From: an uncultured bacterium
Lineage (GTDB): Bacteria > Omnitrophota > Omnitrophia > Omnitrophales > JACQLI01
NCBI GenBank assembly: GCA_964372875.1
Contig: CAYJTB010000004.1
Location: 4,343-68,342, forward strand
DNA length: 64,000 bases
Reading direction: 5' to 3'
Below the pieces are notes generated by a model, which saw only the letters and a list, made by a program, of their open reading frames with translations, had not been told where the DNA came from and searched no databases. Every line of letters starts with the position of its first letter. Position 1 is the stretch's first letter. Positions 1 through 64,000 of this stretch are shown here, piece by piece. The position numbers and the translations under genes were made by a program.

Positions 1-1149
1 CTGCACTCCCACCCCGAACTTTCTCTGCAGGAAGAAAAAACTTCTTTGCGAATGGCCGAAGAATTTGAAAAGCTCGGTCTGCCAGTCACTCGCAAAGTTG
101 GAGGCCACGGGGTCGTCGCTGTTTTTGAAAATGGAGGGGGACCCAAAGTGCTTTTGCGCGCAGATATGGACGCACTCCCGGTGACAGAGGCGACGGGACT
201 TCCTTATGCCAGTCAGGAAAAAAATGCGATGCATGCCTGCGGCCATGATGTCCATATGACTTGTCTGATAGGGGCGGCGCATAGGTTAAAAGAGAGGAAA
301 GATCAGTGGAAGGGCACGGTTATTTTTATCGCTCAACCTGCGGAAGAAAAAGGCCACGGAGCTTCCGCGATGATTAACGACGGTCTTTTTACGCGCTTCC
401 CCAAACCTGATTTTGCACTCGCTTTGCATGTGGATTCCCAGCTTGCCACAGGAAAAATCGGTTACCGTTCCGGCCCCGCCTTTGCCAATGTGGATTCAGT
501 GGATATCACGGTTTATGGGCGCGGCGGTCACGGCGCTTATCCTCATTTGACAGTAGACCCCGTTGTGACCGCGTCCGAAATTGTTTTGGCTCTTCAAACG
601 ATCATAAGCCGCGAGATCAAGCCTTACGAAACAGCCGTGATCACGGTCGGTTCCATTCACGGCGGCACCAAACACAATATTATTCCTAATGAAGTGAAGT
701 TGGAACTTACGGTTCGCTCTTATTCAGACGAAGTGCGAAACCAGATCCTTGCTGCGGTCGAAAGGATAACTTCCCAAATAGCCAAGGCCCACCTTGCGCC
801 GCGGGCTCCGGAGGTCCGGGTGGTGGAATCCATCCCTTCTACCTGCAATGATCCGGTTTTAACAGAAAGAATCGCGAGTGTGTTTCAGAAAAATTTTGGG
901 AAAGAAAATGTGATTGAAAAAGACCCTGAAATGGGGGGAGAAGATTTTGGACTTTTTGGCCGCCAAGGGTTCCCCTCCTTTATGTTTCGTCTGGGCTCCG
1001 TATCTCGCCAAGAGATCGAAGAAAGCAAAAAGCCGGGCGCCAAATCTCTTCCCTCCCTTCACTCTTCAGAGTATGCACCTGACGCCGTGCCCGCCATTTC
1101 CTTTGGTGTTGGGGCCATGGTGACTGCGGCCCTCGAACTTCTGAAATGA
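1..1149 (+). CDS. M20D-family amidohydrolase (hippurate hydrolase / N-acyl-amino acid amidohydrolase-like). The 5' end is truncated by the window edge.
   Basis: The reading frame is open from base 1 (LHSHPELSLQEEKTSLRMAEEF...). HACGHD and GQPAEE metal-binding motifs typical of M20 aminoacylases are present. Length is about 380 aa. Confidence 0.8.
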   Translation: MHSHPELSLQEEKTSLRMAEEFEKLGLPVTRKVGGHGVVAVFENGGGPKVLLRADMDALPVTEATGLPYASQEKNAMHACGHDVHMTCLIGAAHRLKERKDQWKGTVIFIAQPAEEKGHGASAMINDGLFTRFPKPDFALALHVDSQLATGKIGYRSGPAFANVDSVDITVYGRGGHGAYPHLTVDPVVTASEIVLALQTIISREIKPYETAVITVGSIHGGTKHNIIPNEVKLELTVRSYSDEVRNQILAAVERITSQIAKAHLAPRAPEVRVVESIPSTCNDPVLTERIASVFQKNFGKENVIEKDPEMGGEDFGLFGRQGFPSFMFRLGSVSRQEIEESKKPGAKSLPSLHSSEYAPDAVPAISFGVGAMVTAALELLK

Positions 1150-2270
1150 AAACTTACGACACAATCGTCATTGGGGCCGGAATCGCCGGGCTTTCTATTG
1201 CGAGAGAACTCGCGAAGCGCAAAGAACGTGTCCTTCTACTTGAGCGCGAAGCAAAAGGCGGGGCCGCTTCACGGGCAGCCGCGGGGATTATCGATCCTTA
1301 CACCGAGGCTCAAGAAGAAACCCCTATGTTTCGATTGGCACAGAAAGCCTTTGAATTTTATCCCTCCTTTTTGGATGAATTAGGCCCCAAGACTCAGGAC
1401 GAAGTGGAATTTAAGAAACCCGGCGTCCTTTATTTGATTTTTTCTAAAGAGGATGAAACTTTTCTACAGAACCGGTTTAAGTGGCAGGAAAAACAGGGTT
1501 TGCCCGTGGAATCACTTTCAGCCGGCGCCGTCCAAAAATTGGAGCCCGTTGTTTCAAAAAAAGCGAAAGGGGGAATTTTCTTTCCTGAAATCCAAAAACT
1601 GAACGCCGGCAAATTGACCGAGACTCTTTATAAGGCCGCCGGGTCACAAGGCGTGGAAATTCAAACCTCTGTCAAAGATATTTCTATTTGGACGGAGCAG
1701 AACAAATTAAAAGGAGTAAAGACTCCGAGTGGTCCCGCCCGGGCCAAAGCGGTTGTCATTGCTGCAGGGTCTTGGTCGGGGCTTGATTCTAAATTGGGAA
1801 TCGAAATCAAAATAAATCCCGTGCGCGGACAAATTTTGATCCTTCGCTGCCCCTCTTCGCTTTACCCTCAGCACATCCTTCATACCACACGCTATGCCTA
1901 CATTGTTCCCTGGCCCCAAAACCGCCTTCTTGTGGGTTCCACTTTGGAATCTGCGGGGTACGAAAATCGAGTTACTCCGGAAGGCAAAAAGGATATTTTG
2001 ACCCGGGCCAGCGAAATCATCGAAGAGATTCCTTCGTTTTCCATCGAAAAAGAATGGGCAGGCCTCCGGCCGCGTTCGGAGCGAGACCTTCCTTTCATCG
2101 GACCCACTAGAACCCCTGGACTTTTTTGCGCGGTGGGTTATTATCGAGCGGGAATTCTTATTGGCCCGTTCGTAGGAAAGCTTATGGCCGAAGGGATTCA
2201 TTCAGGTGAATTTTCACCTTTGCTTGAGCCGTTTTTACCGGAAGTGGAGATAAAAAATGAAACGATTTAA
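1146..2270 (+). CDS. FAD-dependent oxidoreductase of the glycine oxidase / D-amino-acid oxidase family (ThiO-like).
   Basis: N-terminal GxGxxG dinucleotide fold (TIVIGAGIAGLSIARELAKR) and AAAGII motif. It overlaps the upstream gene by ATGA. Confidence 0.7.
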   Translation: MKTYDTIVIGAGIAGLSIARELAKRKERVLLLEREAKGGAASRAAAGIIDPYTEAQEETPMFRLAQKAFEFYPSFLDELGPKTQDEVEFKKPGVLYLIFSKEDETFLQNRFKWQEKQGLPVESLSAGAVQKLEPVVSKKAKGGIFFPEIQKLNAGKLTETLYKAAGSQGVEIQTSVKDISIWTEQNKLKGVKTPSGPARAKAVVIAAGSWSGLDSKLGIEIKINPVRGQILILRCPSSLYPQHILHTTRYAYIVPWPQNRLLVGSTLESAGYENRVTPEGKKDILTRASEIIEEIPSFSIEKEWAGLRPRSERDLPFIGPTRTPGLFCAVGYYRAGILIGPFVGKLMAEGIHSGEFSPLLEPFLPEVEIKNETI

Positions 2271-2610
2271 ATCCTTAGTTTTTGTTGCGATTTTTACTTT
2301 AATGATGCCCCACCCTTTTTTTGGCCAAGTCGCGCAGGTGAAAAAACAAGAACCCTTCAGGGCCCGGGGAGCCGTCACCCAAGTGGACCCCGCCGCCAAA
2401 ACTTTTTTTCTGAAAAATGAGGGCGGACTGGAGCTTACCTATTTTGTGGATGATTCCACCGACTTTGAAGGGTCTGAATTTTTAAATCTCGAGACCGGCA
2501 GTAACGTGGAAGTCACTTACCGCTACAACGAAAACTACGAAAAAATCGCGCTCACGGTTCAAGACATCCCCGAACAAGCCAAACCGGCTTCCGGCAAGTC
2601 TCCCGCTTAA
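2257..2610 (+). CDS. Hypothetical small secreted protein.
   Basis: N-terminal signal-peptide-like hydrophobic segment. I recognise no family. Confidence 0.4.
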   Translation: MKRFKSLVFVAIFTLMMPHPFFGQVAQVKKQEPFRARGAVTQVDPAAKTFFLKNEGGLELTYFVDDSTDFEGSEFLNLETGSNVEVTYRYNENYEKIALTVQDIPEQAKPASGKSPA

Positions 2611-3368
2611 AGTTTATCCCGGAAAAATTTCGACACTTCCCACTGGATCAGGGGAACTAGGGCTAAAGAGGTGTAGTGGCCCAGCGGAAGAAACCGCGTT
2701 TTGGGTTTTCCGAGCGCTTCCCGGAAAGCCAGTCCGTAACGAAACCGGACCACGCGGTCAAAAATCCCAAGCAAGAGAAAAACATTTTCTTTGGAAAGCG
2801 AGAGAGCGGAGCGCAAGGGATCCAGAGTGATTACCTTTTCTAAATTTTTCGCGAGATCCTTTTCCAGAATCCCGGTGCCTTGAACCATGGATTTGATGTA
2901 ACTCCGCATCAGAGGATCCCGGGAACTCACCAGGATCTGAGGAAGATTTCCTCCGGCGAGCGCAAAGACATTGGCCTTAAGCCGGGCATCTTTTCCCGCC
3001 CAAAGAGAATTAACGATCGCGCCAAAGCTCATCCCAAAACTCCCTACCCGCTTGGGATCGATCTCTTTTTTTGTGAGGATGAAGTCGAGGACCTTTTTAT
3101 TCCGTTCAATGGATTCCTCAAGATAGGTTTGGATTTGCTCGAGGCCTTGGTCAGGTACAAATTCGAAAATAGGACGGTCGATAAGAGCGCAGGCGAATCC
3201 TTCGGATGCAAAAAATTGGGCGAACCATCTTTCGAAGAAAAGATCTTTCATGAAAACGAGGCGTCCCAAAATCGGTGTCAGGCAAATGAGGGGGAGGGGC
3301 CCGGGACGCTGGGGCAAAAAAAGTTCAAAAGGATAGGGTTCCTTAAATTTTGTTTTCTGAATCGCCAC
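2607..3368 (-). CDS. Alpha/beta-hydrolase fold protein.
   Basis: A GxSxG nucleophile elbow (GMSFG) and overall alpha/beta hydrolase-like composition. It converges on and overlaps the upstream plus-strand gene. Confidence 0.45.
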   Translation of the reverse strand: MAIQKTKFKEPYPFELFLPQRPGPLPLICLTPILGRLVFMKDLFFERWFAQFFASEGFACALIDRPIFEFVPDQGLEQIQTYLEESIERNKKVLDFILTKKEIDPKRVGSFGMSFGAIVNSLWAGKDARLKANVFALAGGNLPQILVSSRDPLMRSYIKSMVQGTGILEKDLAKNLEKVITLDPLRSALSLSKENVFLLLGIFDRVVRFRYGLAFREALGKPKTRFLPLGHYTSLALVPLIQWEVSKFFRDKL

Positions 3369-3406
3369 GATCTTGATATCCTATTACCCATCATGAGGGT
3401 TGGGCA

Positions 3407-3817
3407 ATGAAACTTTTAAATCTTTTGGCTCTTTTATCAAGCGGGCTGGGCCTTTGGATCGCGGCTTATTTTACGGCGGTCTCTTACCGGTGGGCGAAGC
3501 CTGACGCCAAATGGATTCCTTATTTTTGCCGGCTCAAGGAATCCACCTGCCAACAAGTTATTCATACGCCGCGGGCCAAGCTCTTGGGGATTCCCAATTC
3601 TGTATATGGAATCTTCCTTTATAGTTACCTGATTCTTTATTCTGTAGGGGTCCCCCTTCCGTGGTGGATCGCCTTGGTCGGTACCGGGCTGGCCGCGCTG
3701 CGATCCGTTTATTTGGCCTACAGTCTTCTTTTTATCACCCGGATCGCATGTCCCCTTTGTTTTACTACTCATTTGATTAATATTTTTTTCTTTATTTATC
3801 TTTGGATGAGCCGTTAA
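3407..3817 (+). CDS. VKOR (vitamin K epoxide reductase)-like membrane thiol oxidoreductase.
   Basis: A four-TM small protein with loop cysteines and a CPLC (CxxC) motif at the start of the last helix. Confidence 0.5.
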   Translation: MKLLNLLALLSSGLGLWIAAYFTAVSYRWAKPDAKWIPYFCRLKESTCQQVIHTPRAKLLGIPNSVYGIFLYSYLILYSVGVPLPWWIALVGTGLAALRSVYLAYSLLFITRIACPLCFTTHLINIFFFIYLWMSR

Positions 3818-3836
3818 TATAATGCCCTAAAAAAAA

Positions 3837-6086
3837 TTGATGACAGACATAGCAATCACAGCACAGTTTTCAAGAGGTGAAGTTATCGCGCTATGGTCGG
3901 TTCTTGGGACCGCGGTAGCGGGTCTGATTTATGCTGGATTACTCATGGGGCAGGTGCTTCGCGAAAGCTGCGGCACTCCCGAGATGCAGAAGATCAGCGC
4001 CGCCATCCGGCTGGGGGCCAATGCCTACCTCAACCGTCAGTTTCGCGCCATAACCTTTCTCATCCTTCTTCTTACCGCGGCACTTTATTTTACCGTCGGT
4101 GAAAAATATATTGCGATCGGCCGCGCCTGTGCGTTTTTGATGGGCTCGATTTTTTCCGCGACCGTAGGATTTGTGGGAATGAATCTTGCGGTCAGAGGCA
4201 ATGTCCGTGTCGCTGCAGCCGCCAACCGGGGAAGTTTTAGCCAAGCCCTTAAAATTGCTTACCGTACGGGTACCATTACAGGAATGTTAACCGATGGCCT
4301 GGGTCTTTTCGGCGGCACGGTTATTTTTATGATTTACGGTGAAAGGGCCTATGAAATACTCCTCGGGTTTGGTTTCGGCGGAACCTTGATAGCCCTTTTT
4401 ATGAGGGTAGGAGGGGGCATTTACACCAAGGCCGCGGACGTGGGCGCAGACCTTGTCGGCAAGATTGAAAAAAATATCCCTGAGGACGACCCCAGAAATG
4501 CGGCAACCATTGCTGACAATGTGGGAGACAATGTAGGTGATTGCGCCGGAATGGCCGCTGATATCTTCGAATCCTACGAAGTAACGATTGTCTCCGCCAT
4601 GATTTTGGGTTGGGCCTCTTACGGACATAAGGGCGTTATTTTTCCCTTGCTGGTTCGTGCGATCGGTGTGATTAGTTCTATCATCGGGACCTATGCTGTT
4701 CGGACATCTGAGGAAGTCCGTAATGCCATGAAGGCCATCAATCTTGGATTTATTTTGTCGGCCTTAGTTTCCATTGTCGGTTTTATTATTGTCGGTTTCT
4801 TTTATCTGCGTTTCCCGGAATCAGGGGCCCTTCCTTTTTGGCACAGCTTTGGAATTCCCGGTCTTGACCTGCGGCCGGTTTGGACTACCCTCATAGGAAT
4901 TGCACTGGCAGTGGTGATTAATCGTTTGACGGAATACTACACCGATACAGCAAAGCCTCCTGTCCAGTCCATCGCGGAGTCCTGCCAAACAGGCCACGCC
5001 ACCACCATCATTACAGGGTTTGCCGTAGGTCTTGAAAGCTCGGTCTGGGCCGTGGTCGTGATTTCAGTCTCCATTCTTTTATCAGCTTTTGTTTATCACG
5101 GAACCAACCCTACTTTTATCGCCTATGGCGTGGCGATGTCAGGAATCGGACTCCTCACACTGACCGGCAATAATATTTCCATGGACGTTTTTGGCCCGGT
5201 CGCTGACAACGCCAATGGAATCGGGGAGATGGCCCATCTGCCCAAAGCGGCGAGACAAATCCTGGCGGATCTTGACGCCGTTGGAAATACGACCAAAGCC
5301 ATCACCAAAGGAGTTGCGATCGCCTCCGCTGTGGTAGCCGCCATTTCACTTTTTAATGCCTACATTACCGACATCGGCACGCTTACCCAACAAACCTATG
5401 ATCAAGTCGCATCGCTCCTTTCTATTTCTACGCACACGGTTTTTGTGGGACTTTTGATCGGAGGAGCCATTCCCTTTTTATTCAGTTCTCTTATGGTAAA
5501 AGCCGTGGGCAGAGCCGCCTTTTTAATTGTTAAAGAAGTGAGAGAACAGCTGCAGGATCCCGAAATTTGGGAAGGAAAAAAACTTCCGGATTATGCGCGC
5601 GTGGTTTCTATCTGCACCACGGCCGCACAAAAAGAATTGATCCGTCCGGGTTTATTGGCGATTCTTGCGCCTCTTCTGATCGGGCTGCTTTTGAAAAAAG
5701 AAGCGCTCGGAGGCTTCTTAGCGGGAATGATTCTCTCAGGCCAGCTTCTGGCCGTTTTTATGGCCAATGCGGGCGGTGCTTGGGATAACGCTAAAAAATT
5801 TATCGAAGACGGAAATTTTGGCGGAAAAGGCTCGGAGGCTCACAAGGCCTCAGTCACCGGCGACACGGTAGGCGATCCTTTAAAAGACACGGCCGGCCCG
5901 GCCTTGAATCCTTTGATCAAGGTGATGAATATGGTCGCACTCCTTTCCATCCCCATTGTGGTGCGTTATGAAAATTCGCCGGTCGCTTTTTGGATATCTG
6001 CCGTCATCGGAATCTTTTTGATTGTCATTCTTGTCCGCAGTCCCAAGCCGAGCAAAGAAGAACTCGCCATTATTCAGAAGGCATAA
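3837..6086 (+). CDS. hppA: Membrane-bound proton-translocating inorganic pyrophosphatase (V-type H+-PPase).
   Basis: [25 protein letters not shown] signature, DxxxxDxxxD motifs and about 16 TM helices. The GNTTKA motif (Lys rather than Ala) indicates the K+-independent subtype. Confidence 0.92.
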
Positions 6087-6099
6087 AAACTCGTCTTTG

Positions 6100-6187
6100 G
6101 TCATCCTGAGCAGGGCGACACGTCTTCGAGTGCGGCAAAGCCGCGAGGATCTGGGATCTTTCAGCCGCTTCGTGTCTTCAGGATGAC
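6100..6187. repeat. Palindromic repeat element, copy A, with termini GTCATCCTGAGC...TCAGGATGAC, immediately downstream of hppA.
   Basis: A 10-bp terminal inverted repeat forms a long hairpin. It shares internal blocks (CAAAGsCsGCGArGAwTCT and GATCTTTCAGCC) with copy B at 19368-19434. Confidence 0.6.
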
Positions 6188-6195
6188 TCCTTGCG

Positions 6196-6984
6196 TCAGA
6201 TTGCTACAAGCTTCTTTGGAGTATTACTACGCAATGACAATTTTTTTCTTCGGACCAGCCGGTTGCGAAGGGCGGTTTCAATCATCTGCGGAAGTTTTTC
6301 AGGCTTCACATCATAGAGAAGTGAACCGCGGTCTGCCAAAGATACCTTTCCGGTTTCTTCGGAGATAATGATCGTAAGGGCATCGGTCGACTCTGAAAGC
6401 CCAAGGCCCGCGCGGTGGCGTGTGCCGAGCTCCGTAGGAAGATCAAGCCGCTTAGAGAGCGGAAAGACAGCCCCTGCAGCCGCGATCAAATCCCTTTGAA
6501 TGATTATCCCGCCGTCATGGAGTGCGCCCGGGGGAGTAAAAACGGAAAAAATCGTTTCCTTCCGGATCTTGGCTTGCAAAGGAGTCGCTGCTTTAATCCA
6601 TGATTCCAGGGGGTCTTTTCTCTCGATCGCAATCAACCCGCCTTGCTTGGCCTCGGAGAGCATGCGGCAGACCTGGACAATTTCAAAAAGCGGTCCTTTA
6701 CCATTTTGGAGAAGGGAAAGGGATCTTTTATCCCGCCCTCTATTTTCCAAAAAAAGAGAAAGCGGCTTGCCGACGAGCCAAACAAAAAGACTTATCAACA
6801 CAGCGTTTTCCAAAACGCGCAGCCAAAGGGAGGTGGACCGCCAAATCCACGGGTGGACGGCGAGTGTAAAGACGAGAAATAAAAAGAGAACGAAAAATAG
6901 AAAGCGGTCTTCTAGTTTGTGAGACCGAAAAATCCGATAGGCGATCAGACCAAGGTTTAATAGAAAAAAAGAATAAAACATCAT
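6196..6984 (-). CDS. cdaA: Diadenylate cyclase (c-di-AMP synthase), membrane-anchored CdaA type.
   Basis: Three N-terminal TM helices followed by a DAC domain with DGGIII (DGA-type) and GTRHRAG (RHR) motifs. Confidence 0.85.
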   Translation of the reverse strand: MMFYSFFLLNLGLIAYRIFRSHKLEDRFLFFVLFLFLVFTLAVHPWIWRSTSLWLRVLENAVLISLFVWLVGKPLSLFLENRGRDKRSLSLLQNGKGPLFEIVQVCRMLSEAKQGGLIAIERKDPLESWIKAATPLQAKIRKETIFSVFTPPGALHDGGIIIQRDLIAAAGAVFPLSKRLDLPTELGTRHRAGLGLSESTDALTIIISEETGKVSLADRGSLLYDVKPEKLPQMIETALRNRLVRRKKLSLRSNTPKKLVAI

Positions 6985-7004
6985 AGGGCCACCCCGTCTT
7001 AAGA

Positions 7005-7829
7005 TTATCGTCTTAAAAGAAATAATCTTTTAACCCAAGCTGAAATCAGCAATACGGCGCCGAAGGCACACACAATCGTTGCACCTGTGGGGAGGTCAAA
7101 AAAGTAAGACAGGGCAATTCCGATAAAACTGGTGACAATCCCGACGCTCCAACCCCAAAGAAGTCTGAGAGATAGGCTGTCCGTAAAAAGGATGGCGATT
7201 ACCGCTGGAACGATAAGAAAGGAAAAGACGAGCAGCACCCCCGCAATTTGAACTGAGCTTGTCACCACCAGTCCAAAGGTAAGATAAAAGACAAGATCCC
7301 AGGTTTTTACCGAGACGCCTTGCCGAAAGGCCTTTTCAGGTTGGATTGAAATCAAAAAGAAATTCCTGCGAAAGCACCAATGAAGAATTCCAACGCCGGC
7401 GTAAAGTAGGGCCATCTTCACAATGTCGTGCGCACTTACTAGAAGAATATTTCCGATGAGCATAAAACGGATGTGCTCATCACCTTCCGCAGTGCGACTC
7501 AAAATGAGAATCGCTAGGCCGGCGGAAACCGCGTAAACAATTCCAATAATGGCTTCCAAAGGAATTTTTTCTTTACGTGTCCGGGCCAGCGAAAAGAGAA
7601 CAGCGCCCAGCACGGTAGTTGCCAAAGAAGGCCAGTAAGTGCCGGGGCCGTGAAGATTCCAGCCGAAGCAAACGGCAAAGGTTGCTCCCAGGGCCGCCAT
7701 CTGGGCCAGTGCAAGGTCGACGAAGATCACTTTCCTTTCAATGACGTGAAGGCCCAAATAACCATGAATCCCCGTCAAGACCACGCAGGCAAGTAAAGGC
7801 TTCCACATGAATAAAATAAAATCGCTCAT
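7005..7829 (-). CDS. Metal (Zn/Mn) ABC transporter permease, ABC-3 family (ZnuB/TroC-like).
   Basis: About eight TM helices with ABC-3 family architecture. It overlaps the upstream substrate-binding protein gene by 4 nt. Confidence 0.8.
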   Translation of the reverse strand: MSDFILFMWKPLLACVVLTGIHGYLGLHVIERKVIFVDLALAQMAALGATFAVCFGWNLHGPGTYWPSLATTVLGAVLFSLARTRKEKIPLEAIIGIVYAVSAGLAILILSRTAEGDEHIRFMLIGNILLVSAHDIVKMALLYAGVGILHWCFRRNFFLISIQPEKAFRQGVSVKTWDLVFYLTFGLVVTSSVQIAGVLLVFSFLIVPAVIAILFTDSLSLRLLWGWSVGIVTSFIGIALSYFFDLPTGATIVCAFGAVLLISAWVKRLFLLRR

Positions 7830-8752
7830 GATTTCCCCGTTTGTTCGATACTGCGGACATTGTATTCAATCATATTGAAATAATCAGAGGCCTCCTTGGA
7901 GTTTCCCACGGATTGGGCCAAAGCGAGAACGACAGCCCCGGTTTCCTCGCCCAACCGGCTGGGGGTTTTGTTTTCTTGATAGGATTCTTTAAAAATCAAC
8001 TTTACATTTTTTTCTTTCATGAGTTTAATCAGTTTTGAAAAATGTTTGGCCGTCGGTGGAATTCCGGGTTTAGGTTCAAGATGCCCCACGGTGACTAACC
8101 CAAATCGCTGGGTGAAATAGGGCCAGCTGTTATGATAAGTCACCACGGCTTTGCCCTGAAAAGGAGCCATGCTTTTAGACCACCCCTTCATTTTTTCGTC
8201 TATTTTACGGTCAAACTCATCCGCATTTTTCTGGAAAGAATCGGCATCTTCAGGAAAAATTCTCGCCAGTCCTTCAGCCATATTACGCGCGATGATTTTT
8301 CCGTTGAGTGGATCCAACCAGTAATGGGGATTACCAAAGGCATGGATATCACCTTGGGCCCTTGACAGGCTCGTTGGGATTTCCAATAAAGAAACTCCTT
8401 TGGAGACGTCAATGGCATGGTCCCCCGTTGCCATCAAATCAAGTCGCCCCGCGGCATCCAACAAAGGATTTCGCCAAACCTCTAAATCAAGACCTGCGTG
8501 AACGAACACATCGGATTTCTTGAGTTTGACCACATCTTTAGGAATGGGTGAGACGAAGTGAATGTTCCGTTTAGGTGAGGCGATGGAATAAATCTCTGCT
8601 TTTCCGCCCGCGATATCCTTAGCGATGCTGGCGAAGGTGCTTGTGGTCGTTACAATTTTGATTTTCTCAGTTGCGGCTCCAAGTTCACTTTGGCAAAATA
8701 AAACCGCCGTGACCAGCCCTAAAAATAAAAATGTTTTTTTCATGGAAGTCAT
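7826..8752 (-). CDS. Metal (Zn/Mn) ABC transporter substrate-binding protein, cluster A-I (ZnuA/TroA-like).
   Basis: Signal peptide, TroA-like fold composition and conserved His/Asp/Glu metal ligands. No cognate ATPase gene is adjacent. Confidence 0.8.
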   Translation of the reverse strand: MTSMKKTFLFLGLVTAVLFCQSELGAATEKIKIVTTTSTFASIAKDIAGGKAEIYSIASPKRNIHFVSPIPKDVVKLKKSDVFVHAGLDLEVWRNPLLDAAGRLDLMATGDHAIDVSKGVSLLEIPTSLSRAQGDIHAFGNPHYWLDPLNGKIIARNMAEGLARIFPEDADSFQKNADEFDRKIDEKMKGWSKSMAPFQGKAVVTYHNSWPYFTQRFGLVTVGHLEPKPGIPPTAKHFSKLIKLMKEKNVKLIFKESYQENKTPSRLGEETGAVVLALAQSVGNSKEASDYFNMIEYNVRSIEQTGKS

Positions 8753-8768
8753 CTCCTTTAAAAAATTA

Positions 8769-8879
8769 TAGGGCTATGCACTTGACTCAACCATCCCCAA
8801 TATATGGTGGCGTTGATGCCGATTTCACTTCACGGATACACAACATATAGACCGAGCTTGAGTGAAGTGCATAGGCCTA
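8769..8879. promoter_or_regulatory. A 22-bp inverted repeat (TAGGGCTATGCACTTGACTCAA ... CTTGAGTGAAGTGCATAGGCCTA) with a roughly 66-bp spacer, in the intergenic region upstream of the metal-binding protein gene.
   Basis: The two arms match at 20 of 22 positions when one is reverse-complemented. It lies between the minus-strand exported-protein gene (3' end) and znuA-like gene (5' end). Confidence 0.4.
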
Positions 8880-8884
8880 AAAAA

Positions 8885-10165
8885 TTATTGAACAGGATGT
8901 TTGTGTGCGCCGATTAAAAAATCCGCCTGCAAGAAGATCAAATTATCGGTTTTTTCATCACCGCTAGCAGGCTCGAAACGTGAGTATTGAATTTTGAAAT
9001 CTGCAAACTCGCTCTGCCAAAACGTAAAGTAAGGAGAAACACCCGTACTCCTTCGGTGGTCTTTCAACACATCCAAAGGTTCCAGATAGTCAAAGCGAAC
9101 TCCCATACTGAATCTTGGTGAGAGTCTAAAATCTAACAGTGAATAAAATCCCCATGGGTTATCATTGACATGAACCCCATTGCCCCGGTTTTGGAAATAG
9201 ACCTCATTTTGCCATTTGAGCTTTCTTCCTTCAGGAAGGAACCAATCGAAGGCGGCGTCCGCGCCAAAGACTTTCACTCCATACTTATCGGAGCCCTTTG
9301 AATTAACCGTTGCAGGAACCTCATCTCCAAAGAGTGTTGTCCATCCTAATTCCAGATTTGTGTCTTTGGTAGGCTCAAAAAAAGTTTTCAGATGAGTGTT
9401 GAAAATAGGACGTCTGGAAATCCCGGAAAAACTGGGACCGTTGTTACCACGCAATACTTCTCCTGTGATTTCAATCGGAAGATCCCATGGATTGGGAAGG
9501 GTGTTTTGCAAACGCGCGCCCGATGAAGCTAACCCTTCTTCACCAAAGAAATCACGGATGACTAAAGGATAATCCGTAGTGTCAAGCGCATGAAGATGAA
9601 CGAGATTTTGTTTACCGATTTTCGATCGGAATTTTCCGATCTGTCCCGTGAACCCGAGCGGCAGACCCCAGCGTGTGTAATAGGCTTCTTCAATAGCCAC
9701 ATTTTGACTCTCAATGCTGTCGTTGAAGCTGATGATGGCGTCAAGACGAGAGTAAGGATCCACCACCTGGGCAAAATTGAGCTCGAGCTCTCTTAACGCA
9801 ATGGCATCATTTCCTTCCGCATCATTGGAGTTTTGAGTAAGTTTCGTTTGAACGGTTCCTGTTACTCCAATCTCAGGATTCAAACCTGAAGGCCCCGCAA
9901 CAGCCGGCGAACCCGCAGGCATGACCAAAAAGCTTGGTTGGGCCACGGTTTGCCCTGGCTCTTTTTGGAGCGCGGCAATTTGAATCGATTGCTGGCGGAG
10001 GACCTCATTTTGGGCGTGCAGCGAAGATTCCAGGAATTGGACAGTCCTTTTCAATTCATTCATGCTTTCTTGAATGGATTGAAGGCTGGGATCGTTGGCA
10101 TAAAGATTTCGCCAAGACCCCGAAATCATAAAAAGAGAAAACACAACAAGAGACAATCTGCGCAT
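8885..10165 (-). CDS. Exported protein, putatively an outer-membrane beta-barrel with an N-terminal coiled coil.
   Basis: A signal peptide, a coiled-coil stretch (QESMNELKRTVQFLESSLHAQNEVLRQQSIQIAALQ) and a long region of alternating aromatic/polar residues. I recognise no family. Confidence 0.4.
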   Translation of the reverse strand: MRRLSLVVFSLFMISGSWRNLYANDPSLQSIQESMNELKRTVQFLESSLHAQNEVLRQQSIQIAALQKEPGQTVAQPSFLVMPAGSPAVAGPSGLNPEIGVTGTVQTKLTQNSNDAEGNDAIALRELELNFAQVVDPYSRLDAIISFNDSIESQNVAIEEAYYTRWGLPLGFTGQIGKFRSKIGKQNLVHLHALDTTDYPLVIRDFFGEEGLASSGARLQNTLPNPWDLPIEITGEVLRGNNGPSFSGISRRPIFNTHLKTFFEPTKDTNLELGWTTLFGDEVPATVNSKGSDKYGVKVFGADAAFDWFLPEGRKLKWQNEVYFQNRGNGVHVNDNPWGFYSLLDFRLSPRFSMGVRFDYLEPLDVLKDHRRSTGVSPYFTFWQSEFADFKIQYSRFEPASGDEKTDNLIFLQADFLIGAHKHPVQ

Positions 10166-10241
10166 GGTAAGACTCCCTGCCTGCCGGTAGGCAAGCTTTT
10201 CTAGAAATTAAATTTAAGTTAACGAAACGAACAGCGAGAAC

Positions 10242-10532
10242 TTAGGAGCGAAAAGGAGGCGCGCGGCCTTGGAGATTTGAGGGGAGTAAAGCGGAGGTAA
10301 AGCGTTCGGAGAAGGCAGAAAAAAATCTGCCGGACAAAGAGAGATTGCCGATAAAGGCAACAATAATTGCCACGAAAACCGACATGATTTGCTGGACAAG
10401 CCGGCAGACGGGGCAATCGGAGTGGTGTGCATTGTCTTCGTGATGATGAAACAAAAGAAGAAAAAAACTTGCGAGGAGGAAAAAGGCGGTCAAGACTGCA
10501 AAAAGCTTTTGGTTTTCTAAAATTTTCATCAT
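10242..10532 (-). CDS. Small membrane-anchored His/Cys-rich protein (HHHEDNAHHSDCPVC), possibly metal binding.
   Basis: One TM helix followed by an HHH...HH...CPxC motif. It sits next to the exported protein and the metal ABC transporter genes. Confidence 0.3.
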   Translation of the reverse strand: MMKILENQKLFAVLTAFFLLASFFLLLFHHHEDNAHHSDCPVCRLVQQIMSVFVAIIVAFIGNLSLSGRFFSAFSERFTSALLPSNLQGRAPPFRS

Positions 10533-10541
10533 CTCATTTTT

Positions 10542-11480
10542 TTAAACCGTGACCGACTGTTTCTGGCGCGGCAAAAGATAATTCCGAACATAATCTATAA
10601 TGCCCGCTCGGGTGGTGTATTTGACCACAAACCCTATTTCACGGCGGGTGTGGGTCATGTCAGCTTGTGTGAAATTCTGGTAGAAAGCGTAAGGATTGTC
10701 AAAATAGTCCGGATCGTAATGTGTGCCCAGGGCTTCGTTGATGGCCTCAATGACTTCATTGAAGGAAGTGGCTTGGCCTGTGCCGATATTGAGAACCGCG
10801 TTTCGTTTCGCTTCAAGCGCGCGCAAGGTTCCCGCCACGGCGTCTTTAACATAAATAAAATCCCGGCGCTGTTCGCCCCATTTGAAAATGCGCGGTCGTT
10901 TGCCCGCCAACATCTGTTGCGCCAGTTGATAAATCATGCTGGCCGCTGCGCCCTTAAACCATTCCCCCGGGCCGAAAACATTAAAATAACGCACCCCGCT
11001 TATTTTTAATTTCCCTTCGTAGGTCCGGGCAAGCTGATCCATGACCCATTTTGAAAAACCGTAAACGTTATTAGGTCTGCCCGCATCTTCTTCCTTCATA
11101 GGCGCATCTTGACTTCCGTAAACGCCGGCCGAGGAGGCGTAAACAATCTGGGCATTTTTTGCGAGCGCAAGTCCGATCACATTACGGAATCCCTCGACAT
11201 TATCAAACATCATTTTCTTTTCATCTAAAATCGTAGTGTCCGTAATCGAGGCGAGATGAAAAATGGTATCCACGGGGCGGTCTTCAAAAACATCGAGCCA
11301 TTCCTTTTGAGCTACATCAAAGGCCAGCACCTCGCCTTTAAACCCTAAGAGATTTTTGAAACTGGAACCACGGAAGTCATCGACCGCTACAATGCGGGTG
11401 TCAGGATAGGAATTTTGGATTTCCAAGGCAAGGTTAGAGCCAATAAAACCGGCGCCGCCGGTGATGAGGACGTTCTTCAT
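10542..11480 (-). CDS. hldD: ADP-L-glycero-D-manno-heptose 6-epimerase.
   Basis: N-terminal ITGGAGFIGSNL Rossmann motif, YGFSKW (YxxxK) catalytic motif and a C-terminal YQNFTQADMT block matching the HldD YQAFTQADLT motif. Confidence 0.85.
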   Translation of the reverse strand: MKNVLITGGAGFIGSNLALEIQNSYPDTRIVAVDDFRGSSFKNLLGFKGEVLAFDVAQKEWLDVFEDRPVDTIFHLASITDTTILDEKKMMFDNVEGFRNVIGLALAKNAQIVYASSAGVYGSQDAPMKEEDAGRPNNVYGFSKWVMDQLARTYEGKLKISGVRYFNVFGPGEWFKGAAASMIYQLAQQMLAGKRPRIFKWGEQRRDFIYVKDAVAGTLRALEAKRNAVLNIGTGQATSFNEVIEAINEALGTHYDPDYFDNPYAFYQNFTQADMTHTRREIGFVVKYTTRAGIIDYVRNYLLPRQKQSVTV

Positions 11481-11502
11481 GGCACGGTCAAGGGGGGAGG
11501 TA

Positions 11503-12684
11503 TTAGGTAGGGACGCGATTTATCGCGCCCTGTGTGAGAAGGGCGCCGTGAATGGCGCCCCTGCGTTTTTTTGTGTTCGCAATGACACTTAGTTTTTCAA
11601 GCTGGTCGTCTTTCCATTTGAATTGGAGTCTTGGCCGGTCCTTGTAGAGCTTTTTCTGGAGGGCATAACTGGTAAGAAGAGGAAGGGAAATACTGGGTTC
11701 CACAAAGGCCATGGCGTAATTAGCCTTCTTATTTACTTTTCCCCAGGAACGGGCTTCGGAGAGCGTGCTTCCGCTAAGACCGCCCCAATGAGGGGCATCG
11801 GTCGTCACTTGGATTGCGTATTTATGACCACCGGTGTCCAGCCCAAAGATGTAGCTCATCACCACCGAGTCATTGATGTAGTTCTTAGGTACGCCGCCTG
11901 CGATATAAATCGCCGAAGTGCGTTTTGATTTCACCACGATTTGAGTGAGTTCGTAATTATCGCGGATCGAATCGATCGCAATCTTGGGCCGGCCGACTTT
12001 CCTGGCGACATAATAATGTTCGGTCAATCCGATCCCGATGGAGGAGTCATTGATTGCGGGGCAGAAAATAGGAACACCTTTTTTACGGGCAGTCACAAGA
12101 ATCGAATTTTCATCTTGGATCGTTTCGCTTAAAAGAGAAACAAATTCACGGCTTGAGTAGTTGCGGGGTTCGAGTGTATCGGCGAAACGGGCGATCGAAG
12201 TATCAAATTCTTGGAATTTTTCTTCATCGACATACGTATCATAAATCCGGTCAATCAAAAGATCGCGGAGTTGGGCATCATCGGCATCCGGGGTTCCCAT
12301 CGCATGAATGCCGCCTTTAGCCGCATAATAATCCTGATAAAGGATGGCGCCGGTGGAGACCACAACGTCGACCATATTGTAATGAATAAGATCGCGAATA
12401 ACTTTTCGGAGACCCGCGGCAATCAAGGGTCCGGCAAGGCCTAAGAGGATCGTGGGCCGCTCTTCGTCGGTGAGCATCCGGCCAAAGACCTGAGCCGCTT
12501 GGCCCAGATTGCGCGCTTGGATGGAGGCATCCGCATATTGGTCTAAAAGGCCGGCAACATTTTTAGTTTTTTCTAAATCAATTTGGCGGATAGGGGATGA
12601 AAGAAACTCGCGTTTCTTTTTTTTCATCTCAGGATCGCGGACCCGTTGAAAGCGCCAGTCGCTGTAATTTTTTGCCTGTTCCAC
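11503..12684 (-). CDS. Deoxyhypusine synthase family protein (DHS-like, possibly homospermidine-synthase-like).
   Basis: GGVPKN and APHWGGLSGSTLSEARSWGK motifs typical of the deoxyhypusine synthase fold. Confidence 0.6.
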   Translation of the reverse strand: MEQAKNYSDWRFQRVRDPEMKKKKREFLSSPIRQIDLEKTKNVAGLLDQYADASIQARNLGQAAQVFGRMLTDEERPTILLGLAGPLIAAGLRKVIRDLIHYNMVDVVVSTGAILYQDYYAAKGGIHAMGTPDADDAQLRDLLIDRIYDTYVDEEKFQEFDTSIARFADTLEPRNYSSREFVSLLSETIQDENSILVTARKKGVPIFCPAINDSSIGIGLTEHYYVARKVGRPKIAIDSIRDNYELTQIVVKSKRTSAIYIAGGVPKNYINDSVVMSYIFGLDTGGHKYAIQVTTDAPHWGGLSGSTLSEARSWGKVNKKANYAMAFVEPSISLPLLTSYALQKKLYKDRPRLQFKWKDDQLEKLSVIANTKKRRGAIHGALLTQGAINRVPT

Positions 12685-12795
12685 GCGTATATGCTACGGA
12701 AATTTTAGGAATGTGCAAGAAAAAGTAATCAATATGAGAAGGGTCCTTGCCGTAGTAGTCAAAAACCCTTAAGATTAGAAAAATTAAAAGGACAC

Positions 12796-13107
12796 GTGAA
12801 TTTTAAGAAAATCTATCTCGTCCTCATTTTAGCATCGCTATTTTTTGCTGTTTCGAGTTCTAATCTTTATGCAAATGATGGCACCAATTTCGCTTACATC
12901 GGGCGCGGTTTTTTCCGGATTCTAACGGCGGTCTTCGAGTTGCCCAAGCACGTGATAGAAAAAACCTTAACGGAACCTCTGATTGTAGGAACCGTAGACG
13001 GTGCTGTAAGCGGTACGGTTTATGCGGTCTCTGCGGTGGCAAAAGGCACACTTGATATCGCCCGAGGCGTGGCCCCTTATGCCAAATACATGGTTTTTTT
13101 CATATAA
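12796..13107 (+). CDS. Small secreted protein, one member of a paralogous pair (the other is 17795..18307).
   Basis: Signal peptide. It shares a GRGffrIlT...H..E......PIVGT..G..SG......A..G.LD core with the other protein. Confidence 0.4.
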   Translation: MNFKKIYLVLILASLFFAVSSSNLYANDGTNFAYIGRGFFRILTAVFELPKHVIEKTLTEPLIVGTVDGAVSGTVYAVSAVAKGTLDIARGVAPYAKYMVFFI

Positions 13108-13114
13108 TACAGCT

Positions 13115-13666
13115 GTGAAAAAGTGTCTGATTTTTTTAGCCGCCGTCGCTTTGGTCCTGAGTTCTTGTCACACGACGCCCTCTGTTTATAAAAAGGCGCG
13201 GCTTGATCCCCTCAACGAATGGCTTTACCGGAGTCCCCAACCTCAAGAGGAAGATTTTTCCCTCATGAAATCAAAGGGGATTCGCACGGTGGTCAATTTT
13301 CGCCAGGAAGGCGGGAAGATCGATTGGGAAAAGGAAAAGGTTGAAGCGTTGGGAATGAATTATGTCAGCCTTCCTTGGACCATCAGGAGGCCGGTTCAGC
13401 CCGAACTCCTCGATGAATTTTTTAAAGTTTTAGATGATCCGAAAAATCGTCCGGTACTTTTTCATTGTAAACACGGACGCGACCGCAGCGGCGTGATGTC
13501 GGTTCTGGCGTTGATGCACTATGAAAAAATGCCGGAAGAGGATGCCCGAAGGCTTGCCTTTAAGAAAGTCCCGCCCCATTGGCGGTATCGGCCTTTTGTG
13601 AATCAAAAGATTAAATTTTTAATCCAGTCCCGGCCGGAACGCTTCAGCGAATCCGCTTCCGGGTGA
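13115..13666 (+). CDS. Lipoprotein with protein-tyrosine / dual-specificity phosphatase fold (CX5R).
   Basis: HCKHGRDRSG P-loop. The likely start is GTG at 13115, which gives a lipobox signal peptide (MKKCLIFLAAVALVLSSC). The longer tool ORF from 13022 overlaps the upstream gene. Confidence 0.6.
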   Translation: MKKCLIFLAAVALVLSSCHTTPSVYKKARLDPLNEWLYRSPQPQEEDFSLMKSKGIRTVVNFRQEGGKIDWEKEKVEALGMNYVSLPWTIRRPVQPELLDEFFKVLDDPKNRPVLFHCKHGRDRSGVMSVLALMHYEKMPEEDARRLAFKKVPPHWRYRPFVNQKIKFLIQSRPERFSESASG

Positions 13667-14003
13667 TCAAAACCCCCACATTCCTGGAGTTTCGGATGGC
13701 GCCGGGCTTGGAGATGCGGACGGTGATTTCGGAGAGTTTAAAATTCTTCAGGCAGAGTTGGGCGATGAATTCTGCCAGCGATTCCACCAATTGAAAACGG
13801 GTTTGAGGAATTTCTTTTAGCAGAAGCTTGGCGATGGCTTTATAATTGATGGTGTTTTTAATCCGGTCACGGCGAGAAGCTTTTTTTATGTCCACGGGAA
13901 ATTCAAGGTCGATTAGAATCTTTTGTTTTACTTTTCGCTCCCAATCAAAAATACCGATGAGGCAGCGCGTTTCTAAACCTTCGATGAAGATGCGGTCTTT
14001 CAT
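13644..14003 (-). CDS. folB: Dihydroneopterin aldolase.
   Basis: Length of 119 aa and an N-terminal IFIEGLETRCLIGIFDWER block characteristic of FolB. Confidence 0.75.
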   Translation of the reverse strand: MKDRIFIEGLETRCLIGIFDWERKVKQKILIDLEFPVDIKKASRRDRIKNTINYKAIAKLLLKEIPQTRFQLVESLAEFIAQLCLKNFKLSEITVRISKPGAIRNSRNVGVLITRKRIR

Positions 14004-14029
14004 TTTTTAGACGTAATATAACATAAGAT

Positions 14030-15088
14030 ATGACACTTCAAAAATTTGCTGACTCAAAAAATGATGCACAAGAGGAACCGCCCTGTCCTTATTACGGAAG
14101 CTGCGGCGGTTGTGTGTACCAGCACCTTTCTTATGAGGAAGAGCTCCGGGTTAAAGAAAGAGATCTTACGGAACTTCTTAGCAAATTAAAAATTCCTGAA
14201 AATATTTTTTCTCCCATCGTGGCATCACCCAAGCCTTATTTTTACCGCTCACGGCTTGACCTTTCTTTTCAGAGAACCCGGCAGGGTTTTACGCTGGGTT
14301 TTATGGGAGAGGGAACAACACGTCTAGTCTCGATCGATTCTTGTGCCATCGCGCGGCCTGAGATAAGCGCTTTTCTTCCCCGGTTGCGCGAACTTGCGGC
14401 CGAAAAACTCCCCGCAAAATATAAAAGTGCGAACCTTGTCATTAAAACAGGCGAGGGCGGTTCCGTTCATTGGGGAGGAATAGGGCGCCGTTCTCTGAGA
14501 TTGACGGAACCCGATTATTTTTGGACCGAAATCGAAGGTAAAAGGATTTATTACTCACTCGATACTTTTTTCCAAGCCAATCTTGGAATCCTGCCTCTTC
14601 TTATGAAAGACCTGCGGTCATTGCTGGGACTTACCCCCGAAACTTATCTCCTTGATCTTTATTCTGGCGTCGGACTTTTTTGGACGGTGTTTGCCCCTGA
14701 AGCTAAAGGAGTTTGGGCCGTAGAAGAGAACCGGGCGGCAGTTCCGATTGCTGATCTTAACCGGAGGTATAACGGACTTGCGCAGGTAACACTTAAAGAT
14801 GCGCGAACGGAAGATTGTCTTGATGAAATTTTGTCAGGGCTTGGGGATCACCGGGTCGCGGCCATCGTCGATCCCCCCAGAAAAGGTCTCACGCCCGATG
14901 CACTTCAAAAACTTATTCAGGCCAAAAATCTGGACCCCCTCATTTATATCTCATGCAACAAGGAAGCCTTGGCCGGGGACTTAGAAGAATTTTTGAAATC
15001 GGGATGGCAGGCCGATCGGGTGATTCCTTATGATTTCTTTCCGCGGACCAAACACCTTGAGACGATCGTGAAATTAACCCATGTCTAA
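14030..15088 (+). CDS. Class I SAM-dependent RNA (uracil-5-)-methyltransferase of the RumA/TrmA family.
   Basis: An N-terminal Cys cluster (CPYYGSCGGCVYQH) for Fe-S binding, the SAM motif LDLYSGVGLF, and C-terminal catalytic Cys region. It overlaps mgtE by 8 nt. Confidence 0.7.
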   Translation: MTLQKFADSKNDAQEEPPCPYYGSCGGCVYQHLSYEEELRVKERDLTELLSKLKIPENIFSPIVASPKPYFYRSRLDLSFQRTRQGFTLGFMGEGTTRLVSIDSCAIARPEISAFLPRLRELAAEKLPAKYKSANLVIKTGEGGSVHWGGIGRRSLRLTEPDYFWTEIEGKRIYYSLDTFFQANLGILPLLMKDLRSLLGLTPETYLLDLYSGVGLFWTVFAPEAKGVWAVEENRAAVPIADLNRRYNGLAQVTLKDARTEDCLDEILSGLGDHRVAAIVDPPRKGLTPDALQKLIQAKNLDPLIYISCNKEALAGDLEEFLKSGWQADRVIPYDFFPRTKHLETIVKLTHV

Positions 15089-16388
15089 ACTTCGCGCATC
15101 CAACATTTTAGTAAAAACATTTTTTGAAAAGCACCCAGCCGAGGCGGCGCGTGCGCTTGAGGCATTACCTCAAGATGAAGCCCGGGCAATTTTGCTGGCG
15201 CTTCCCACGGAATCGGCCTGCCAGACCATTGAGTTTCTCAATCCTCACATCGCGTCTTTAATTTTTGAAGACTTAAGTCCCGAACAGGCCAAGCCTTTTT
15301 TGGAAAGAGTATCTCCCAAAAAAATGACGGATATTCTTTTAGATGTCCCGCAGGAAAAACGGTCGGAATTTCTTAAGATCATCAACTCGTCTGAAGCAAG
15401 GGTTTTGGAGGCCCTTCTCACTTATCCTCCCGAGGCCGCCGGGGGGATGATGACTCCCGGTGTCATTTCAGTACATAGTGATTTGTCCGTGAGCGAGGCC
15501 ATTCAGACGATCCGGACCACCAGCAAAAAGAAATCACTTTATTATGTTTATGTCACCGATAGTGAAAATCATCTCCAGGGGGTGTTAGGGATGCGGGACC
15601 TCATTTTATCAAGCCCTCAGACCGCCATCGAGTCCATTATGGTGAAAGATGTGGTCTCAGTCCCGGCCGACATGGACCGCGAAGAAGTCATTAAACTCGC
15701 CACCAAACACCGCTATCTTGCGATCCCGGTGGTCGATCCGGACCGCAGGCTCTTGGGTCTGATTCATTCTGAGGATTTAATTAAGGCGGCCGAGGAAGAG
15801 GCCTCTGAGGACATGCAAAAAATGTTCGGAGCAGGCGGCGATGAGGAAGCCACTTCTCCGGTTCATTTTGCGATCAGGAAAAGATTGCCTTGGCTTTATG
15901 TGAACCTTGCCACTGCCTTTCTAGCGGCCGGTGTTGTCGGGCTTTTTGAAAATACGATCGCAAAGATCACTGCGCTGGCAGTTTTTATGCCGGTGGTAGC
16001 CGGTCAGGGAGGAAACGCGGGCGCGCAAACTCTGGCGGTAGTGATTCGGGGTCTGGCCTTGGGTGAAGTCGAAAAAAGTATGGTAGCAAAGGTGATGTGG
16101 AAAGAAAGCTGGCTCGGAATCTTTAATGGAGTTTTCATTGGCATTGTGACGGCCTTAGTCGGTTATCTTTGGATAAAAAATCCCTATTTTGGATTCGTGA
16201 TCGGACTTGCCATGATCATCAATATGATTGTGGCCTGCGTGGCCGGGGCGGCAATTCCCATTCTCATGAAGGCCTCAGGCAAAGATCCCGCTCAATCTTC
16301 TTCCATTATTTTGACCACCTTCACCGACATTATCGGTTTCTTTTCCTTTCTCGGCCTCGCCACCCTCTTCAGCCGTTTTCTGATTTAA
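15081..16388 (+). CDS. mgtE: Magnesium transporter MgtE.
   Basis: An N-terminal MgtE_N domain, tandem CBS domains and a C-terminal five-TM MgtE channel domain. Confidence 0.9.
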   Translation: MSKLRASNILVKTFFEKHPAEAARALEALPQDEARAILLALPTESACQTIEFLNPHIASLIFEDLSPEQAKPFLERVSPKKMTDILLDVPQEKRSEFLKIINSSEARVLEALLTYPPEAAGGMMTPGVISVHSDLSVSEAIQTIRTTSKKKSLYYVYVTDSENHLQGVLGMRDLILSSPQTAIESIMVKDVVSVPADMDREEVIKLATKHRYLAIPVVDPDRRLLGLIHSEDLIKAAEEEASEDMQKMFGAGGDEEATSPVHFAIRKRLPWLYVNLATAFLAAGVVGLFENTIAKITALAVFMPVVAGQGGNAGAQTLAVVIRGLALGEVEKSMVAKVMWKESWLGIFNGVFIGIVTALVGYLWIKNPYFGFVIGLAMIINMIVACVAGAAIPILMKASGKDPAQSSSIILTTFTDIIGFFSFLGLATLFSRFLI

Positions 16389-16766
16389 ACTTAAGCAATT
16401 TCCATCCGCTGTAGTACACAGTCTCGTCGCCACTCGTAACGCCCCGGCGCGGCGTTCCTCGTTCGTGCGTCAGGTCTCGCTCTCCGCCAAAACGCGTGGC
16501 GGATCCCTGCCCGCTCAGCCTTCCGAACGCGCCTCGACTGGTCCTTCCGCGGATGGAGATTATTTTAATAAGCAGAATCTCCTGGCCGGAGTGGACGTTG
16601 GGCCGTCTCGGAAAAATTACCCTATGTTTTCTCACCTGTTATATGTCGGCCGAGCGCCCGATGCAGGCGGTCCCCTTCATTAATGTTTATTTTCAAGGAT
16701 CGGGACAGCCCCCTTGTGGGGCGGAGATTCTGCGCAAAAAAAGGCATTTTGATATAATGACGTTCA

Positions 16767-17123
16767 ATGCCGGCAAAACCGTCTAAGAAATTAGATACTT
16801 TTCCTAATCCAAGTTCCCATCGGGACTACGAAATTTCCTTTGAATGTCCGGAATTCACGTGCGTCTGCCCAAAAACCGGTCAGCCGGATTTTGCAACCCT
16901 CCGTATTCGTTATGTCCCAGATAAGCTTTGTGTGGAATTAAAAAGCCTCAAACTTTACCTTTGGTCTTTCCGTAACGAAGGCCATTTTCATGAAAAGGTG
17001 ACCAATCTGATCCTCGACGATTTGGTAAAAACGATCCGGCCTAGGCGGATGTCGATTGAAGGAGATTTTTATGTGCGGGGCGGGATCCACACCGTGGTTC
17101 GGGCCTCTTATGAAAAAAAGTAA
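16767..17123 (+). CDS. queF: NADPH-dependent 7-cyano-7-deazaguanine reductase (short, YkvM type).
   Basis: [25 protein letters not shown] and [18 protein letters not shown] motifs. An in-frame TGA at 16758 confirms the start. Confidence 0.85.
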
Positions 17124-17241
17124 GGCCGAGTGGTTGTCAGTTGTGGAGATACGGTCATTGATAACCGCCCTTTCACAGTGACCGGGCCTTCAATTACTTC
17201 GATCGATTCCGATACAAAGTAAAAAATTAGCGGAGATAAAA

Positions 17242-17805
17242 ATGGATGAAAAGATAATAAGGGAAGAACTCTTAAAAATTGTCAAAGAGAAGGCTTTTCA
17301 AAAAGGGGATTACACTTTATCAAGCGGAAAAAAATCCAGTTACTATTTCGATGGTAAACAAGTGACGCTTCATCCGCAAGGGATCCTTCTTCTGGGGAAG
17401 ACGATATTGGCGATGCTTCAAGGGGTTACGGCAGATGCGATAGGAGGACCCACGCTTGGGGCCGACCCCATTGCAGCGGCCGTCGCGCTTTTAAGTTCAC
17501 AGACCGGCCGGCCCTTAAAGGCCTTTATTGTCCGGAAAGAAGAGAAAAAACACGGGACTCAAAAAAGAATCGAGGGTCCCAAGCTTGAAAAGGGTGAGCG
17601 GGTAGTCGTGGTGGAGGATGTGATTACCAGCGGCAAATCAGTCATGCAAGCGATCGGTGAAATCGAAAAATTAGGCTGCCGCGTGGTGAAAATAATCTGC
17701 TTGGTAGACCGGGAAGAAGGGGCGGGCCAACTTCTCAGCCCTTACAATTTTTCCCCGATTTTTACGAAAACTGAACTAGAAACTTCCGCCCGTCTTACTT
17801 CCTGA
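17242..17805 (+). CDS. pyrE: Orotate phosphoribosyltransferase.
   Basis: PRPP-binding motif VVVVEDVITSGKS and type I PRTase fold length. Confidence 0.85.
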   Translation: MDEKIIREELLKIVKEKAFQKGDYTLSSGKKSSYYFDGKQVTLHPQGILLLGKTILAMLQGVTADAIGGPTLGADPIAAAVALLSSQTGRPLKAFIVRKEEKKHGTQKRIEGPKLEKGERVVVVEDVITSGKSVMQAIGEIEKLGCRVVKIICLVDREEGAGQLLSPYNFSPIFTKTELETSARLTS

Positions 17806-18307
17806 CGTAATCCAGCGTATCGTGTTTTGCGGGCGCGGCAGACTTTGTGTAGTCTTCCGCATGATGCGTCGCAGGAGCGGGCTCGGGTTCTGAAACAACT
17901 TGACCTGTAGTATCTTGAGGAACCGCCAATTCGCCTTCTTCAAACTCCAAACAATTGGAATAGGAACGAGCCACGGGAAAACCATTAAAGCCTGGGACCC
18001 AAAACGTAACAACGTCCAAGGCGCCTGAGGTAAGACGTAGCGCGGTGCAGCCAAGACCACTACCCACACCTGTGAGCGTACCTACAATCGGCGGCCCGAC
18101 TTTTGAACCTTCTACCGTATGAACGATGATGTCTACAAAGGAGGTAACGATATTCAAAAGACCCCGTCCTAACATCCCCCCAAATTTAGTTCCGTAAACA
18201 GGAGAATTGGCAGCGCGCCAAACATCGTCAACTGAATCTTTTGCCCAGACCGAAGGAACCAACAATAAGGAAAGAATAAGTAAAAGCGCGATCTTTTTCA
18301 TCGACAT
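17795..18307 (-). CDS. Secreted protein, paralogous to 12796..13107.
   Basis: Signal peptide MSMKKIALLLILSLLLVPSVWA. It shares a core with the other small secreted protein and has a Pro/Glu-rich acidic C-terminal tail. Confidence 0.4.
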   Translation of the reverse strand: MSMKKIALLLILSLLLVPSVWAKDSVDDVWRAANSPVYGTKFGGMLGRGLLNIVTSFVDIIVHTVEGSKVGPPIVGTLTGVGSGLGCTALRLTSGALDVVTFWVPGFNGFPVARSYSNCLEFEEGELAVPQDTTGQVVSEPEPAPATHHAEDYTKSAAPAKHDTLDYVRK

Positions 18308-18477
18308 GCTCCTTGTTTTTTAACTTGTGACAGTGACGTTAGAAAGAGTCAATAAAACCCCTTCATTATACTGAAGCTTCTTAAATTATCCATGATTTTT
18401 TAGCATGCGTTTTAGTCGATCTTTAAGGACCATTTAACCTCTCTCTATCTAGTATTAATAACAATTTATAGCAATAG

Positions 18478-18506
18478 TTGACAAATATATACTATTGTGC
18501 TATTTT
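18478..18506 (+). promoter_or_regulatory. Sigma70-like promoter (TTGACA, 17-nt spacer, TATTTT) in the AT-rich spacer ahead of the HTH and NusG-like genes.
   Basis: TTGACAaatatatactattgtgcTATTTT. The surrounding roughly 290 nt are strongly AT-rich compared with flanking DNA. Confidence 0.35.
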
Positions 18507-18595
18507 TTGCTAGGGATTTCAACAATTTGAACTCATTTGAGTCAAGTTGAGATCAATAAAGATCACGCAAGTTAGCGAAAGGAGATATATAAATC

Positions 18596-18820
18596 GTGAA
18601 CGAAGACCTAAGAGAAAATAAGAGAGCGGAATACCCTCGCCGCGAGAGAACTCAAATCATGACACCGAAAGAGGCCGCAAAGTATTTGGGGTTCCATCTT
18701 GTGACCATCTATCGGCTGCTTAAGAAAAGAGAAATTCCTGCCGTAAAGATCGGCGGTCAGTGGAGATTTAAGAAAGACGTTTTGGATGCTTGGCTTGTGG
18801 AACGGATGGGAAGAGCTTAA
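18596..18820 (+). CDS. Small helix-turn-helix DNA-binding protein of the excisionase/AlpA (HTH_17) family.
   Basis: MTPKEAAKYLGFHLVTIYRLLKKREIPAVKIGGQWRFKKDVLDAWL is a canonical HTH_17 fold. The start is GTG at 18596 (with AAGGAGA RBS) or ATG at 18659. Confidence 0.6.
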   Translation: MNEDLRENKRAEYPRRERTQIMTPKEAAKYLGFHLVTIYRLLKKREIPAVKIGGQWRFKKDVLDAWLVERMGRA

Positions 18821-18843
18821 ACCTCTCAGAGGATTACCCATCG

Positions 18844-19365
18844 ATGGTTATCGCATCAAGTTCTGTATCTTGGGATGAGTTACATTGGTATGCCCTTTAC
18901 ACAAAAAGCCGGCATGAGAAAGTAGTTGAGGAAGGGCTTCAAGGTAAAGGAATCAAGACCTTCCTTCCAACCCGGAAACTTATTCGTCATTGGACGGACC
19001 GGGTCAAGCATATCGAGGAACCCATCTTTAAGGGTTACCTTTTCGTTCAAATCCCCTTGAGAAAACAATTGGAAGTCTTGGAAACCCGCGGCTCCGTTCG
19101 TCTGATTGGGTTTAATTCTTTTCCAGTTCCTATTCCTGAAAAAGAGTTAGAGACTGTCCGAAAATTTATTCAAGAGGACATTGCAATTGATCCCTACCCT
19201 TATTTAGCGGTGGGGAATCGGGTCTATGTCCGTTCCGGCCCGTTCAAAGGGGTCGAAGGTTTTATTGTTCGTAAAGACCGGCATACGCGCCTCGTGATGT
19301 CACTGGATCTTTTATTTCAATCGATCTCTGTCGAAATCGACGAAGCGCTTGTAGAAAAAATATAG
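18844..19365 (+). CDS. NusG-family operon-specific transcription antiterminator (RfaH/UpxY/LoaP-like paralog).
   Basis: An NGN domain (WYALYTKSRHEKVVEEGL...PIFKGYLFVQ) plus a C-terminal KOW (GNRVYVRSGPFKGVEGFIVRKD). It sits immediately upstream of the long plus-strand glycan locus. Confidence 0.7.
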   Translation: MVIASSSVSWDELHWYALYTKSRHEKVVEEGLQGKGIKTFLPTRKLIRHWTDRVKHIEEPIFKGYLFVQIPLRKQLEVLETRGSVRLIGFNSFPVPIPEKELETVRKFIQEDIAIDPYPYLAVGNRVYVRSGPFKGVEGFIVRKDRHTRLVMSLDLLFQSISVEIDEALVEKI

Positions 19366-19367
19366 CC

Positions 19368-19434
19368 GTCATTCTGAGCCGCCAAAGGCGGCGAAGAATC
19401 TTAGATCTTTCAGCCCTTCGGGCTTCAAGATGAC
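19368..19434. repeat. Palindromic repeat element, copy B, with termini GTCATTCTGAGC...TCAAGATGAC and an internal GCCC-UUCG-GGGC hairpin.
   Basis: It shares termini and internal blocks with copy A (6100-6187) and begins 3 nt after the NusG-like stop codon. Confidence 0.6.
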
Positions 19435-19569
19435 AAGAATGCCCCTCGCTAAGTCCTTCTGGGACTGAGAGGGCGAAGCTGTGTAAAGCAATGAAAAATA
19501 TAAAATTAAGAATGGAAAATGAACAGCGTATGCAATTTTGCATTTTACATTTTAGATTTTGAAATTTTT

Positions 19570-21546
19570 ATGTGCGGAATCGCAGCCATATTTGCTTACC
19601 ACTACGTAGCTCCTGAGGTCAATCGGGAAGAGCTCCGGCTTATAAGAGATGCCATGGCTTCCCGGGGCCCCGACGGTGTAGGCGAGTGGTTTTCTGAAAA
19701 TGGGAAGGTCGGCTTGGGACACCGCCGGCTTTCCATTATTGATCTTTCTCCCAGAGGCGCCCAGCCGATGCAAACGGAAGACGGAAAAATTGTCGTGAGC
19801 TTCAACGGAGAAATTTATAACTATCGCGAGTTGCGTTCAGACCTCGAAAACAAAGGTCGTATTTTCAGATCGAATTCAGATACCGAAGTCCTGCTTCATC
19901 TTTATCAATTAAAAGGCCAGGCAATGGTTCACGATCTTCGGGGAATGTTTGCCTTTACATTGTGGGACGGCAGAAAAAATTCTTTGTTCCTTGCACGCGA
20001 TCCCTATGGGATCAAACCTCTTTATTATGCGGACGATGGCTGGACGGTTCGAGTTGCCTCTCAAGTCAAAGCACTGCTAAAAAGCGACAAGGTTTCAAAA
20101 TTAGCCGAGCCCGCCGGAACCGTGGGTTTTTTTCTGATGGGCAGCGTTCCCGAACCCTACACGCTTTATCAAGAAATCCGTCAAGTCCCCGCAGGGAGTT
20201 ATGTTTGGGTGGATGAGCTGGGACCGTCATCACCGAAAAGATATTTTTCGATTGCGGAGATTTTAACGTCATCGCGAGGAGGCCGTAGAGATCCCTCGCT
20301 CGTCATTGCGAGCCCGACGAAGTCGGACGAAGCAATCTCGGGCTCGGGACAGGCTCCGCAATCCGGTTCTGAGATTGCTTCGGCATCACTTGAAACACCG
20401 CCTCGCAATGACGTAAGTGTTCACTCCGCGCTTCTCGACTCCGTTCGCCATCATTTTGTTTCGGACGTTCCGGTGGGAATATTCCTTTCCGGCGGAATTG
20501 ATTCGGGATCCTTGGTATCTCTTGCAAGAGAGACCGGAATCCAAGATCTGCAAACCATGACTTTGGCATTCGAAGAATTTTACGGAGGTTCTTTGGATGA
20601 GATGCTTTGGGCAGAAACCGCCGCCCGAAAATTCGGCACCCGGCATACCTCACATACTCTTACGGAAAATGAATTCAAAAAAGAATTACCTCACTTTTTT
20701 GAATCCATGGATCAGCCGACAATTGATGGAGTGAATACTTATTTTATAAGTAAGGCCGCCCACGAATCGGGATTAAAAGTTGCTTTGTCAGGCCTTGGCG
20801 GAGATGAACTCTTTGGCGGCTACTCAACTTTTCAGGATATTCCTCGGCTGGTTGGGGCATTGGCCTTTCCCTCAAGAATTCCATTTTTGGGCGACGGTTT
20901 TCGTCATTTGTTTTCTATTCCAAGCCTACGACCAAAGTCGTTACACCCTAAATATGCGGGCCTTCTCAAATACGGTGCAAGCTATTCAAGCGCCTACTTT
21001 CTCCGACGCGGGCTTTTCATGCCGTGGGAATTAGACTCGGTGATGGGCAAAGAGATGGTTCACGAAGGATTAAACAGGCTTCAATTACTGCCGTCGATAA
21101 AAAGGACGCTTCAGCCCGAACCCAAAGATCCTTTTGCCAAAGTTGCCACCTTGGAGTCTTCCTTATATATGCGCAATCAACTGCTCCGTGATACCGATTG
21201 GGCGGGAATGGCTCACTCTTTGGAAGTGCGTACACCTTTCGTCGACTCAACGCTTCTAAAGAAACTGGTCCCTTTTTTAGTTTCTGAAAATCATCCTCAT
21301 AATGCCGGAAAAAAAATTCTCACCGGAAGTCTTAGCAATCCTTTACCCGGAGAAATTACCCGTCGTGCGAAAACAGGTTTTTCTGTCCCCGTGGAAAAAT
21401 GGTTGGAAAAAGGCGGCGAATTAGATATGTGGCAGCGAATCCCCAGCTTGCAAAGCCAAGGGACTCCGTGGGCCAGGCGGTGGGCTTATGTCGTGATGTC
21501 AACTTTCAATAATGCAGTCGTAAAAGAGGAGGCGAGTGTCACATGA
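19570..21546 (+). CDS. Asparagine synthase (glutamine-hydrolysing)-like amidotransferase, paralog 1. It contains an in-frame palindromic-element insertion.
   Basis: MCGI N-terminal nucleophile Cys, an Ntn glutaminase domain and an SDVPVGIFLSGGIDSG PP-loop. The ORF-track start at 19519 is upstream of the real MCGI start. Confidence 0.85.
   Translation: MCGIAAIFAYHYVAPEVNREELRLIRDAMASRGPDGVGEWFSENGKVGLGHRRLSIIDLSPRGAQPMQTEDGKIVVSFNGEIYNYRELRSDLENKGRIFRSNSDTEVLLHLYQLKGQAMVHDLRGMFAFTLWDGRKNSLFLARDPYGIKPLYYADDGWTVRVASQVKALLKSDKVSKLAEPAGTVGFFLMGSVPEPYTLYQEIRQVPAGSYVWVDELGPSSPKRYFSIAEILTSSRGGRRDPSLVIASPTKSDEAISGSGQAPQSGSEIASASLETPPRNDVSVHSALLDSVRHHFVSDVPVGIFLSGGIDSGSLVSLARETGIQDLQTMTLAFEEFYGGSLDEMLWAETAARKFGTRHTSHTLTENEFKKELPHFFESMDQPTIDGVNTYFISKAAHESGLKVALSGLGGDELFGGYSTFQDIPRLVGALAFPSRIPFLGDGFRHLFSIPSLRPKSLHPKYAGLLKYGASYSSAYFLRRGLFMPWELDSVMGKEMVHEGLNRLQLLPSIKRTLQPEPKDPFAKVATLESSLYMRNQLLRDTDWAGMAHSLEVRTPFVDSTLLKKLVPFLVSENHPHNAGKKILTGSLSNPLPGEITRRAKTGFSVPVEKWLEKGGELDMWQRIPSLQSQGTPWARRWAYVVMSTFNNAVVKEEASVT
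20301..20413. repeat. Palindromic repeat element, copy C (CGTCATTGCGAGC ... GCTCGCAATGACG), inserted in frame within the AsnB-like coding sequence.
   Basis: A perfect 12-bp terminal inverted repeat, a nested inner inverted repeat (GAAGCAATCTC / GAGATTGCTTC) and a CCGAC-GAA-GTCGG hairpin. It encodes a low-complexity S/A/P/G-rich linker that is absent from the paralog at 40455. Confidence 0.65.
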
Positions 21547-22565
21547 ATATTAGCTGGGAAAGATGCCGGGTGCTTGTAACAGGCGGGGCTTCATTTATTG
21601 GCTCAAGCCTTGTCAGAGAACTAGTGGTCAGGCAAGCGAAGGTGCGGGTTGTAGACAATTTAACCAGCGGAAAGTTAGGCAATATTCAAGATCTGGTCGA
21701 AGACGAGACCATCGAATTTATGCAAGGAGATCTCCTTGATAAAGAAACAGCACGTCATGCGGCCAGTGGGATGCAAGTTGTTTTTCACTTGGCTGCGGAT
21801 CACGGCGGACGCGGCTATGTGGATCTGCATCAGGTGGAATGCGCTACCAATTTAATTCTAGACGGGATTTTTTTTAAAGCTTGTTATGAGGCAGGCGTTG
21901 AAAAAGTAGTCTTCGCCTCTTCAGGCTGCGTTTACCCGAATTACAAACAAATGAATACGGCGGAAGAAATTTATCTAACCGAAAATCAAGTGGGCCCGCC
22001 TTATGACGCGGATAATATGTACGGCTGGGCGAAGCTTATGGCGGAGCTCACACTTAAGGCTTATTACCAGCAGCGAAAAATGAAATCCGCAAGCTGCCGG
22101 TTCTTTACGGTCTACGGCCCGGGAGGAGTTGAGAATCACGCGGTCATTGCAATGATCGCGCGCGCCTTTACCCGGCAGGATCCTTTCGAAGTTTGGGGCG
22201 ACGGATCGCAGATCCGCAATTGGACCTACATCGATGACATTGTGAGCGGGATGATCGCGGCGGCGGAAAAAATCGAGGACGGCACGGCGGTTAATCTCGG
22301 CACGATGGAAAGAATCCGCGTGATTGACGCCGTAAAAGAAGTCTTGCGATATACCGGCCATAAAGCTGAGATCAAATTTCGTCCTGATATGCCGACCGGG
22401 CCCCTGAACCGAGTGGCTGACAACTCGCTGGCCAAAAAATTGATGGGTTGGGAACCCAAAGTTTCATTTATGGAAGGCCTTCACCGGACGATTGATTGGT
22501 ATGTCGGCACTAAAAATCGTGAGGATGTGGAAGCGATTCTCGGCCACATGCTGACGGAGCGATAA
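21543..22565 (+). CDS. NAD-dependent sugar epimerase/dehydratase (extended SDR).
   Basis: VTGGASFIGSSL Rossmann motif and YGWAK (YxxxK) active site. Confidence 0.7.
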   Translation: MNISWERCRVLVTGGASFIGSSLVRELVVRQAKVRVVDNLTSGKLGNIQDLVEDETIEFMQGDLLDKETARHAASGMQVVFHLAADHGGRGYVDLHQVECATNLILDGIFFKACYEAGVEKVVFASSGCVYPNYKQMNTAEEIYLTENQVGPPYDADNMYGWAKLMAELTLKAYYQQRKMKSASCRFFTVYGPGGVENHAVIAMIARAFTRQDPFEVWGDGSQIRNWTYIDDIVSGMIAAAEKIEDGTAVNLGTMERIRVIDAVKEVLRYTGHKAEIKFRPDMPTGPLNRVADNSLAKKLMGWEPKVSFMEGLHRTIDWYVGTKNREDVEAILGHMLTER

Positions 22566-22570
22566 AACGG

Positions 22571-23644
22571 ATGAAAATTTTAGCCTTGGTAACGGAGGCC
22601 TATGGAGGAGCGGGAGGAATCGCCAGGTTTAATCGCGATCTTCTTAAGGCGCTGTCTCAAATCGAACCTCAGCCAGAGATCGTAATATTACCGCGCGTTC
22701 GCCCCTACGGGGCTCGCAATGACGGATTGGTAGGTAAATTAGGTTACGCTACTGCGGCCTTAAAAACATTTTGGCAACAAGGCCCTTTCGATTTAATTTT
22801 CTGCGGCCATCTTCACTTAGCGCCTTTGGCCGCGCTTCTTTCACGAATGAAGAAAACGCCGGTTTGGCTTCAAATTCACGGCATCGAGGCATGGCAGAGA
22901 CCGTCTGATCTTCTCGCCCGGGCGGCGGAGAGCTCAGATCTTGTCACTGCGGTAAGCCGCCATACCCGAAGAGAATTTTTAGAGTGGGCCTCTATCGATC
23001 CTGGGAAAGTGCGCGTTCTCCCCAATACCGTGGATGAAAATTTTACCCCCGGTCCCAAACCGGACTACCTGCTCAAGCGTTACGGATTAGAAAATAAAAA
23101 AATTCTTTTCACCCTCTCCAGGTTGTCCTCTCAAGAAAAATATAAAGGCCATGACCGGGTTATCCGTGTCCTGCCACGCCTCCTGGAAAAATTCCCCAGC
23201 CTCGTTTATACGATCGGAGGATCGGGCGATGATCAAGCCAGGCTCCAGGCGCTAGCCGGGGAGTACCGATTAAAGGATGCGGTGATGTTTCTGGGTGAAA
23301 TCAAAGAGACCGAGCTTGCCGATCATTACCGCATGGCGGATCTTTTTGTGATGCCGAGCACGGGAGAAGGATTTGGGATCGTATTTCTTGAGGCGGCCCG
23401 CTCAGGAATTCCTGTTGTCGCTGCCGGGGCGGGAGGAGCTTTCGATGCCCTGCTGGAAGGAAAGATCGGGCGCTTGGTGAATCCGGATGATGCTGATGCG
23501 CTGGCGCAAGCCATTGAAGAAACTTTAGCTTCCCGTACCCATTCCCCCAAACTTGTTCAGCGATTTTCTTCCGCCAACTTTCACCAGTTGGTTGAAACTT
23601 TGATGAATGACCGGCTTGTTTTGACGGGTGTTGAAAATGGTTAG
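22571..23644 (+). CDS. Glycosyltransferase family 4.
   Basis: C-terminal EGFGIVFLEAARSGIPVVA (E-x7-E) GT-B motif. Confidence 0.75.
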   Translation: MKILALVTEAYGGAGGIARFNRDLLKALSQIEPQPEIVILPRVRPYGARNDGLVGKLGYATAALKTFWQQGPFDLIFCGHLHLAPLAALLSRMKKTPVWLQIHGIEAWQRPSDLLARAAESSDLVTAVSRHTRREFLEWASIDPGKVRVLPNTVDENFTPGPKPDYLLKRYGLENKKILFTLSRLSSQEKYKGHDRVIRVLPRLLEKFPSLVYTIGGSGDDQARLQALAGEYRLKDAVMFLGEIKETELADHYRMADLFVMPSTGEGFGIVFLEAARSGIPVVAAGAGGAFDALLEGKIGRLVNPDDADALAQAIEETLASRTHSPKLVQRFSSANFHQLVETLMNDRLVLTGVENG

Positions 23645-24506
23645 CCTGGAACGAATTAAAAACGCAATCCGGAACCGGTATTTTTCAGAAAACCGGGTTG
23701 TCGTCATTGAACCGGCAAAAGGCTGGCGGATGTTGGACTTCAGAGAACTCTGGGCTTATCGGGAACTGTTTGGGGTATTGGCATTAAGAGACATCAAAAT
23801 CCGCTATAAGCAAACGGTCCTGGGTTGCGCCTGGGCCGTCATTCAACCGGTGATGGGAATGGTGGTGTTTTCTGTTATTTTCGGACATTGGGCCAAGATA
23901 CCCTCAGACGGTTACCCGTACCCAATTTTTGTTTATGCCGGACTTCTCCCTTGGAATTTTTTTGCGGCCACTCTGGCCGCAGCGGGAAATTCCGTGGTGA
24001 GTTCCTCCAATCTTATCACTAAAGTTTATTTCCCTCGCCTGATCGTTCCCATGGCTTCTTTAGGGACACCTCTTGTGGACTTTTTCATTTCCTCGTTTGT
24101 CATGCTGTCGCTCATGATATATTTCAAAGTCGGATTGCATATCAACCTTCTCGCGATTCCATTTTTGATTCTCGCCGTTATTTTTACCGCGCTCGGCGTG
24201 GGGACTTTGCTTTCGGCTTTAGTCGTTGCGTACCGCGACTTCCGATTCGTGATCCCCTTTCTTTTGCAAGTCTGGATGTATGCGACGCCCGTGATTTTTC
24301 CGATCGGGCTTGTGCCGAGCCAATGGCGGTGGGCGCTTTATCTCAATCCGATGGCCGGCATCATCGATGGGTTCAGGTCTGCATTTTTGGGAAAACCTTT
24401 TAATCTCGATGTCCTTGGGCTTTCCTTTTGTGCGGGCATCGTCATGTTTATTATTGGGGTAGCTTATTTCGAAAAAGTCGAGCGCCGTTTCGCGGATGTA
24501 ATTTGA
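23628..24506 (+). CDS. wzm: ABC-2 type polysaccharide export permease (Wzm/KpsM/TagG-like).
   Basis: Six TM helices and an ABC-2 permease signature. The cognate ATPase lies about 3.9 kb downstream, beyond an accessory insertion. Confidence 0.8.
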   Translation: MLKMVSLERIKNAIRNRYFSENRVVVIEPAKGWRMLDFRELWAYRELFGVLALRDIKIRYKQTVLGCAWAVIQPVMGMVVFSVIFGHWAKIPSDGYPYPIFVYAGLLPWNFFAATLAAAGNSVVSSSNLITKVYFPRLIVPMASLGTPLVDFFISSFVMLSLMIYFKVGLHINLLAIPFLILAVIFTALGVGTLLSALVVAYRDFRFVIPFLLQVWMYATPVIFPIGLVPSQWRWALYLNPMAGIIDGFRSAFLGKPFNLDVLGLSFCAGIVMFIIGVAYFEKVERRFADVI

Positions 24507-24507
24507 T
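24454..24507. repeat. A 54-bp perfect direct repeat, copy 1, covering the 3' end of wzm. Copy 2 is at 26077-26130.
   Basis: Exact identity (TTGGGGTAGCTTATTTCGAAAAAGTCGAGCGCCGTTTCGCGGATGTAATTTGAT) at both positions. Confidence 0.85.
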
Positions 24508-24544
24508 ACCCGCCAACGGTCACCGAAGAAAGCTGCTCTTTTGG

Positions 24545-25699
24545 GTGGAGAACTACCACAGTTTTTATGATCAATACCTCCAAGCGCATCCTGAATTAGA
24601 AAAAGAATCCTTTGAAGGGATCAGCCGGAAACTCTATGAACAAATGTTTTATCAAGCGGATAGTTACGCTTACGCCGCTCGCGAGCTCGGGTATGACGCC
24701 GGGCAAGTGATTCCCACATGCCGCTCCCTTCAGGAGCGATGGGGAGCCGAACACGGAATGTCGTTCCCCCCTCGCTGGTTGAGCTCGAGACCCTGGCGCT
24801 GGTGGTGGACACGGATCGCTGGAAAACCGCACCCCAAGGAGTCGTTCTATGAAAAAATTCTATTGAAACAACTCGAGGAATTTCGTCCCGATCTTCTCTA
24901 TATTTTCACCGGGGCGCCGATAACGTCCTCACTCCTTGCAAGGGCCCGAGAATTCTGCAGCCGCATTGTCATTCAGTGGACCTGTCTCATTGACCCGAGC
25001 CATCCTTTTCATTTGTACGACGAAGTGGTTTCGTGTGCACGAAATTTTGTCGAAGACTTTCGCAGCATGGAAGTTCCCGCGGCCTTCTGTCCCCACGCTT
25101 TTGACGAAAGGGTGCTGAATAAAATTCGAATACCTGCAAACAAAGAAGGAGCGGTGTTTGTAGGAAGCCTATCCGCACTGCACCGGCACCGGATTGAAAT
25201 TCTCGACCAACTTTCGAGGCAAATGGATTTTGACTTCTACGGCATGGGGGTCGAGTGCCTCCTCAAAGATTCGCCGTTGAGGAAATATTACCGGGGCCCG
25301 GTCTTCGGGCTTCCGATGTATGAGGTTTTCTCCCGCTGCCGGGTTGTAATCCATGCTTCAGGAGACGCCACCCTGCCCGCTGCCGGAGCCAAGAGACTTT
25401 TTGAAGCAACCGGAGCCGGCGCCTTTCTTCTGACCGAGGACCAGCTGGGGCTTGGAGAGTTCTTTGAAGTTGGAAAAGAAGTTGAGACCTTTTCAAGCGT
25501 GGAGGAATGCGCCGAAAAAGTTCGATATTTTCTATCACATGATTCAGCCAGAGAAGCAATCGCTAAAGCGGGTCAGACGCGGACACTTCGCGATCATACG
25601 TTTCGGGTTCGGATGCCGAAACTCATGGAGATTCTGGAGAATGTCATCGAAGGTAAGGGAGCTCGGGAGACCGTTGCAAGAAGAGCGAAACTCGTTTGA
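24545..25699 (+). CDS. CgeB-family (DUF3880 / Glyco_trans_1_2) glycosyltransferase-like protein. The start is uncertain and the gene may be 5'-truncated at the repeat junction.
   Basis: The C-terminal region (RYFLSHDSAREAIAKAGQTRTLRDHTFRVRMP) resembles CgeB-type GT domains and is paralogous to 52332..53360. No canonical start follows wzm in frame, and GTG at 24545 is the first candidate. Confidence 0.45.
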   Translation: MENYHSFYDQYLQAHPELEKESFEGISRKLYEQMFYQADSYAYAARELGYDAGQVIPTCRSLQERWGAEHGMSFPPRWLSSRPWRWWWTRIAGKPHPKESFYEKILLKQLEEFRPDLLYIFTGAPITSSLLARAREFCSRIVIQWTCLIDPSHPFHLYDEVVSCARNFVEDFRSMEVPAAFCPHAFDERVLNKIRIPANKEGAVFVGSLSALHRHRIEILDQLSRQMDFDFYGMGVECLLKDSPLRKYYRGPVFGLPMYEVFSRCRVVIHASGDATLPAAGAKRLFEATGAGAFLLTEDQLGLGEFFEVGKEVETFSSVEECAEKVRYFLSHDSAREAIAKAGQTRTLRDHTFRVRMPKLMEILENVIEGKGARETVARRAKLV

Positions 25700-26085
25700 G
25701 TGGATTAACGGTGAAAAAGAAATCGACAGGCCGTGAACAAGCTCAGGGATTCAACTTCTTCAAAAAAGCGGGGCCTTCTTCATCCTCCTGGGAGAATCAA
25801 GTTCGCAGCCTCTGGAGGGAGTATCTCGTTGAGACGTTGGGGAGACCCGAGGAGAATGCCCGCGAGAGGATCGAGCAAGAGATTTCAGCTTCTATCTATC
25901 ACGAACTTCTCTCCGGATTGGAAACGGCGGGATGGAAATTTGAGGGAAGCGTGGCCATTGACATCGGCTGCGGCACGGGCGGCCTTGTGGGTGAACTCGT
26001 AAAACGATCGGCCCATGCGGTGGGAATCGAACCCGGCACGGCTTGGCGCGAAGCGCCGAGCCAACGGCTGTTATCCTTGGGGTAG
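25696..26085 (+). pseudogene. 3'-truncated class I SAM-dependent methyltransferase fragment.
   Basis: Only motif I (IDIGCGTGGLVGELV) and motif post-I are present. The ORF runs into direct-repeat copy 2 and stops after 129 aa. Confidence 0.5.
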
Positions 26086-26130
26086 CTTATTTCGAAAAAG
26101 TCGAGCGCCGTTTCGCGGATGTAATTTGAT
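26077..26130. repeat. A 54-bp perfect direct repeat, copy 2, duplicating the wzm 3' end.
   Basis: Identical to 24454-24507. Confidence 0.85.
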
Positions 26131-26214
26131 GAATGTTGGATGGTTGAGGGGTTGGGTCGTTGAACCGGGGGAAATTAGGACAGGCGGAGATAATCCCGGA
26201 TGTAGCGGACGATC

Positions 26215-26679
26215 TCAATTTGAACCATGGCCGGAAGGGGTTCCCAGATTTTTCAAATACCGGGTCAAATAAAATTGCTGAATGCGTCTGAGAGGGGCCG
26301 TATCTTGATAACGACGAAAAGTATCAACAAAGACCTGCTGTTCCAGGAGAGAATCGCGGCAGTAGACGAGGATGCCCTGCGTGAAAGTTTGATATTGAAG
26401 AAGAGGCGGTGCTTGGTTGAGGAGGACCAAATCGATCCGATTACTTTGAAAAGCACTCATGAGGCAGCCTGTGAGATGAGCTTCGTAGCCGTAAGGATAT
26501 TTTTTCTCTCCGGCTTTTTCCTCATTAATAAAGACACCCATGTCAATATCGCTGAGGGGTGTTGTCCGGCCTTGGACAGAGGATCCGAAGAGGTAGGCGA
26601 ACGAGACCTCCTCCCGCTTTTCACAGAAGGCGACAAGCTTTTGTTTGAGTGTTTCAAGATCCAAAATCATAGCAGGCAA
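26215..26679 (-). CDS. Nucleotidyltransferase-domain protein (MNT / Pol-beta superfamily), solitary.
   Basis: LFGSSVQGRTTPLSDIDMGVF (GS...DxD) minimal nucleotidyltransferase motif. It lies on the opposite strand to the surrounding locus and has no adjacent HEPN partner. Confidence 0.65.
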   Translation of the reverse strand: MPAMILDLETLKQKLVAFCEKREEVSFAYLFGSSVQGRTTPLSDIDMGVFINEEKAGEKKYPYGYEAHLTGCLMSAFQSNRIDLVLLNQAPPLLQYQTFTQGILVYCRDSLLEQQVFVDTFRRYQDTAPLRRIQQFYLTRYLKNLGTPSGHGSN

Positions 26680-26780
26680 AGCTTAGACGAGCGGACCCGT
26701 TTTGTCAATTTGTTGAATCGTGGATCGTTGAAGTGGTTGAGCGGCCATCGCAACAGGCCTTGAAATTATATTTCAATATG

Positions 26781-26796
26781 TTATCATAAATGATAA
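26781..26796. promoter_or_regulatory. Perfect inverted repeat TTATCATaaATGATAA about 10 nt upstream of the abiEi start. It is a candidate autoregulatory operator.
   Basis: Two 7-bp palindromic arms with a 2-nt spacer. AbiEi antitoxins are known to bind inverted repeats in their own promoters. Confidence 0.4.
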
Positions 26797-26805
26797 TTAA
26801 ACAAA

Positions 26806-27444
26806 ATGAAATTTATAGAGTTCGTACAGGCCTTTGGGAGACTCCCCCTCATTGAAACAGAAAATCTGTTGGCAGGAGCCGCCGATAGCGCCGCGATTAA
26901 AGTGCAACTCAGCCGTTGGACAAGAAGTGGAAAAATTATTCAGCTCAAAAGGGGCGTCTATCTTTTGGCCGAGTCCTATCGCCGGGTGGAGCCTTACGAA
27001 CCTTTTATCGCATCCATTTTGAAAAAGCCGTCTTATCTGAGCCTTGAAAAAGCCCTTGAGCATCATCATTTAATTCCGGAAAGTGTGCCCGTCTATACCT
27101 CGGTGACCCCCAAAGGGCCAGCGAGATTTATTTCCGAACTAGGCAGTTTTAATTATCGGCACATCCAGCCTTCTCTTTTCTGGGGATACGAATCAGTCAC
27201 CGTTCGCCGCCAAACAGCCTTTATCGCTACTCCGGAGAAAGCTCTCTTAGATTTGATCTATCTCAAAGCAGGAGAAATTTCCGGGGATTACTTGGAAGAA
27301 ATGAGGCTGGAGAACCTTCAAGCCCTCCGGCCTACCCGAGTTTTGGCGCATGCCGCGCGCTTTAACATGCCCCGTATGGCGCGCGCAGCCCGAGTGCTCA
27401 CCGCTTTTATCCGCTCACGCCGCCGGGAGGAAAAAACGCTTTGA
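26806..27444 (+). CDS. abiEi: Type IV toxin-antitoxin / abortive-infection antitoxin AbiEi-family protein.
   Basis: An N-terminal wHTH and an AbiEi_4-like domain (KRGVYLL...KALLDLIYL). It is followed by an AbiEii-family nucleotidyltransferase gene. Confidence 0.65.
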   Translation: MKFIEFVQAFGRLPLIETENLLAGAADSAAIKVQLSRWTRSGKIIQLKRGVYLLAESYRRVEPYEPFIASILKKPSYLSLEKALEHHHLIPESVPVYTSVTPKGPARFISELGSFNYRHIQPSLFWGYESVTVRRQTAFIATPEKALLDLIYLKAGEISGDYLEEMRLENLQALRPTRVLAHAARFNMPRMARAARVLTAFIRSRRREEKTL

Positions 27445-27463
27445 TCCCATCACCTCCATTGCA

Positions 27464-27500
27464 AAAGGATGCCAATAAAGATCAGGAGCATCCTTTTGAA
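27464..27500 (+). terminator. Hairpin (GGATGC-loop-GCATCC, extendable to AAAGGATGC/GCATCCTTT) followed by TTTTG, between abiEi and abiEii. It could be an intrinsic terminator or attenuator.
   Basis: A stem of 6-9 bp, a 15-nt loop and a U-run. It sits in the 105-nt gap between genes that are normally tightly coupled. Confidence 0.3.
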
Positions 27501-27549
27501 ACCCTGTGGGTTTCCTCGATGCGAGGCATCGAAGAATGGAGATGATGGG

Positions 27550-28359
27550 ATGAAAGATTACGTTCTCGAGCTCGCTCGGTCCCAAAAAGATTCAAATGCC
27601 AAACTGAACACGATGCGCGAATACCTTCAGGCTTACATTTTAAAAATCTTGCACGGGCAGGGTTTTTTTCGGACGAATGCCTTTGTGGGAGGCACAGCCT
27701 TGAGATTTCTCCATGGCTTGCCCCGTTTTTCAGAAGACTTGGATTTTTCGAAGGAGAAGCAACCCGCCGATTCTTTCGAAGCATTTTTAAAAAAACTTAA
27801 GCGCGAATTGGAGCTAGCCGGCTACGAAATCTCCATTTCCTGCCGAGATCAAAAAACCGTGCAAAAGGCATCGGTCAAATTTGAGGCCCTCCTGCACGAA
27901 GCCGGGCTTTCGCCTCTTCCGGGACAAAAATTGGCCGTCAAACTCGAGATCGATACCCATCCTCCTGAAGGAGCCGGCTTAAAAACAGAAATTGTTAACA
28001 AATATTTCCCAATCGCCTTCCTCTCGTATGACCTGCCATCCCTTTTTGCCGGAAAATTGACGGCGCTTTTTTTAAGAAGGTACACCAAGGGCCGGGATCT
28101 TTTTGATTTGGGGTGGTATCTATCCCGTTGGAGAGGGCTGGTTCCCAACCTAGCGCTTTTGCGGAACGGACTCGAACAGGCTTCTTGGCGGGGACCGCTT
28201 CCGACAGAATCAACTTGGCGGGATCCAGTTTACGGTTTCGTTGAGAAAATCGATTGGGAACGAGTTAGAGAAGACGTCCAAAATTTCCTGGAGAACCCCT
28301 CTGATTTGGATGTTTTTACCAAAGACAACGTACTTGGGCTCGTTAAGGAAAAGCGTTGA
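27550..28359 (+). CDS. abiEii: AbiEii/AbiGii-family nucleotidyltransferase toxin (DUF1814).
   Basis: TMREYLQAYILKIL...FVGGTALRFLHGLPRFSEDLDFS is the AbiEii NTase motif (GG...SxDxD). The start is taken at MKDYVLE. Confidence 0.7.
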   Translation: MKDYVLELARSQKDSNAKLNTMREYLQAYILKILHGQGFFRTNAFVGGTALRFLHGLPRFSEDLDFSKEKQPADSFEAFLKKLKRELELAGYEISISCRDQKTVQKASVKFEALLHEAGLSPLPGQKLAVKLEIDTHPPEGAGLKTEIVNKYFPIAFLSYDLPSLFAGKLTALFLRRYTKGRDLFDLGWYLSRWRGLVPNLALLRNGLEQASWRGPLPTESTWRDPVYGFVEKIDWERVREDVQNFLENPSDLDVFTKDNVLGLVKEKR

Positions 28360-28363
28360 GTTG

Positions 28364-29641
28364 ATGGACGTCATCAAAGTCGAAAGTCTTTCCAAGCAGT
28401 ATACGATCGGGGCATCGCAAAAATACCACAGCTTTCGGGAAATGCTGGCGGAGCAATTCAAAGCGCCGCTTCGTTGGATCAAGCATCGGGGGCAGCGTCG
28501 AGGGAACCAACAAAAGATTTGGGCTTTGAAGGACGTTTCCTTCGAAGTCCAACAAGGGGAAGTTGTCGGCGTAATTGGCCGGAACGGCTCCGGGAAAAGC
28601 ACGCTTCTCAAGATTCTTTCCCGGATTACAGATCCCACAAGGGGCCGTGCTGAAATCCACGGCCGGGTGGCAAGTCTCTTGGAAGTCGGAACAGGTTTTC
28701 ACCCTGAGCTTACAGGAAGAGAAAATATTTATCTGAACGGAACCATCCTTGGAATGAGACGGTGGGAGATCACGAAAAAGTTCGACGAGATCGTGGCCTT
28801 CGCCGAGATCGAAAAATTCATCGATACTCCCGTGAAGCGCTACTCGAGCGGCATGTACGTGCGTTTAGCGTTCGCCGTCGCGGCTCATCTCGAGCCAGAA
28901 ATTTTAATTGTCGATGAAGTTCTTGCGGTGGGGGATGTTGCGTTTCAAAAAAAATGTCTGGGGAAAATGGGTGATGTAGCCAAGCAGGGTAGGACGGTGC
29001 TTTTTGTTAGCCACAATATGGATGCCATTATTACCTTGTGTCAACGAGCCATTCTTTTAGTAGATGGCCATATTGGAATGGAAGGCGTTGTTGATAAAAC
29101 AGTGACGCATTTTTTGTCCCTCCTTCGTATGCAACGAAGCCAAATCCGCGGGGAAGTATCACTTACTGATCACCCCGGCCGCTTAAAAAAAACAGAACAA
29201 TTGGTTCGAATTACATACTGCAAAATATCGGATCACTTTGGTAAGCCGGAAACATTTTTTAAATCAGGAGAAGAAATTCAGATTGTCGTTGGCTATGAAA
29301 GTAAGGCTACAAAAGGAAATTTGCCCCTAGCGTTTTTTGTTATTTTCAATGACATGATGGGAAGGCGTATTTTTTGTTGTTCGAACGAATTCGTGCAGCG
29401 TTCTTTTAACACCTTGCATCCAAAAGGGGAGGTTAAGTGTGTGATTCCCAAGCTCCCTCTTGCGCCCGGCAATTACACTATTACTATTTCATGTAAGGTG
29501 GGGCCGACTTGGTCCGATGGAGTCTACGAAGCTGTGGAAGTGGAAGTGCTCAGCGGAGATTTCTTTGGAACAGGGTATTCCCCTCAAAGGGAATTTGGTA
29601 GTTCTTTGGTTCAACACCACTGGCTTCCAAATTCAAAATGA
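28364..29641 (+). CDS. wzt: Polysaccharide ABC exporter ATP-binding protein (Wzt/KpsT/TagH-like) with a C-terminal glycan-binding extension.
   Basis: Walker A GRNGSGKST, ABC signature YSSGMYVRL and Walker B ILIVDEVLAVGD. An extra roughly 190 aa of beta-rich C-terminus is typical of O-PS-terminus-binding Wzt domains. Confidence 0.85.
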   Translation: MDVIKVESLSKQYTIGASQKYHSFREMLAEQFKAPLRWIKHRGQRRGNQQKIWALKDVSFEVQQGEVVGVIGRNGSGKSTLLKILSRITDPTRGRAEIHGRVASLLEVGTGFHPELTGRENIYLNGTILGMRRWEITKKFDEIVAFAEIEKFIDTPVKRYSSGMYVRLAFAVAAHLEPEILIVDEVLAVGDVAFQKKCLGKMGDVAKQGRTVLFVSHNMDAIITLCQRAILLVDGHIGMEGVVDKTVTHFLSLLRMQRSQIRGEVSLTDHPGRLKKTEQLVRITYCKISDHFGKPETFFKSGEEIQIVVGYESKATKGNLPLAFFVIFNDMMGRRIFCCSNEFVQRSFNTLHPKGEVKCVIPKLPLAPGNYTITISCKVGPTWSDGVYEAVEVEVLSGDFFGTGYSPQREFGSSLVQHHWLPNSK

Positions 29642-30705
29642 AAAAGAAAGTTTTAATCACAGGCAGTAGTGGGCTCATAGGTTCCGAAGCCGTGACTTTC
29701 TTCGATGAACGTGGCTGGGAAGTCCACGGCATTGATAACAATATGCGGGGAAAGTTTTTTCCGAAGGATGGAGACACTACTTGGAATTTTGAACGTTTAA
29801 AATCAATAACGCGGCATTTCAATCACTATCCTCTGGATATCCGAAACCGGGATGCGATATTGAAATTCGTTCAAGAAAATAGACCCAACCTCGTGATCCA
29901 TTGCGCCGCGCAGCCTTCTCACGATTTGGCCAAAGATATCCCTTTTGATGACTTCGAGATTAATGCCGGGGGGACTCTCAATCTTCTGGAAGCAGTTCGT
30001 CATTATGCCACAGAATCCCCTTTTATTTTCATGAGTACCAATAAGGTTTATGGGGATGCCCCGAATGATTTATCTCTTACAGAGCTCCAAACACGATACG
30101 ACTATGCGGACCAAAAATATTATAAAGGTATCAATGAAACGTGCCGGATTGATGCTTCGACGCACAGCCTTTTCGGGGCCTCCAAATTGGCGGCAGATAT
30201 TATGGTCCAAGAATACGGTCGGTATTTTGGAATTCCTACCGTTTGTTTTCGCGGTTCCTGTCTTACGGGGCCCAATCATTCAGGGGCTGAGATGCATGGA
30301 TTTTTAGCCTATCTGGCTCGCTGTGTCAGGGAAGGCAGGGCGTATCGCATCTACGGGTATAAGGGAAAACAGGTGCGGGACAACATTCATTCTTTGGATG
30401 TTTGCCGGGCCTTCATGGCTTTTTATGAAAACCCACGCATTGCCGCCGTGTACAATTTGGGAGGAGGTCGCGCCAATAGCGTATCCGTGATTGAAGCCAT
30501 TGGCTGTTTTGAAAATCTCATGGGAAAGAAACTTGAAACCGAATATGTGGCAGAAGCCAGAAAAGGCGACCATATTTGTTATATTACCGACATGGGCCGA
30601 TTTAAATCCGATTATCCTACCTGGGAAATCGCCCGCTCACTAGATAACATCTTTTTAGAGCTGGTTCAAAATGTGCACACGGGCAGTCGCACGGGCCGAG
30701 GGTAA
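29638..30705 (+). CDS. NAD-dependent epimerase/dehydratase, CDP-paratose 2-epimerase (Tyv/RfbE)-like.
   Basis: ITGSSGLIGS Rossmann motif. The FEINAGGTLNLLEAVRHY block matches the CDP-tyvelose epimerase FEINVGGTLNLLEAVRQY block. YxxxK is present. Confidence 0.6.
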   Translation: MKKKVLITGSSGLIGSEAVTFFDERGWEVHGIDNNMRGKFFPKDGDTTWNFERLKSITRHFNHYPLDIRNRDAILKFVQENRPNLVIHCAAQPSHDLAKDIPFDDFEINAGGTLNLLEAVRHYATESPFIFMSTNKVYGDAPNDLSLTELQTRYDYADQKYYKGINETCRIDASTHSLFGASKLAADIMVQEYGRYFGIPTVCFRGSCLTGPNHSGAEMHGFLAYLARCVREGRAYRIYGYKGKQVRDNIHSLDVCRAFMAFYENPRIAAVYNLGGGRANSVSVIEAIGCFENLMGKKLETEYVAEARKGDHICYITDMGRFKSDYPTWEIARSLDNIFLELVQNVHTGSRTGRG

Positions 30706-30708
30706 CCG

Positions 30709-32022
30709 ATGCGCGTTATGGCCTTTAACCCTATCCGAGTTGTTCACCTAAGCACCACCGATGGTCCTGGAGGTGCAGCTCGCGCCGCGATGCGTCTACA
30801 TTCAGGGCTTCGCCGATTAGGGACTGAATCTCAGATGTTGGTAACGGAGAAGAAGACTTCCGACCCCCACGTAAGGACCATCCCTCTTAGTTCGAATTTG
30901 ACGAGTAGGTTAAAGAGGTTTGTCCTACGGAGAGAGCTGGAGTGGGACTTTCGTCCCTACCAGAGAAAGCGTCCCGAAGATTCGCCAGCCTTTGATCAAG
31001 AACGGAGTGTCTACGGGGAAGCCGTCATTCAGGAGATCTCTTCTCCGGATATTGTCAATCTCCACTGGGTTCCCCGCTTCCTCGATTATTCCTCCTTTTT
31101 CTCAACGTTCCCCAGCCGGATCCCCATCGTGTGGACCTTGCATGACATGGGTCCCTTCACAGGCGGATGTCGCTATGACCAAGAATGTGGAAAGTGGCAA
31201 GATCAATGCGGGGCCTGTCCACAACTCAGCTCGAGCAACTCGAACGATCTCTCCCACAAGATTTGGAAGAGGAAATCAAAGATTTTCTCAAGGCTCGGGA
31301 AAGAAGATCTCTGCGTTGTGGCCAACAGTTTTTGGCTGGCGGGGCAAGCCGGGAAAAGCCCCCTGTTTTCAAAGTTTGAAATTCGTACGATTCATTATGG
31401 TTTGGACACGAATGTCTTTACGCCCCAAAAGCACCGTCTTCTAAGGTCAACCCTCAATATTCCCGATGAAACATTCGTCATCCTTTTCGTTTCCGCATCG
31501 CTCGACTTTCCCAGAAAAGGGTTTTCGCTATTAAGAGATTCGTTGGTTCATCCGCATAAGGAAGGATTTTTGCTTTTGCTTGTCGGTAGCGGTAATCCTG
31601 CCGGCGTGGAGAAGATTCCTCATCGATCCTTAGGTTACGTGCAGGACGATTTTTTGCTTTCCTTGGCCTATAACGCGGCGGATATTTCCGTGGTTCCTTC
31701 ATTACAAGAAGCATTTGGGCAAACTGCGCTCGAGTCATTGGCTTGCGGAGTCCCCGTTGTTGGCTTCGAAACGGGAGGGATTCCGGATATGGTCGTCCCT
31801 GGGTCAACGGGACTCTTGGCAAACAAAGGAGACGCTTCCGACCTGGGCCGGAAAATCAAATGGATGATGGAGCACCCGGAAGAGCGAAAACGGATGGGAG
31901 TTCAGGCGAGAAAGATGGTGGAAGAAAAATTTTCGCTCGAGGTTCAGGCAAGAAACTACAAGGCACTTTATGAAGAGTTGCTGGAACGAAAGGCAGAACC
32001 TTGCATATCGCGTTCATCGTAG
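30709..32022 (+). CDS. Glycosyltransferase family 4.
   Basis: GT-B fold with a C-terminal EAFGQTALESLACGVPVVG E-x7-E motif. Confidence 0.7.
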   Translation: MRVMAFNPIRVVHLSTTDGPGGAARAAMRLHSGLRRLGTESQMLVTEKKTSDPHVRTIPLSSNLTSRLKRFVLRRELEWDFRPYQRKRPEDSPAFDQERSVYGEAVIQEISSPDIVNLHWVPRFLDYSSFFSTFPSRIPIVWTLHDMGPFTGGCRYDQECGKWQDQCGACPQLSSSNSNDLSHKIWKRKSKIFSRLGKEDLCVVANSFWLAGQAGKSPLFSKFEIRTIHYGLDTNVFTPQKHRLLRSTLNIPDETFVILFVSASLDFPRKGFSLLRDSLVHPHKEGFLLLLVGSGNPAGVEKIPHRSLGYVQDDFLLSLAYNAADISVVPSLQEAFGQTALESLACGVPVVGFETGGIPDMVVPGSTGLLANKGDASDLGRKIKWMMEHPEERKRMGVQARKMVEEKFSLEVQARNYKALYEELLERKAEPCISRSS

Positions 32023-33326
32023 AGAATATTCCCAATCCATCGACGGGCGGAGGCGCCATTACGGGTTGGTCCCTTATCCAGGCTTTTCTCGAGCATGGAC
32101 ATCGTTTGACAGCGATTCCCTTGATCCCAGCCTCAGATTTGGAAGAAGCCGAAACAAAAAAACGTCTTGAGGCTTTGCGAATAACGGGGGCCGGTGTCAT
32201 CCCTTTTCCCGTTCATCTTTCTGGGACTTCAAGAAATCATCAAAACTCGTGGCAGAGAAAACTCATGTCGCTTTACCACACATTTTTTCCAAGAATTTCT
32301 GATTATTACCCTTGGGCCTCGCTGGCCCCCGAAATGAAAATCGTCCTTCGCCAGATCCAACCCGATGCAATCTTAACTTATCATTGGCCGCCAACCGCCT
32401 CCCTGGCCGGGATCACAGACATCGCGCCGAGGATGGCGACAATAGGAGATCTTGATTTTTTAGTCGGCCGTTATCGGAATCAAATTGAGCAGTCTTTCAG
32501 AAAAGTTCGGGGAAATAAAATCCCTCTCTGGCGGCAAGTCTATCACTCGCTTAGGGGCCTTGTTTCTTATCTCCAACAGTCTCGAATCATGATTCAGCTC
32601 CTGCGTGAATATGACAACGTGGGATCTTTCTCCTCTCATCACGCTGAATGGATACGGCGGAGGGGACTTTCTCATTGTCATTATCTTCATACCCCCGTTC
32701 CTGACGGAGGAGGAGCCCGTTGGTATGATCGACGGAAGGCGAAAGGCCGCCAAAACAAGCTTGTAATCTTGATGATCGGTCACCTCGGTGGAACGGCGAC
32801 TCTATCGGGGCTCTATTTGTTTGTAAAGAAAACACTTCCTAGCTTGGAGAAAAAATTGGGAACCGGTGGGTTTGAAGTCCGCATAGTGGGCGGAGAAACT
32901 TTGCCTCCTGATTTGTTTCAAATGTTGAATCGTCCCTCAGTCCAATTTCTGGGTCATAAGGAGCATCCGGATGATGAGTTTCTCTCGGCGGATATTTTGC
33001 TTGTTCCGACACCCATTAAATTAGGAAATCGGGTACGAATTGTTGTCGGATGGTCCTTCGGCTGTTGTGTGGTTGCGCATCGGGCCAATGCGTTTGGAAT
33101 TCCGGAGATGATCCATGGAGAAAATGCATTGCTTGCGGAGGATGGAAATGACCTTGCAAAGTCGGTCCTGCGTGCGTTGGGGGATCTTTCTTTACGGGAG
33201 AAACTAGGCAAAGCGGGCCGCCAAACCTATGAAAAATATTTTAGCCCTTCGGCCGCGGGCGGCAGGATTGTTGAAGAATTGGAAAATATTTCAAGCGCTC
33301 AAACTGAAAAGGCGATGACCCTTTGA
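32001..33326 (+). CDS. Glycosyltransferase, GT-B fold (GT4-like).
   Basis: An N-terminal Rossmann-like domain (MHIAFIVENIP..GGG) and a C-terminal nucleotide-sugar-binding domain (ILLVPTPIKLGNRVRIVVGWSFGCCVVAH). Confidence 0.6.
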   Translation: MHIAFIVENIPNPSTGGGAITGWSLIQAFLEHGHRLTAIPLIPASDLEEAETKKRLEALRITGAGVIPFPVHLSGTSRNHQNSWQRKLMSLYHTFFPRISDYYPWASLAPEMKIVLRQIQPDAILTYHWPPTASLAGITDIAPRMATIGDLDFLVGRYRNQIEQSFRKVRGNKIPLWRQVYHSLRGLVSYLQQSRIMIQLLREYDNVGSFSSHHAEWIRRRGLSHCHYLHTPVPDGGGARWYDRRKAKGRQNKLVILMIGHLGGTATLSGLYLFVKKTLPSLEKKLGTGGFEVRIVGGETLPPDLFQMLNRPSVQFLGHKEHPDDEFLSADILLVPTPIKLGNRVRIVVGWSFGCCVVAHRANAFGIPEMIHGENALLAEDGNDLAKSVLRALGDLSLREKLGKAGRQTYEKYFSPSAAGGRIVEELENISSAQTEKAMTL

Positions 33327-34300
33327 GAAAAAAAAGAATTCTTGTAACCGGGGGCGCCGGATTCATAGGCAGTCACATGGTTGACCGCCTGATCAAAGAG
33401 GGTCATGAAGTCGTTGTGATCGATAATGAATCAACAGGCGTCCAAGAAAATGTGAATCCTTCCGCTGATTACATTCGAGGTGATGTGACGAGCATCAACG
33501 ACCTCGACAAGGTATTTAGAAAAAAATTAGACCTCGTTTTTCATATTGCGGGACAAGCTTCAATCGTCCAATCCTTTATTGAACCGGAACGCGATCTCTC
33601 AGTCAATGTGATGGGCACAATCAATGTAGTCAAAAAGTGCGTGGAATATCAAGTTCCCAGATTGCTTTACGCCAGCTCCATGATGATTTACGGAATTTCT
33701 AAAGCGGCGTTAGTTTCTGAAGCTGAACCCTGCGTTCCCAATTCCTATTATGGAATTACCAAATATGCGGCGGAACGTTATGTTCACGTCAGTTCAGAAC
33801 GACCCGATCTGGATTTTAAACTTCATGTTACCTCCTTCCGGATGTTCAATGTCTACGGTGAGCGGCAGAGTTTGAACAATCCTTACCAAGGGGTATTGGC
33901 GATTTTTATTGGAAATATTCTGCGTAACGAACCGATCACAATTTATTCCGATGGTAATCAATCAAGAGACTTTGTACATATCAGGGATGTGGTGGAGGCG
34001 TGGATCCAAGCGATCGATTGCCCCGCAACGCATGGACTCGTCATCAATTTGGGGACGGGAAATTCATGTTCCGTCAACCGGCTGGCCGATTTAACACTCG
34101 CAGCTTTGGGCAGGTCCCGAAAGGATTATCCGATTCTTTCCGGAGCGGAGCGTCCGGGCGATCAGCGCTCTATAACAGCCGACATTAGCCGGGCCCGCAC
34201 AATTTTAAAATGGAATCCAAAAGTTTCACTCGACGAAGGGATGAAATCAACCATTCATTGGGCAGCCTCACATAACCGGTCCATTCAGGCGAAACGATAA
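33323..34300 (+). CDS. NAD-dependent sugar epimerase/dehydratase (extended SDR).
   Basis: VTGGAGFIGSHMV Rossmann motif and YGITKYAAERY (YxxxK). Confidence 0.75.
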   Translation: MRKKRILVTGGAGFIGSHMVDRLIKEGHEVVVIDNESTGVQENVNPSADYIRGDVTSINDLDKVFRKKLDLVFHIAGQASIVQSFIEPERDLSVNVMGTINVVKKCVEYQVPRLLYASSMMIYGISKAALVSEAEPCVPNSYYGITKYAAERYVHVSSERPDLDFKLHVTSFRMFNVYGERQSLNNPYQGVLAIFIGNILRNEPITIYSDGNQSRDFVHIRDVVEAWIQAIDCPATHGLVINLGTGNSCSVNRLADLTLAALGRSRKDYPILSGAERPGDQRSITADISRARTILKWNPKVSLDEGMKSTIHWAASHNRSIQAKR

Positions 34301-34317
34301 AACAGAGCGTTTAACAA

Positions 34318-35049
34318 ATGTCAAAGATGGTAAACGTTCTTATATCCCGTTTATTTAAGCAAAATCCGCAGGCCGTATTTGAGGCGCTCGGGCCGTTGTT
34401 AAATCGAAATCCGAATCTGGATAACATGCCTTTCGACTTTTCTCCGGGCAGCGACCTTCAGTTTGAGCATCTTGCAGGATTATTTGCGGACACTTCCCTC
34501 AACCATGGTGTGATTTCGATGACCATTCGGCAGGCCGCTTATCTTTTTGGACTTATTCGTCAAATCAAAGCTCGCAAAATCATTGAAATTGGGCGCTACA
34601 AAGGAGGCTCTACGCTGCTAATGGCGGCGGCAATGGGAAAAGAGGGAGAGCTCTGGTCGATTGATTGCGGCGAAAAAAAGGCTCGTCTTTATCAAAAAAC
34701 CACATCGCGATCTTTCGACGAGCAGCTTACGGATTTAAGTCAGCGTCTGGGGCTTAAAATTCACATCATTGCAGGCGATTCTCGAACCGTGGAAATTGAA
34801 ACAGGAGAAGTCGATCTGGTGTTGATTGACGGCGATCACAGTTATGAAGGAGCAAAGAATGATTTTGAACGATTCGGCACACGTGTGCGCCAAGGAGGTG
34901 CTTTATTGTTTGATGATGCATTCGATGAAACGCTTTCCAAAACGCATTCTGAGACAGTCGGTCGTCTCGTGGGAGAAATCCTCGCTCGTGGCGATTTTAA
35001 GTTGATCAAAACCGTCCATCGTATGGCGCATTTGCAAAGGATAAAGTAA
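34318..35049 (+). CDS. Class I SAM-dependent O-methyltransferase (CmcI / Methyltransf_24-like).
   Basis: IIEIGRYKGGST (motif I) and VDLVLIDGDHSYEGAKNDFE, typical of the CmcI/macrocin-OMT-like family. Confidence 0.65.
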   Translation: MSKMVNVLISRLFKQNPQAVFEALGPLLNRNPNLDNMPFDFSPGSDLQFEHLAGLFADTSLNHGVISMTIRQAAYLFGLIRQIKARKIIEIGRYKGGSTLLMAAAMGKEGELWSIDCGEKKARLYQKTTSRSFDEQLTDLSQRLGLKIHIIAGDSRTVEIETGEVDLVLIDGDHSYEGAKNDFERFGTRVRQGGALLFDDAFDETLSKTHSETVGRLVGEILARGDFKLIKTVHRMAHLQRIK

Positions 35050-35062
35050 ACCAAAAATAGCG

Positions 35063-35878
35063 ATGAGCACCCTTCTGGAACAGGACACCCAACAACTTAA
35101 GACCAAGATTATCATGTGGGCGCATGAAATTGAAACCTGGAACATCGAATGGCGCACAGGAATTTATCCGGGAGAAATGGCAGCATTTCTTGGGATGTGC
35201 GATTTATATAAAATTCGCTCCATCATCGAATCAGGACGCGGGGAAGATGCTTACTCAACCTATGTTCTTGGTGAATATGCTGAAAGAGCCGGTATCGAGG
35301 TTGTTTCGGCGGACTATCAACCCATCGAAGAGAAAAAAGCTTTGGGGGCGCTCAGGCGTTACCGCCATTTGAATTTTCTGGCAGGAGACATTTTCAATCT
35401 TTTCCCCTCCGCCATCAAAAATCTTCAACCTCCGGTAGCGTTATTACTGGATGGTCCTAAGTTTCAACTTGCCAATCGACTTTCCTTTGTGGCCAGCATG
35501 ATGTTTGATATCCAGGTGTTAGCCCACCATAACTGTTTTTTATCCTCCGTTTGGGGTCAGGAATTCTCGGGCCTATTTCCCGGCGCTTTTCACTATGAAG
35601 AACTGAATTTATCAGTGATGCCTGAGTGGCAAGGATTTAAGCGATGGGAATTCGATTGGACCCATGGCTATGAACAGTTTGACAAAGAACACAACGTCAT
35701 GGGACGTTCTCTTAAGGCTTCATCTTTAGCGTTGGCCCACATTCCACAGAAACGGTCGCTCGGATCTGTCATTCGATTTCAGCGAAGATTGTTAAACCTA
35801 AATCATCTAAAACTTTGGACAAAATGGTTCATTCTCAATAGAGATCCTGCGGCACCAAGCCGCATAGGTAAAAAATGA
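35063..35878 (+). CDS. Hypothetical protein, possibly a divergent CmcI-like methyltransferase paralog.
   Basis: IIESGRGEDAYSTYVLG and VALLLDGPKFQ blocks weakly parallel motif I and the LIDGDH block of the preceding methyltransferase. Confidence 0.3.
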   Translation: MSTLLEQDTQQLKTKIIMWAHEIETWNIEWRTGIYPGEMAAFLGMCDLYKIRSIIESGRGEDAYSTYVLGEYAERAGIEVVSADYQPIEEKKALGALRRYRHLNFLAGDIFNLFPSAIKNLQPPVALLLDGPKFQLANRLSFVASMMFDIQVLAHHNCFLSSVWGQEFSGLFPGAFHYEELNLSVMPEWQGFKRWEFDWTHGYEQFDKEHNVMGRSLKASSLALAHIPQKRSLGSVIRFQRRLLNLNHLKLWTKWFILNRDPAAPSRIGKK

Positions 35879-36879
35879 ACACTACGATTATTGCTGAAGT
35901 TGGTTCTGTTCATGATGGGAGTCTTGGCATTGCCGGGCGCCTTATCGATGTCGCTAGCGAATGCGGTGTCGATACGGTTAAATTCCAAACTCATGTTGCG
36001 TCGGCCGAGACTTTGAAAAATGCACCGACACCCCCTTATTTCAATAACGAATCTCGATACCAATACTTTGAACGGACTTCGTTTCAACGGGATGGCTGGC
36101 TAACCCTCAAAATGCATTGTGAAAAAAACGGGGTTGAATTTCTTTCTTCGCCTTTTTGTGTCGAAGCCGTCGAACTCTTAGAGAAGCTCGGCGTGAAACG
36201 CTACAAAGTTCCTTCAGGCGAGGTCACTAATTTAATTCTATTGGAGGAGATTGCCAAACTCGGTAAGCCTATCCTTTTATCTTCCGGGATGAGTTCATGG
36301 TCCGAGTTGGACGAAGCAGTCAACACAGTTTTATCTCATCATAATCATCTCACCATTCTTCAGTGCACTTCGGCTTACCCTTGTCCTTATGAGCAAGTGG
36401 GTTTAAACGTTTTATTGGAGATGAAAGACCGCTACAAACTTCCTGTGGGACTTTCCGATCACACCTTGACCAATTACGCTGCATTTGCAGCCGTAACGCT
36501 AGGGGCGGTCGTGATTGAGAAACATTTTACTCTGAGCCGTCAGATGTATGGCAGCGATGCGAAGCATTCTCTAGAACCGCCAGAGTTTACCGAACTCGTC
36601 CAAGGAATCCGAGCTATCGAGACGATCCTGGCGCATCCCGTTGATAAAAATGATGTAAAACCATTCCAAGCGATGAAGGAGATTTTCGAAAAAAGTTTAG
36701 TTTCATTAGTTGATATTCCTGCAGGAGCGGTAATCACCAAAGAGATGATCGGCTTGAAGAAGCCGGGAAGCGGTTTGCCCGCGCGGCGGCATCAAGATAT
36801 TCTCGGACACCGGGCCGCTTGTCACATTCGTGCCAATCAAACAATTTCAGAAAAGGACATTGACTGGAAAAATGCGTAA
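35875..36879 (+). CDS. neuB: Nonulosonic acid (N-acetylneuraminate / legionaminate / pseudaminate-type) synthase.
   Basis: A NeuB TIM-barrel N-terminus (IIAEVGSVHDGSLGIAGRLIDVA...KFQTH) and a C-terminal SAF antifreeze-like domain. Confidence 0.85.
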   Translation: MNTTIIAEVGSVHDGSLGIAGRLIDVASECGVDTVKFQTHVASAETLKNAPTPPYFNNESRYQYFERTSFQRDGWLTLKMHCEKNGVEFLSSPFCVEAVELLEKLGVKRYKVPSGEVTNLILLEEIAKLGKPILLSSGMSSWSELDEAVNTVLSHHNHLTILQCTSAYPCPYEQVGLNVLLEMKDRYKLPVGLSDHTLTNYAAFAAVTLGAVVIEKHFTLSRQMYGSDAKHSLEPPEFTELVQGIRAIETILAHPVDKNDVKPFQAMKEIFEKSLVSLVDIPAGAVITKEMIGLKKPGSGLPARRHQDILGHRAACHIRANQTISEKDIDWKNA

Positions 36880-38026
36880 GGTCTGTGTCGTCATCGGCTC
36901 TCGAGCCAATTACAGCAGCATTAAATCCGCAATGCGTGCGATTCAGAAGCATCCGAATTTAGAATTACAAGTCGTTGTAGGCGCATCCGCGCTTTTGGAC
37001 CGCTTCGGCTCAGTTGCGGATCTCATCGAAGCGGACGGTTTCAAGCCGGCCGCCAAGGTGCATATGATTATTGAAGGAGAAACTCCTTTAACGATGGCGA
37101 AGTCTACGGGTCTGGGTTTATTAGAACTGCCCACTATTTTTGAACATCTCAAACCAGACATTGTGATTACCGTAGGCGACCGCTTCGAAACGATGGCTAC
37201 AGCGGTCGCCAGTGCCTATATGAATATTTCATTAGCGCACACGATGGGCGGAGAAATCACCGGTTCTATCGATGAAAGCATCCGCCACGCCATCACAAAA
37301 CTTGCCCACATCCATTTTCCAGCCAGTCCCCAGGCTGCGGAGCGAATTATTCGGATGGGTGAAGATCCCTCAAAGGTGCATATGGTGGGTTGTCCGCGGA
37401 TTGATTTGGCATCAGAAATTGCGGGAAAAAATGGACAATTACCCGAGCGCGAAAGGTTGGAATATGAAGGAGTCGGCGGTCGTATTGATTTGGATCGGCC
37501 GTTTCTTTTGGTGAGCCAGCATCCGGTAACAACGGAATACGGCAATGGGGAATTCCAAATAACGGAGACGCTCGCGGCTCTTCAAGAACTAAAAATGCCG
37601 GTGATTATGCTTTGGCCGAATGCGGATGCCGGCTCAGAAGATATTTCGCGAGGAATGCGCAAATTTCGCGAACATTCTTCCCATGAATACGTCCGTTTTT
37701 ATAAAAACTTTTCTACGGAAACCTTTCTGCGGCTCATGATTCGTTGTGCCTGTATGGTGGGAAACTCCAGCGCCGCGATTCGAGAGGGAGCTTTTTTAGG
37801 TGTTCCTGCGGTGAACATCGGGACACGTCAAAGGGGAAGAGAAAGAGGTAAAAACGTTATTGATGTTGATTGTGACCAGGGAGAAATCAGGCAGGCAATC
37901 GAAAAACAGTTGGGCAATGGGCGCTACTCCAAAGAATATATTTATGGAGATGGACACGCCGGAGAAAAAATCGCGGATGTTTTAGCTAAGTGTTCTATCC
38001 AAATTCAGAAGCGGATTGTCTATTGA
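36872..38026 (+). CDS. neuC: UDP-N-acetylglucosamine 2-epimerase (hydrolysing), NeuC-type.
   Basis: VVIGSRANYSSIKSAMRAIQKHP...HMIIEGETP is a NeuC/UDP-GlcNAc 2-epimerase fold. The start is at MRKVCVV. Confidence 0.8.
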   Translation: MRKVCVVIGSRANYSSIKSAMRAIQKHPNLELQVVVGASALLDRFGSVADLIEADGFKPAAKVHMIIEGETPLTMAKSTGLGLLELPTIFEHLKPDIVITVGDRFETMATAVASAYMNISLAHTMGGEITGSIDESIRHAITKLAHIHFPASPQAAERIIRMGEDPSKVHMVGCPRIDLASEIAGKNGQLPERERLEYEGVGGRIDLDRPFLLVSQHPVTTEYGNGEFQITETLAALQELKMPVIMLWPNADAGSEDISRGMRKFREHSSHEYVRFYKNFSTETFLRLMIRCACMVGNSSAAIREGAFLGVPAVNIGTRQRGRERGKNVIDVDCDQGEIRQAIEKQLGNGRYSKEYIYGDGHAGEKIADVLAKCSIQIQKRIVY

Positions 38027-38045
38027 ATAGATTCAGGAGGTCTTA

Positions 38046-38762
38046 CTGGAAATTCTAGGTATTATTCCGGCACGCGGCGGATCCAAGGGGATTCCGAAGA
38101 AAAATATTTCTCCTTTGGCCGGAAAACCGCTTCTGTCTTATACCTGCGAAGCGGCTCTGGCAAGCAAAAGACTTACGCGCGTCGTCTTAAGCACAGAAGA
38201 CCCGGCTATCGCCGAAATCGGTAAACAATGGGGAGTTGAAATTCCCTTTTTTCGCCCAGCGGCACTCGCCAAAGACGAAACCCCAAGTTTGGATGTCGTT
38301 CAACACGTCTTAAGAAAACTTCAGGAAAATGAATGCTATCAGCCGACCGTAATCGTGTTGCTTCAACCTACTTCCCCGCTTCGTCGGCCGGAACATATTG
38401 ATCAAGCGGTAGACATCCTATTAGAAACAAGGGCGGATTCTGTCGTCAGCGTCATGGAAGTTCCTCATCAATTTAGTCCGGTTTCCTTAATGGAGTTAAA
38501 AAATGAAAAGCTCGTTTCCCTGCAAGAAGGGGGATTGCCTATTTTAAGACGTCAGGATAAGCCCCGGCTTTACGCGCGGAACGGTCCGGCGGTTCTAGCG
38601 GTTCGAACACAAGTCATCATGGAAGGCAATAATCTCTATGGCAAGGATTGCCGTCCTTTCGTCATGGATCCTTTGGACTCCATTGATATTGATGGTCCGG
38701 CGGACATTGAAATTGCGGAGTTTCTTTTGCTTAAGCGTCAACATGGTTCTCACCTTCACTAA
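38046..38762 (+). CDS. neuA: Acylneuraminate cytidylyltransferase (CMP-nonulosonic acid synthetase). It has a non-canonical start codon.
   Basis: ILGIIPARGGSKGIPKKNISPLAGKPLLSYT is the NeuA N-terminal signature and lies upstream of the tool's TTG start. There is no in-frame ATG/GTG/TTG between the stop at 38028 and this motif. AGGAGG at 38035-38040 precedes a CTG at 38046. Confidence 0.7.
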   Translation: MEILGIIPARGGSKGIPKKNISPLAGKPLLSYTCEAALASKRLTRVVLSTEDPAIAEIGKQWGVEIPFFRPAALAKDETPSLDVVQHVLRKLQENECYQPTVIVLLQPTSPLRRPEHIDQAVDILLETRADSVVSVMEVPHQFSPVSLMELKNEKLVSLQEGGLPILRRQDKPRLYARNGPAVLAVRTQVIMEGNNLYGKDCRPFVMDPLDSIDIDGPADIEIAEFLLLKRQHGSHLH

Positions 38763-38787
38763 CGGAAAGTTAAAGAATCTTTTAAAA

Positions 38788-40470
38788 ATGTCATTACGGA
38801 AAATCTGGCGCTATCTTCGCAGGCCCCAAACGATTTTCCATGATATGGATTTAAGCCGGGACTTTTATGAGTTCAAGCAGAAATATAACTTCCTTTCCGA
38901 TCCCGCTGCATCTTCTGCTCCCGGGAAGAAAGTTTTGATTGTCAGCCTGACCGATTGGATCGCCCAAATCAAAATGGAGGGGATGTTGGCCAAGGCGCTT
39001 CAGATAAAAGGTTTTACCCCTGTGATTGTGACCAACCGCTCATGTCAGCGAGCTATCAAATATTTTCGAGTTTTTGGGTATAACGAATTTATTTTCTTCG
39101 ACGAGTTGCTCGCCGCCACTTTCAAAGAATCTCTTTTGAAAGAGACGCAGGCACTTCTTTCGACTAATCCTTCATTTAAGTCACTTTGCGATTTCAAGTA
39201 CCGCGGCGTGGATACAGGCCGGCATGTTTTATCGGCGATCACACGTTCCCTTCGCCACGGGAGCATTGAATTTTCTAATCCTCAGGTAAAGGAGCTGCTA
39301 ACAGAATGCCTGCCTCGGTCGATGCAAGCGGTTTTGGCAGCCGAACTTCTTTTCGACAAAGTAGAACCGGCAATAACTCTTTTTTTAGAAAAAGGTTACA
39401 CGCCTTACGGGGAAATTTTTGATGTGTCGGTCAATCGGGGCGTGGACACCATCCAATTTATGCGTTCCCATCGCTCCGATGCTCTTGCTCTTAAACGTTA
39501 CCATCGGGGAAATCGCCACCTCCACCCGTTTTCTTTATCCGAAGAGACTTGGAAGCAGGTTAAGGAAATGCCATGGACGGAACTTTGCGAGCAAGAATTA
39601 ATGAAAGAACTCAAAGGACGTTATGAAAACGGCACTTGGTTTAACCGTAAGTACCTTCAAGTAGGGAAAAAAATAAAGAGCTCAGCGGAGGTGCGAAGCC
39701 AGCTGGGCCTTGATCCGCATAAAAAAACAGCCGTCATTTTTTCTCACGTTCTTTGGGATGCCACTTTTTTTTACGGGGAGAGCTTGTTTAATGATTATGA
39801 AGAATGGCTAGTGGAGACCGTAAAGGTTGCAAGCGAGAATGCAGCCGTCAATTGGATCATTAAACTCCATCCTGACTACGTGTGGAAAATGAAACAGATG
39901 GGCAGTAGCGCGAAGCCCCGGGATTTGTTAGCTCTCCAAGCAGGCATTGGCGAGCTTCCGCCGCACATTCATATCGTTGAACCCGACACGGATATCAGTA
40001 CTTATTCCCTTTTTGAAGTAACGGATTATTGTTTGACCGTACGCGGCACCATTGGCATTGAGATGCCTTGTTTTGGCATCCCAGTTTTTACTGCGGGAAC
40101 CGGGCGTTATTCCGGCCTGGGATTTACGATTGATTCACAGAGCCGAGAAGAATACCTCTCTCGCATCGAACATATTCTAGATTTTCCCCGCTTGAATCCA
40201 GAACAAACCTTATTGGCCAAGAAACACGCGTATGCACTCTTTAAACTTCGCCCCTGCCCATTCAAGACCTTTGAAATGGTTCAAATGCCTCTGAATCGTT
40301 TGGGGCATCCCCTGGACCATAATGTCGTTATCCGTGCAAAACGCATCAAAGAAATCTCTCAAGCTGCCGACATGAACACGTTTGCAGAATGGATCACCGA
40401 TTCTCACAACGTAGATTTTTTGATGCCTTTTCAAAAGAAAGAAAAGACAAGCCAATGTGTGGGATCGTAG
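38788..40470 (+). CDS. Hypothetical 560-aa protein, candidate capsule-biosynthesis/glycosyltransferase family (KpsC/KpsS-like?).
   Basis: It is a large soluble protein inside the glycan locus between neuA and asnB-like paralog 2. Any resemblance to Capsule_synth proteins is weak and unverified. Confidence 0.3.
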   Translation: MSLRKIWRYLRRPQTIFHDMDLSRDFYEFKQKYNFLSDPAASSAPGKKVLIVSLTDWIAQIKMEGMLAKALQIKGFTPVIVTNRSCQRAIKYFRVFGYNEFIFFDELLAATFKESLLKETQALLSTNPSFKSLCDFKYRGVDTGRHVLSAITRSLRHGSIEFSNPQVKELLTECLPRSMQAVLAAELLFDKVEPAITLFLEKGYTPYGEIFDVSVNRGVDTIQFMRSHRSDALALKRYHRGNRHLHPFSLSEETWKQVKEMPWTELCEQELMKELKGRYENGTWFNRKYLQVGKKIKSSAEVRSQLGLDPHKKTAVIFSHVLWDATFFYGESLFNDYEEWLVETVKVASENAAVNWIIKLHPDYVWKMKQMGSSAKPRDLLALQAGIGELPPHIHIVEPDTDISTYSLFEVTDYCLTVRGTIGIEMPCFGIPVFTAGTGRYSGLGFTIDSQSREEYLSRIEHILDFPRLNPEQTLLAKKHAYALFKLRPCPFKTFEMVQMPLNRLGHPLDHNVVIRAKRIKEISQAADMNTFAEWITDSHNVDFLMPFQKKEKTSQCVGS

Positions 40471-42317
40471 GTATTGTAGGTAAGCAGGATCCTTCGTGGA
40501 TCTCTCAGATGAATGCTTTTCAAATTCATCGAGGTCCGGATAGTTTCGGAGAATACCGCAATCCTAATCATGACGTTTCCCTGGCGATGCGGCGTCTCGC
40601 CATCCTGGATCTTGAGGGTGGCGACCAGCCGATGAGCAATGAAGATGAAACCCTCTGGATTGTCTATAACGGTGAAATTTACAATGCGCCGGAACTCCGC
40701 GCTCGCTTGGAAGCCCGCGGCCGGCATTTCAAAACTAGAAATTCCGACACCGAAGTTTTACTTCATCTCTATGAAGATAAAAAAGAAGATATGGTTCATG
40801 ATCTGAATGGAATGTTTTCTTTTGTCATTTATGACAAATCCCGCCGCCTGCTCTTTGGTGCGAGAGATCGGTTCGGCATCAAACCCTTTTATTATCTGCA
40901 GCATTCCGGTTGGTTCAGTTTTGCATCCGAGTTAAAAGCTTTTTTCCCCCTTCCCTTTTTTCAACGAGAAATAGACCCGGCAAGCGTTTTCCATTTCATG
41001 AGCCTTTTATATGTGCCGGGTGAGTCATCGATTTTTCGGGACGTCAAGCGCCTTCTCCCTGCCCATCAATTTAACTATAAGTTGGACACAAAAGAATTAT
41101 CCATTTCGCCTTACTGGGATCTGCAGCCCGGACGGACAGAGCAGAGATCCGAAGAAGAATGGTGCGAACTCATACGGACGGAACTTCAACAAGCGGTTAA
41201 ACGATGGATGCAAAGTGATGTTCCGCTAGGTTTTTCTCTTTCCGGAGGTGTCGATTCGTCCACTCTCGCGGCGCTAGCGGCCGAGTCAGGGCATTCCAAC
41301 ATCAAAACCTACTCGTTAGGATTTTCAAAATCAGAAGAACAAACATGGAGCGAATTACCCCTTTCAAGAATCGTGGCCCAGCATTACGGGACGGACCATC
41401 ACGAATTGGTCTTGGATGAGGAAACCCTCCTTCGGGATTTGCTGCACATGGTTTGGTTTTTGGATGAACCCTATGGAGGCGGGCTTCCTTCTTGGTACAT
41501 CTATAAATTTATGCGCGAAGAGGTAACTGTGGGAGTAACGGGTACGGGAGGCGATGAACTTTTCGGTAACTACGGGAAATTTCTCTGCTATGAAAACAGC
41601 CTTCTTCGAGCTCGATTCGAAACCGCGGTTTCGAAATTTATCAATCGGCCCCTTCTCGATCGTTACTTTCGTACTTGGTACTATATGACCGACGAAATCA
41701 AACGACAAATTTTGTTTCCTGGAAATAAAACTTACGCTTTCGACACCCCTTCCTTGCTTGAGGGAATTTACCGGCGTTCCGGAGCGCACAATATCCGGGA
41801 TGCGATCGCCTACGTCGACATTAAAACGCAATTGGTAGACGAATTTCTGTTCATGACCGATAGATTTTCAATGGCCCATTCTTTGGAAGCTAGAGTTCCT
41901 TTTCTTGATCACAAGTTTGCGGAGCTGATTTTTCGAATACCCGCGTCGGTGAGGACGCATCGCAATGATCCGAAATATCTCCTTAAAAAAGCCATGAAAG
42001 ATTTGCTGCCCCAAGAAATCACCCACGCCCCAAAGCGAGGCTTTACTATTCCAAATTGTATGTGGCTTCGGGGCCGCTTGGCTGCACTAGCGAAACAGCT
42101 TTTAGATCCGGAGCGCCTCGCAAGACAAGGCATTTTTCACCGTCAGTTTTATGATCAATTTGTCGAACCTCATCTGGACGGCCGGGCGGATCATACCTGG
42201 AAAGTCTGGCCGGCTTTAATGTTTCAATTATGGCACCTGGTATTTATAGAAGAAAAAGGGGATCACGCGCCTTCTTTTTCTTCGCAAGATATCGTTGGCA
42301 AAAAACGCACCTCTTGA
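40455..42317 (+). CDS. Asparagine synthase (glutamine-hydrolysing)-like amidotransferase, paralog 2.
   Basis: MCGIVGIVG N-terminus, an SDVPLGFSLSGGVDSS PP-loop and about 620 aa. It overlaps the upstream ORF by 16 nt. Confidence 0.85.
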   Translation: MCGIVGIVGKQDPSWISQMNAFQIHRGPDSFGEYRNPNHDVSLAMRRLAILDLEGGDQPMSNEDETLWIVYNGEIYNAPELRARLEARGRHFKTRNSDTEVLLHLYEDKKEDMVHDLNGMFSFVIYDKSRRLLFGARDRFGIKPFYYLQHSGWFSFASELKAFFPLPFFQREIDPASVFHFMSLLYVPGESSIFRDVKRLLPAHQFNYKLDTKELSISPYWDLQPGRTEQRSEEEWCELIRTELQQAVKRWMQSDVPLGFSLSGGVDSSTLAALAAESGHSNIKTYSLGFSKSEEQTWSELPLSRIVAQHYGTDHHELVLDEETLLRDLLHMVWFLDEPYGGGLPSWYIYKFMREEVTVGVTGTGGDELFGNYGKFLCYENSLLRARFETAVSKFINRPLLDRYFRTWYYMTDEIKRQILFPGNKTYAFDTPSLLEGIYRRSGAHNIRDAIAYVDIKTQLVDEFLFMTDRFSMAHSLEARVPFLDHKFAELIFRIPASVRTHRNDPKYLLKKAMKDLLPQEITHAPKRGFTIPNCMWLRGRLAALAKQLLDPERLARQGIFHRQFYDQFVEPHLDGRADHTWKVWPALMFQLWHLVFIEEKGDHAPSFSSQDIVGKKRTS

Positions 42318-43072
42318 AACTTTACACCTTCTACACGTCTTCTCATCGAGTTCTAAAAGATGAATGGTTCCTTCCCGGATTGCAGGATGCCTATACGTTG
42401 AAAATTATCGAATGCAACCAAGATTGCCCCACCGGAGAATTTAGAAGCCAGGGGTGGAGCGCCACCATGCTTCGAAAATGCGATTTGATTCTCGAAGCCA
42501 TAGAAGAAAACCAGGGTGAAATCTTTATTTATTCTGATACCGACGTCCAATTTTTTAGACCTACAGAGAGCGCCATTCTTAAGTTAATGTGGGGAAAAGA
42601 TATTATTTTTCAACGTGATACTCCGAATGGAAAATTATGTTGTGGTTTTTTAGCGTGCCGAGCCAATCAGAAGACATTCAAATTATGGCAGGATGCCAAA
42701 CAAATAGTCTCAAAACAATCGGATCAGGATAAAGGAGATCAAGAGATTATCAATTCATTGCTGCTGAATAACAAAATTTCTGGATTGACACAACGAATAG
42801 GAGCCCGACTTGTGAGAATTTTTAAAAAAAAAGATCCATGGTTGGCTCACCGCTTATTTCCTCCCCAGAATAAATATGGAATCAAATGGGGCTATTTACC
42901 CGTGGAATTTTTTGGAGCGGGGACTTTGACCGGAAGACAGTGGGAACCGGGAATGTATCTGGAAATCCCAAGAAATATTATTCTTCATCACGCAAATTGG
43001 ACGGTAGGTCTAGAAAATAAAATCGCACAGCTTAAATTTGTGCGCGATGTCGTAGAAAGCAGGACTCTATGA
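42314..43072 (+). CDS. Hypothetical protein, possibly a GT-A-like nucleotide-diphospho-sugar transferase.
   Basis: A DXD-like motif (IYSDTDVQF). The TTG start overlaps the asnB-like stop (cTTGAa). Confidence 0.35.
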   Translation: MKLYTFYTSSHRVLKDEWFLPGLQDAYTLKIIECNQDCPTGEFRSQGWSATMLRKCDLILEAIEENQGEIFIYSDTDVQFFRPTESAILKLMWGKDIIFQRDTPNGKLCCGFLACRANQKTFKLWQDAKQIVSKQSDQDKGDQEIINSLLLNNKISGLTQRIGARLVRIFKKKDPWLAHRLFPPQNKYGIKWGYLPVEFFGAGTLTGRQWEPGMYLEIPRNIILHHANWTVGLENKIAQLKFVRDVVESRTL

Positions 43073-44013
43073 CGCATTGTCCAAGACTCGATGAATTGCC
43101 TTCGCCTCCTGCTGGGAAAACCGGCTGGCCCTGGACAGAAGAAAGCCCGCAACATTCGAATACCGCACCTGGCATCGAACCTTGGCCTCGCATCAGTATC
43201 GTAACCCCTTCTTACAATCAAGGAAAATTTATCGAAGAAACCATCCGCTCTGTCCTTCTCCAGGGTTATCCCAATTTGGAGTATTTTGTTATTGACGGTG
43301 GTAGCACAGACAATTCTATAGAGATTATCAGAAAATATGAGAAATGGCTGACTTACTGGGTGAGCGAGCCAGATAGGGGACAAGCCCATGCTGTTAATAA
43401 GGGATTGGAACGCGCTACCAGCGAAATAGCAGCCTATCTCAATAGCGACGATGTCTATCTTAGAGGATGCTTATCCCATGTCGGAGGAGCTTATCTCAAG
43501 ACCCGCTTTGATGTTCTGGTCGGCCGAAGGTGGTTGCCTCGAAAAAGTCTTTTTCTCCTCCGAAAGGGATGGTGGGAGACACAAATGAAGTCTTTCGTCT
43601 ACCCGTTTATTTTTACGAACGCCGGTCCATATGAACTTCCTCAGGAATGTATTTTTTGGAGCCATAAACAGTTTGGTAAAGCCAGATTCAATGAGGACTA
43701 TCATTGCTGTCTTGACGTCTGGTGGTTCTCTCACATTTACTCGGGAGCTCTTGTGGTGCATACGACAAAACAGTTGGGTTTTTTTAGAGATTACCCAGAA
43801 AATAAATCCAATCGGCTTAAAGAGCGGGTGAGGAAGGAAGCGCAAATGCTCAAGTTAGAAATGAAACCCTTCGAAGCTCGTATGACGGACGAAGCTAAAA
43901 AGGAAATTCTGTCCTCTTTTTATCGCGCGTCCTTCAAAACGCTTTTTCAACGCTTGTTAATACTGCATAATGAATTCTTCTTCCAGTACCAGCACCCAAA
44001 ATATTTGGATTAA
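43069..44013 (+). CDS. Glycosyltransferase family 2.
   Basis: ISIVTPSYNQGKFIEETIRSVLLQ and DGGSTD motifs typical of GT2. Confidence 0.75.
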   Translation: MTHCPRLDELPSPPAGKTGWPWTEESPQHSNTAPGIEPWPRISIVTPSYNQGKFIEETIRSVLLQGYPNLEYFVIDGGSTDNSIEIIRKYEKWLTYWVSEPDRGQAHAVNKGLERATSEIAAYLNSDDVYLRGCLSHVGGAYLKTRFDVLVGRRWLPRKSLFLLRKGWWETQMKSFVYPFIFTNAGPYELPQECIFWSHKQFGKARFNEDYHCCLDVWWFSHIYSGALVVHTTKQLGFFRDYPENKSNRLKERVRKEAQMLKLEMKPFEARMTDEAKKEILSSFYRASFKTLFQRLLILHNEFFFQYQHPKYLD

Positions 44014-44019
44014 CGGAAG

Positions 44020-44175
44020 GTTACTATCATTAAAATTATCCAAGTCCCATTTTGTTTTTATCCCGACGCGGTCGGGGGAACGGAAGTTTATGCCGAAGCG
44101 CTCGCTAAAAATTTGAAAAAGCTGAGCATAGAATCCGTAGTTTGCGAGCCTGCGGAGAGAGAAGAAGTGATATAA
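44020..44175 (+). pseudogene. Orphan 5' fragment of a GT4 gene (about 50 codons), duplicating the start of the GT4 gene at 44934.
   Basis: It translates to IIKIIQVPFCFYPDAVGGTEVYAEALAKNLKKLSIESVVCEPAERE, against the intact gene's FKTLQVPFCFYPDAVGGTEVYVEALAQGLKKFGVESVICAPAEKE. The first roughly 70 nt are near-identical and similarity then decays. Confidence 0.6.
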
Positions 44176-44200
44176 TGCCGCCAAAAGGGAAGAGAAACTC

Positions 44201-44536
44201 ATGAACATTCAAGAAACTCCCAACCAAAAAGTCATTCTCGATATCGTCGATAGAATCAAAAAAAACTACCGTCCTCAAAAAATCATTCTTTTCGGTTCCT
44301 ACGCTTACGGCCAGCCTCATCGGGATAGCGATATTGATTTGATGGTCGTTAAAGAAACTTCCGAAAGACCCATCGATCGGAGAGTGAATGTTAGCCGGAT
44401 TGTTTCGGATCCAAAGCGGCTTGTCCCATTCGGGGTGATCGTATTGACTCCTCAGGAGCTTTCCGATCGGCTTAATCGGGGAGATCAATTTATTGCTGAG
44501 ATTATAAAAAATGGCAGAATCTTGTATGAAGGGTAA
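44201..44536 (+). CDS. Minimal nucleotidyltransferase (MNT), the antitoxin-like partner of a HEPN protein.
   Basis: ILFGSYAYGQPHRDSDIDLMVV (GS...DxD). Confidence 0.75.
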   Translation: MNIQETPNQKVILDIVDRIKKNYRPQKIILFGSYAYGQPHRDSDIDLMVVKETSERPIDRRVNVSRIVSDPKRLVPFGVIVLTPQELSDRLNRGDQFIAEIIKNGRILYEG

Positions 44537-44921
44537 AGAATCCAATTATCCTTCGGACTGGTTCCGGCTCGGCGACAAAGAACTTATCCGCGCAAGAAAT
44601 CTTCTAAAACTGGATGACCTGGACGGAGCCGCTTTCAACCTTCAGCAGGCTTTGGAAAAATATCTCAAAGGCTATCTGCTCTCAAAGGGATGGGCGCTTC
44701 GCCGGATTCATGATTTGGACACTCTTTTGAACGAGACCGTTCAGCATGATGCCTCCTTTGAGAAATTTCGGGAAGCCTGTCTAAAAATTACTCAATATTA
44801 CATCGAAGATCGTTATCCTTTCACGGGGAATTCCGAGTTAACCAAGACAGAAATCGAGGATTCTCTTGAAACTTCAGAACAATTGATAAAAAAAATTCGC
44901 CGGTCATTTGATTTGATCTAG
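44511..44921 (+). CDS. HEPN-domain protein, the toxin-like partner of the MNT.
   Basis: Alpha-helical, with the Rx4-6H motif (RRIHDL). It overlaps the MNT gene by 26 nt. Confidence 0.7.
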   Translation: MAESCMKGKESNYPSDWFRLGDKELIRARNLLKLDDLDGAAFNLQQALEKYLKGYLLSKGWALRRIHDLDTLLNETVQHDASFEKFREACLKITQYYIEDRYPFTGNSELTKTEIEDSLETSEQLIKKIRRSFDLI

Positions 44922-44933
44922 TCACTTCTTCTT

Positions 44934-46310
44934 TTGTTCAAAACTCTCCAAGTCCCATTTTGTTTTTACCCCGACGCGGTCGGGGGAACGGAAGTTTATG
45001 TTGAAGCACTCGCTCAAGGTTTAAAAAAATTTGGAGTGGAGTCCGTGATATGCGCGCCGGCTGAAAAGGAGAGCGCCTATTCTCACAAAGGTCTCAAGGT
45101 TCGGCGCTTTGCTGTTCCTTCTGCGGTAAGTGATCTTCGGGAGCTTTACGGTGAAGGGAATTTCGAAGCAGCCCGGGCATTCTCCAAGATTTTGGATGAG
45201 GAAAAACCGGACCTTGTTCATCTTCACGCCTTCACGCGCGGCGTTTCTCTTCGTTTGGTACGCGAAGCAAAATCCAGAGGAATTCCTATTATCTTTACAT
45301 ATCACACGCCGACCGTGAGTTGCCAGCGGGGAACCTTGGTGCGTTGGGGTAAAGAAATCTGTGACGGCGTTCTTCGGCAGCGTCTCTGTTCTCAATGCAC
45401 GCTTCATGGCTTGGGAATGAATCGATTGGCTGCTCAAGCAATAGGAAGTCTTCCGTCCGTCGTCGGCCGGCTCATGGGACGAATGGGTCTCGCTGGAGGA
45501 GCTTGGACGGCCCTCCGAATGTCAGAACTTGTCAGACTCCGCCACCAAACACTTCATCGGTTTCTAGGAGAAGTTGACTCCATTGTTGCAACAGCTTATT
45601 GGGTCAGGGATCTTCTGGTTCGGAATCACGTATCCCCTCACAAGATCGCCGTCTCTCGGTATGGATTGTGTCAACCCTCCGCGCTCTCTACGAACTGCTC
45701 AAAATCGGAAGTCACGAGCTCACGACTAAGATTAAAAGTTGCTTTTATGGGTCGCATGGATAAGACCAAAGGACTTCATATTTTGATTCAGGCTGTGAAA
45801 TCGTCTCTTCGCCTTTCCGTCACCTTGGATCTTTATGGGGTTGCGCAAGGAGAATTCGGCCATGGCTATGAACGGGAGATGCATGCTTTGGCCGGAGAGG
45901 ATAGACGAATCACTTTCCATCCCTCCCTCCATGGCGAAGAAATTATATCTACATTGAAAAATTTCGATGTCCTCGCCGTCCCCTCTCAATGGTTGGAGAC
46001 AGGACCTATGGTGGTTCTGGAGGCATTCGCAGCTGGAATTCCCGTCGTGGGGTCGAATTTAGGCGGGATTTCAGAATTTGTTAAACATGAAACCAACGGC
46101 CTTTTGGTGGAAGAATTTCGATCAGCAAAAACATGGGCCGAATCCTTTCAGCGGCTTGTTGACAGCCCGGATTTGGTGGCCCGTTTGTCACGTGGGATAA
46201 AAGCTCCGAGAACCGTAGAAGAAATTGCCCAAGATATAATGTCTTTATATGAAACCCAACTTAGAAACAAAAACCCAAAGATTAAAGCCGCCCATGATGC
46301 CGACACTTAG
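44934..46310 (+). CDS. Glycosyltransferase family 4.
   Basis: GT-B fold with a C-terminal motif (ETGPMVVLEAFAAGIPVVGS). Confidence 0.75.
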   Translation: MFKTLQVPFCFYPDAVGGTEVYVEALAQGLKKFGVESVICAPAEKESAYSHKGLKVRRFAVPSAVSDLRELYGEGNFEAARAFSKILDEEKPDLVHLHAFTRGVSLRLVREAKSRGIPIIFTYHTPTVSCQRGTLVRWGKEICDGVLRQRLCSQCTLHGLGMNRLAAQAIGSLPSVVGRLMGRMGLAGGAWTALRMSELVRLRHQTLHRFLGEVDSIVATAYWVRDLLVRNHVSPHKIAVSRYGLCQPSALSTNCSKSEVTSSRLRLKVAFMGRMDKTKGLHILIQAVKSSLRLSVTLDLYGVAQGEFGHGYEREMHALAGEDRRITFHPSLHGEEIISTLKNFDVLAVPSQWLETGPMVVLEAFAAGIPVVGSNLGGISEFVKHETNGLLVEEFRSAKTWAESFQRLVDSPDLVARLSRGIKAPRTVEEIAQDIMSLYETQLRNKNPKIKAAHDADT

Positions 46311-47141
46311 ACAGGCTATCCGTAAGGCATGTCGTTACTTCGAAGAGATGAGGTTTATTTTCAGGTTTGGTGCCAATCAAAAGATTACGTGGTCCTTGCT
46401 TATCGCCATGACTCAGTTTCACCTGCGGAACCACTTTGGCCGGACAAAAAAGAACCAAAAGGAAGCCACGAAGCGTTACTGCCTTAAGTTAATGAACCGA
46501 ACCATTGATGTCTGGTTTCGTACTTATGCGGGCGATCTCTTCGTCTTGAACGAAGTATTTTTAGATCAATGCTATCGATTGCCGAAATTCCTGGATTGTT
46601 CTTTTCGGAATATCATCGATCTCGGAGCCAATGTAGGTTTGACCACACTCTATTTCAGCCAGTATTTTCCAAAAGCTAATTTTGTCTGCATTGAACCAAA
46701 CCCGGAAAACTTTCTCCTCCTTAAAAGAAATCTTTCATCTCTGAGAGTCACCCTCATTGAAGAGCTGTCAATTCTCATTCTGGAGAAGCTTGGTTTGACG
46801 ATTCGAAGCCGAGTTGGGGCGGATGCCTCACCACCATGCGCCCTTCGGGGAAGGAGATCAGAACTTATTCAATGGACCAAATCATGCAAGAATGCGGTTT
46901 GGAATCGACCGATCTTCTCAAGGTAGATATCGAGGGAGCAGAAAAACAGGTGTTTGACGGTGTCAAAGCATGGCTTAACGTCGTTAAAATGATCATCATT
47001 GAACTACATGGAAGCTATCCCCTTGCCGATTTCGAAAAAGAGGTATCAAAGAGTGGATTTCGGGTATTACCTCCAAATTCAGAATACAGAAACAAAATGG
47101 TTATGGCCCTATCACCTACCGCAATCTCGAAAGAATTTTGA
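46249..47141 (+). pseudogene. FkbM-family methyltransferase split by a frameshift into two ORFs (46249..46926 and 46836..47141).
   Basis: The N-terminal part carries IIDLGANVGLTTLYF (the FkbM SAM motif). The C-terminal part (LLKVDIEGAEKQVFDG...ELHG) is in a different frame. Confidence 0.5.
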
Positions 47142-47144
47142 ATT

Positions 47145-48296
47145 TTGAATAAGGTTATCTACATACAGTATACCAATCCAGCCGGATACCCTTCGCTGGA
47201 ACACAGCTCCCGGATTCTGGCGGACCGCGGCTGGCAGGTACGCTTCTTAGGCACGGGTGCCTTTGGCGCGAATAGATTGCAATTTCAGGAACATCCCAGG
47301 ATTTCGGTCAAACTTCTTCCCTTCTGCCGCGAAGGATGGAAACAAAAACTTCACTATCTCTGGTTTTGTGTCTGGACGATTACTTGGTTTCTATTCTGGC
47401 GCCCCCAATGGATCTACGCTTCGGACCTTTGGTCATGCCCCCTTGCTTGGTTCCTGAGCCTCCTAGGAGCACGAATCATTTATCACGAACATGATTCACC
47501 CGGAAGTTCTGGCGGAAGATTATGGTTTAACCTATGTCATTGGTGTCGGAGAAAAATCGCTCGTCAAGCCAATGTAGTCGTCATTCCAAGTAAAGAACGA
47601 GCGGACAGATTTTTAAATGATACTCAGACTCATCGTATGATCCATTGCATTTGGAACTGCCCAAGCAAAAGAGAAATGTCCACCTTGCGTCAATCTCTCG
47701 CCAAAGAAAATGGCGATCCCACCCTCAAAATTTATTATCACGGGAGTCTCAATCCTTATCTGCTTCCGTTAACGTTGCTAAAGGCGCTTGCATTGCTGGA
47801 GGGGCAGGTTCGGTTATTGGCTATCGGTTACGAAACAGTCGGTTCTCAAGGTTATCGAAATATTTTTGAACAAAGAGCCAAGGAAATAGGTGTAAAAAAA
47901 TATGTATCTCTCTTTCCGCCGAAGCCTCGGTCCGAGTTGTTTCATTTAGCGGCACAATGTGAAGTAGGACTGGCTCTCTTTCCGATGCACTCGGACGATT
48001 TCAATTTTCAACACATGGTAGGGGCTTCCAACAAACCTTTCGATTACCTAGCGAACGGCCTCGCCGTTTTGGTTTCTGATCTGCAAGATTGGAAGGAGAT
48101 GTATGTGGAGCCGGGGTATGGATTGGCTTGTGACCCCAGTGACCCCCAAAGTATTGCTGCCCGTCTTCAGTGGTTTTTAGACCACCGTGAAGAAACGCAA
48201 TCTATGGGCGAGCGCGGCCGGCAGCGGATTTTATCCGAGTGGAATTATGAACGGCAGTTTGCGCCGGTTTTGAAACAGCTACTGGTCCACCGATAA
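47145..48296 (+). CDS. Glycosyltransferase family 4.
   Basis: GT-B fold with N-terminal WQVRFLG and a C-terminal nucleotide-sugar-binding domain. Confidence 0.7.
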   Translation: MNKVIYIQYTNPAGYPSLEHSSRILADRGWQVRFLGTGAFGANRLQFQEHPRISVKLLPFCREGWKQKLHYLWFCVWTITWFLFWRPQWIYASDLWSCPLAWFLSLLGARIIYHEHDSPGSSGGRLWFNLCHWCRRKIARQANVVVIPSKERADRFLNDTQTHRMIHCIWNCPSKREMSTLRQSLAKENGDPTLKIYYHGSLNPYLLPLTLLKALALLEGQVRLLAIGYETVGSQGYRNIFEQRAKEIGVKKYVSLFPPKPRSELFHLAAQCEVGLALFPMHSDDFNFQHMVGASNKPFDYLANGLAVLVSDLQDWKEMYVEPGYGLACDPSDPQSIAARLQWFLDHREETQSMGERGRQRILSEWNYERQFAPVLKQLLVHR

Positions 48297-48321
48297 ATCA
48301 TAGGGAGTTCAGATATGAGGG

Positions 48322-49617
48322 CTAAAGAAGATAGTACCAGGCGGGGATCATCCGGATTTTCCCGGAAATCTGGTAGCGATCCTTTGAAACCAGGATTTTT
48401 GATTTGCTCTTTAGAGAAGTCTTCTGAAAAGCTTCCATTTCCCGCGGTGGAATCGAATCCGTATAGCAAGTCTGGACCAAATGAGTCCCCTGTTTAAGAA
48501 AAGCGAAATCAATCTCGGGATCTTCGGTGTACCCCAGCCCCTTTTCATCCTTGAGGGCCTGGAAAACCAGGTTTTCAATCAGGAAGCCGCTGTCCCGGTC
48601 GACATTCCATGCCGCCGCATTTCGCAGACCGATATCAGCGACATAAATCTTCTTGCGAATCGTTTCTCTAAGTCTGGGTTTGAGGGAAAAGGAAAAGGGA
48701 GGAAGAAAGGAAAAAAGACCCGACCTTTCAAAGTAAGTCAGATATTCTTTCAAGGTATCGACGGCGATGTTCAAGGTGCCGGCGAGGGAGCGATAGCTCA
48801 GGGCTCTTCCCATGTTCGAGATCAAATATAAGGCCAGGGCTTCCAGTTTAAGGGGTTGTCTAATTTCGTACCTTCTAATCAGGTCACGGTAGAGAATGTC
48901 TTGGAAATATTGTCGAAGCAGGTCTTCCTTTAAGGCGGGGTCCTTGGTGAGAACGATACCTGGAAACCCTCCCTCCTTGAGGTATTTCTCGAAATAATGT
49001 CTCAACTCCGCTCTTTGATCGATCAGGGCTTCGTAAGAGCCCCTCTCGGGCACTCTGCCCGTCTTAAAGAGGAGATACTCCCGGAAATCAAGGGGTTTGA
49101 TTTCGAAGGAAAGATTTCTTCCCGTGAGGAGGGTGGCCAGCTCAGTGGATTGCACCGCAGAAGAGGAGCCTGTCAGGATCATTTGAAGCGGCCGCTTCTG
49201 TTCATAAACTTTATTTACCCATTTTTCCCAACCCTTTACCTCCTGGATTTCATCCAGGAAGAGAAACATCTCCCCCTTGGGATTCGTGATTTTCTGGAAG
49301 GTCTCAAGGAGTTGGTCGAGAAACGAAGACCGGTCCATTTCGGGAACGAACAAATTGTTTTCGAAATTGACGAAGGCGACGTTCTGCGGAGGGACATGAT
49401 GGTTCAAAAGATGTTGAATCAGTTGGTAGAGAAGGGTGCTTTTTCCGGAACGCCTGACGCCATAGAGGATTTTCACCTCTCTGACGGAGAAGGACTTGTA
49501 AATCTTGGAGATGTATTCCTCTCGCAGGATTCCCACGTGGGTTTTGAACTCTTTTCCGTGCCACCAGGGATTGGCTTGATGGAGAGACTCCTCGATGGCG
49601 GGATTCATGTCAACCAT
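48322..49617 (-). CDS. AAA+ ATPase with a C-terminal DUF4143 domain.
   Basis: Walker A GVRRSGKST, Walker B FLFLDEIQ and a DUF4143-like C-terminal region. It is on the opposite strand to the surrounding glycosyltransferase genes. Confidence 0.7.
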   Translation of the reverse strand: MVDMNPAIEESLHQANPWWHGKEFKTHVGILREEYISKIYKSFSVREVKILYGVRRSGKSTLLYQLIQHLLNHHVPPQNVAFVNFENNLFVPEMDRSSFLDQLLETFQKITNPKGEMFLFLDEIQEVKGWEKWVNKVYEQKRPLQMILTGSSSAVQSTELATLLTGRNLSFEIKPLDFREYLLFKTGRVPERGSYEALIDQRAELRHYFEKYLKEGGFPGIVLTKDPALKEDLLRQYFQDILYRDLIRRYEIRQPLKLEALALYLISNMGRALSYRSLAGTLNIAVDTLKEYLTYFERSGLFSFLPPFSFSLKPRLRETIRKKIYVADIGLRNAAAWNVDRDSGFLIENLVFQALKDEKGLGYTEDPEIDFAFLKQGTHLVQTCYTDSIPPREMEAFQKTSLKSKSKILVSKDRYQISGKIRMIPAWYYLL

Positions 49618-49775
49618 AACCTACAATATACAAATTTTTTGTCAAGTATAATCGACAGAAAAGGGTGCCCCAGGCAAGCCCGGGGGAACCGGAGCAGTAC
49701 CTGCCCGAGGTTCCATGCCCTGGGCAGGTGGCCGAGCGAAGCGAGGTCCCTTGACATATTAACCCTAGCTCTCCT

Positions 49776-49866
49776 TGGCGAAGGCGAGGGAGGTCGCCAA
49801 CGGATCCTGGGCGAATGGAATTATGAACGGCAGTTTGCGCCGGTATTGGAGTTATTAAATGGTTAA
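49776..49866 (+). pseudogene. Orphan 3' fragment duplicating the end of the GT4 gene 47145..48296.
   Basis: It translates to GEGEGGRQRILGEWNYERQFAPVLELLNG* against the intact GERGRQRILSEWNYERQFAPVLKQLLVHR*. There is a 29-nt identical core, and its stop overlaps the next gene's ATG. Confidence 0.6.
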
Positions 49867-51130
49867 ATTCGAAAAAGTAACCGAGCAGTTTGCTGACTTT
49901 ACAAGGAGTCTCCTTGGCAGACGATTAGCTTGTCTACTCGTAAACACGACGGCTTTTATAGGACTTACACTTATGACATTCATAAGTCGAAGGCTCGTTT
50001 ATGATGAGCCGGCACATCTCGAATGTGTAGGAAGCTTATCGAAGCTCGGATTTTCGATTGCCTTTTTAAGAAATTCGTCAGTGGCCCCAGGTCCTCTTTT
50101 CTGTATCATCCACTATTTCTTGCAGCCACTGACTCATTTGCAACTTCCGTTTCTAAGATTAGTGAATATCTTCCTCCTAGGTCTTCTCATATTTGCTCTG
50201 GTGTTTTTGTTCCGGATCAAAAAAACTAAAAACAATGAAATTTTGTCGGCCTTCAGTATTTTGGGAGCGCCTATGACAATGGTGATTAGCGGGATGACGT
50301 TAACAGAGATTCCCGCAATGGTTTTCTTCTATAGCGGGCTTTTACTTCTCCTATTAAGCATTCAATCCGAAGATTATTCCAATTTTTTTAGATTCGTCTG
50401 CGCCTTGAGCGGCGGCCTAGCAATCGCGCTATCAGTTTATGGGCGCCAAACGTTTTTCGCGGCTCTTTTAGCTCTGCCGTTACTCGCAATTTATAAATGG
50501 AAATTTAAAAATTTAATTTTAATATGTCTTTGCGCAGCCCTCGTTCCTTCACTGGTCTTATTCTCTATTTGGGGGGGGAGTGCCCCTCCCCTCGTTTCTC
50601 ACATTTCGAATGGATTCTCAGTCACGAATCTATTTTTGTCCTTTTCTTATGCAGGGGTAGTAATGATGATTTTCTCACCGGCTTGGTTCAGCCTTGGCGG
50701 ATCTCTCAACCTGAAAGTATTCTTTCTCATCTTGATTGGCAATTGTTTCACAGGATTTTTCGATTTTAAACCCGGTCTTTCGATGGCTTATAAAATTTTT
50801 CCTGAATCATTAATTTGGATCTACTGGCGCATGGCATCAAGTGCGTTTATCGCCTGCGGCATTCTCTTTTTAGTTTCTATCGTAAAGAACATAAAAGAGA
50901 ATTTGAGCGACGGAATGTTTGTCTTCTTTTGTGTCACGCTTTGTTTGATTTTAGGTACTTCCGGCAAAATCACTGCCCAATATTCGAGTCGATATCTGGC
51001 TACCGCCATTCCTCTTCTTGTTTTGGTTGGGGACAATTATAGTTCGGAGTCATATTGGAAAGCGCTAAGAATGGGCCTTGGGAGCATAATCGGCATCTTA
51101 ATTCTAGCCACCTATCTAAAGTTGCTGTAG
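49859..51130 (+). CDS. GT-C family membrane glycosyltransferase (ArnT/PMT-like, PF13231-type).
   Basis: About 11 TM helices and an LVYDEPAH motif resembling the GT-C DE(x)RYAE periplasmic loop motif. Confidence 0.5.
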   Translation: MVKFEKVTEQFADFTRSLLGRRLACLLVNTTAFIGLTLMTFISRRLVYDEPAHLECVGSLSKLGFSIAFLRNSSVAPGPLFCIIHYFLQPLTHLQLPFLRLVNIFLLGLLIFALVFLFRIKKTKNNEILSAFSILGAPMTMVISGMTLTEIPAMVFFYSGLLLLLLSIQSEDYSNFFRFVCALSGGLAIALSVYGRQTFFAALLALPLLAIYKWKFKNLILICLCAALVPSLVLFSIWGGSAPPLVSHISNGFSVTNLFLSFSYAGVVMMIFSPAWFSLGGSLNLKVFFLILIGNCFTGFFDFKPGLSMAYKIFPESLIWIYWRMASSAFIACGILFLVSIVKNIKENLSDGMFVFFCVTLCLILGTSGKITAQYSSRYLATAIPLLVLVGDNYSSESYWKALRMGLGSIIGILILATYLKLL

Positions 51131-51151
51131 ATGATCGCAGGAATGAGTTAA

Positions 51152-52342
51152 ATGGAAAGCCTCCTTGTCGTCGAGACTCACCCTATCCAATACCATGCAC
51201 CGGTATATCGGGTATTGCAGCAACAATTTGGGATTCCCGTAACGGCGATTTACGGTTCAGACTTCAGCATTGTGGGTTATAGAGATAGAGAATTTAATGC
51301 AGACTTTGCCTGGGATACGGATCTCTTATCCGGCTACACCTCCATTTTTTTATCCCATGTGGCTCGAGGCGGGGCTGCTTCGATGGAAAAGGTATCTGCC
51401 CACGGTCTCAGAAAGCATCTTCTGGATTTAAATCCCCAAGCTATTTTGATCGTGGGGTACCATTCTTTTTTCCACCAGGCAGCCTTCCATCATTCTCGGA
51501 AACTTGGATGTCCCATTCTTTTCCGTGGCGATACGGCAGACCATGCGGTGAAGCGGGGACTGATCAAAACATGGTTAAGGGACCGCACCCTGAAGTGGTT
51601 TTACTCAAAATGCGAGAGGTTGCTTTATATCAGTCAGCGTTCGTTTGAGCATTTCAGGCGTCTAGGCTGTCCTGAAGAAAAGCTGATTTTCTCTCCTTAC
51701 TGTGTGGACATATCTTCTTTTAGATGCGTCGAAAAAGACAGAGAAGAGCTGCGTCCTCTTGTACGGAAACAACTAGGAATTGATGAAACAGAACTGGCGA
51801 TTCTATTTTCGGGAAAACTGATTCCAAGAAAAGGGCCCGACCTTCTCATAGAAGCCGTCAAAAATCTTCCTCCAAAACTCCGCGAGAAAACCGTTTTGAT
51901 TTTTATGGGAGATGGAAAACTCAGAAGGCAACTTGAGCAACTTTCTTCAGGGTTTCCCGCCAAGAACATACATTTCATCGGTTTTCAGAACCAAACAACC
52001 CTGAGCCCCTATTATCATGCTGCTGATTTGTTTGTTCTTCCAAGTCGTTCCGAAGTGTGGGGTGTCGTGGTTAACGAGGCATTGCACCACGGTCTTCCTT
52101 GTGTAGTTTCACAGGGAGTGGGAGCGGCTCCGGATCTTATTGAGCCGGGCGTGACAGGTGAAATTTTTGAAACTAATTCTCCGGAAAGTCTTGCGCTGGC
52201 CTTACAGCGAGCATTGCATTTAGCGGGGCGGCTTGAAATTCGTCAGAAATGCCGGCAGAAAATGGAAGGATATACCATTCATAAAGCAGCGGAAGGAATT
52301 GCCAGGGCCTTTCACGAAGTTGTGGGAGTCCATGCCGGATAA
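51152..52342 (+). CDS. Glycosyltransferase family 4.
   Basis: EVWGVVVNEALHHGLPCVVS E-x7-E motif. Confidence 0.75.
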   Translation: MESLLVVETHPIQYHAPVYRVLQQQFGIPVTAIYGSDFSIVGYRDREFNADFAWDTDLLSGYTSIFLSHVARGGAASMEKVSAHGLRKHLLDLNPQAILIVGYHSFFHQAAFHHSRKLGCPILFRGDTADHAVKRGLIKTWLRDRTLKWFYSKCERLLYISQRSFEHFRRLGCPEEKLIFSPYCVDISSFRCVEKDREELRPLVRKQLGIDETELAILFSGKLIPRKGPDLLIEAVKNLPPKLREKTVLIFMGDGKLRRQLEQLSSGFPAKNIHFIGFQNQTTLSPYYHAADLFVLPSRSEVWGVVVNEALHHGLPCVVSQGVGAAPDLIEPGVTGEIFETNSPESLALALQRALHLAGRLEIRQKCRQKMEGYTIHKAAEGIARAFHEVVGVHAG

Positions 52343-53360
52343 GCTTTTATTAGTTGGAAATGCCGGAGAAACCCACATCGGATCAAATTTACTTTATGCA
52401 GCTAAAGAATTAGGGCTCGATATCCAATTCCTAGATGTCAGAGAAGCTTACAAGGGTCCGGCGTGGCGGCGTAAAATTAATTGGTGGCTTCTTGAGCATC
52501 GGCCTTCATTGTTAAAAGAATTCAGCCAGAGAATTAAAAGCGCGTGTCAGACATTTCAACCCCGCTGGATGCTTTCGATCGGCATTGCCCCCGTGAATAA
52601 GGAAGCGCTTGAGGAGATTGGCAAACTAGGCACTCAGCGTTTGAATTACCTCACAGACGATCCGTGGAATGCGGCCCACAAGGCCGGTTGGTTTCTGAAG
52701 GCACTGCCACTTTATGATCATATTTTTTCCGTCCGTCGGTCAAATTTATCAGATTTGGATAAAGCCGGATGTAGCCGGGTTTCCTATCTTCCTTTCGCTT
52801 ATGCCCCCGAACTTCATTTCCCCGAATCTCCTGAAACGACAGAGGAAAAAGCACGGTTTGATTGCGACATCGTTTTTGTCGGCGGCGCGGACCGAGACCG
52901 CATCCCTTATATTAAGACCTTGGTTCAAGCAGGCTTTAAAGTTCATCTTTATGGAGGCTATTGGGATCGATATCCAAAAATGAAATCCTGTTACCGGGGC
53001 TATGCGGACCCTCAAACTTTTCGAAAAGCCATCGGCGGCGCAAAAGTTTCACTTTGCCTTGTCCGGCACGCCAATCGGGACGGAAATTCAATGCGCACAT
53101 TTGAGATTCCCGCGATCGGTGGTTGCATGCTGACGGAAGATACCGAGGAACACCGTGAAATTTTTGGAGAAGACGGCAAAGCCGTCGTTTATTTCAAAAC
53201 GATTCCTGAAATGATAGAAAAACTAAAGTATCTTTTGTGTCACCAGGAAGAAACCCAGAGATTAAAAATAGCTGCTTACCGGTTGATCATTCATGGAAAG
53301 AATGCTTACAAGGATCGCCTCGGGACAATGCTCCAATTTAAGGAAACAAAGAATGGATGA
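52332..53360 (+). CDS. CgeB-family (DUF3880 / Glyco_trans_1_2) glycosyltransferase-like protein.
   Basis: It is paralogous to the C-terminal region of 24545..25699 (VFVGGADRDRIPYIKTL...IPAIGGCMLTED...ETQRLKIAAYRLI). Confidence 0.55.
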   Translation: MPDKLLLVGNAGETHIGSNLLYAAKELGLDIQFLDVREAYKGPAWRRKINWWLLEHRPSLLKEFSQRIKSACQTFQPRWMLSIGIAPVNKEALEEIGKLGTQRLNYLTDDPWNAAHKAGWFLKALPLYDHIFSVRRSNLSDLDKAGCSRVSYLPFAYAPELHFPESPETTEEKARFDCDIVFVGGADRDRIPYIKTLVQAGFKVHLYGGYWDRYPKMKSCYRGYADPQTFRKAIGGAKVSLCLVRHANRDGNSMRTFEIPAIGGCMLTEDTEEHREIFGEDGKAVVYFKTIPEMIEKLKYLLCHQEETQRLKIAAYRLIIHGKNAYKDRLGTMLQFKETKNG

Positions 53361-54330
53361 GTGGTTAAAACAGCATCTGATTTGCCCTCGGGACGATCAA
53401 CGTCTTCAACGGGAGGAAGAAACATTAATTTGTGCTTTGGGGCATACTTATCCGTGCATTGACGGAATCCCCGTGATGTTGTTAAATGAAATTCTTCCAA
53501 CTCATGCGGCTTGTTCCAGAAGTATCCAACAGGCCTATTCTGAAAGTTATATCGCCTCATCTAATAGGGTAAAGCAGGAATCTAGCACCATAGACTCTTT
53601 TGTCCAAAAGGAAATTTCAGCCACTAACGGTCTCATGTACAAACATCTCATCGGAAATTTACCCCGTTATCCCATTCCTGAATTTTCTCTGAAGCCTGAG
53701 ACGGATGAAAATTATCTTTTAGATATTGGATGTAACTGGGGGAGGTGGAGTATCGCAGCGTCTCGAAAGGGTTTTAAAGTGGTAGGAATTGACCCGTCGC
53801 TTGAGGCAATTATGGCTGCGCGCCGTGTGGCAAACCAATTGAATACACATGCCGCATTTGTTGTGGCGGATGGAAGACACATCCCTTTTTCAAGGTGTAG
53901 CTTTGACACGGTTTTTTCATACAGCGTCTTACAGCATTTTTCGGAGCGTGATGTCGAAGCTGTTTTAACTAGAGTTGCTCAAGTTTTAAAACCGGGCGGT
54001 ACGTCTTTGATCCAAATGGCAAATATGTTTGGAGTAAGAAGCCTTTACCATCAGATAAGGCGAGGTTTTAAAAAACCCACAAACTTTCAAGTAAGATATC
54101 GTCGCCCATCTCAATTGAAAAATGCATTCGAAAAATTCATAGGGCCGTCCCGTGTATTTGTAGACGGTTTCTTTGCCCTCAACCCGCAGGAGAGCGATTT
54201 GGATCTGTTACCGCTCCGTTACCAAATTGTTATTAAACTATCTAATGCGTTGCGACGATTTAGCGAGAAAGTTCATGGGGTAGGGTATTTGGCAGATAGT
54301 CTTTACATTCAATCCAAGAAAAATTCATGA
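53353..54330 (+). CDS. Class I SAM-dependent methyltransferase with an N-terminal Trm112-like zinc-ribbon.
   Basis: An N-terminal CPxD...C..C ribbon followed by LLDIGCNWGRWS (motif I) and DTVFSYSVLQHF (motif II region). Confidence 0.65.
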   Translation: MDEWLKQHLICPRDDQRLQREEETLICALGHTYPCIDGIPVMLLNEILPTHAACSRSIQQAYSESYIASSNRVKQESSTIDSFVQKEISATNGLMYKHLIGNLPRYPIPEFSLKPETDENYLLDIGCNWGRWSIAASRKGFKVVGIDPSLEAIMAARRVANQLNTHAAFVVADGRHIPFSRCSFDTVFSYSVLQHFSERDVEAVLTRVAQVLKPGGTSLIQMANMFGVRSLYHQIRRGFKKPTNFQVRYRRPSQLKNAFEKFIGPSRVFVDGFFALNPQESDLDLLPLRYQIVIKLSNALRRFSEKVHGVGYLADSLYIQSKKNS

Positions 54331-55511
54331 AAATTGCCATCGTTGTTCATGGCCGGTTCCATGCTTTTGATTTGGCGAGAGAACTTCTGAAAAGAGGACA
54401 CGAGGTCACGCTCTTTACCAATTATCCCAAATGGGCAGTTGAAACATTCGGGATCCCCAAAAAACATGTAAGGAGCTTTTGGATTCATGGAATTTTATCC
54501 CGGCTATTCGAATTACTTCACAAGACTATGTTTTTTCCATTCCCTGAGGCGCAGCTTCATACACTCTTCGGTCGCTGGACCGCAAGACAGATTCGGGCGG
54601 AACGTTGGGATGTGGTTCATTGTTGGAGCGGGATCTCGGAGGAGAGCAGGAAGGATAAGATGCGAGGAGGGGAACTAAAATTATTGATGCGAGGATCGGC
54701 CCACATCAGAACCCAAGCTTGCATTCTGGAAGAAGAGGAAAAACGGATCGGAAGAAAGATTGAAAAGCCAAGCAAGTGGATTATTGCACGGGAAGAAAGA
54801 GAATATTCCTTGGCCGACAACATTGTTGTGCTCTCGAGCTTTGCTTACCAAAGTTTTATTAACGAGGGAGTTCCGAAAGAAAAATTAAGGCTCCTTCCTT
54901 TAGGCGCTAGGATTGAACATTTCCGTCCGTCATCAGAAGTAATCGAGATCCGGACACGCCGCATTCTCTCTGGAGAACCGCTAAGGGTTCTTTATGTAGG
55001 CACTCTTTCTTATCAAAAAGGACTGTGGGATATGATGTCGATTTTTCGAAGGTTGGGCACTGCAAAATTTCAATTCCGTTTGGTGGGACCTCAAGCTCCC
55101 GAAACCAAACAGAGCTTAAGGGAGGTTCAAGCCTTGGCTGAGCTTGTTTCAAAAACGCCGCAAGCAAAACTTCCTCAACATTACCAGTGGGGCGATTTAT
55201 TTATTTTTCCTACCATTCAAGACGGTTTCGCAGTGGTTCTGGCTCAAGCAAAAGCCGCGTGTCTGCCTATTCTTACGACCACAAATTGCGCAGGTCCCGA
55301 TTTGATTTCAGAAGGAGAAACAGGTTGGATTCTTCCTATTCGTAACCCAAAAGGATTTATTGACCGGCTACAGTGGTGTGACGAGCATCGGAAGGAATTG
55401 GCGGAGATGGTGAAGAAAATTTATGATAAATTTCAGCCGCGCGATTGGTCAGACGTTGCCCGGGATTTTGAACAGATCTGTAAAGAGAGCTTAGAAAACA
55501 ATGGAACCTGA
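54327..55511 (+). CDS. Glycosyltransferase family 4.
   Basis: GT-B fold with a C-terminal QDGFAVVLAQAKAACLPILTT motif. Confidence 0.7.
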   Translation: MKIAIVVHGRFHAFDLARELLKRGHEVTLFTNYPKWAVETFGIPKKHVRSFWIHGILSRLFELLHKTMFFPFPEAQLHTLFGRWTARQIRAERWDVVHCWSGISEESRKDKMRGGELKLLMRGSAHIRTQACILEEEEKRIGRKIEKPSKWIIAREEREYSLADNIVVLSSFAYQSFINEGVPKEKLRLLPLGARIEHFRPSSEVIEIRTRRILSGEPLRVLYVGTLSYQKGLWDMMSIFRRLGTAKFQFRLVGPQAPETKQSLREVQALAELVSKTPQAKLPQHYQWGDLFIFPTIQDGFAVVLAQAKAACLPILTTTNCAGPDLISEGETGWILPIRNPKGFIDRLQWCDEHRKELAEMVKKIYDKFQPRDWSDVARDFEQICKESLENNGT

Positions 55512-56868
55512 AAAAGAACTCATTTTATGGCTTAAGCTTTGGATGGCTGTCATTGCGTTACTTGTTTTGATTCGTTCGAGAAGAAAAGCAGCGGGCAGCG
55601 GGCTCGTACTTGCCTATTTGATGAACTTTTCCCTTCTTCACTGGTTCGGAGCCTTTGTTTATATTCTGCCTTGGTACGATTATAAATGGAACGCCTTGTG
55701 GAATCGTGGCTTTACAATTGATTGGGTGGTGGATGGGCTCAAGCTGTCCGCTTATGGTGTCATTGCCTTTGTTATTGGAAGTCTTTTTCTTTCGCCCTTT
55801 GCAACGGCAGGAATCCGTTCCCATCGCCAAAAAGAAGATCAGACGCCCGACCCCCGCCTCCCCAAAGCCCAAATAAAGATTGGTTTTCTGTGTTATTTTA
55901 TTCTTTCCCCTATCTTGGGAAAGATTCCAAGCATGAGTTCTGTTCTCTCGAGCGGATTGAGTTTAATGGTAACTGGACTAGGTTTAAGTTTGTGGAGTGC
56001 ATGGACAAACGGAAACCGCCGGGCCTTTCGTAAGACGCTTACATTAGGTTTTTTGGGTTTGCCGCTCTTTACTTTGATGGGACAAGGTTTTATGAGTTTC
56101 GGTACCACCGCCGTTTTGGCTTTGGCCGCATTTGTAGTGAGTTTCTATCGTCCGCGCTGGAAGGTATTTATTTTTGGAATTTTGTTCGTGTACGCAGGTC
56201 TGTCTTCCTATGTGACCTACATGAGAGATCGCGGTGCAATTCGACAAGTGATTTGGGAAAAGGCGTCTTTTTCCGAGAAATTCCGTCAGCTTCACCTTAC
56301 CGCCAGCACTTTCGAATGGCTTGATCTGCATAAGCAAACTCATCTTATGAGAATTGATTCCAGATTAAACCAAAATCTGCTTGTGGGTGCGGCCGTGGAG
56401 CATCTCTCTGAAACACACAATTATGCGACGGGTGAAACCCTTTGGCAGGCTGTAGTTGCTTTGGTTCCGAGATTTATTTGGCGGGACAAGCCGAAGTTTG
56501 CCGGAAGCGGTGGTCTTGTCTCCCGTTTTACGGGATTAAAATTCGCAGAAGGAACGAGTGTAGGAATCGGTCAGGTCATGGAACTTTATGTGAACTTTGG
56601 TACCACCGGCGTCATCCTGGGCTTTTTGTCTCTTGGTGTGATTCTGTCAGTCTTTGATGCGATGACCCACGAGTGTCTTTTGCGAGGAGACTGGCAGGGA
56701 TTTACCCTTTGGTTTCTTCCGGGGTTGTGTTTGATGGAAATACTCGGTTCCTTCGCAGGAATTACAGCTAGCATGGCAGGTGCTGTCGTCATGGCGCATT
56801 GGGTGAACCGGTGGCTGCATCGATTCAAAGCAAAGAAAAACTCTCCAACAAAATGGGGAGAGGTTTAA
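55501..56868 (+). CDS. Polytopic membrane protein, O-antigen ligase/polymerase-like.
   Basis: Ten to twelve TM helices with a large loop. There is no enzymatic motif I can verify. Confidence 0.35.
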   Translation: MEPEKELILWLKLWMAVIALLVLIRSRRKAAGSGLVLAYLMNFSLLHWFGAFVYILPWYDYKWNALWNRGFTIDWVVDGLKLSAYGVIAFVIGSLFLSPFATAGIRSHRQKEDQTPDPRLPKAQIKIGFLCYFILSPILGKIPSMSSVLSSGLSLMVTGLGLSLWSAWTNGNRRAFRKTLTLGFLGLPLFTLMGQGFMSFGTTAVLALAAFVVSFYRPRWKVFIFGILFVYAGLSSYVTYMRDRGAIRQVIWEKASFSEKFRQLHLTASTFEWLDLHKQTHLMRIDSRLNQNLLVGAAVEHLSETHNYATGETLWQAVVALVPRFIWRDKPKFAGSGGLVSRFTGLKFAEGTSVGIGQVMELYVNFGTTGVILGFLSLGVILSVFDAMTHECLLRGDWQGFTLWFLPGLCLMEILGSFAGITASMAGAVVMAHWVNRWLHRFKAKKNSPTKWGEV

Positions 56869-56876
56869 GGTATTCC

Positions 56877-58079
56877 ATGAAAGTACTTCACGTTATTCCG
56901 GCAGTGGCGGCTTCCTACGGAGGACCGAGTCAGGCGATTATAGAAATCTGCCATGCCTCCCAAAAGGCGGGTATCACGGTAGAAATCGCGACAACAAATG
57001 CCGACGGAAAAGGAAAGCCTAAGATCTCCAACGAGATCTTCCTCCACAAAAATATTCCAACCCATTTCTTTCCCAGGACCTTCAACTCTGAATACAAATT
57101 TTCATGGCGTATGACGAAATGGTTAGAAAAAAACGTTAGAAAATTCGACCTTCTTCATATCCACTCTATTTTTTGCTATTCCACCACCATCGCAGCCCAT
57201 TTCGCCGGAAAATTTAATGTGCCCTATATTATTCGCCCCGCCGGAGTCCTCGACCCTTGGCCCATGAGGCAGCATCGGCTGAAAAAACAGTTTTACTTGG
57301 ATTGGCTGGAACGCAGCAACCTAAACCACGCCGCCGCCATTCACTGCACCTCGGAAAAAGAGAGAGAGTCAGTGGTCCGGTTTGGTTTTGAAGCGCAGCC
57401 GGTCGTTCTTTCTTTGAGCCTTGAGATCGACGAAAAATTTAGAAATCTCGAAAAGGGCCTGTTCCGGAAAAGACACTCCAAATTCGGAAATAAAAAACTG
57501 ATTGTTTTCTTATCGCGGATTCATAAGAAGAAGGGAATTGAACTTCTGATTGATTCATTGTCTCGCATTCGAGGCTCGCTGCCGGATTTCCTTCTGGTGA
57601 TTGCAGGGAACGGAAGGGATCATTACGAAAGGCTTATCAAGAAAAAAATAAAAGAATCCAAGTTGGAAGCCCAAACGTTTTTCACGGGATTTCTGCAAGA
57701 TACGGCAAAATACCAGCTTTTGAAAGATGCCGATCTTTTCGTCCTTCCTTCTTATCAGGAAAATTTCGGTTTTTCCGTAATTGAAGCAATGCAAATGGGG
57801 GTGCCGGTGATTGTTTCTTGCCACGTAGATATTTCAAAAGAAATAGAATCTTTTAAGGCCGGCCGAGCTATCCCTTGCGATGCCGGCACGCTCGGCCAGA
57901 CGATCCATGATTTGCTTAAGGATGACTCAGAAAGATGCCAAATGGGGGAAAATGCAAAACGGCTCGTGGCGGAAAAATTCGGTCGGGAAAAGATGACCGA
58001 AGGTCTCCTTCTTTTATATCAGTCAATTCTCGAAAAAAGAAAACCCGCTCTGTGCGCACCCTCTCAACCATTGTCCTGA
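56877..58079 (+). CDS. Glycosyltransferase family 4.
   Basis: An N-terminal GGP motif (YGGPSQ) and a C-terminal ENFGFSVIEAMQMGVPVIVS. Confidence 0.75.
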   Translation: MKVLHVIPAVAASYGGPSQAIIEICHASQKAGITVEIATTNADGKGKPKISNEIFLHKNIPTHFFPRTFNSEYKFSWRMTKWLEKNVRKFDLLHIHSIFCYSTTIAAHFAGKFNVPYIIRPAGVLDPWPMRQHRLKKQFYLDWLERSNLNHAAAIHCTSEKERESVVRFGFEAQPVVLSLSLEIDEKFRNLEKGLFRKRHSKFGNKKLIVFLSRIHKKKGIELLIDSLSRIRGSLPDFLLVIAGNGRDHYERLIKKKIKESKLEAQTFFTGFLQDTAKYQLLKDADLFVLPSYQENFGFSVIEAMQMGVPVIVSCHVDISKEIESFKAGRAIPCDAGTLGQTIHDLLKDDSERCQMGENAKRLVAEKFGREKMTEGLLLLYQSILEKRKPALCAPSQPLS

Positions 58080-58903
58080 CTTATAACGAAGAGAAGAATC
58101 TCGAAACCTGTTTGAGAAGTCTTCAATCTTTGGATGCAGAGGTCTTCATTGTTGACTCAGGCAGTAGTGACCGAACCCTTGAAATCGCGAGCCGCTACAC
58201 GGAAAAAATTTATACCCACCCTTTCGAAACCCATGCCAAACAATGGAATTGGGCGTTTCAAAATCTTCCTCTCTCGGGCGATTGGATTTTAGCTTTGGAT
58301 GCCGATCAAAGGTTGACTCCCGAACTTCAAGAGGAAATTCAACAAGATGTTTTAAGGGGCGCTCCCTCTCAAATCGGCGGTTTCTATATCAAGCGCCGCC
58401 AAATTTTTCGAAATCGCTGGATCCGTCACGGGAGCTATTATCCTAAATACCTTCTCAAATTATTTCGCAAAGGAGAAGGCCATTCTGATGAAAATGAATT
58501 ATTGGATTTTCGGTTTTATGTGCGCAGAAAAACAACTAAACTTCGATGCGACTTAATTGAGGACAACCAAAAAGACAACGACCTTAACATTTGGATGGCT
58601 AAACACATCCGCTTTGCCGAGATTCAGGCGCGTGAAGAATTCTTACGCCGGAAAAATGGGATAGCCTGGAGTATCAAACCCGCTTTTATGGGGTCACCCG
58701 ATCAAAGAACCTTACTGCTTAAGGGCCTTTGGCACCGGCTGCCCCTTTATGTGAGGCCTTTTCTATATTTTTTTTACCGTTATTTTCTAAGGTTCGGATT
58801 CCTCGACGGCAAAGAAGGTTTTATTTTCCATTTCTTGCAAGGATTGTGGTATCGACTACTCATAGATATTCATCTGGATGAATTGAGGAAAAAAAACGAA
58901 TGA
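58052..58903 (+). CDS. Glycosyltransferase family 2.
   Basis: A GTG start giving (M)RTLSTIVLTYNEEKNL and a DSGSSD motif. It overlaps the upstream GT4 gene by 28 nt. Confidence 0.65.
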   Translation: MRTLSTIVLTYNEEKNLETCLRSLQSLDAEVFIVDSGSSDRTLEIASRYTEKIYTHPFETHAKQWNWAFQNLPLSGDWILALDADQRLTPELQEEIQQDVLRGAPSQIGGFYIKRRQIFRNRWIRHGSYYPKYLLKLFRKGEGHSDENELLDFRFYVRRKTTKLRCDLIEDNQKDNDLNIWMAKHIRFAEIQAREEFLRRKNGIAWSIKPAFMGSPDQRTLLLKGLWHRLPLYVRPFLYFFYRYFLRFGFLDGKEGFIFHFLQGLWYRLLIDIHLDELRKKNE

Positions 58904-58970
58904 TCATCCTCGGAATCAACGCCTATCACGGCGATGCAGCGATAATTCCGAAGAGTGGTTATTGACGTTT
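58902..58970 (+). pseudogene. Orphan 5' fragment (22 codons) duplicating the start of the carbamoyltransferase gene at 59555.
   Basis: MIILGINAYHGDAAIIPKSGY* against the intact MIILGINAYHGDASAALIVDG. Its ATG overlaps the GT2 stop (aATGAtc) as an operon-coupled start would. Confidence 0.6.
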
Positions 58971-59237
58971 GAGAAATCGCTCGATTTCGTCATGATTTCC
59001 ATACAAGGCAAGGTAATAATCAATGCCGATCTTCTTCATGATGATCCGATTCTTAAGGTCTACGCGAATCTCAAATTTATCCATGGCTAATTTCTTAAAG
59101 CCGAGTCCCGCGTTCATTTCTCCCGTTCGAATGAAGTGATCGAACGCCAAGAGAGATTTTTCTACAGATCGAGCTTCTTGACCTCTCAGTTTTTGAATCT
59201 GTTTGAGGAAGGTGGGAAGATAAAAAACGCGGCTCAC
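58959..59237 (-). CDS. RelE/ParE-family type II toxin-like protein.
   Basis: A roughly 92-aa basic protein with a FEIRV...IIM..IG..YYLALYG.H pattern. It is translationally coupled to the upstream AbrB/MazE-like gene. Confidence 0.5.
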   Translation of the reverse strand: MSRVFYLPTFLKQIQKLRGQEARSVEKSLLAFDHFIRTGEMNAGLGFKKLAMDKFEIRVDLKNRIIMKKIGIDYYLALYGNHDEIERFLKRQ

Positions 59238-59491
59238 GAACGCTTGAAAAGCTGCCGAACTTGCTCAGTCCCCCGAACGGGAACTGCCTGGTCTTTTTCT
59301 TGCGCTACAATGTGGTCAAGTCCCTCCAACGCCGTCTTTGAATAAAGAGGTTCCGGGGTAATGGGGATGATATGAATAATATTGTGGTCGACAACCACTT
59401 GGACGTAGCGCTCTGGGCCGAAGTTCACTTTCTCTGCAACTTCTTTAGGGATATTGAGTTGATTCCGACCATTGATTCGGGTAATGTTCAT
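59234..59491 (-). CDS. AbrB/MazE/SpoVT-family antitoxin-like DNA-binding protein.
   Basis: MNITRINGRNQLNIPKEVAEKVNF is a swapped-hairpin beta-barrel motif. The start is taken at the internal Met (59491). Confidence 0.5.
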   Translation of the reverse strand: MNITRINGRNQLNIPKEVAEKVNFGPERYVQVVVDHNIIHIIPITPEPLYSKTALEGLDHIVAQEKDQAVPVRGTEQVRQLFKRS

Positions 59492-59554
59492 CTTGGTCTC
59501 CTTGAGTAAAGGTAGCATAAGTACGTAATAAATGCAAATACTTATTAGATATCA

Positions 59555-61315
59555 ATGATTATCCTCGGAATTAATGCGTATCACGGTGATGCATCGGCGG
59601 CGCTCATTGTCGACGGAAAGCTCGTCTGTGCGATTGAGGAAGAGCGGCTTAATAGGATCAAACATTCGGCGGGGCTTCCAAGCCAAGCCGCGCGTGAAGT
59701 CTTGGCTCAAGCCGGAATTTCTGCTGATGATATTAACTTCATTTCTACTTCAAGAAATCCGGCCGCGAATCTTTTTCCTAAACTCGGGTTTATTTTAAAG
59801 ACGAAACCCCCGGTTTCATTTTTAAAGGATCGTCTTAGCGTTGCAGCTCATTCCAGAAATTTTCTGGGAAATCCGGCTGTCCTTTTAGAAGAAAATAAGA
59901 CTTTGAAGACAAAAGGCATCGCGGTCGAACATCATCTCTCGCACGCGGCAAGCGCCTTTTACCCGTCCGGCTTCGAGCGCGCGGCACTTCTTACGGTTGA
60001 CGGTTTCGGCGATTTCTCAAGCACGATGTTTGGCGAGGGAGTCGGAAACCGCATCAAAGTATTAAAACGCGTCCTTTTTCCGCATTCCTTAGGCGTCCTT
60101 TACACCGCCGCGACACAATTTTTAGGGTTTCCTAAATACGGTGATGAATATAAGGTGATGGGGCTTGCAGGCTTCGGTGAGCCTAGATTTTTAAAAGAAT
60201 TTCGCGAGATGATCCATTTAGAATCCGACGGGACCTTTAAATTAAATCCCGGCTATTTTCTTCATCCCAAAGGGCAATCGGATATGACGTGGTCGGAAGG
60301 GGAACCCATCTTAGGATCTCTTTATTCCGAAAAATGGATTTCCATTTTTGGTCCCCCGCGCCACCCCGAAGAAAAATTAAGCCGGAGAGACAAAGATATC
60401 GCTGCTTCAACGCAAGCTATTTTTGAAGAAGTCTATTTCCATCTGATGAATCATCTCTATGAAAAAACAAAACTTGAAAATCTTTGCCTTGCAGGCGGAT
60501 GTGCGATGAACAGTCTCGCCAATGGAAAGATTTTTGATAAAACTTCTTTCAGGAAAGTTTACATCCAGGCCGCTGCAGGTGATGCCGGCACGGCCATCGG
60601 GAGTGCATTTTATGTAGCGCATCACCGGTTAAACCAGCCGCGCAATTTTGTGATGGATCACGCCTATTGGGGACCTGAATTTTCAAAAAGTCAGGTCGAG
60701 CAGGAATTGAAATTAAAAAGAGAAGAACTCAAAAAAACGGGATGTGATATCCGCGAACTGGATGAAAATTTACTCTACCGAGAAACTGCAAAAGTTATTG
60801 CCGGCGGAAAAATCGTAGGATGGTTTCAAGGCAAGATGGAATGGGGAGCTCGCGCGCTTGGAAACCGAAGTATTCTCGTGGATCCGCGCCATCCAGGAAT
60901 GAAAGATATTCTTAATCAAAGAATCAAGCACCGGGAAGGATTTCGTCCCTTTGCCCCCTCTGTTTTAGAAGAGAAGGCAAGCGAGTGGTTTGAAATGAAA
61001 ACCGGATCCTCGCCTTTTATGAATCTTGTTTTTCCAGTCCTGCCGGAAAAAAAAGAAAGAATTCCTGCAGTCACGCATGTAGACGGAACGGCAAGAATTC
61101 ATACGGTCACAGAAAAGACCAACGCCTCTTATGCTCGCTTGATCCGCGAGTTTGAAAAATTAACGGGCGTTCCTATGCTTTTAAACACCTCTTTTAATGA
61201 AAATGAGCCTATTGTTTGCTTACCCCGCGAGGCCCTTGAATGTTTTTTGAGGACGCAAATGGATGTCCTCGTACTGGGCCCTTATTTTATTGAGAAGAGA
61301 AGCACATCAACCTAA
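59555..61315 (+). CDS. Carbamoyltransferase of the NodU/CmcH family.
   Basis: ILGINAYHGDASAAL N-terminus, an HHLSHAASAF motif and a C-terminal YrdC-like/Kae1-like domain organisation. About 586 aa. Confidence 0.85.
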   Translation: MIILGINAYHGDASAALIVDGKLVCAIEEERLNRIKHSAGLPSQAAREVLAQAGISADDINFISTSRNPAANLFPKLGFILKTKPPVSFLKDRLSVAAHSRNFLGNPAVLLEENKTLKTKGIAVEHHLSHAASAFYPSGFERAALLTVDGFGDFSSTMFGEGVGNRIKVLKRVLFPHSLGVLYTAATQFLGFPKYGDEYKVMGLAGFGEPRFLKEFREMIHLESDGTFKLNPGYFLHPKGQSDMTWSEGEPILGSLYSEKWISIFGPPRHPEEKLSRRDKDIAASTQAIFEEVYFHLMNHLYEKTKLENLCLAGGCAMNSLANGKIFDKTSFRKVYIQAAAGDAGTAIGSAFYVAHHRLNQPRNFVMDHAYWGPEFSKSQVEQELKLKREELKKTGCDIRELDENLLYRETAKVIAGGKIVGWFQGKMEWGARALGNRSILVDPRHPGMKDILNQRIKHREGFRPFAPSVLEEKASEWFEMKTGSSPFMNLVFPVLPEKKERIPAVTHVDGTARIHTVTEKTNASYARLIREFEKLTGVPMLLNTSFNENEPIVCLPREALECFLRTQMDVLVLGPYFIEKRSTST

Positions 61316-61377
61316 AACCTCGAATCCTGATCCTTGACCGGTTTTTTTTCCCCGACGAGCAGGCCACTTCGATTTAT

Positions 61378-62562
61378 TTGAAAGAACTCACCGAAGGCCT
61401 TGCGGATAAATTTGATTTTGAGATTTTATGCGGACCCCCGCTCGTTGTTACAGGAAAAACAGATGTCCCCTCACCCTTCCCTCTCCCCGCTGGGGAGAGG
61501 GTTGGGGTGAGGGGCGTGAAAGTTCATCAAGTCCCAACCCTCAAACTCCCTAAACAAATTTTATTTGCAAGGGTTTTCAATGATTTAAGTTTTCTTATTT
61601 TTGCATTCTTACGCGGACTTTTCATTGCTACACCCGATCTCGTAGTTTCCCAGACTTCTCCACCAGGGATATGGTGGGTTGCTTGCGCCTTGAGCTTTTG
61701 GTACGGAAGAAAATGGATTCATATTTCTAAAGATACTTTCCCTGAAAATTTAAGAGTTCTTGCCCGGGGAAAATACGGGAAACTTTTTTCTGTCTTAGAA
61801 CATTTCAATAAACTGGTTCTTGACCAGGCAGAAAAAATTCTTGTCATCGGGGATGATATGAAAGAAATTTTCTTAGCCAAAGGGTTCCCCTCTAAAAAAA
61901 TTATCAGAACCTCAGATTGGGTAGATTTGAATTTCATCCACCCCATGCCTAAGAAGAATCCGTTTAGTAAGAAATACGGGCTTGATCAAAAATTTGTAGT
62001 CCTTTACGCGGGCAATTTCGGAAGGATTTACAATTTCGAGGATCTTTTCGCAGTTGCAGGAAAATTTTTGTCTAGCTCCGATGTTTTGTTTGTTTTAGTG
62101 GGCGAAGGGGCTATGAAAAAAGAACTGCAGAAGGAAGCCGAATTTCGCGAACTCCATAATGTCCGGTTCTTTCCTTTTGAAGAACGCTCCAAACTTTCTG
62201 AGGTCTTGGCAGCCGCGGATATCAGTATAATTTTACTCGCAAAGGGAATGGAAGGACTTTCTATGCCCAGCAAAATCTATTCAATTTTGGCAAGCGGGCG
62301 TCCGATTATAGCTTGCGTGGAGCCCGAAAGCGATATTGCCAAAATGGTTCAAGAATCCAACGCCGGCTTTGTGGTCTCTCCCGGTCAGCCCGAAGAGTTT
62401 GAGCACTCCATCAAGAACTTTCTTGAAAACAGGGAACTCCTTCAAAAAGCGGGACTCAATGCACGTCAGTTTGTTGAACAAAAGGATTTCCAGTCAAGAG
62501 CCCTCCAGGATTATGAGCGTGTTTTCCGCGAAGTCTTGGAGGGTCATACGCTCTTAAAGTAA
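61378..62562 (+). CDS. Glycosyltransferase family 4 (WcaI-like). Homology extends upstream of the annotated start without a canonical start codon.
   Basis: C-terminal GT-B motifs. The in-frame upstream sequence ILILDRFFFPDEQATSIYLKEL resembles a WcaI-type N-terminus, but only ATC/CTG/TTG candidates follow the stop at 61291. Confidence 0.65.
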   Translation: MKELTEGLADKFDFEILCGPPLVVTGKTDVPSPFPLPAGERVGVRGVKVHQVPTLKLPKQILFARVFNDLSFLIFAFLRGLFIATPDLVVSQTSPPGIWWVACALSFWYGRKWIHISKDTFPENLRVLARGKYGKLFSVLEHFNKLVLDQAEKILVIGDDMKEIFLAKGFPSKKIIRTSDWVDLNFIHPMPKKNPFSKKYGLDQKFVVLYAGNFGRIYNFEDLFAVAGKFLSSSDVLFVLVGEGAMKKELQKEAEFRELHNVRFFPFEERSKLSEVLAAADISIILLAKGMEGLSMPSKIYSILASGRPIIACVEPESDIAKMVQESNAGFVVSPGQPEEFEHSIKNFLENRELLQKAGLNARQFVEQKDFQSRALQDYERVFREVLEGHTLLK

Positions 62563-62565
62563 GTC

Positions 62566-63900
62566 ATGCAGATCTCAAAGCGAAGTCTTCTTCTGGTCAT
62601 TTTTGATCTTCTCTCAATTGTCGTTGCCTATCTCTTTGGTTGTTTGCTTCAGCTCGGATTTCAAAATCTACGGTCGGCCTACTCACCTTTTCTTTACCTC
62701 GCCCTTTTTCTTTTCCCCGTTCTTTTTTTTATTTTCGACCTTTATTACCCGTTTAAATATTTCAAGACGGTTCAAGTCTTTATCGAAGTGGTCTTTAGCG
62801 TTTCCCTTGGCATGATCGCTTGCGCCGCCTTGAGCTATATGGACCGGTCATTTACCCTGCCCCGCTTCGTTTTCCTTTACACAACCCTTTTACTTGTGCC
62901 CCTCATTTTAGTAAGCCGCGCAATTTATGATGGAATGTTCCGTGCAAAATTTTTTAATCGGCGGGTTTTGATTTTCGGAACAGGGACACTCGCTTCGGAA
63001 ATTGCGAAGGCAATTCAAGGAACTCCTCATTCGGGAATTGAGATCATCGGGTTTGTCTATGGAAGTACCAAGGTTGCGTCAAATTCAAAGAATGAAATTC
63101 CCATTTTAGGATCGGGCGGAGAACTCCCTTCCTTTATTGAAAAATTTAAAATTCACTACGTTATTCTTGCTTTGGAATCGGGAGAAGAGGCCTCGCAAGG
63201 AAAAGAGCTTTCCATGCTTGTAAAACACCGCAGCGCTGCGGTGATAAGCGCACTTTACCTCTTCGAAAAACTCGAAGGTCTCATCCCTTTCAAATTCTTC
63301 GATAGCTATTACTTATTGGAACTGGCCTCCCGTGTTAAAACGCGGACCTACCTTCGCTTCAAACGTTTTACCGATCTTTTTTTCGCTGCGCTTCTTCTTA
63401 TTATTTTGTCTCCCGTTTTTCTTGTGACAGTTCTCATCTTGAGTTTCCAAGGTGCAGGCAATATTTTTTTCATTCAGGAAAGGATCGGCAAAGACAGAAA
63501 ACCATTTCAATTGATCAAATTCAGGTCGATGATTGAAATTAAAAGGGGAAAGCAAACCATTACAAGCTTCGGAAAATGGATGCGCAGATACCGGATTGAC
63601 GAGATGCCCCAGCTTATCAATGTGTTAAAAGGGGATATGAGTTTGATTGGGCCAAGACCCGAGATTCCTTATTTTGTGAAACGCTCGCTGAAGCGCATTC
63701 CTTTTTATGACGTGGTATTTTCCGTCAAGCCGGGGCTGACAGGGTGGGCGCAGGTCAAATTTGGCTACACGACTTCAGTGAAAGATTATGACCGGAAACT
63801 TTGTTACAATTTATATTATCTAAAAAATATTTCTGCCACACTTGATCTTGTCATACTTCTCAAAACCATCCGAGTCGTTCTCTTGGGCGCCGGGAAGTAA
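62566..63900 (+). CDS. Polyprenyl-phosphate sugar phosphotransferase (bacterial sugar transferase, WbaP/WcaJ-like).
   Basis: N-terminal TM helices and a C-terminal PF02397 domain (KRFTDLFFAALLLIILSPVFL...KFRSM...DEMPQLINVLKGDMSLIGPRP). Confidence 0.85.
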   Translation: MQISKRSLLLVIFDLLSIVVAYLFGCLLQLGFQNLRSAYSPFLYLALFLFPVLFFIFDLYYPFKYFKTVQVFIEVVFSVSLGMIACAALSYMDRSFTLPRFVFLYTTLLLVPLILVSRAIYDGMFRAKFFNRRVLIFGTGTLASEIAKAIQGTPHSGIEIIGFVYGSTKVASNSKNEIPILGSGGELPSFIEKFKIHYVILALESGEEASQGKELSMLVKHRSAAVISALYLFEKLEGLIPFKFFDSYYLLELASRVKTRTYLRFKRFTDLFFAALLLIILSPVFLVTVLILSFQGAGNIFFIQERIGKDRKPFQLIKFRSMIEIKRGKQTITSFGKWMRRYRIDEMPQLINVLKGDMSLIGPRPEIPYFVKRSLKRIPFYDVVFSVKPGLTGWAQVKFGYTTSVKDYDRKLCYNLYYLKNISATLDLVILLKTIRVVLLGAGK

Positions 63901-63948
63901 GTCAAAGGTTATGCCGGGATTAGCCGAAAAATAAGCATCATCAAAACT

Positions 63949-64000
63949 ATGAAAAAAGCCTTAATTACGGGTATTACAGGGCAGGATGGATCTTATCTGG
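63949..64000 (+). CDS. gmd: GDP-mannose 4,6-dehydratase (5' end only). It continues beyond the window.
   Basis: The MKKALITGITGQDGSYL N-terminal signature. Confidence 0.65.
   Translation, partial: MKKALITGITGQDGSYL

Follow-up and report, generated by a model that had tools for sequence, protein, structure and literature searches.

Introduction

Displaced C-terminal gene parts and orphan arrays in T6SS effector-immunity, rhs and CDI loci provide a precedent for the mechanism considered here (Kirchberger 2017, PMC5361080; Jackson 2009, as cited in the same paper). In these systems a conserved gene segment anchors the incoming DNA and the resident 3′ part is shifted downstream as an orphan, with successive events building arrays whose copies come from different lineages and not from duplication. 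The locus described below appears to share these features, arrays being seen at two related loci (L005 and L045), but it differs in that the displaced pieces are short ends of housekeeping-type biosynthetic genes (27–48 codons) and not toxin domains with immunity genes, that the cargo lies between the copies and is not itself the variable gene end, and that displacement affects 5′ as well as 3′ ends.

Homology-facilitated illegitimate recombination, which combines a one-sided homologous anchor with an illegitimate joint, is known from natural transformation (de Vries & Wackernagel 2002; Prudhomme 2002; Meier & Wackernagel 2003, as cited in PMC5361080; see also PMC3240628) and has been shown experimentally only in the naturally competent Acinetobacter, Streptococcus and Pseudomonas and, by conjugation, in E. 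coli (PMC3240628). Recombination units that run from the 3′ portion of an ORF into the 5′ portion of its neighbour were reported by Tsuru & Kobayashi 2008 (PMC2568036). The likeness is that the exchanged unit crosses gene borders and the orphan stays with the start of the next gene, and the difference is that theirs are tandem paralogues in one species, whereas here unrelated cargo genes are inserted.

The gene inserted at our locus belongs to the PDC-S01-type ATPases, single-gene candidates for phage defence, which were ranked as the fourth commonest candidate defence system in prokaryotes and given as an unvalidated defence candidate (PMC12988326). In E. coli, one representative of the family was not among the systems protecting against T7, T5 or T4 (bioRxiv 10.1101/2024.09.26.614923). 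Both the gene and the recombination mechanism are of known kinds, but such junctions recur around cargo genes of this sort, in this DNA and in other genomes.

Organization of the locus

We analysed a 64,000-nt stretch of DNA from an uncultured Omnitrophota bacterium, hereafter the window. Its features are collected in Table 1. The setting is a mosaic polysaccharide operon of the ABC-transporter type, in which the ATPase gene lies antisense.

Table 1. Coordinates of the gene-end junctions in the window and of their cargo genes
Feature	Position	Strand	Remarks
Intact GT4 glycosyltransferase gene	47145..48296	+	383 aa; Pfam Glyco_trans_4_4 and Glycos_transf_1
Functional GT4 terminus, left repeat member	48207..48296	+	last 29 codons and stop
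29-nt exact core, left copy	48240..48268		presumed crossover or gene-conversion tract
Intact AAA_14 + DUF4143 ATPase gene, PADLOC PDC-S01 type	48322..49617	-	431 aa
ATPase upstream region	49618..49652		conserved with locus L004 (CTACAATA...TTTTGTCAAGTAT), by alignment
130-nt GC-rich segment	49653..49782		missing from the orthologous L004 junction
Orphan GT4-family terminus, right repeat member	49783..49866	+	27 codons and stop
29-nt exact core, right copy	49816..49844		identical to left copy
Downstream polytopic membrane protein gene	49859..51130	+	423 aa
Second event, orphan 5′ end of GT4 gene 44934..46310	44026..44163	+	125-nt direct repeat, 81%
Second event, cargo	44201..44921	+	nucleotidyltransferase and HEPN pair (MNT/HEPN toxin-antitoxin type)
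Third event, orphan 3′ end of ABC-2 permease gene 23628..24506	26071..26130	+	58/60 nt identical to 24448-24507
Third event, cargo	about 24510-26070		Glyco_trans_1_2 ORF; methyltransferase truncated past motif I
Fourth event, orphan first 14 codons of carbamoyltransferase gene 59555..61315	58900..58941	+	
Fourth event, cargo	58959..59518	-	two overlapping small ORFs, 92 and 94 aa; toxin-antitoxin-like layout

The GT4 protein ends in ...RQRILSEWNYERQFAPVLKQLLVHR*, and its length fits the range of its homologues (377–426 aa). The end of the gene recurs as a 66-nt ungapped direct repeat (48207-48272 vs 49783-49848, 81.8% identical, E = 5e-14), on which the repeat search and blastn agree; direct-repeat families of at least 30 nt number only six across the whole 64 kb. 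The right copy belongs to a reading frame that closes at 49866 with ...GGRQRILGEWNYERQFAPVLELLNG*, and its TAA (49864-49866) overlaps the ATG (49859) of the next ORF (junction ATGGTTAA). This orphan, which lies 1.58 kb downstream of the completed GT4 end, is probably a displaced gene end, still translationally coupled to the downstream gene. Between the two copies the ATPase gene is the sole long ORF.

These data bear out three points of the first-pass annotation, namely the opposite-strand AAA+ DUF4143 ATPase between an intact and an orphan GT4 end, the diverged repeat with its 29-nt identical core, and the overlap of the orphan stop with the downstream start as in a coupled operon. Its label "GT-C" for the downstream gene is unsupported, as the membrane protein has no Pfam match even at E <= 1 and no NCBIfam match.

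Since the promoter scan of 48150-49950 found no sigma-70 consensus, the conserved region upstream of the ATPase gene can be called only a presumed promoter. A terminator scan of the same interval gave one terminator-like site, inside the ATPase gene, fewer than in shuffled sequences. Rfam returned nothing at the gathering threshold over the window and nothing at E <= 1 over 49560-49900, and RNA folds of the 130-nt segment were no better than those of shuffles. It should be added that Logan contigs of two samples break within this segment, at 49702 and 49727; as evidence for an alternative allele these breaks are uninformative, because another sample breaks inside the ATPase gene, so that low coverage would explain them equally well.

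A transposon or IS was rejected, there being no transposase and no terminal inverted repeats, while the flanking repeat is 66–90 nt long and diverged. No transposase, integrase or other recombinase domain was found in the insert, and no inverted repeats were found at its ends. A reading based on tRNA and att sites was likewise rejected, as the window holds no tRNA.

Origin of the two gene ends

The first-pass annotation regarded the orphan as a duplicate of the adjacent GT4 end, and named as the contrary case a motif shared by the ends of many glycosyltransferases, that is, protein similarity without DNA duplication. Such a motif is in part what we see: MGERGRQRILxEWNYExQFxPVL forms the C-terminal end of all 120 homologues examined in the GT4 subfamily (120/120), so that protein similarity by itself proves nothing. 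Outside the core, codons for the same residue are identical in 4 of 11 cases, against 3.7 expected for independent draws from the codon usage of the genome. Inside the 29-nt core, all nine codons are identical (9/9, P = 7e-4 for independent codon draws), and with mismatches placed at random an identical run as long as 29 nt has P = 0.005. Synonymous sites outside the core are saturated, and there the divergence of the two ends is ancient. Saturated flanks together with an identical core mean that two long-diverged homologous ends stand side by side with a short tract of crossover or conversion between them; the flanks are as different as unrelated draws, and duplication of the neighbouring end does not account for them.

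A local origin would require that insertion of the ATPase gene produced a long target-site or tandem duplication of the GT4 terminus, after which the copies, identical at first, grew apart, with neutral decay acting on the orphan. We disfavour this and consider it highly improbable. Repeat identity, from 76% to 97% across events, could reflect different ages, and the pooled mismatches by codon position (28/22/48, with 49% in third positions; P = 0.001 vs one third, P = 0.24 vs 0.45) also fit one constrained and one freely decaying copy. Yet the orphan peptide retains the family consensus with no frameshift in spite of the saturated flanks, five of the six differences in the carbamoyltransferase event are synonymous, and neither a transposase nor inverted repeats are present. 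The strong clustering of mismatches also argues against a local origin, as in the related locus L005, where a 76-nt exact run lies within 146 nt (0/200,000 shuffles), and in the second GT4 pair of the window, at the 5′ end (P = 0.011). So do the boundaries of the repeats, which fall at the stop or start codon of the gene, as expected if homology stops where the neighbouring genes differ.

Exact cores between diverged flanks, as in these two pairs and at the ATPase junction, would be explained by a Campbell-type insertion-duplication. A circle carrying about 90 nt of a GT4-family terminus and the ATPase gene would have entered by one RecA-dependent crossover in the 29-nt tract. A crossover of this type requires a stretch of identity such as the 29-nt core, whose length is close to the shortest at which homologous recombination is efficient. 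Insertion-duplication with a 3′-terminal fragment in the laboratory gives exactly this architecture, with an identical product of intact gene, insert and second fragment copy. As a natural process it is known from plasmid and phage integration, whereas here no circle or replicon was seen. We regard this route as possible but rather unlikely. It fails to cover the junctions with no identical run longer than 13 nt (locus L004, a pair with an internal gene fragment at L005, and the carbamoyltransferase event), the glycosyltransferase cargo that ends in a truncated gene, and the locus L029, where the orphan stems from a gene other than the intact neighbour; all of these must be illegitimate junctions. 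On the Campbell-type route the circle could have formed from an incoming fragment or have left a similar locus by excision. The two copies would then be hybrids, and after a further excision any site with the conserved terminus could take up the cassette again.

The parents of the junction were also sought. No empty-site allele was found, the downstream membrane protein being without a relative in the genome collection scan; the nearest GT4 homologue is 57% identical, and its contig ends 16 nt past the stop. No donor allele was found either. With neither at hand, no event is reconstructed from its parents.

Similar junctions in the window and in other genomes

Four events of the gene-end displacement type occur within the window, the ATPase junction included. 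In the second, the orphan encodes 46 aa at 72% (tblastn) and begins 13 nt past the stop of the preceding gene. The third has as cargo a glycosyltransferase fragment followed by a cut-off methyltransferase, as expected of an illegitimate junction but not of any kind of site-specific insertion. In the fourth, the ATG of the orphan overlaps the TGA of the preceding GT2 gene, and the two cargo ORFs may form a toxin-antitoxin-like pair, as suggested by their layout and by a weak MazE/AbrB-like match (E = 0.0066, below the curated cut-off). Since this arrangement also surrounds toxin-antitoxin-like pairs in two events and a glycosyltransferase fragment in one, it is not confined to the ATPase.

Related ATPases are flanked likewise in three other metagenomic lineages, and a distant lineage carries a three-deep array. 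At L004, an ATPase with 83% identity lies between the same GT4-type ends with a different downstream gene; there too, as in the second and fourth window events, the intact gene is full-length and the orphan end keeps the original junction with its neighbour. As they share the position of the junction, the window and L004 may descend from one inherited event. At L005, a 146-nt repeat of an AsnB-GT4 terminus surrounds the ATPase gene, and an 89-nt internal fragment of the AsnB-GT4 gene lies beyond an adjacent MNT/HepT pair; the in-frame stop in this fragment indicates that orphans decay. At L011/L013 two tandem ATPase genes lie between the copies of a 103-nt repeat from an epimerase terminus, and at L029 the ATPase gene abuts a truncated 3′ gene fragment. 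L045 contains three diverged ATPase genes, and a 5′ copy of one and the same phosphoesterase gene comes after each of them. The architecture thus recurs with varied cargo and with varied target genes, namely GT4, AsnB-GT4, epimerase, ABC-2 permease, carbamoyltransferase and phosphoesterase genes.

The check proposed in the first-pass annotation, whether DUF4143 ATPases elsewhere are flanked by copied gene ends, thus shows such ends at L004, L005, L011/L013 and L045 but not at most of the distant homologues. No flanking repeats were found at L015, L016, L018, L020 and L026, L023/25 have only intergenic repeat families, and among the 29 loci of the viral collection gene-end copies occur only at L044/45; the architecture is hence not a universal property of the family. 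The close ATPase subfamily was sampled at six loci in the metagenome scan and two in the genome scan. Four of the eight positive genes in the flank test belong to the AAA_14/DUF4143 family, an enrichment that carries ascertainment bias because the comparison loci were reached through the ATPase.

The variety of events also bears on site-specific integration, in which a decayed or non-autonomous CIME-like element would have been mobilised in trans by a tyrosine or serine recombinase, with the 29-nt core as att site. Such an element would carry a replacement gene end into the 3′ end of the GT4 gene. Sites attL and attR classically show an identical core set within diverged similarity at the 3′ end of a gene, and the window repeat resembles in this respect the integrase-borne genomic islands and CIMEs, whose insert brings a replacement gene end and leaves a direct repeat with an identical core. 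We give this explanation very little credence, because the insert is a single ORF with no recombinase, target genes and cores differ between events, several events have no identical core, and there is no tRNA nearby.

The ATPase

The insert encodes a full-length member of the AAA_14/DUF4143 family (COG1373, PADLOC candidate defence family PDC-S01). Pfam AAA_14 (PF13173) matches residues 46-182 with E = 5.6e-35 and DUF4143 (PF13635) residues 244-361 with E = 5.9e-17. The link to defence made in the first-pass annotation agrees with the match to PADLOC profile PDLC04787 (E = 2.4e-97; residues 29-431 on profile positions 10-407 of 412). Like other PDC-S01/COG1373 members, the protein has a full-length HMM match, both domains and TA and Abi genes near its locus (PADLOC search), but its gene lies antisense in a polysaccharide operon and not in a classical defence island. 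The subfamily, taken at no less than 57% identity, was met only in polysaccharide clusters. A role in defence is a candidate function.

Pfam, PADLOC, the AlphaFold model (pLDDT 92.4), Foldseek matches and invariant residues together indicate a predicted layout of an Orc1/Cdc6/STAND-like AAA+ module, a winged-helix region and a PD-(D/E)XK-like C-terminal domain; a search of solved structures by sequence gave none that was informative (best E-value 0.12). Across 64 ATPase sequences, G53/K59 and D122-E123 of the Walker A and Walker B motifs are invariant, as are R167, E348, D370 and R392-E393. As to the nuclease or sensor domains that the first-pass annotation proposed to look for, the predicted fold is nuclease-like, with E348 and D370 invariant, but the third motif reads Q/N382-V-C/S384, without the canonical lysine. 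K323, like R392-E393, is invariant elsewhere in the C-terminal domain.

The association of an ATPase with the PD-(D/E)XK superfamily, described for PDC-S01 (PMC12988326) and for DUF4143 (PMC3424549), raises the idea of a homing-like cassette, in which this domain would cut uninterrupted gene ends and repair would copy the gene in, the flanking ends serving as homology arms. Family ATPases are the cargo at most junctions seen, they make up half of the positive genes of the flank test, and three different ones are stacked at one site in L045. However, toxin-antitoxin-like pairs and the glycosyltransferase fragment have the same architecture without any nuclease, there is no common target sequence, insertion sites differ between hosts, the third catalytic motif is atypical, most distant homologues have no flanking repeats, and the loci were chosen through the ATPase. 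We consider homing improbable.

Discussion

On the evidence of the diverged flanks, the identical core and the recurrence of the architecture, we think it rather probable that homology-anchored recombination inserted the ATPase block and displaced the resident GT4 end. An incoming block from a diverged lineage, in which the ATPase gene lay beside the final ~30 codons of a homologous GT4 gene, would have entered the resident operon by recombination, with homology in the conserved GT4 terminus as the anchor. The GT4 gene would then be completed by one of the two ends, while the other, coupled to the next gene, would be shifted 1.58 kb downstream as an orphan. We infer the direction of transfer, that is, which end was the resident one, as well as the recombination pathway, whereas the anatomy, the family of the ATPase, the old divergence of the ends outside the core and the repeated occurrence of the architecture are shown.

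Two pathways could give this product. In one, gene conversion would have followed a homology-facilitated illegitimate recombination; in the other, a fragment closed into a circle would have entered by a single crossover. The identical 29 nt would mark the crossover site or a later conversion. The Campbell-type alternative differs from the preferred reading only in pathway. Homology-facilitated illegitimate recombination shares with our junctions the one-sided anchor and the illegitimate joint, which explains the truncated methyltransferase and the truncated gene at L029. This process usually yields insertion-deletions rather than duplications, and the exact cores seen here are not predicted by it alone. 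In its pure form it predicts no identical core and needs gene conversion or the single-crossover variant. Conversely, several of our junctions have no stretch of identity of the kind used in insertion-duplication.

The orphans retain open reading frames and could thus still be used, for example in translational coupling, rather than being mere scars. For annotation, short orphan ORFs such as 49783..49866 are better read as scars than as genes.

A more speculative proposal, which we consider unlikely, is that recombinase-free cassettes spread PDC-S01 ATPase genes and small toxin-antitoxin pairs. Each cassette would carry a short copy of the conserved end of a neighbour gene as a homology arm that lets it be spliced into operons without breaking them, and cleavage of uninterrupted targets by the PD-(D/E)XK-like domain of the ATPase might promote this, much as in homing. 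If true, one of the commonest candidate defence genes of prokaryotes would have a mode of mobility that is new.

Taken together, the locus and its relatives point to a route by which ATPase and toxin-antitoxin-like genes enter tight operons without a dedicated recombinase and with the flanking genes left intact. Should this route prove general, orphan gene ends would serve as an inexpensive marker of recent cargo turnover, and it would help to explain why defence-type genes gather in polysaccharide loci, which are themselves under phage pressure.

Structure of the ATPase junction

The window carries a long plus-strand polysaccharide operon of the ABC-transporter type, with a NusG-like gene, AsnB, an epimerase, GT4s, Wzm, Wzt and other genes. 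Here the end of a GT4 gene recurs in diverged form around a 29-nt identical core, as the first-pass annotation had stated: an ungapped direct repeat of 66 nt (81.8% identity, E = 5e-14, blastn) joins positions 48207-48272 and 49783-49848, and the exact core occupies 48240-48268 and 49816-49844. Direct-repeat families of at least 30 nt number only six in the entire 64-kb window. The overlap noted between the orphan stop and the downstream start is also present, the TAA sharing bases with the start codon of the following ORF, whose ATG lies at 49859 (ATGGTTAA), and the reverse-strand AAA+ DUF4143 ATPase is confirmed as the only long ORF separating the copies. A Pfam and NCBIfam search with the downstream 423-aa membrane protein gave no match up to E ≤ 1, and the label "GT-C" assigned to it is therefore without support.

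A GC-rich segment of 130 nt (49653-49782) stands between the upstream region of the ATPase gene and the orphan. It is missing at the orthologous junction of L004, a comparison locus fetched via an ATPase homologue; no other copy occurs in the window, nor in the loci fetched up to and including L029, and it gave no Rfam match and no significant fold. Short-read contigs of two samples end within it.

Gene ends, cargo (genes between two copies of one gene end) and neighbouring genes in the window
Feature	Position	Strand	Remarks
GT4 glycosyltransferase (left copy)	47145..48296	+	383 aa; ends ...RQRILSEWNYERQFAPVLKQLLVHR, stop
AAA_14/DUF4143 ATPase	48322..49617	-	431 aa
Orphan GT4-type end	frame closing at 49866	+	ends ...GGRQRILGEWNYERQFAPVLELLNG, stop
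Orphan 5' end of GT4 44934..46310	44026-44163	+	46 codons, 72% amino acid identity; 13 nt past preceding GT2 gene
Cargo of the 44026 junction: MNT, HEPN	44201..44536, 44511..44921		followed by intact GT4 44934..46310
Orphan 3' end of Wzm permease gene	26071-26130		last 60 nt (copy region from 24448); 58/60 nt identical
Cargo of the Wzm junction			Glyco_trans_1_2 gene and methyltransferase truncated just after SAM-binding motif (motif I)
HepT remnant, partner of MNT	~26228-26178	-	17 codons
MNT gene	26215..26679	-	between Wzm and Wzt
AbiEi/AbiEii pair	26806..27444, 27469..28359		between Wzm and Wzt (26131-28359)
Orphan 5' end of carbamoyltransferase 59555..61315	58900-58941		first 14 codons; ATG overlaps TGA of preceding GT2 gene
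Cargo of the carbamoyltransferase junction		-	two overlapping ORFs, 92 and 94 aa; toxin-antitoxin-like arrangement

Divergence of the two GT4 ends

The two copies of the GT4 terminus are real; their reading as a fresh DNA duplication is argued against by the synonymous sites. With codon usage taken from 29 ORFs of the window, codons for the same residue outside the core were identical in 4 of 11 cases, compared to 3.7 expected for independent draws, which indicates that the synonymous sites beyond the 29-nt core are saturated. Inside the core the codons were identical in 9 of 9 cases (P = 7e-4), and a 29-nt run without mismatch, given 12 mismatches in 66 nt, has a probability of 0.005 under random placement. 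At the protein level, moreover, the shared segment is a conserved C-terminal motif, MGERGRQRILxEWNYExQFxPVLxxL..., found at the end of 120 of the 120 listed GT4 homologues, many of which also have the ...LNG ending of the orphan; the nearest relative among the matches listed, the source strain itself aside, stands at 57%. A motif shared by many such ends was what the first-pass annotation had named as evidence against a DNA duplication, and for the protein sequence this is indeed the case.

Taken with the clustering of the mismatches, the saturated flanks and the identical core codons indicate that both ends are long-diverged homologues, each presumably under coding constraint until recently, and that a short tract became identical later, presumably through crossover or gene conversion. 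The spread of mismatches over codon positions fits two constrained ends as well as one constrained and one decaying copy.

The ATPase protein

The ATPase product matched AAA_14 (E = 5.6e-35) and DUF4143 (E = 5.9e-17), and along its entire length the PADLOC profile of the candidate defence family PDC-S01 (E = 2.4e-97). The solved structures closest to its AlphaFold model (64-sequence alignment, pLDDT 92.4, pTM 0.90) are Orc1/Cdc6, CED-4/Apaf-1 and the Pyrococcus Walker-type ATPase 2qen, and these neighbours indicate a predicted fold in which an initiator/STAND-like AAA+ module precedes helical and winged-helix regions. Invariant in the alignment are G53 and K59 of Walker A, D122-E123 of Walker B and R167, as well as K323, E348, D370 and R392-E393 in the C-terminal domain. 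DUF4143 has been assigned to the PD-(D/E)XK superfamily (PMC3424549), but Q/N-V-C/S occupies the canonical (D/E)xK position, and any nuclease site in the C-terminal domain is putative.

PDC-S01 is described as an unvalidated candidate that ranks fourth in frequency among the candidate defence systems of prokaryotes (PMC12988326); only one representative was tried in E. coli, and it did not figure among those that gave protection against T7, T5 or T4 (bioRxiv 10.1101/2024.09.26.614923). From the profile and domain evidence, therefore, the ATPase gene is an ordinary PDC-S01 member and looks intact.

Junctions of the same layout in the window

Three further junctions in the window share the layout of the ATPase junction. 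In three of the four events, the ATPase one included, the orphan lies tight against its former neighbour, and the complete gene stands across the cargo. The Wzm orphan departs from this rule: between it and Wzt stand the remnant of HepT, the MNT gene and the two AbiE genes. Synonymous differences in the carbamoyltransferase pair are 5/6, and one of the two small ORFs between its copies gave a weak MazE/AbrB-like match. The arrangement at 44026-44921 mirrors that of the ATPase junction.

An FkbM-type methyltransferase (46249-47141) is apparently split in two frames, 46249..46926 and 46836..47141, with the Methyltransf_21 match limited to the second part; this reflects a pseudogene with a frameshift or else a sequencing error.

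Recurrence and specificity

Ten relatives of the ATPase show 57-83% identity, after which identity drops to ≤40%. All close relatives with readable surroundings lie in polysaccharide clusters, usually beside MNT/HepT, AbiE or 23S-IVP genes. The idea that ATPase loci elsewhere are similarly flanked holds for L004, L005, L011/L013 and L045, but distant homologues mostly lack repeats.

In L004 (ATPase 83% identical) GT4-type ends stand on both sides (55 nt, 76%), and the gene downstream is a different one, for an FkbM methyltransferase, whose TTG start is overlapped by the TGA of the orphan; because the junction position is identical, the L004 and window junctions may be one ancestral event. The ATPase of L005, from a Candidatus Omnitrophota MAG, is bracketed by a 146-nt repeat (85%, 76-nt exact core) made of the end of an AsnB-GT4 gene (989 aa), and another 89-nt internal piece of this gene lies past the adjoining MNT/HepT pair. 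A 103-nt epimerase-terminus repeat (94%) in L011/L013 encloses two tandem ATPases oriented with the operon. In L029 a truncated Polysacc_synt_2 gene, of which a 190-aa 3' fragment is left, adjoins the ATPase on its promoter side; no intact copy matches this fragment.

L045, from a distant lineage at ~30% identity (IMG/VR UViG_3300045988_187866; the same in L044), is a stacked displacement array. Its three tandem ATPases (1771-6969) are mutually ~21% identical where alignable, with no match between A1 and A3, and behind each lies a 5'-end copy of one metallophosphoesterase gene, two of them orphans and one intact; the middle copy contains stop codons.

Within the L011 epimerase ORF (4469-5716) two copies of the peptide SEKREKSGSLVSSLSPL occur. 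One of them is connected to an upstream spacer by a 41-nt repeat (3576-3616 / 4956-4996), which points to the in-frame insertion of a small repeat element.

A uniform flank test on 128 genes of the window and twelve loci found a flanking direct repeat at eight, four of them of the ATPase family, a share that is a biased estimate because the loci were picked via the ATPase. Five distant-homologue loci had no flanking repeat, nor did the distant ATPases of the viral collection except in L044/45, L053/54 and L057. Since distant homologues mostly lack repeats and other cargo has the layout, the gene-end-flanked layout is neither universal in the ATPase family nor confined to it.

Repeats of other kinds were also seen. 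Those of L053/54 are a ~130-nt element and not gene ends: three copies, 91-93% identical, surround the ATPase (4878..6158) at L053 4597-6583 (same in L054), where the neighbour is a DUF262/GmrSD-like gene. The 902-nt repeat (70%) on both sides of a distant homologue in L057 (1808-2703 / 5332-6230) is probably formed by paralogous genes. Several repeat families, up to 372 nt at 94%, surround the ATPase and its neighbours in the Desulfobulbaceae locus L023 (2455-2825 / 6452-6822; same in L024 and L025); they are intergenic and not gene-end copies. The only repeat in L007-L010 is one of 32 nt, formed by a tandem-repeat motif, and in L007, at a polysaccharide-cluster edge, 7/14-nt arrays (CTTTCAC/CTTTGAG type; 6972-7900 and 9314-9359) fill the spacers of the cargo genes (23S-IVP, ATPase, AbiE-like). 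One flank is missing in L006, L012 and L014.

Mechanism and significance

No inverted repeats were found at the insert ends, and no transposase, recombinase, tRNA or Rfam family. Both site-specific integration and a nuclease with one target are argued against by target genes that differ from event to event and by the events without an identical core. Saturated synonymous sites, clustered mismatches and repeats that end exactly at stop or start codons are at odds with a long target-site duplication that later decayed.

The data fit recombination between diverged cluster versions, anchored in the conserved gene end. One partner would carry the cargo directly against this end; in the recombinant, one end would become the working terminus and the other would remain as an orphan beside its former neighbour. 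From the truncated methyltransferase of the Wzm junction and the gene fragment of L029 it is clear that the far-side joint is illegitimate in at least some events, and the junction pattern is that of homology-facilitated illegitimate recombination. The exact cores at the ATPase junction, in L005 and in the GT4 5'-end pair of the window would require an extra step, either later conversion between neighbouring repeats or a single crossover with a circularised fragment (insertion-duplication). It is possible that the ATPase itself plays an active, homing-like part, but such a role is unnecessary, since toxin-antitoxin and glycosyltransferase junctions show the same layout. The initial insertion interpretation is thus supported in part: the ATPase between two GT4 ends stands, and local duplication as the origin of these ends does not.

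For rhs, CDI and T6SS effector-immunity loci, anchored illegitimate recombination has been proposed as the source of their orphan arrays (PMC5361080). The displacement of gene 3' parts that forms those arrays is the closest described phenomenon; here, in contrast, short ends of biosynthetic genes are displaced, from either gene end, and the cargo is of defence or toxin-antitoxin type. Both the gene and the recombination scar at which it sits are of known kinds. The novelty lies in how consistently such cargo is found beside displaced gene ends, with four events in a single operon, related ATPases from three further metagenomic lineages, and one array from a distant lineage. This pattern suggests a recombinase-free entry of defence-type genes into operons.

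Follow-up and report, generated by a model that had tools for sequence, protein, structure and literature searches.

PrlF-YhaV of Escherichia coli is a type II toxin-antitoxin (TA) system in which an antitoxin of the AbrB/MazE (swapped-hairpin) fold, encoded first, is paired with a ribonuclease of the RelE superfamily, and it is thought to be autoregulated. With regard to the movement of such modules, homology-facilitated illegitimate recombination, described in Acinetobacter baylyi and Streptococcus pneumoniae, imports adjacent foreign DNA by means of one homologous anchor and one join at short microhomology; its scar pairs a homologous anchor with, at the opposite end, a join at 3 to 12 nt of microhomology that lacks extended homology. 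Genomic islands located at gene ends (e.g., of tRNA genes) rebuild their target from sequence borne by the element, and the displaced native end is left as a partial direct repeat on the far side. In the orphan toxin/immunity modules that lie downstream of rhs and cdiA genes, recombination through a conserved stretch of the gene swaps the module and leaves displaced gene ends that can be reused for exchange.

Here, we describe a compact cassette, predicted to be a type II TA system, that lies antisense within a long polysaccharide operon, between two copies of the start of a carbamoyltransferase (CT) gene. It was found in a 64-kb stretch of DNA (the window) from an uncultured groundwater bacterium of Candidatus Omnitrophota, within a surface-polysaccharide gene cluster. 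The cassette appears to pair the same types of antitoxin and toxin as PrlF-YhaV. YhaV, however, has about 150 aa and no detectable sequence similarity, whereas the toxin of the cassette is smaller, and its fold places it among RelE, YafQ, YoeB, and HigB. These mRNA interferases have the same predicted fold, but the partner in the cassette is of the AbrB/MazE type, and RelB, YefM, DinJ, and HigA are not of its kind; moreover, no curated model is matched by the toxin or by the 41 homologues closest to it.

The DNA around the pair can be compared with the recombination systems in the same way. The 9-nt junction of one relative and the truncated cargo genes fit homology-facilitated illegitimate recombination, and in the case of the cassette a short homeologous gene-end copy remains because the proposed join lies within the anchor gene. 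That process is known from transformable bacteria, whereas the events considered here are inferred from scars in metagenome contigs, and none of the papers searched linked it to TA cassettes. The cassette would likewise rebuild its target in the manner of gene-end islands, but no integrase was found in the scanned ORFs of the locus and no conserved att core at the cassette ends, its boundaries vary, and the insert has only 613 nt. In rhs and cdiA, the exchanged parts are the 3' toxin tips of one large gene, whereas here the conserved stretch spans the opening ~15 codons of a biosynthetic gene and the cargo is an unrelated TA pair.

Organization of the cassette

The insert between the two copies of the CT start carries, on the minus strand, a promoter/operator region, the antitoxin gene, and the toxin gene (Table 1). 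The two small genes are adjacent and co-oriented, with the antitoxin first, and the antitoxin stop overlaps the GTG start of the toxin by 4 nt (GTGA), which is the layout of type II TA systems. They are kept as a pair in all 12 of the distinct contexts seen, and both are under purifying selection as judged by pN/pS, which for the toxin is 0.15 to 0.25 against four more distant homologues and 0.38 against the near-identical locus L002.

Table 1. Features of the cassette, its flanking genes, and the other gene-end repeats (positions in the window)
Feature	Position	Strand	Basis or remark
D3, 3' end of wzm (ABC-2 permease), second copy (first copy at 24448-24507)	26071-26130	+	60 nt at 97% identity
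D1, orphan 5' end of a GT4 gene (present start at 44934)	44026-44170	+	125 nt at 81% identity
D2, orphan 3' end of the GT gene at 47145-48296	49783-49866	+	66 nt at 82% identity
GT2 glycosyltransferase, upstream operon gene	58052-58903	+	PF00535 at 3e-18
Orphan (displaced) CT start, codons 1-14, MIILGINAYHGDAA	58900-58941	+	Match to working start
Toxin-distal cassette end, 17 nt, ATAATTCCGAAGAGTGG	58942-58958		Holds the illegitimate junction with the orphan
Toxin, 92 aa, RelE/ParE-superfamily fold	58959-59237	-	AF2 model and Foldseek; GTG start
Antitoxin, 85 aa, predicted N-terminal AbrB/MazE (SpoVT) DNA-binding domain	59234-59491	-	PF04014, TIGR01439
Putative cassette promoter/operator, abutting the working CT ATG	59492-59554	-	Conservation
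Working NodU/CmcH-type CT	59555-61315	+	PF02543 at 1e-57, PF16861 at 4e-71

The 283-aa call for GT2 is that of the identical Logan contig L001; a longer mechanical ORF starts at 57935. Downstream, the first ~45 nt of the CT gene form the second copy of the repeat. The operon begins with a NusG-like gene, and for this reason read-through along the operon probably accounts for the transcription of CT. The antitoxin ORF extends over 59234-59518, and its likeliest start is the second Met, at 59491, which is preceded by AAGGAG.

In front of the antitoxin, a minus-strand promoter is predicted with a -10 hexamer TACCTT (59509-59514), a -35 hexamer TTGCAT (59532-59537), and a 17-nt spacer, together with an inverted repeat ATAAGTA-N15-TACTTAT at 59517-59545 that is a putative operator. 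The site was missed by a generic promoter scan, so that conservation is what supports it: the hexamers (-35 TTGCAT, -10 TAnnnT) and their 17-nt spacing are kept in eight loci from independent contexts.

The toxin-antitoxin pair

A reading made from the sequence only had taken the two small proteins for an AbrB/MazE-like antitoxin and a RelE/ParE-like toxin, and both assignments agree with what was found; a lack of homology to TA components, which that reading had named as counting against it, was not observed. PF04014 (MazE/AbrB) is matched by the antitoxin and all examined homologues (eight to nine; best E of 2e-6). The matches of the antitoxin itself to PF04014 (E = 0.005, 17 bits) and TIGR01439 (E = 3e-5, 23.5 bits) lie below the respective cut-offs of 24.7 and 28.3, and its profile found only AbrB-family regulators in the PDB, at E = 0.5.

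The AF2 model of the toxin (pLDDT 90, pTM 0.80) has the elements b-a-a-b-b-b-b-a, in agreement with the RelE/ParE fold, in which an N-terminal helical hairpin is packed on an antiparallel sheet of three to four strands. Foldseek matched the model to RelE, YafQ, YoeB, HigB, and ParE in the PDB with a probability of 1.0 and TM values of 0.6 to 0.71; the 12 matches with E <= 0.001, and almost every one of the 50 that were listed, are chains of these five toxins. By sequence, the toxin matched no Pfam or NCBIfam family at E <= 0.1 and had no PADLOC or PDB match of its own, and the search of 42 close members of its family with PF05016, PF15738, PF06769, PF05015, PF15781, and PF24732 gave only one match, to Gp49 at 0.03. 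The homologues comprise 41 close ones and 185 clusters obtained by profile search. Distant members of the superfamily do match Pfam (16 to ParE_like, 9 to ParE_toxin, and 9 to YafQ; best 3e-5), and the broadened profile gave weak PDB matches to RelE3 (3bpq, E = 0.012), HigB, and YoeB, so that transitive sequence links to the superfamily accompany the fold. Because no curated model matched and only distant members do, the toxin constitutes a separate sequence family within the RelE/ParE fold. As modeled, it is a new member of the RelE superfamily that belongs to a sequence family outside Pfam and NCBIfam.

Across 125 diverse members, H82 is invariant and E56, R58, and R64 are conserved in at least 90%; G44, E56, R58, R64, and G80 are nearly invariant. 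By residue type, the set E56, R58, R64, and H82 may recall the active site of YoeB. The toxin is probably a ribosome-dependent mRNA endonuclease, but may act instead as a ParE-like gyrase poison.

The displaced start of the carbamoyltransferase gene

The stretch ATGATCATCCTCGGAATCAACGCCTATCACGGCGATGCA, at 58900-58938, is identical to the working CT start at 59555 in 34 of 39 nt. The full repeat, designated D4, covers 58899-58941 and 59554-59596, with 37 of 43 nt identical (blastn E = 1e-6). The best 43-mer match in 200 shuffles of the window was 28/43, which shows that the repeat is not a chance match; the next best real match was 23. The sequence-only reading had noted this duplicate with the correct identity, but had placed it at 58902 and counted 22 codons to the stop. 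The ATG is at 58900 and overlaps the GT2 stop (TGA at 58901-58903) as ATGA, and the ORF has 21 codons before a TGA at 58963-58965. The cassette had likewise been described as lying upstream of CT; it sits instead within the old 5' end of this gene, after codon 14/15, with a replacement start.

The first 13 codons of the orphan and of the working start differ at five third positions, with five synonymous and no nonsynonymous differences (pS 0.60, pN 0), and the longest identical run is 11 nt. Pooling of seven repeat pairs gave a pS of 0.56, a pN of 0.11, and a ratio of 0.19. Duplication of an identical sequence followed by neutral decay of one copy is expected to give a pN/pS of at least 0.5, and a simple duplication of the CT start was rejected, given that the copies differ almost only at synonymous sites. 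The orphan stems, as a homeologous copy, from another CT allele and does not duplicate the resident start.

The same figures weigh against a transposition-like origin, in which ~45 nt of the resident CT start would have been doubled at a staggered cut, with later drift of the upstream copy. Such a target-site duplication would leave direct repeats immediately flanking a short insert, as seen here. The repeats of the locus, however, range from 43 to 125 nt in length and are 81 to 97% identical, terminal inverted repeats are lacking, and the scanned ORFs of the locus include no transposase, which is not the picture of a transposon or insertion sequence. Together with the ratio of 0.19, this makes a target-site duplication hardly credible.

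Codons 2 to 13 of the orphans in the four loci that share the junction of the window (window, L002, L003, and L097) differ by a minimum of 12 synonymous and 2 nonsynonymous changes, although the adjoining toxins reach pS values of 0.6 to 0.8. Conservation at the codon level may also indicate that the orphan is kept by selection, either as a translationally coupled 21-codon ORF or as an antisense segment at the 3' end of the TA mRNA that pairs with the CT start. The encoded MIILGINAYHGDA is kept in the window, L003, and L097, with an ATGA/GTGA overlap, and four of the five differences in the window still permit G-U pairs in the antisense duplex. In L003, however, the differences are mostly not compatible with G-U pairing. 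L002 has two nonsynonymous changes, tail length and stop differ among the orphans, with the stop lost in L097, and L095 has the TA pair and CT with no orphan at all. Moreover, the D1 orphan elsewhere in the window has lost its start codon. Taken with these observations, a selected function of the orphan appears very unlikely.

Junctions in related loci

All loci used for comparison lie on metagenome contigs, which represent a small number of groundwater sites. L092 (CT with 85% aa identity) and L096 (74%) have the arrangement GT2-ATGA-CT with nothing in between, which indicates that the orphan marks the old operon junction. The sequence-only reading had presumed that the overlap of the orphan ATG with the GT2 stop is ancestral, and had allowed that a cassette in all relatives would speak against its view; with these cassette-free variants, the presumption stands.

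The junction of orphan and cassette, ...GCG/AT(A)ATTCCGA..., is common to the window, L002, L003, and L097, where it lies behind four different upstream genes. Between the window and L002, identity is 60% over the 3' end of the GT gene, 92% over the orphan, and 96% over the TA pair and CT start, and this jump from 60 to 92% places a recombination breakpoint at the orphan ATG. Their CT genes are ~95% identical in nucleotide sequence, with a mosaic patch at nt ~100 to 330. L002 and L003 have a defense-candidate ATPase between the TA pair and CT that is absent from the window, and the endpoints of this absence fall within a 5-nt AATGA microhomology.

The reverse-oriented TA pair in front of CT, with a homologous junction of promoter and ATG, is kept in L093 and L095, where CT is only 64 to 67% identical. 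In each of the CT loci that carry the TA pair, the antitoxin promoter lies directly against the CT ATG, and the identities of toxin and CT fall in step across the loci. This co-divergence of the TA pair and the body of CT suggests that CT travelled with the TA pair. In L093, a chimeric ORF at 347-502 fuses CT codons 1 to 23 to the last 28 codons of GT2. The join lies at a 9-nt microhomology, GACGGCAAA, common to CT codons 21 to 23 and the 3' region of GT2, and a cargo gene is truncated at the junction. This chimera is a direct footprint, in this family of loci, of a microhomology join combined with a homologous anchor; the scar of homology-facilitated illegitimate recombination is thus found in L093, and the truncated cargo gene at D3 is suggestive of it. 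The TA family also occurs in two unrelated contexts, flanked by homeologous copies of the 3' end of a kinase gene in L005 and of the 5' end of a SIS gene in L089.

An identical junction in four loci, each with its own upstream gene, is also what site-specific integration would produce, if a mobilizable cassette with a replacement CT start, comparable to the attP side of gene-end islands, had been inserted repeatedly at one position of CT genes by a recombinase encoded elsewhere, displacing the resident start each time. The orphans differ almost only synonymously, as they would if each derived from a functional CT, and an inverted repeat spans the junction (58907-58922 with 58939-58954, 81% complementary), the 17-nt cassette end pairing in part with nt 8 to 17 of the orphan. 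Furthermore, it is always the working copy that adjoins the insert and the orphan that retains the native junction. No integrase or transposase was found, however, among the ORFs of the ~45-kb locus (18.8 to 64 kb) scanned with Pfam, and none was seen in the genes called near the CT junction on the contigs of the relatives; a recombinase may act on the cassette in trans. The cassette ends vary among independent contexts of the TA family, with no terminal motif found and the 17-nt toxin-distal segment not conserved. The ends have no conserved att/attC core and the scanned ORFs no recombinase domain, which is not what characterizes an integrase island or an integron. The junction in L093 is different, being made by microhomology, the junction of TA pair and CT is ancient and co-diverges with CT, and the inverted repeat is weak in L097. 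Site-specific integration is, on this evidence, improbable.

L092, which has no cassette, nests by identity among the cassette-bearing CT alleles, and its junction is exactly as it would be after precise excision. This observation and the direct repeats flanking the insert would fit a Campbell-type integration, in which a circle of cassette and CT start enters through one RecA crossover at the resident CT start, the reverse reaction excising it precisely. The repeats, however, are 86% identical, with no run of identical bases longer than 11, and an extra illegitimate join would be needed to close the circle. Long linear donor fragments with truncated genes are seen in L093 and D3, and the co-divergence described above suggests that the body of CT, and not only its start, moved with the TA pair. 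We consider this route unlikely.

Proposed route of entry

The reading that we favor, with a probability of roughly 0.55, is that the TA pair and CT start entered as a unit, through a homologous crossover in CT combined with a single illegitimate join, and that recombination then spread this unit. A unit of reverse-oriented TA pair and CT would have pre-existed in other alleles of the locus family. From such a diverged allele, a segment comprising the 17 nt, toxin, antitoxin, promoter, and 5' part of the incoming CT would have replaced part of a resident GT-ATGA-CT locus, with the homologous crossover inside CT and the illegitimate join behind codon 14/15 of the resident CT. The start that was brought in would have become the working start, and the first ~45 nt of the resident gene would have been left as an orphan overlapping the upstream stop, with no recombinase of the cassette's own being involved. 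Afterwards, the unit would have spread and persisted by homologous recombination, in which the homology between orphan and CT start would serve as the left crossover zone and CT as the right arm. Such two-arm recombination would explain the different upstream genes before the same junction and the resemblance of the orphans to recently functional CT starts. By analogy with its family, the antitoxin may repress its own promoter at the inverted repeat and neutralize the toxin. Loss of the cassette or decay of the antitoxin would then free the toxin, and deletions or recombinants removing this stretch of the locus would be disfavored.

Several observations count against this proposal. An arm of 45 nt at 77 to 92% identity is short for a RecA-mediated crossover. 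The same junction in four loci and the synonymous-only divergence of the orphans also fit repeated site-specific insertion, and L092 fits loss by recombination between the repeats as well as a cassette that was never gained. Microhomology is seen at the L093 join, whereas at the junction of the window (58941/58942) it is presumed. To our knowledge, natural competence is not established for Omnitrophota.

Other gene-end repeats in the window

The four strongest internal repeats of the window are gene-end repeats, D1 to D4, each of which flanks inserted accessory DNA. D1 (pS 0.52, pN 0.16) brackets an MNT gene (44201-44536; PF01909/PF18765) and a HEPN gene (44511-44921; PF05168). D2 (pS 0.62, pN 0.08), the orphan of which keeps a stop/start overlap with the next gene (49859), brackets a single AAA_14/DUF4143 ATPase on the minus strand (48322-49617; PF13173, PF13635; PADLOC PDC-S01 at 2e-97). 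D3 encloses a GT-like gene (PF13524) and a methyltransferase fragment of 129 aa that is cut off exactly at the junction. The cassette had been called the fourth instance of the same architecture, which is largely correct for the gene-end repeats; a true two-gene TA pair is enclosed only in D1 (MNT and HEPN) and D4.

These repeats allow a tentative suggestion, for which we claim limited confidence: the orphan CT start of ~45 nt, encoding the ultra-conserved MIILGINAYHGDA, may be a portable homology arm of a mobile TA cassette that is guided by homology and free of a recombinase. If this is so, a cassette with CT as its long arm could recombine into any CT-bearing polysaccharide locus, whatever the upstream gene, and its loss would be penalized by the toxin. 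The combination of gene-end copy and cargo would then explain the accumulation of other defense and TA cassettes that lack mobility genes, such as MNT/HEPN and the PDC-S01 ATPase, in surface-polysaccharide operons of Omnitrophota. The TA pair itself is an ordinary kind of gene, and the orphan is the informative recombination scar. The only other significant internal repeats of the window link two AsnB paralogs that lie 21 kb apart.

Orphan start of the carbamoyltransferase gene

The sequence-only reading had proposed that a reverse-strand toxin-antitoxin (TA) cassette was inserted upstream of the NodU/CmcH-type carbamoyltransferase (CT) gene, leaving an orphan copy of the CT start. The copy is present as ATGATCATCCTCGGAATCAACGCCTATCACGGCGATGCA at 58900-58938, and its start had been placed two bases too high; the real CT start is at 59555. 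The repeat formed by the two starts (D4) was also recovered by blastn of the window against itself (E = 1e-6), and the 37 identities in its 43 positions compare with a best value of 28/43 in 200 shuffles of the window. The ATG of the orphan shares bases with the TGA that ends GT2, the gene upstream, giving ATGA, and the orphan open reading frame (ORF) runs for 21 codons to a TGA (58963-58965) that overlaps the stop of the opposite-strand toxin gene. Over codons 1 to 13, all five differences from the working start are synonymous third-position changes.

An inverted repeat (58907-58922 and 58939-58954; 16 nt, 81% complementary, 16-nt loop) pairs nucleotides 8 to 17 of the orphan (TCCTCGGAAT) with the 17-nt end of the cassette (ATTCCGAAGA). 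It is retained with a G-U pair in the related contig L003 and is weaker in L097, and may represent a terminator-like hairpin or a relic of the join.

A probable type II toxin-antitoxin pair with a new toxin family

The two cassette genes, whose coordinates are listed in the table, overlap by 4 nt (GTGA). The antitoxin has a probable N-terminal AbrB/MazE-type domain, with matches to PF04014 (E = 0.005) and TIGR01439 (E = 3e-5) that both fall slightly under the curated cutoffs. All nine homologues from related loci match PF04014 (best 2e-6), and a profile built from the homologues matched only AbrB-family regulators among PDB sequences, weakly (E = 0.5).

By sequence, the toxin had no match in Pfam, NCBIfam, PADLOC, or PDB. 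Its homologues in public data form 41 clusters with lengths of 91 to 95 aa (all but one 91 to 93 aa), and the AF2 model obtained from their alignment has a pLDDT of 90 and a pTM of 0.80. Foldseek matched this model to RelE, YafQ, YoeB, HigB, or ParE in the 12 matches with E ≤ 0.001 and in nearly all of the 50 matches listed (probability 1.0, TM 0.6 to 0.71). A profile search retrieved 185 clusters (50% identity) among 1.84 billion representative proteins; across 125 diverse members, H82 is invariant and G44, E56, R58, R64, and G80 are at least 90% conserved. Some distant members match the ParE_like, ParE_toxin, and YafQ models, and the broadened profile gave weak matches to RelE3, HigB, and YoeB chains in the PDB. 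The fold search and this broadened profile are what link the toxin to RelE/ParE. Both genes show purifying selection (pN/pS of 0.15 to 0.25 at pS up to 0.85). The AbrB-type domain together with the toxin fold, the profile links, and the purifying selection argue for a type II TA module. On its modeled fold, the toxin is a member of the RelE/ParE superfamily that lies outside every curated sequence family, and it represents a new sequence family, overlooked by Pfam, NCBIfam, and PADLOC, whose members partner an AbrB-type antitoxin. From its conserved Glu, Arg, Arg, and His, the toxin would more plausibly be an RNase than a gyrase poison. This is not a new kind of system. E. coli PrlF-YhaV is a precedent for pairing with an AbrB-type antitoxin.

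The TA promoter (−35 TTGCAT, 17-nt spacer, −10 TAnnnT) is conserved in eight loci with different genomic contexts and is overlapped by an inverted repeat, ATAAGTA-N15-TACTTAT, that is likely the operator of the pair. We infer that the pair is autoregulated and that the toxin is active. A generic promoter scan picked up neither this conserved promoter nor any promoter for CT.

Empty and filled sites among related loci

Close relatives, which come from groundwater metagenomes, were gathered by protein search and exact-protein contig look-ups. A scan of genome contigs with CT gave only relatives of ≤56% identity, of no use for the junction, and a scan of metagenome contigs with the toxin profile gave six loci, mostly known already, with no new orphan context. 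Two relatives, L092 (CT 85% identical in amino acids) and L096 (74%), are arranged as GT2-ATGA-CT with nothing between, so that the overlap of the orphan ATG with the GT2 stop represents the ancestral type of junction, as the sequence-only reading had presumed. That interpretation as a whole is supported, subject to the corrections given here.

Three other relatives, L002 (CT 91%), L003 (82%), and L097 (79%), have the architecture of the window and the same orphan/cassette junction (...GAT GCA (TCA) GCG / AT(A)ATTCCGA...). No two of these four loci have the same upstream gene (the genes are a GT4, two types of GT2, and a further GT2 allele), and every one of these genes overlaps the orphan start at its end, as ATGA or GTGA. 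When the window is compared with L002, the final 300 nt of the upstream gene are 60% identical, but identity reaches 92% in the orphan and 96% in the toxin, antitoxin, and CT start. This jump places a recombination breakpoint at the orphan ATG. The CT gene is itself a mosaic, with approximately 95% nucleotide identity to L002 except at nt ∼100 to 330 (62 to 80%), which indicates a separate recombination tract in the CT 5′ region. Recurrence of the architecture in independent assemblies from different samples excludes an assembly artifact.

In L002 and L003, an AAA_14/DUF4143 ATPase gene (PADLOC candidate PDC-S01) that is absent from the window lies between the TA promoter and CT. The endpoints of this difference coincide with a 5-nt microhomology, AATGA, and it reflects a deletion through microhomology in the lineage of the window or else a gain by insertion in the other loci. 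In more distant loci (L095 and L093/L094; CT just 64 to 67% identical), the TA pair is divergent from CT with a homologous promoter/ATG junction, and toxin identity declines in step with CT identity. The linkage between TA and CT is therefore much older than the orphan.

The orphan and working copies come from different alleles

Seven orphan/working pairs (D4, D1, and D2 in the window; L002, L003, L089, and L093) gave a pooled pS of 0.56 and pN of 0.11, a ratio of 0.19, where in-place identical duplication followed by neutral decay of one copy predicts at least about 0.5. Most of the divergence therefore arose while both copies were part of working genes, so that the two are homeologous copies from different alleles. 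The same ratio rejects a classical target-site duplication, which we consider hardly credible.

In codons 2 to 13 of the four shared-junction orphans, there are at least 12 synonymous changes and only 2 nonsynonymous ones, both in L002, while the adjoining toxin genes have reached a pS of 0.6 to 0.8. By our binomial estimate under neutrality, with ∼24% of sites synonymous, a 12/2 split has a probability of about 2e-6. The orphans are therefore not simply decaying remnants of a single old event. A role as a functional ORF or antisense target is very improbable. Separately, the 3′ end of the TA mRNA was considered as an antisense regulator of the CT start and dropped, G-U compatibility being found in the window and not in L003.

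Proposed route of cassette entry

An illegitimate join is preserved in L093. Positions 347-502 of this contig encode MIIFGINAYYHGDAAVVLAVDGK/EGLIFHFCQGFWYRMLVDIRLNELRKKL, in which CT codons 1 to 23 continue in frame into the last 28 codons of GT2 through DGK (GACGGCAAA), common to both parents. The chimera is preceded by the ATPase 3′ end, with the ATPase-CT junction as in L002 and L003, and is followed by a methyltransferase, the TA pair, and a complete CT. A linear fragment carrying the GT2 3′ part, methyltransferase, TA, and CT would here have replaced part of an ATPase-CT locus, with a single homologous crossover inside CT and a single join at the microhomology. What looked like a second orphan in L093 (1101-1126) is the conserved 3′ end of the methyltransferase, also found in L095.

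The best-supported reading of the window, somewhat more likely than not (roughly 0.55), is that a unit of reversed TA and CT from a diverged allele entered a GT-ATGA-CT locus. A single homologous crossover within CT would have been combined with a single illegitimate join located after codon 14/15 of the resident gene. The imported CT start would have become the working start, stranding the resident start as the orphan. Later exchanges of the upstream part, or transfer of the cassette to naive loci, would have crossed over in the short homology between orphan and CT start, the orphan thus serving as a recombination arm. Such crossovers would account for the shared junction behind different upstream genes, for the breakpoint at the orphan ATG, and for orphans that look functional. 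The toxin would act against recombinants from which the cassette is lost.

Campbell-type integration of a circle is an unlikely route, given that the longest identical run between the repeats is 11 bases and that an extra join would be required. Site-specific insertion by a trans-acting recombinase fits the shared junction and the synonymous divergence of the orphans, yet it is less likely still: the cassette ends vary, the L093 junction does not fit, and no recombinase was found among the ORFs scanned. Cassette boundaries range with context from 0 to 20 nt past the toxin stop and from 45 to 100 nt upstream of the promoter, which rejects an element with defined ends, and no terminal motif shared across contexts was found. 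Scanning the window for tRNAs and Rfam families gave no matches; a tRNA-type attachment site is thus absent.

The scar probably reflects a process like homology-facilitated illegitimate recombination and bears a likeness to rhs/cdi orphan modules. Gene-terminus-targeting islands leave similar displaced gene ends, but here no integrase was found among the ORFs scanned. Our literature search found no paper on TA cassettes flanked by homeologous gene-end copies or tied to illegitimate recombination. Most chromosomal TA and small defense cassettes lack mobility genes, and their movement is poorly documented. This locus family keeps together empty sites, filled sites with one junction behind four different neighbors, a microhomology-made chimeric junction, and nested gain or loss of a defense-candidate ATPase. 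With the synonymous-only divergence of the orphans, these states make a concrete, testable case for host recombination as the mover: a conserved biosynthetic gene would supply the homologous anchor, to be combined with an illegitimate join, and later exchange would use the short conserved gene end. The implication for the movement of cassettes without mobility genes is of moderate interest.

Other gene-end repeats

Gene-end repeats flanking accessory inserts (D1 to D4) make up the four strongest repeats within the 64-kb window; the sole other pair links two AsnB paralogues 21 kb apart. In D1, D2, and D4, the orphan retains the native junction with its neighbor and the working copy abuts the insert; in D3, either copy may be the one with the ancestral junction. 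In the D1 orphan, of about 47 codons, ATC stands in place of the start codon, and divergence is otherwise conservative (pS 0.52, pN 0.16). The downstream D2 orphan and the following gene at 49859 still share their stop/start overlap (ATGGTTAA). The D2 ATPase is only 23% identical to the ATPase that adjoins TA in L002, so the two are not the same cassette. In D3, the cargo methyltransferase is truncated (after ∼129 aa) exactly at the start of the second wzm 3′ copy, and the insert and the GT-like/methyltransferase pair at 52233-54330 are no more than distant paralogues.

Coordinates of cassette genes, gene-end repeats, and neighboring features (window positions unless a related contig is named)
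Feature	Location	Strand	Remarks
NusG-like gene	18790-19365		head of ~45-kb plus-strand operon; PF02357, 4e-19
D3	24428-28359		region with several inserts between wzm (ABC-2 permease) and wzt, including the D3 wzm 3′-end repeat (60 nt, 97%)
D3, second wzm 3′ copy	26071-26130		97% identical; insert is GT-like gene and truncated methyltransferase
Solitary MntA-like nucleotidyltransferase	26215-26679	minus	without HepT partner; after D3 insert, before wzt
AbiEi/AbiEii pair	26806-28359		next to MntA, between wzm and wzt
D1	44026-45064		125 nt, 81%; 5′-end copy of GT4 gene (now starts 44934), flanks MNT+HEPN
D1 insert	MNT 44201-44536, HEPN 44511-44921	operon strand	
D2	48207-49866		66 nt, 82%; 3′-end copies of GT 47145-48296, flank PDC-S01-type ATPase
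D2 insert	48322-49617	minus	AAA_14/DUF4143 ATPase; PADLOC candidate PDC-S01, 2e-97
D4	58899-58941 and 59554-59596		43 nt, 86% identity (repeat finder)
Toxin, 92 aa	58959-59237	minus	between orphan and working CT start
Antitoxin, 85 aa	59234-59491	minus	counted from Met after AAGGAG
Working CT gene	59555-61315	plus	
ATPase region	L002 1652-2960; L003 2808-4110		versus window 59543-59558
Histidine kinase 3′ end	L005/L102/L103		flanks AbrB/RelE-like TA
SIS-domain gene 5′ end	L089		flanks AbrB/RelE-like TA

Homeologous gene-end copies also flank this AbrB/RelE-like family in two unrelated settings, namely a histidine kinase gene and a SIS-domain gene; no flanking copies were detected around the pair in L090, L091, L095, or L100/L101. 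In L005 (1-8400; also L006, L007, L102, and L103), cassettes alternate with three paralogous HisKA_7TM histidine kinase genes arranged in tandem; they comprise two AbrB/RelE-like pairs belonging to this superfamily, a DUF433/PIN-like pair, a PhD/ParE pair, and a PDC-S01-type ATPase. Between the two divergent TA promoters there lies an orphan kinase 3′ end (5588-5636).

Host and operon setting

The H+-pyrophosphatase of the window shares 74 to 86% identity with proteins labeled as coming from Candidatus Omnitrophota MAGs. A single plus-strand polysaccharide operon, with the NusG-like gene at its head, extends from 18.8 kb to the window end and comprises wzm/wzt, NeuB/NeuC-type sugar genes, many glycosyltransferases, a Wzy-like protein, CT, and an initiating transferase. 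No integrase or transposase domain was found among the operon ORFs scanned. TA and defense cassettes thus gather in this surface-polysaccharide operon, which belongs to an uncultured phylum. The NusG-like protein, if a specialized antiterminator, would aid transcription through antisense and inserted cassettes.

At 46249-47141, two overlapping plus-strand ORFs (225 and 101 aa) resemble halves of an FkbM-type methyltransferase. The first half has no Pfam match at 1e-4, and a frameshifted pseudogene or an error in sequencing may explain the split.

Neither a Shine-Dalgarno sequence nor a dedicated promoter is recognizable for the working CT start (59492-59554 and the corresponding segments in L093, L095, and L097), and the antitoxin promoter region directly abuts the CT ATG (TTATTAG/ATG in L093 and L095). 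Expression of CT would come from read-through. In the cassette-free loci, the CT start overlaps the upstream stop as ATGA, which would permit translational coupling.
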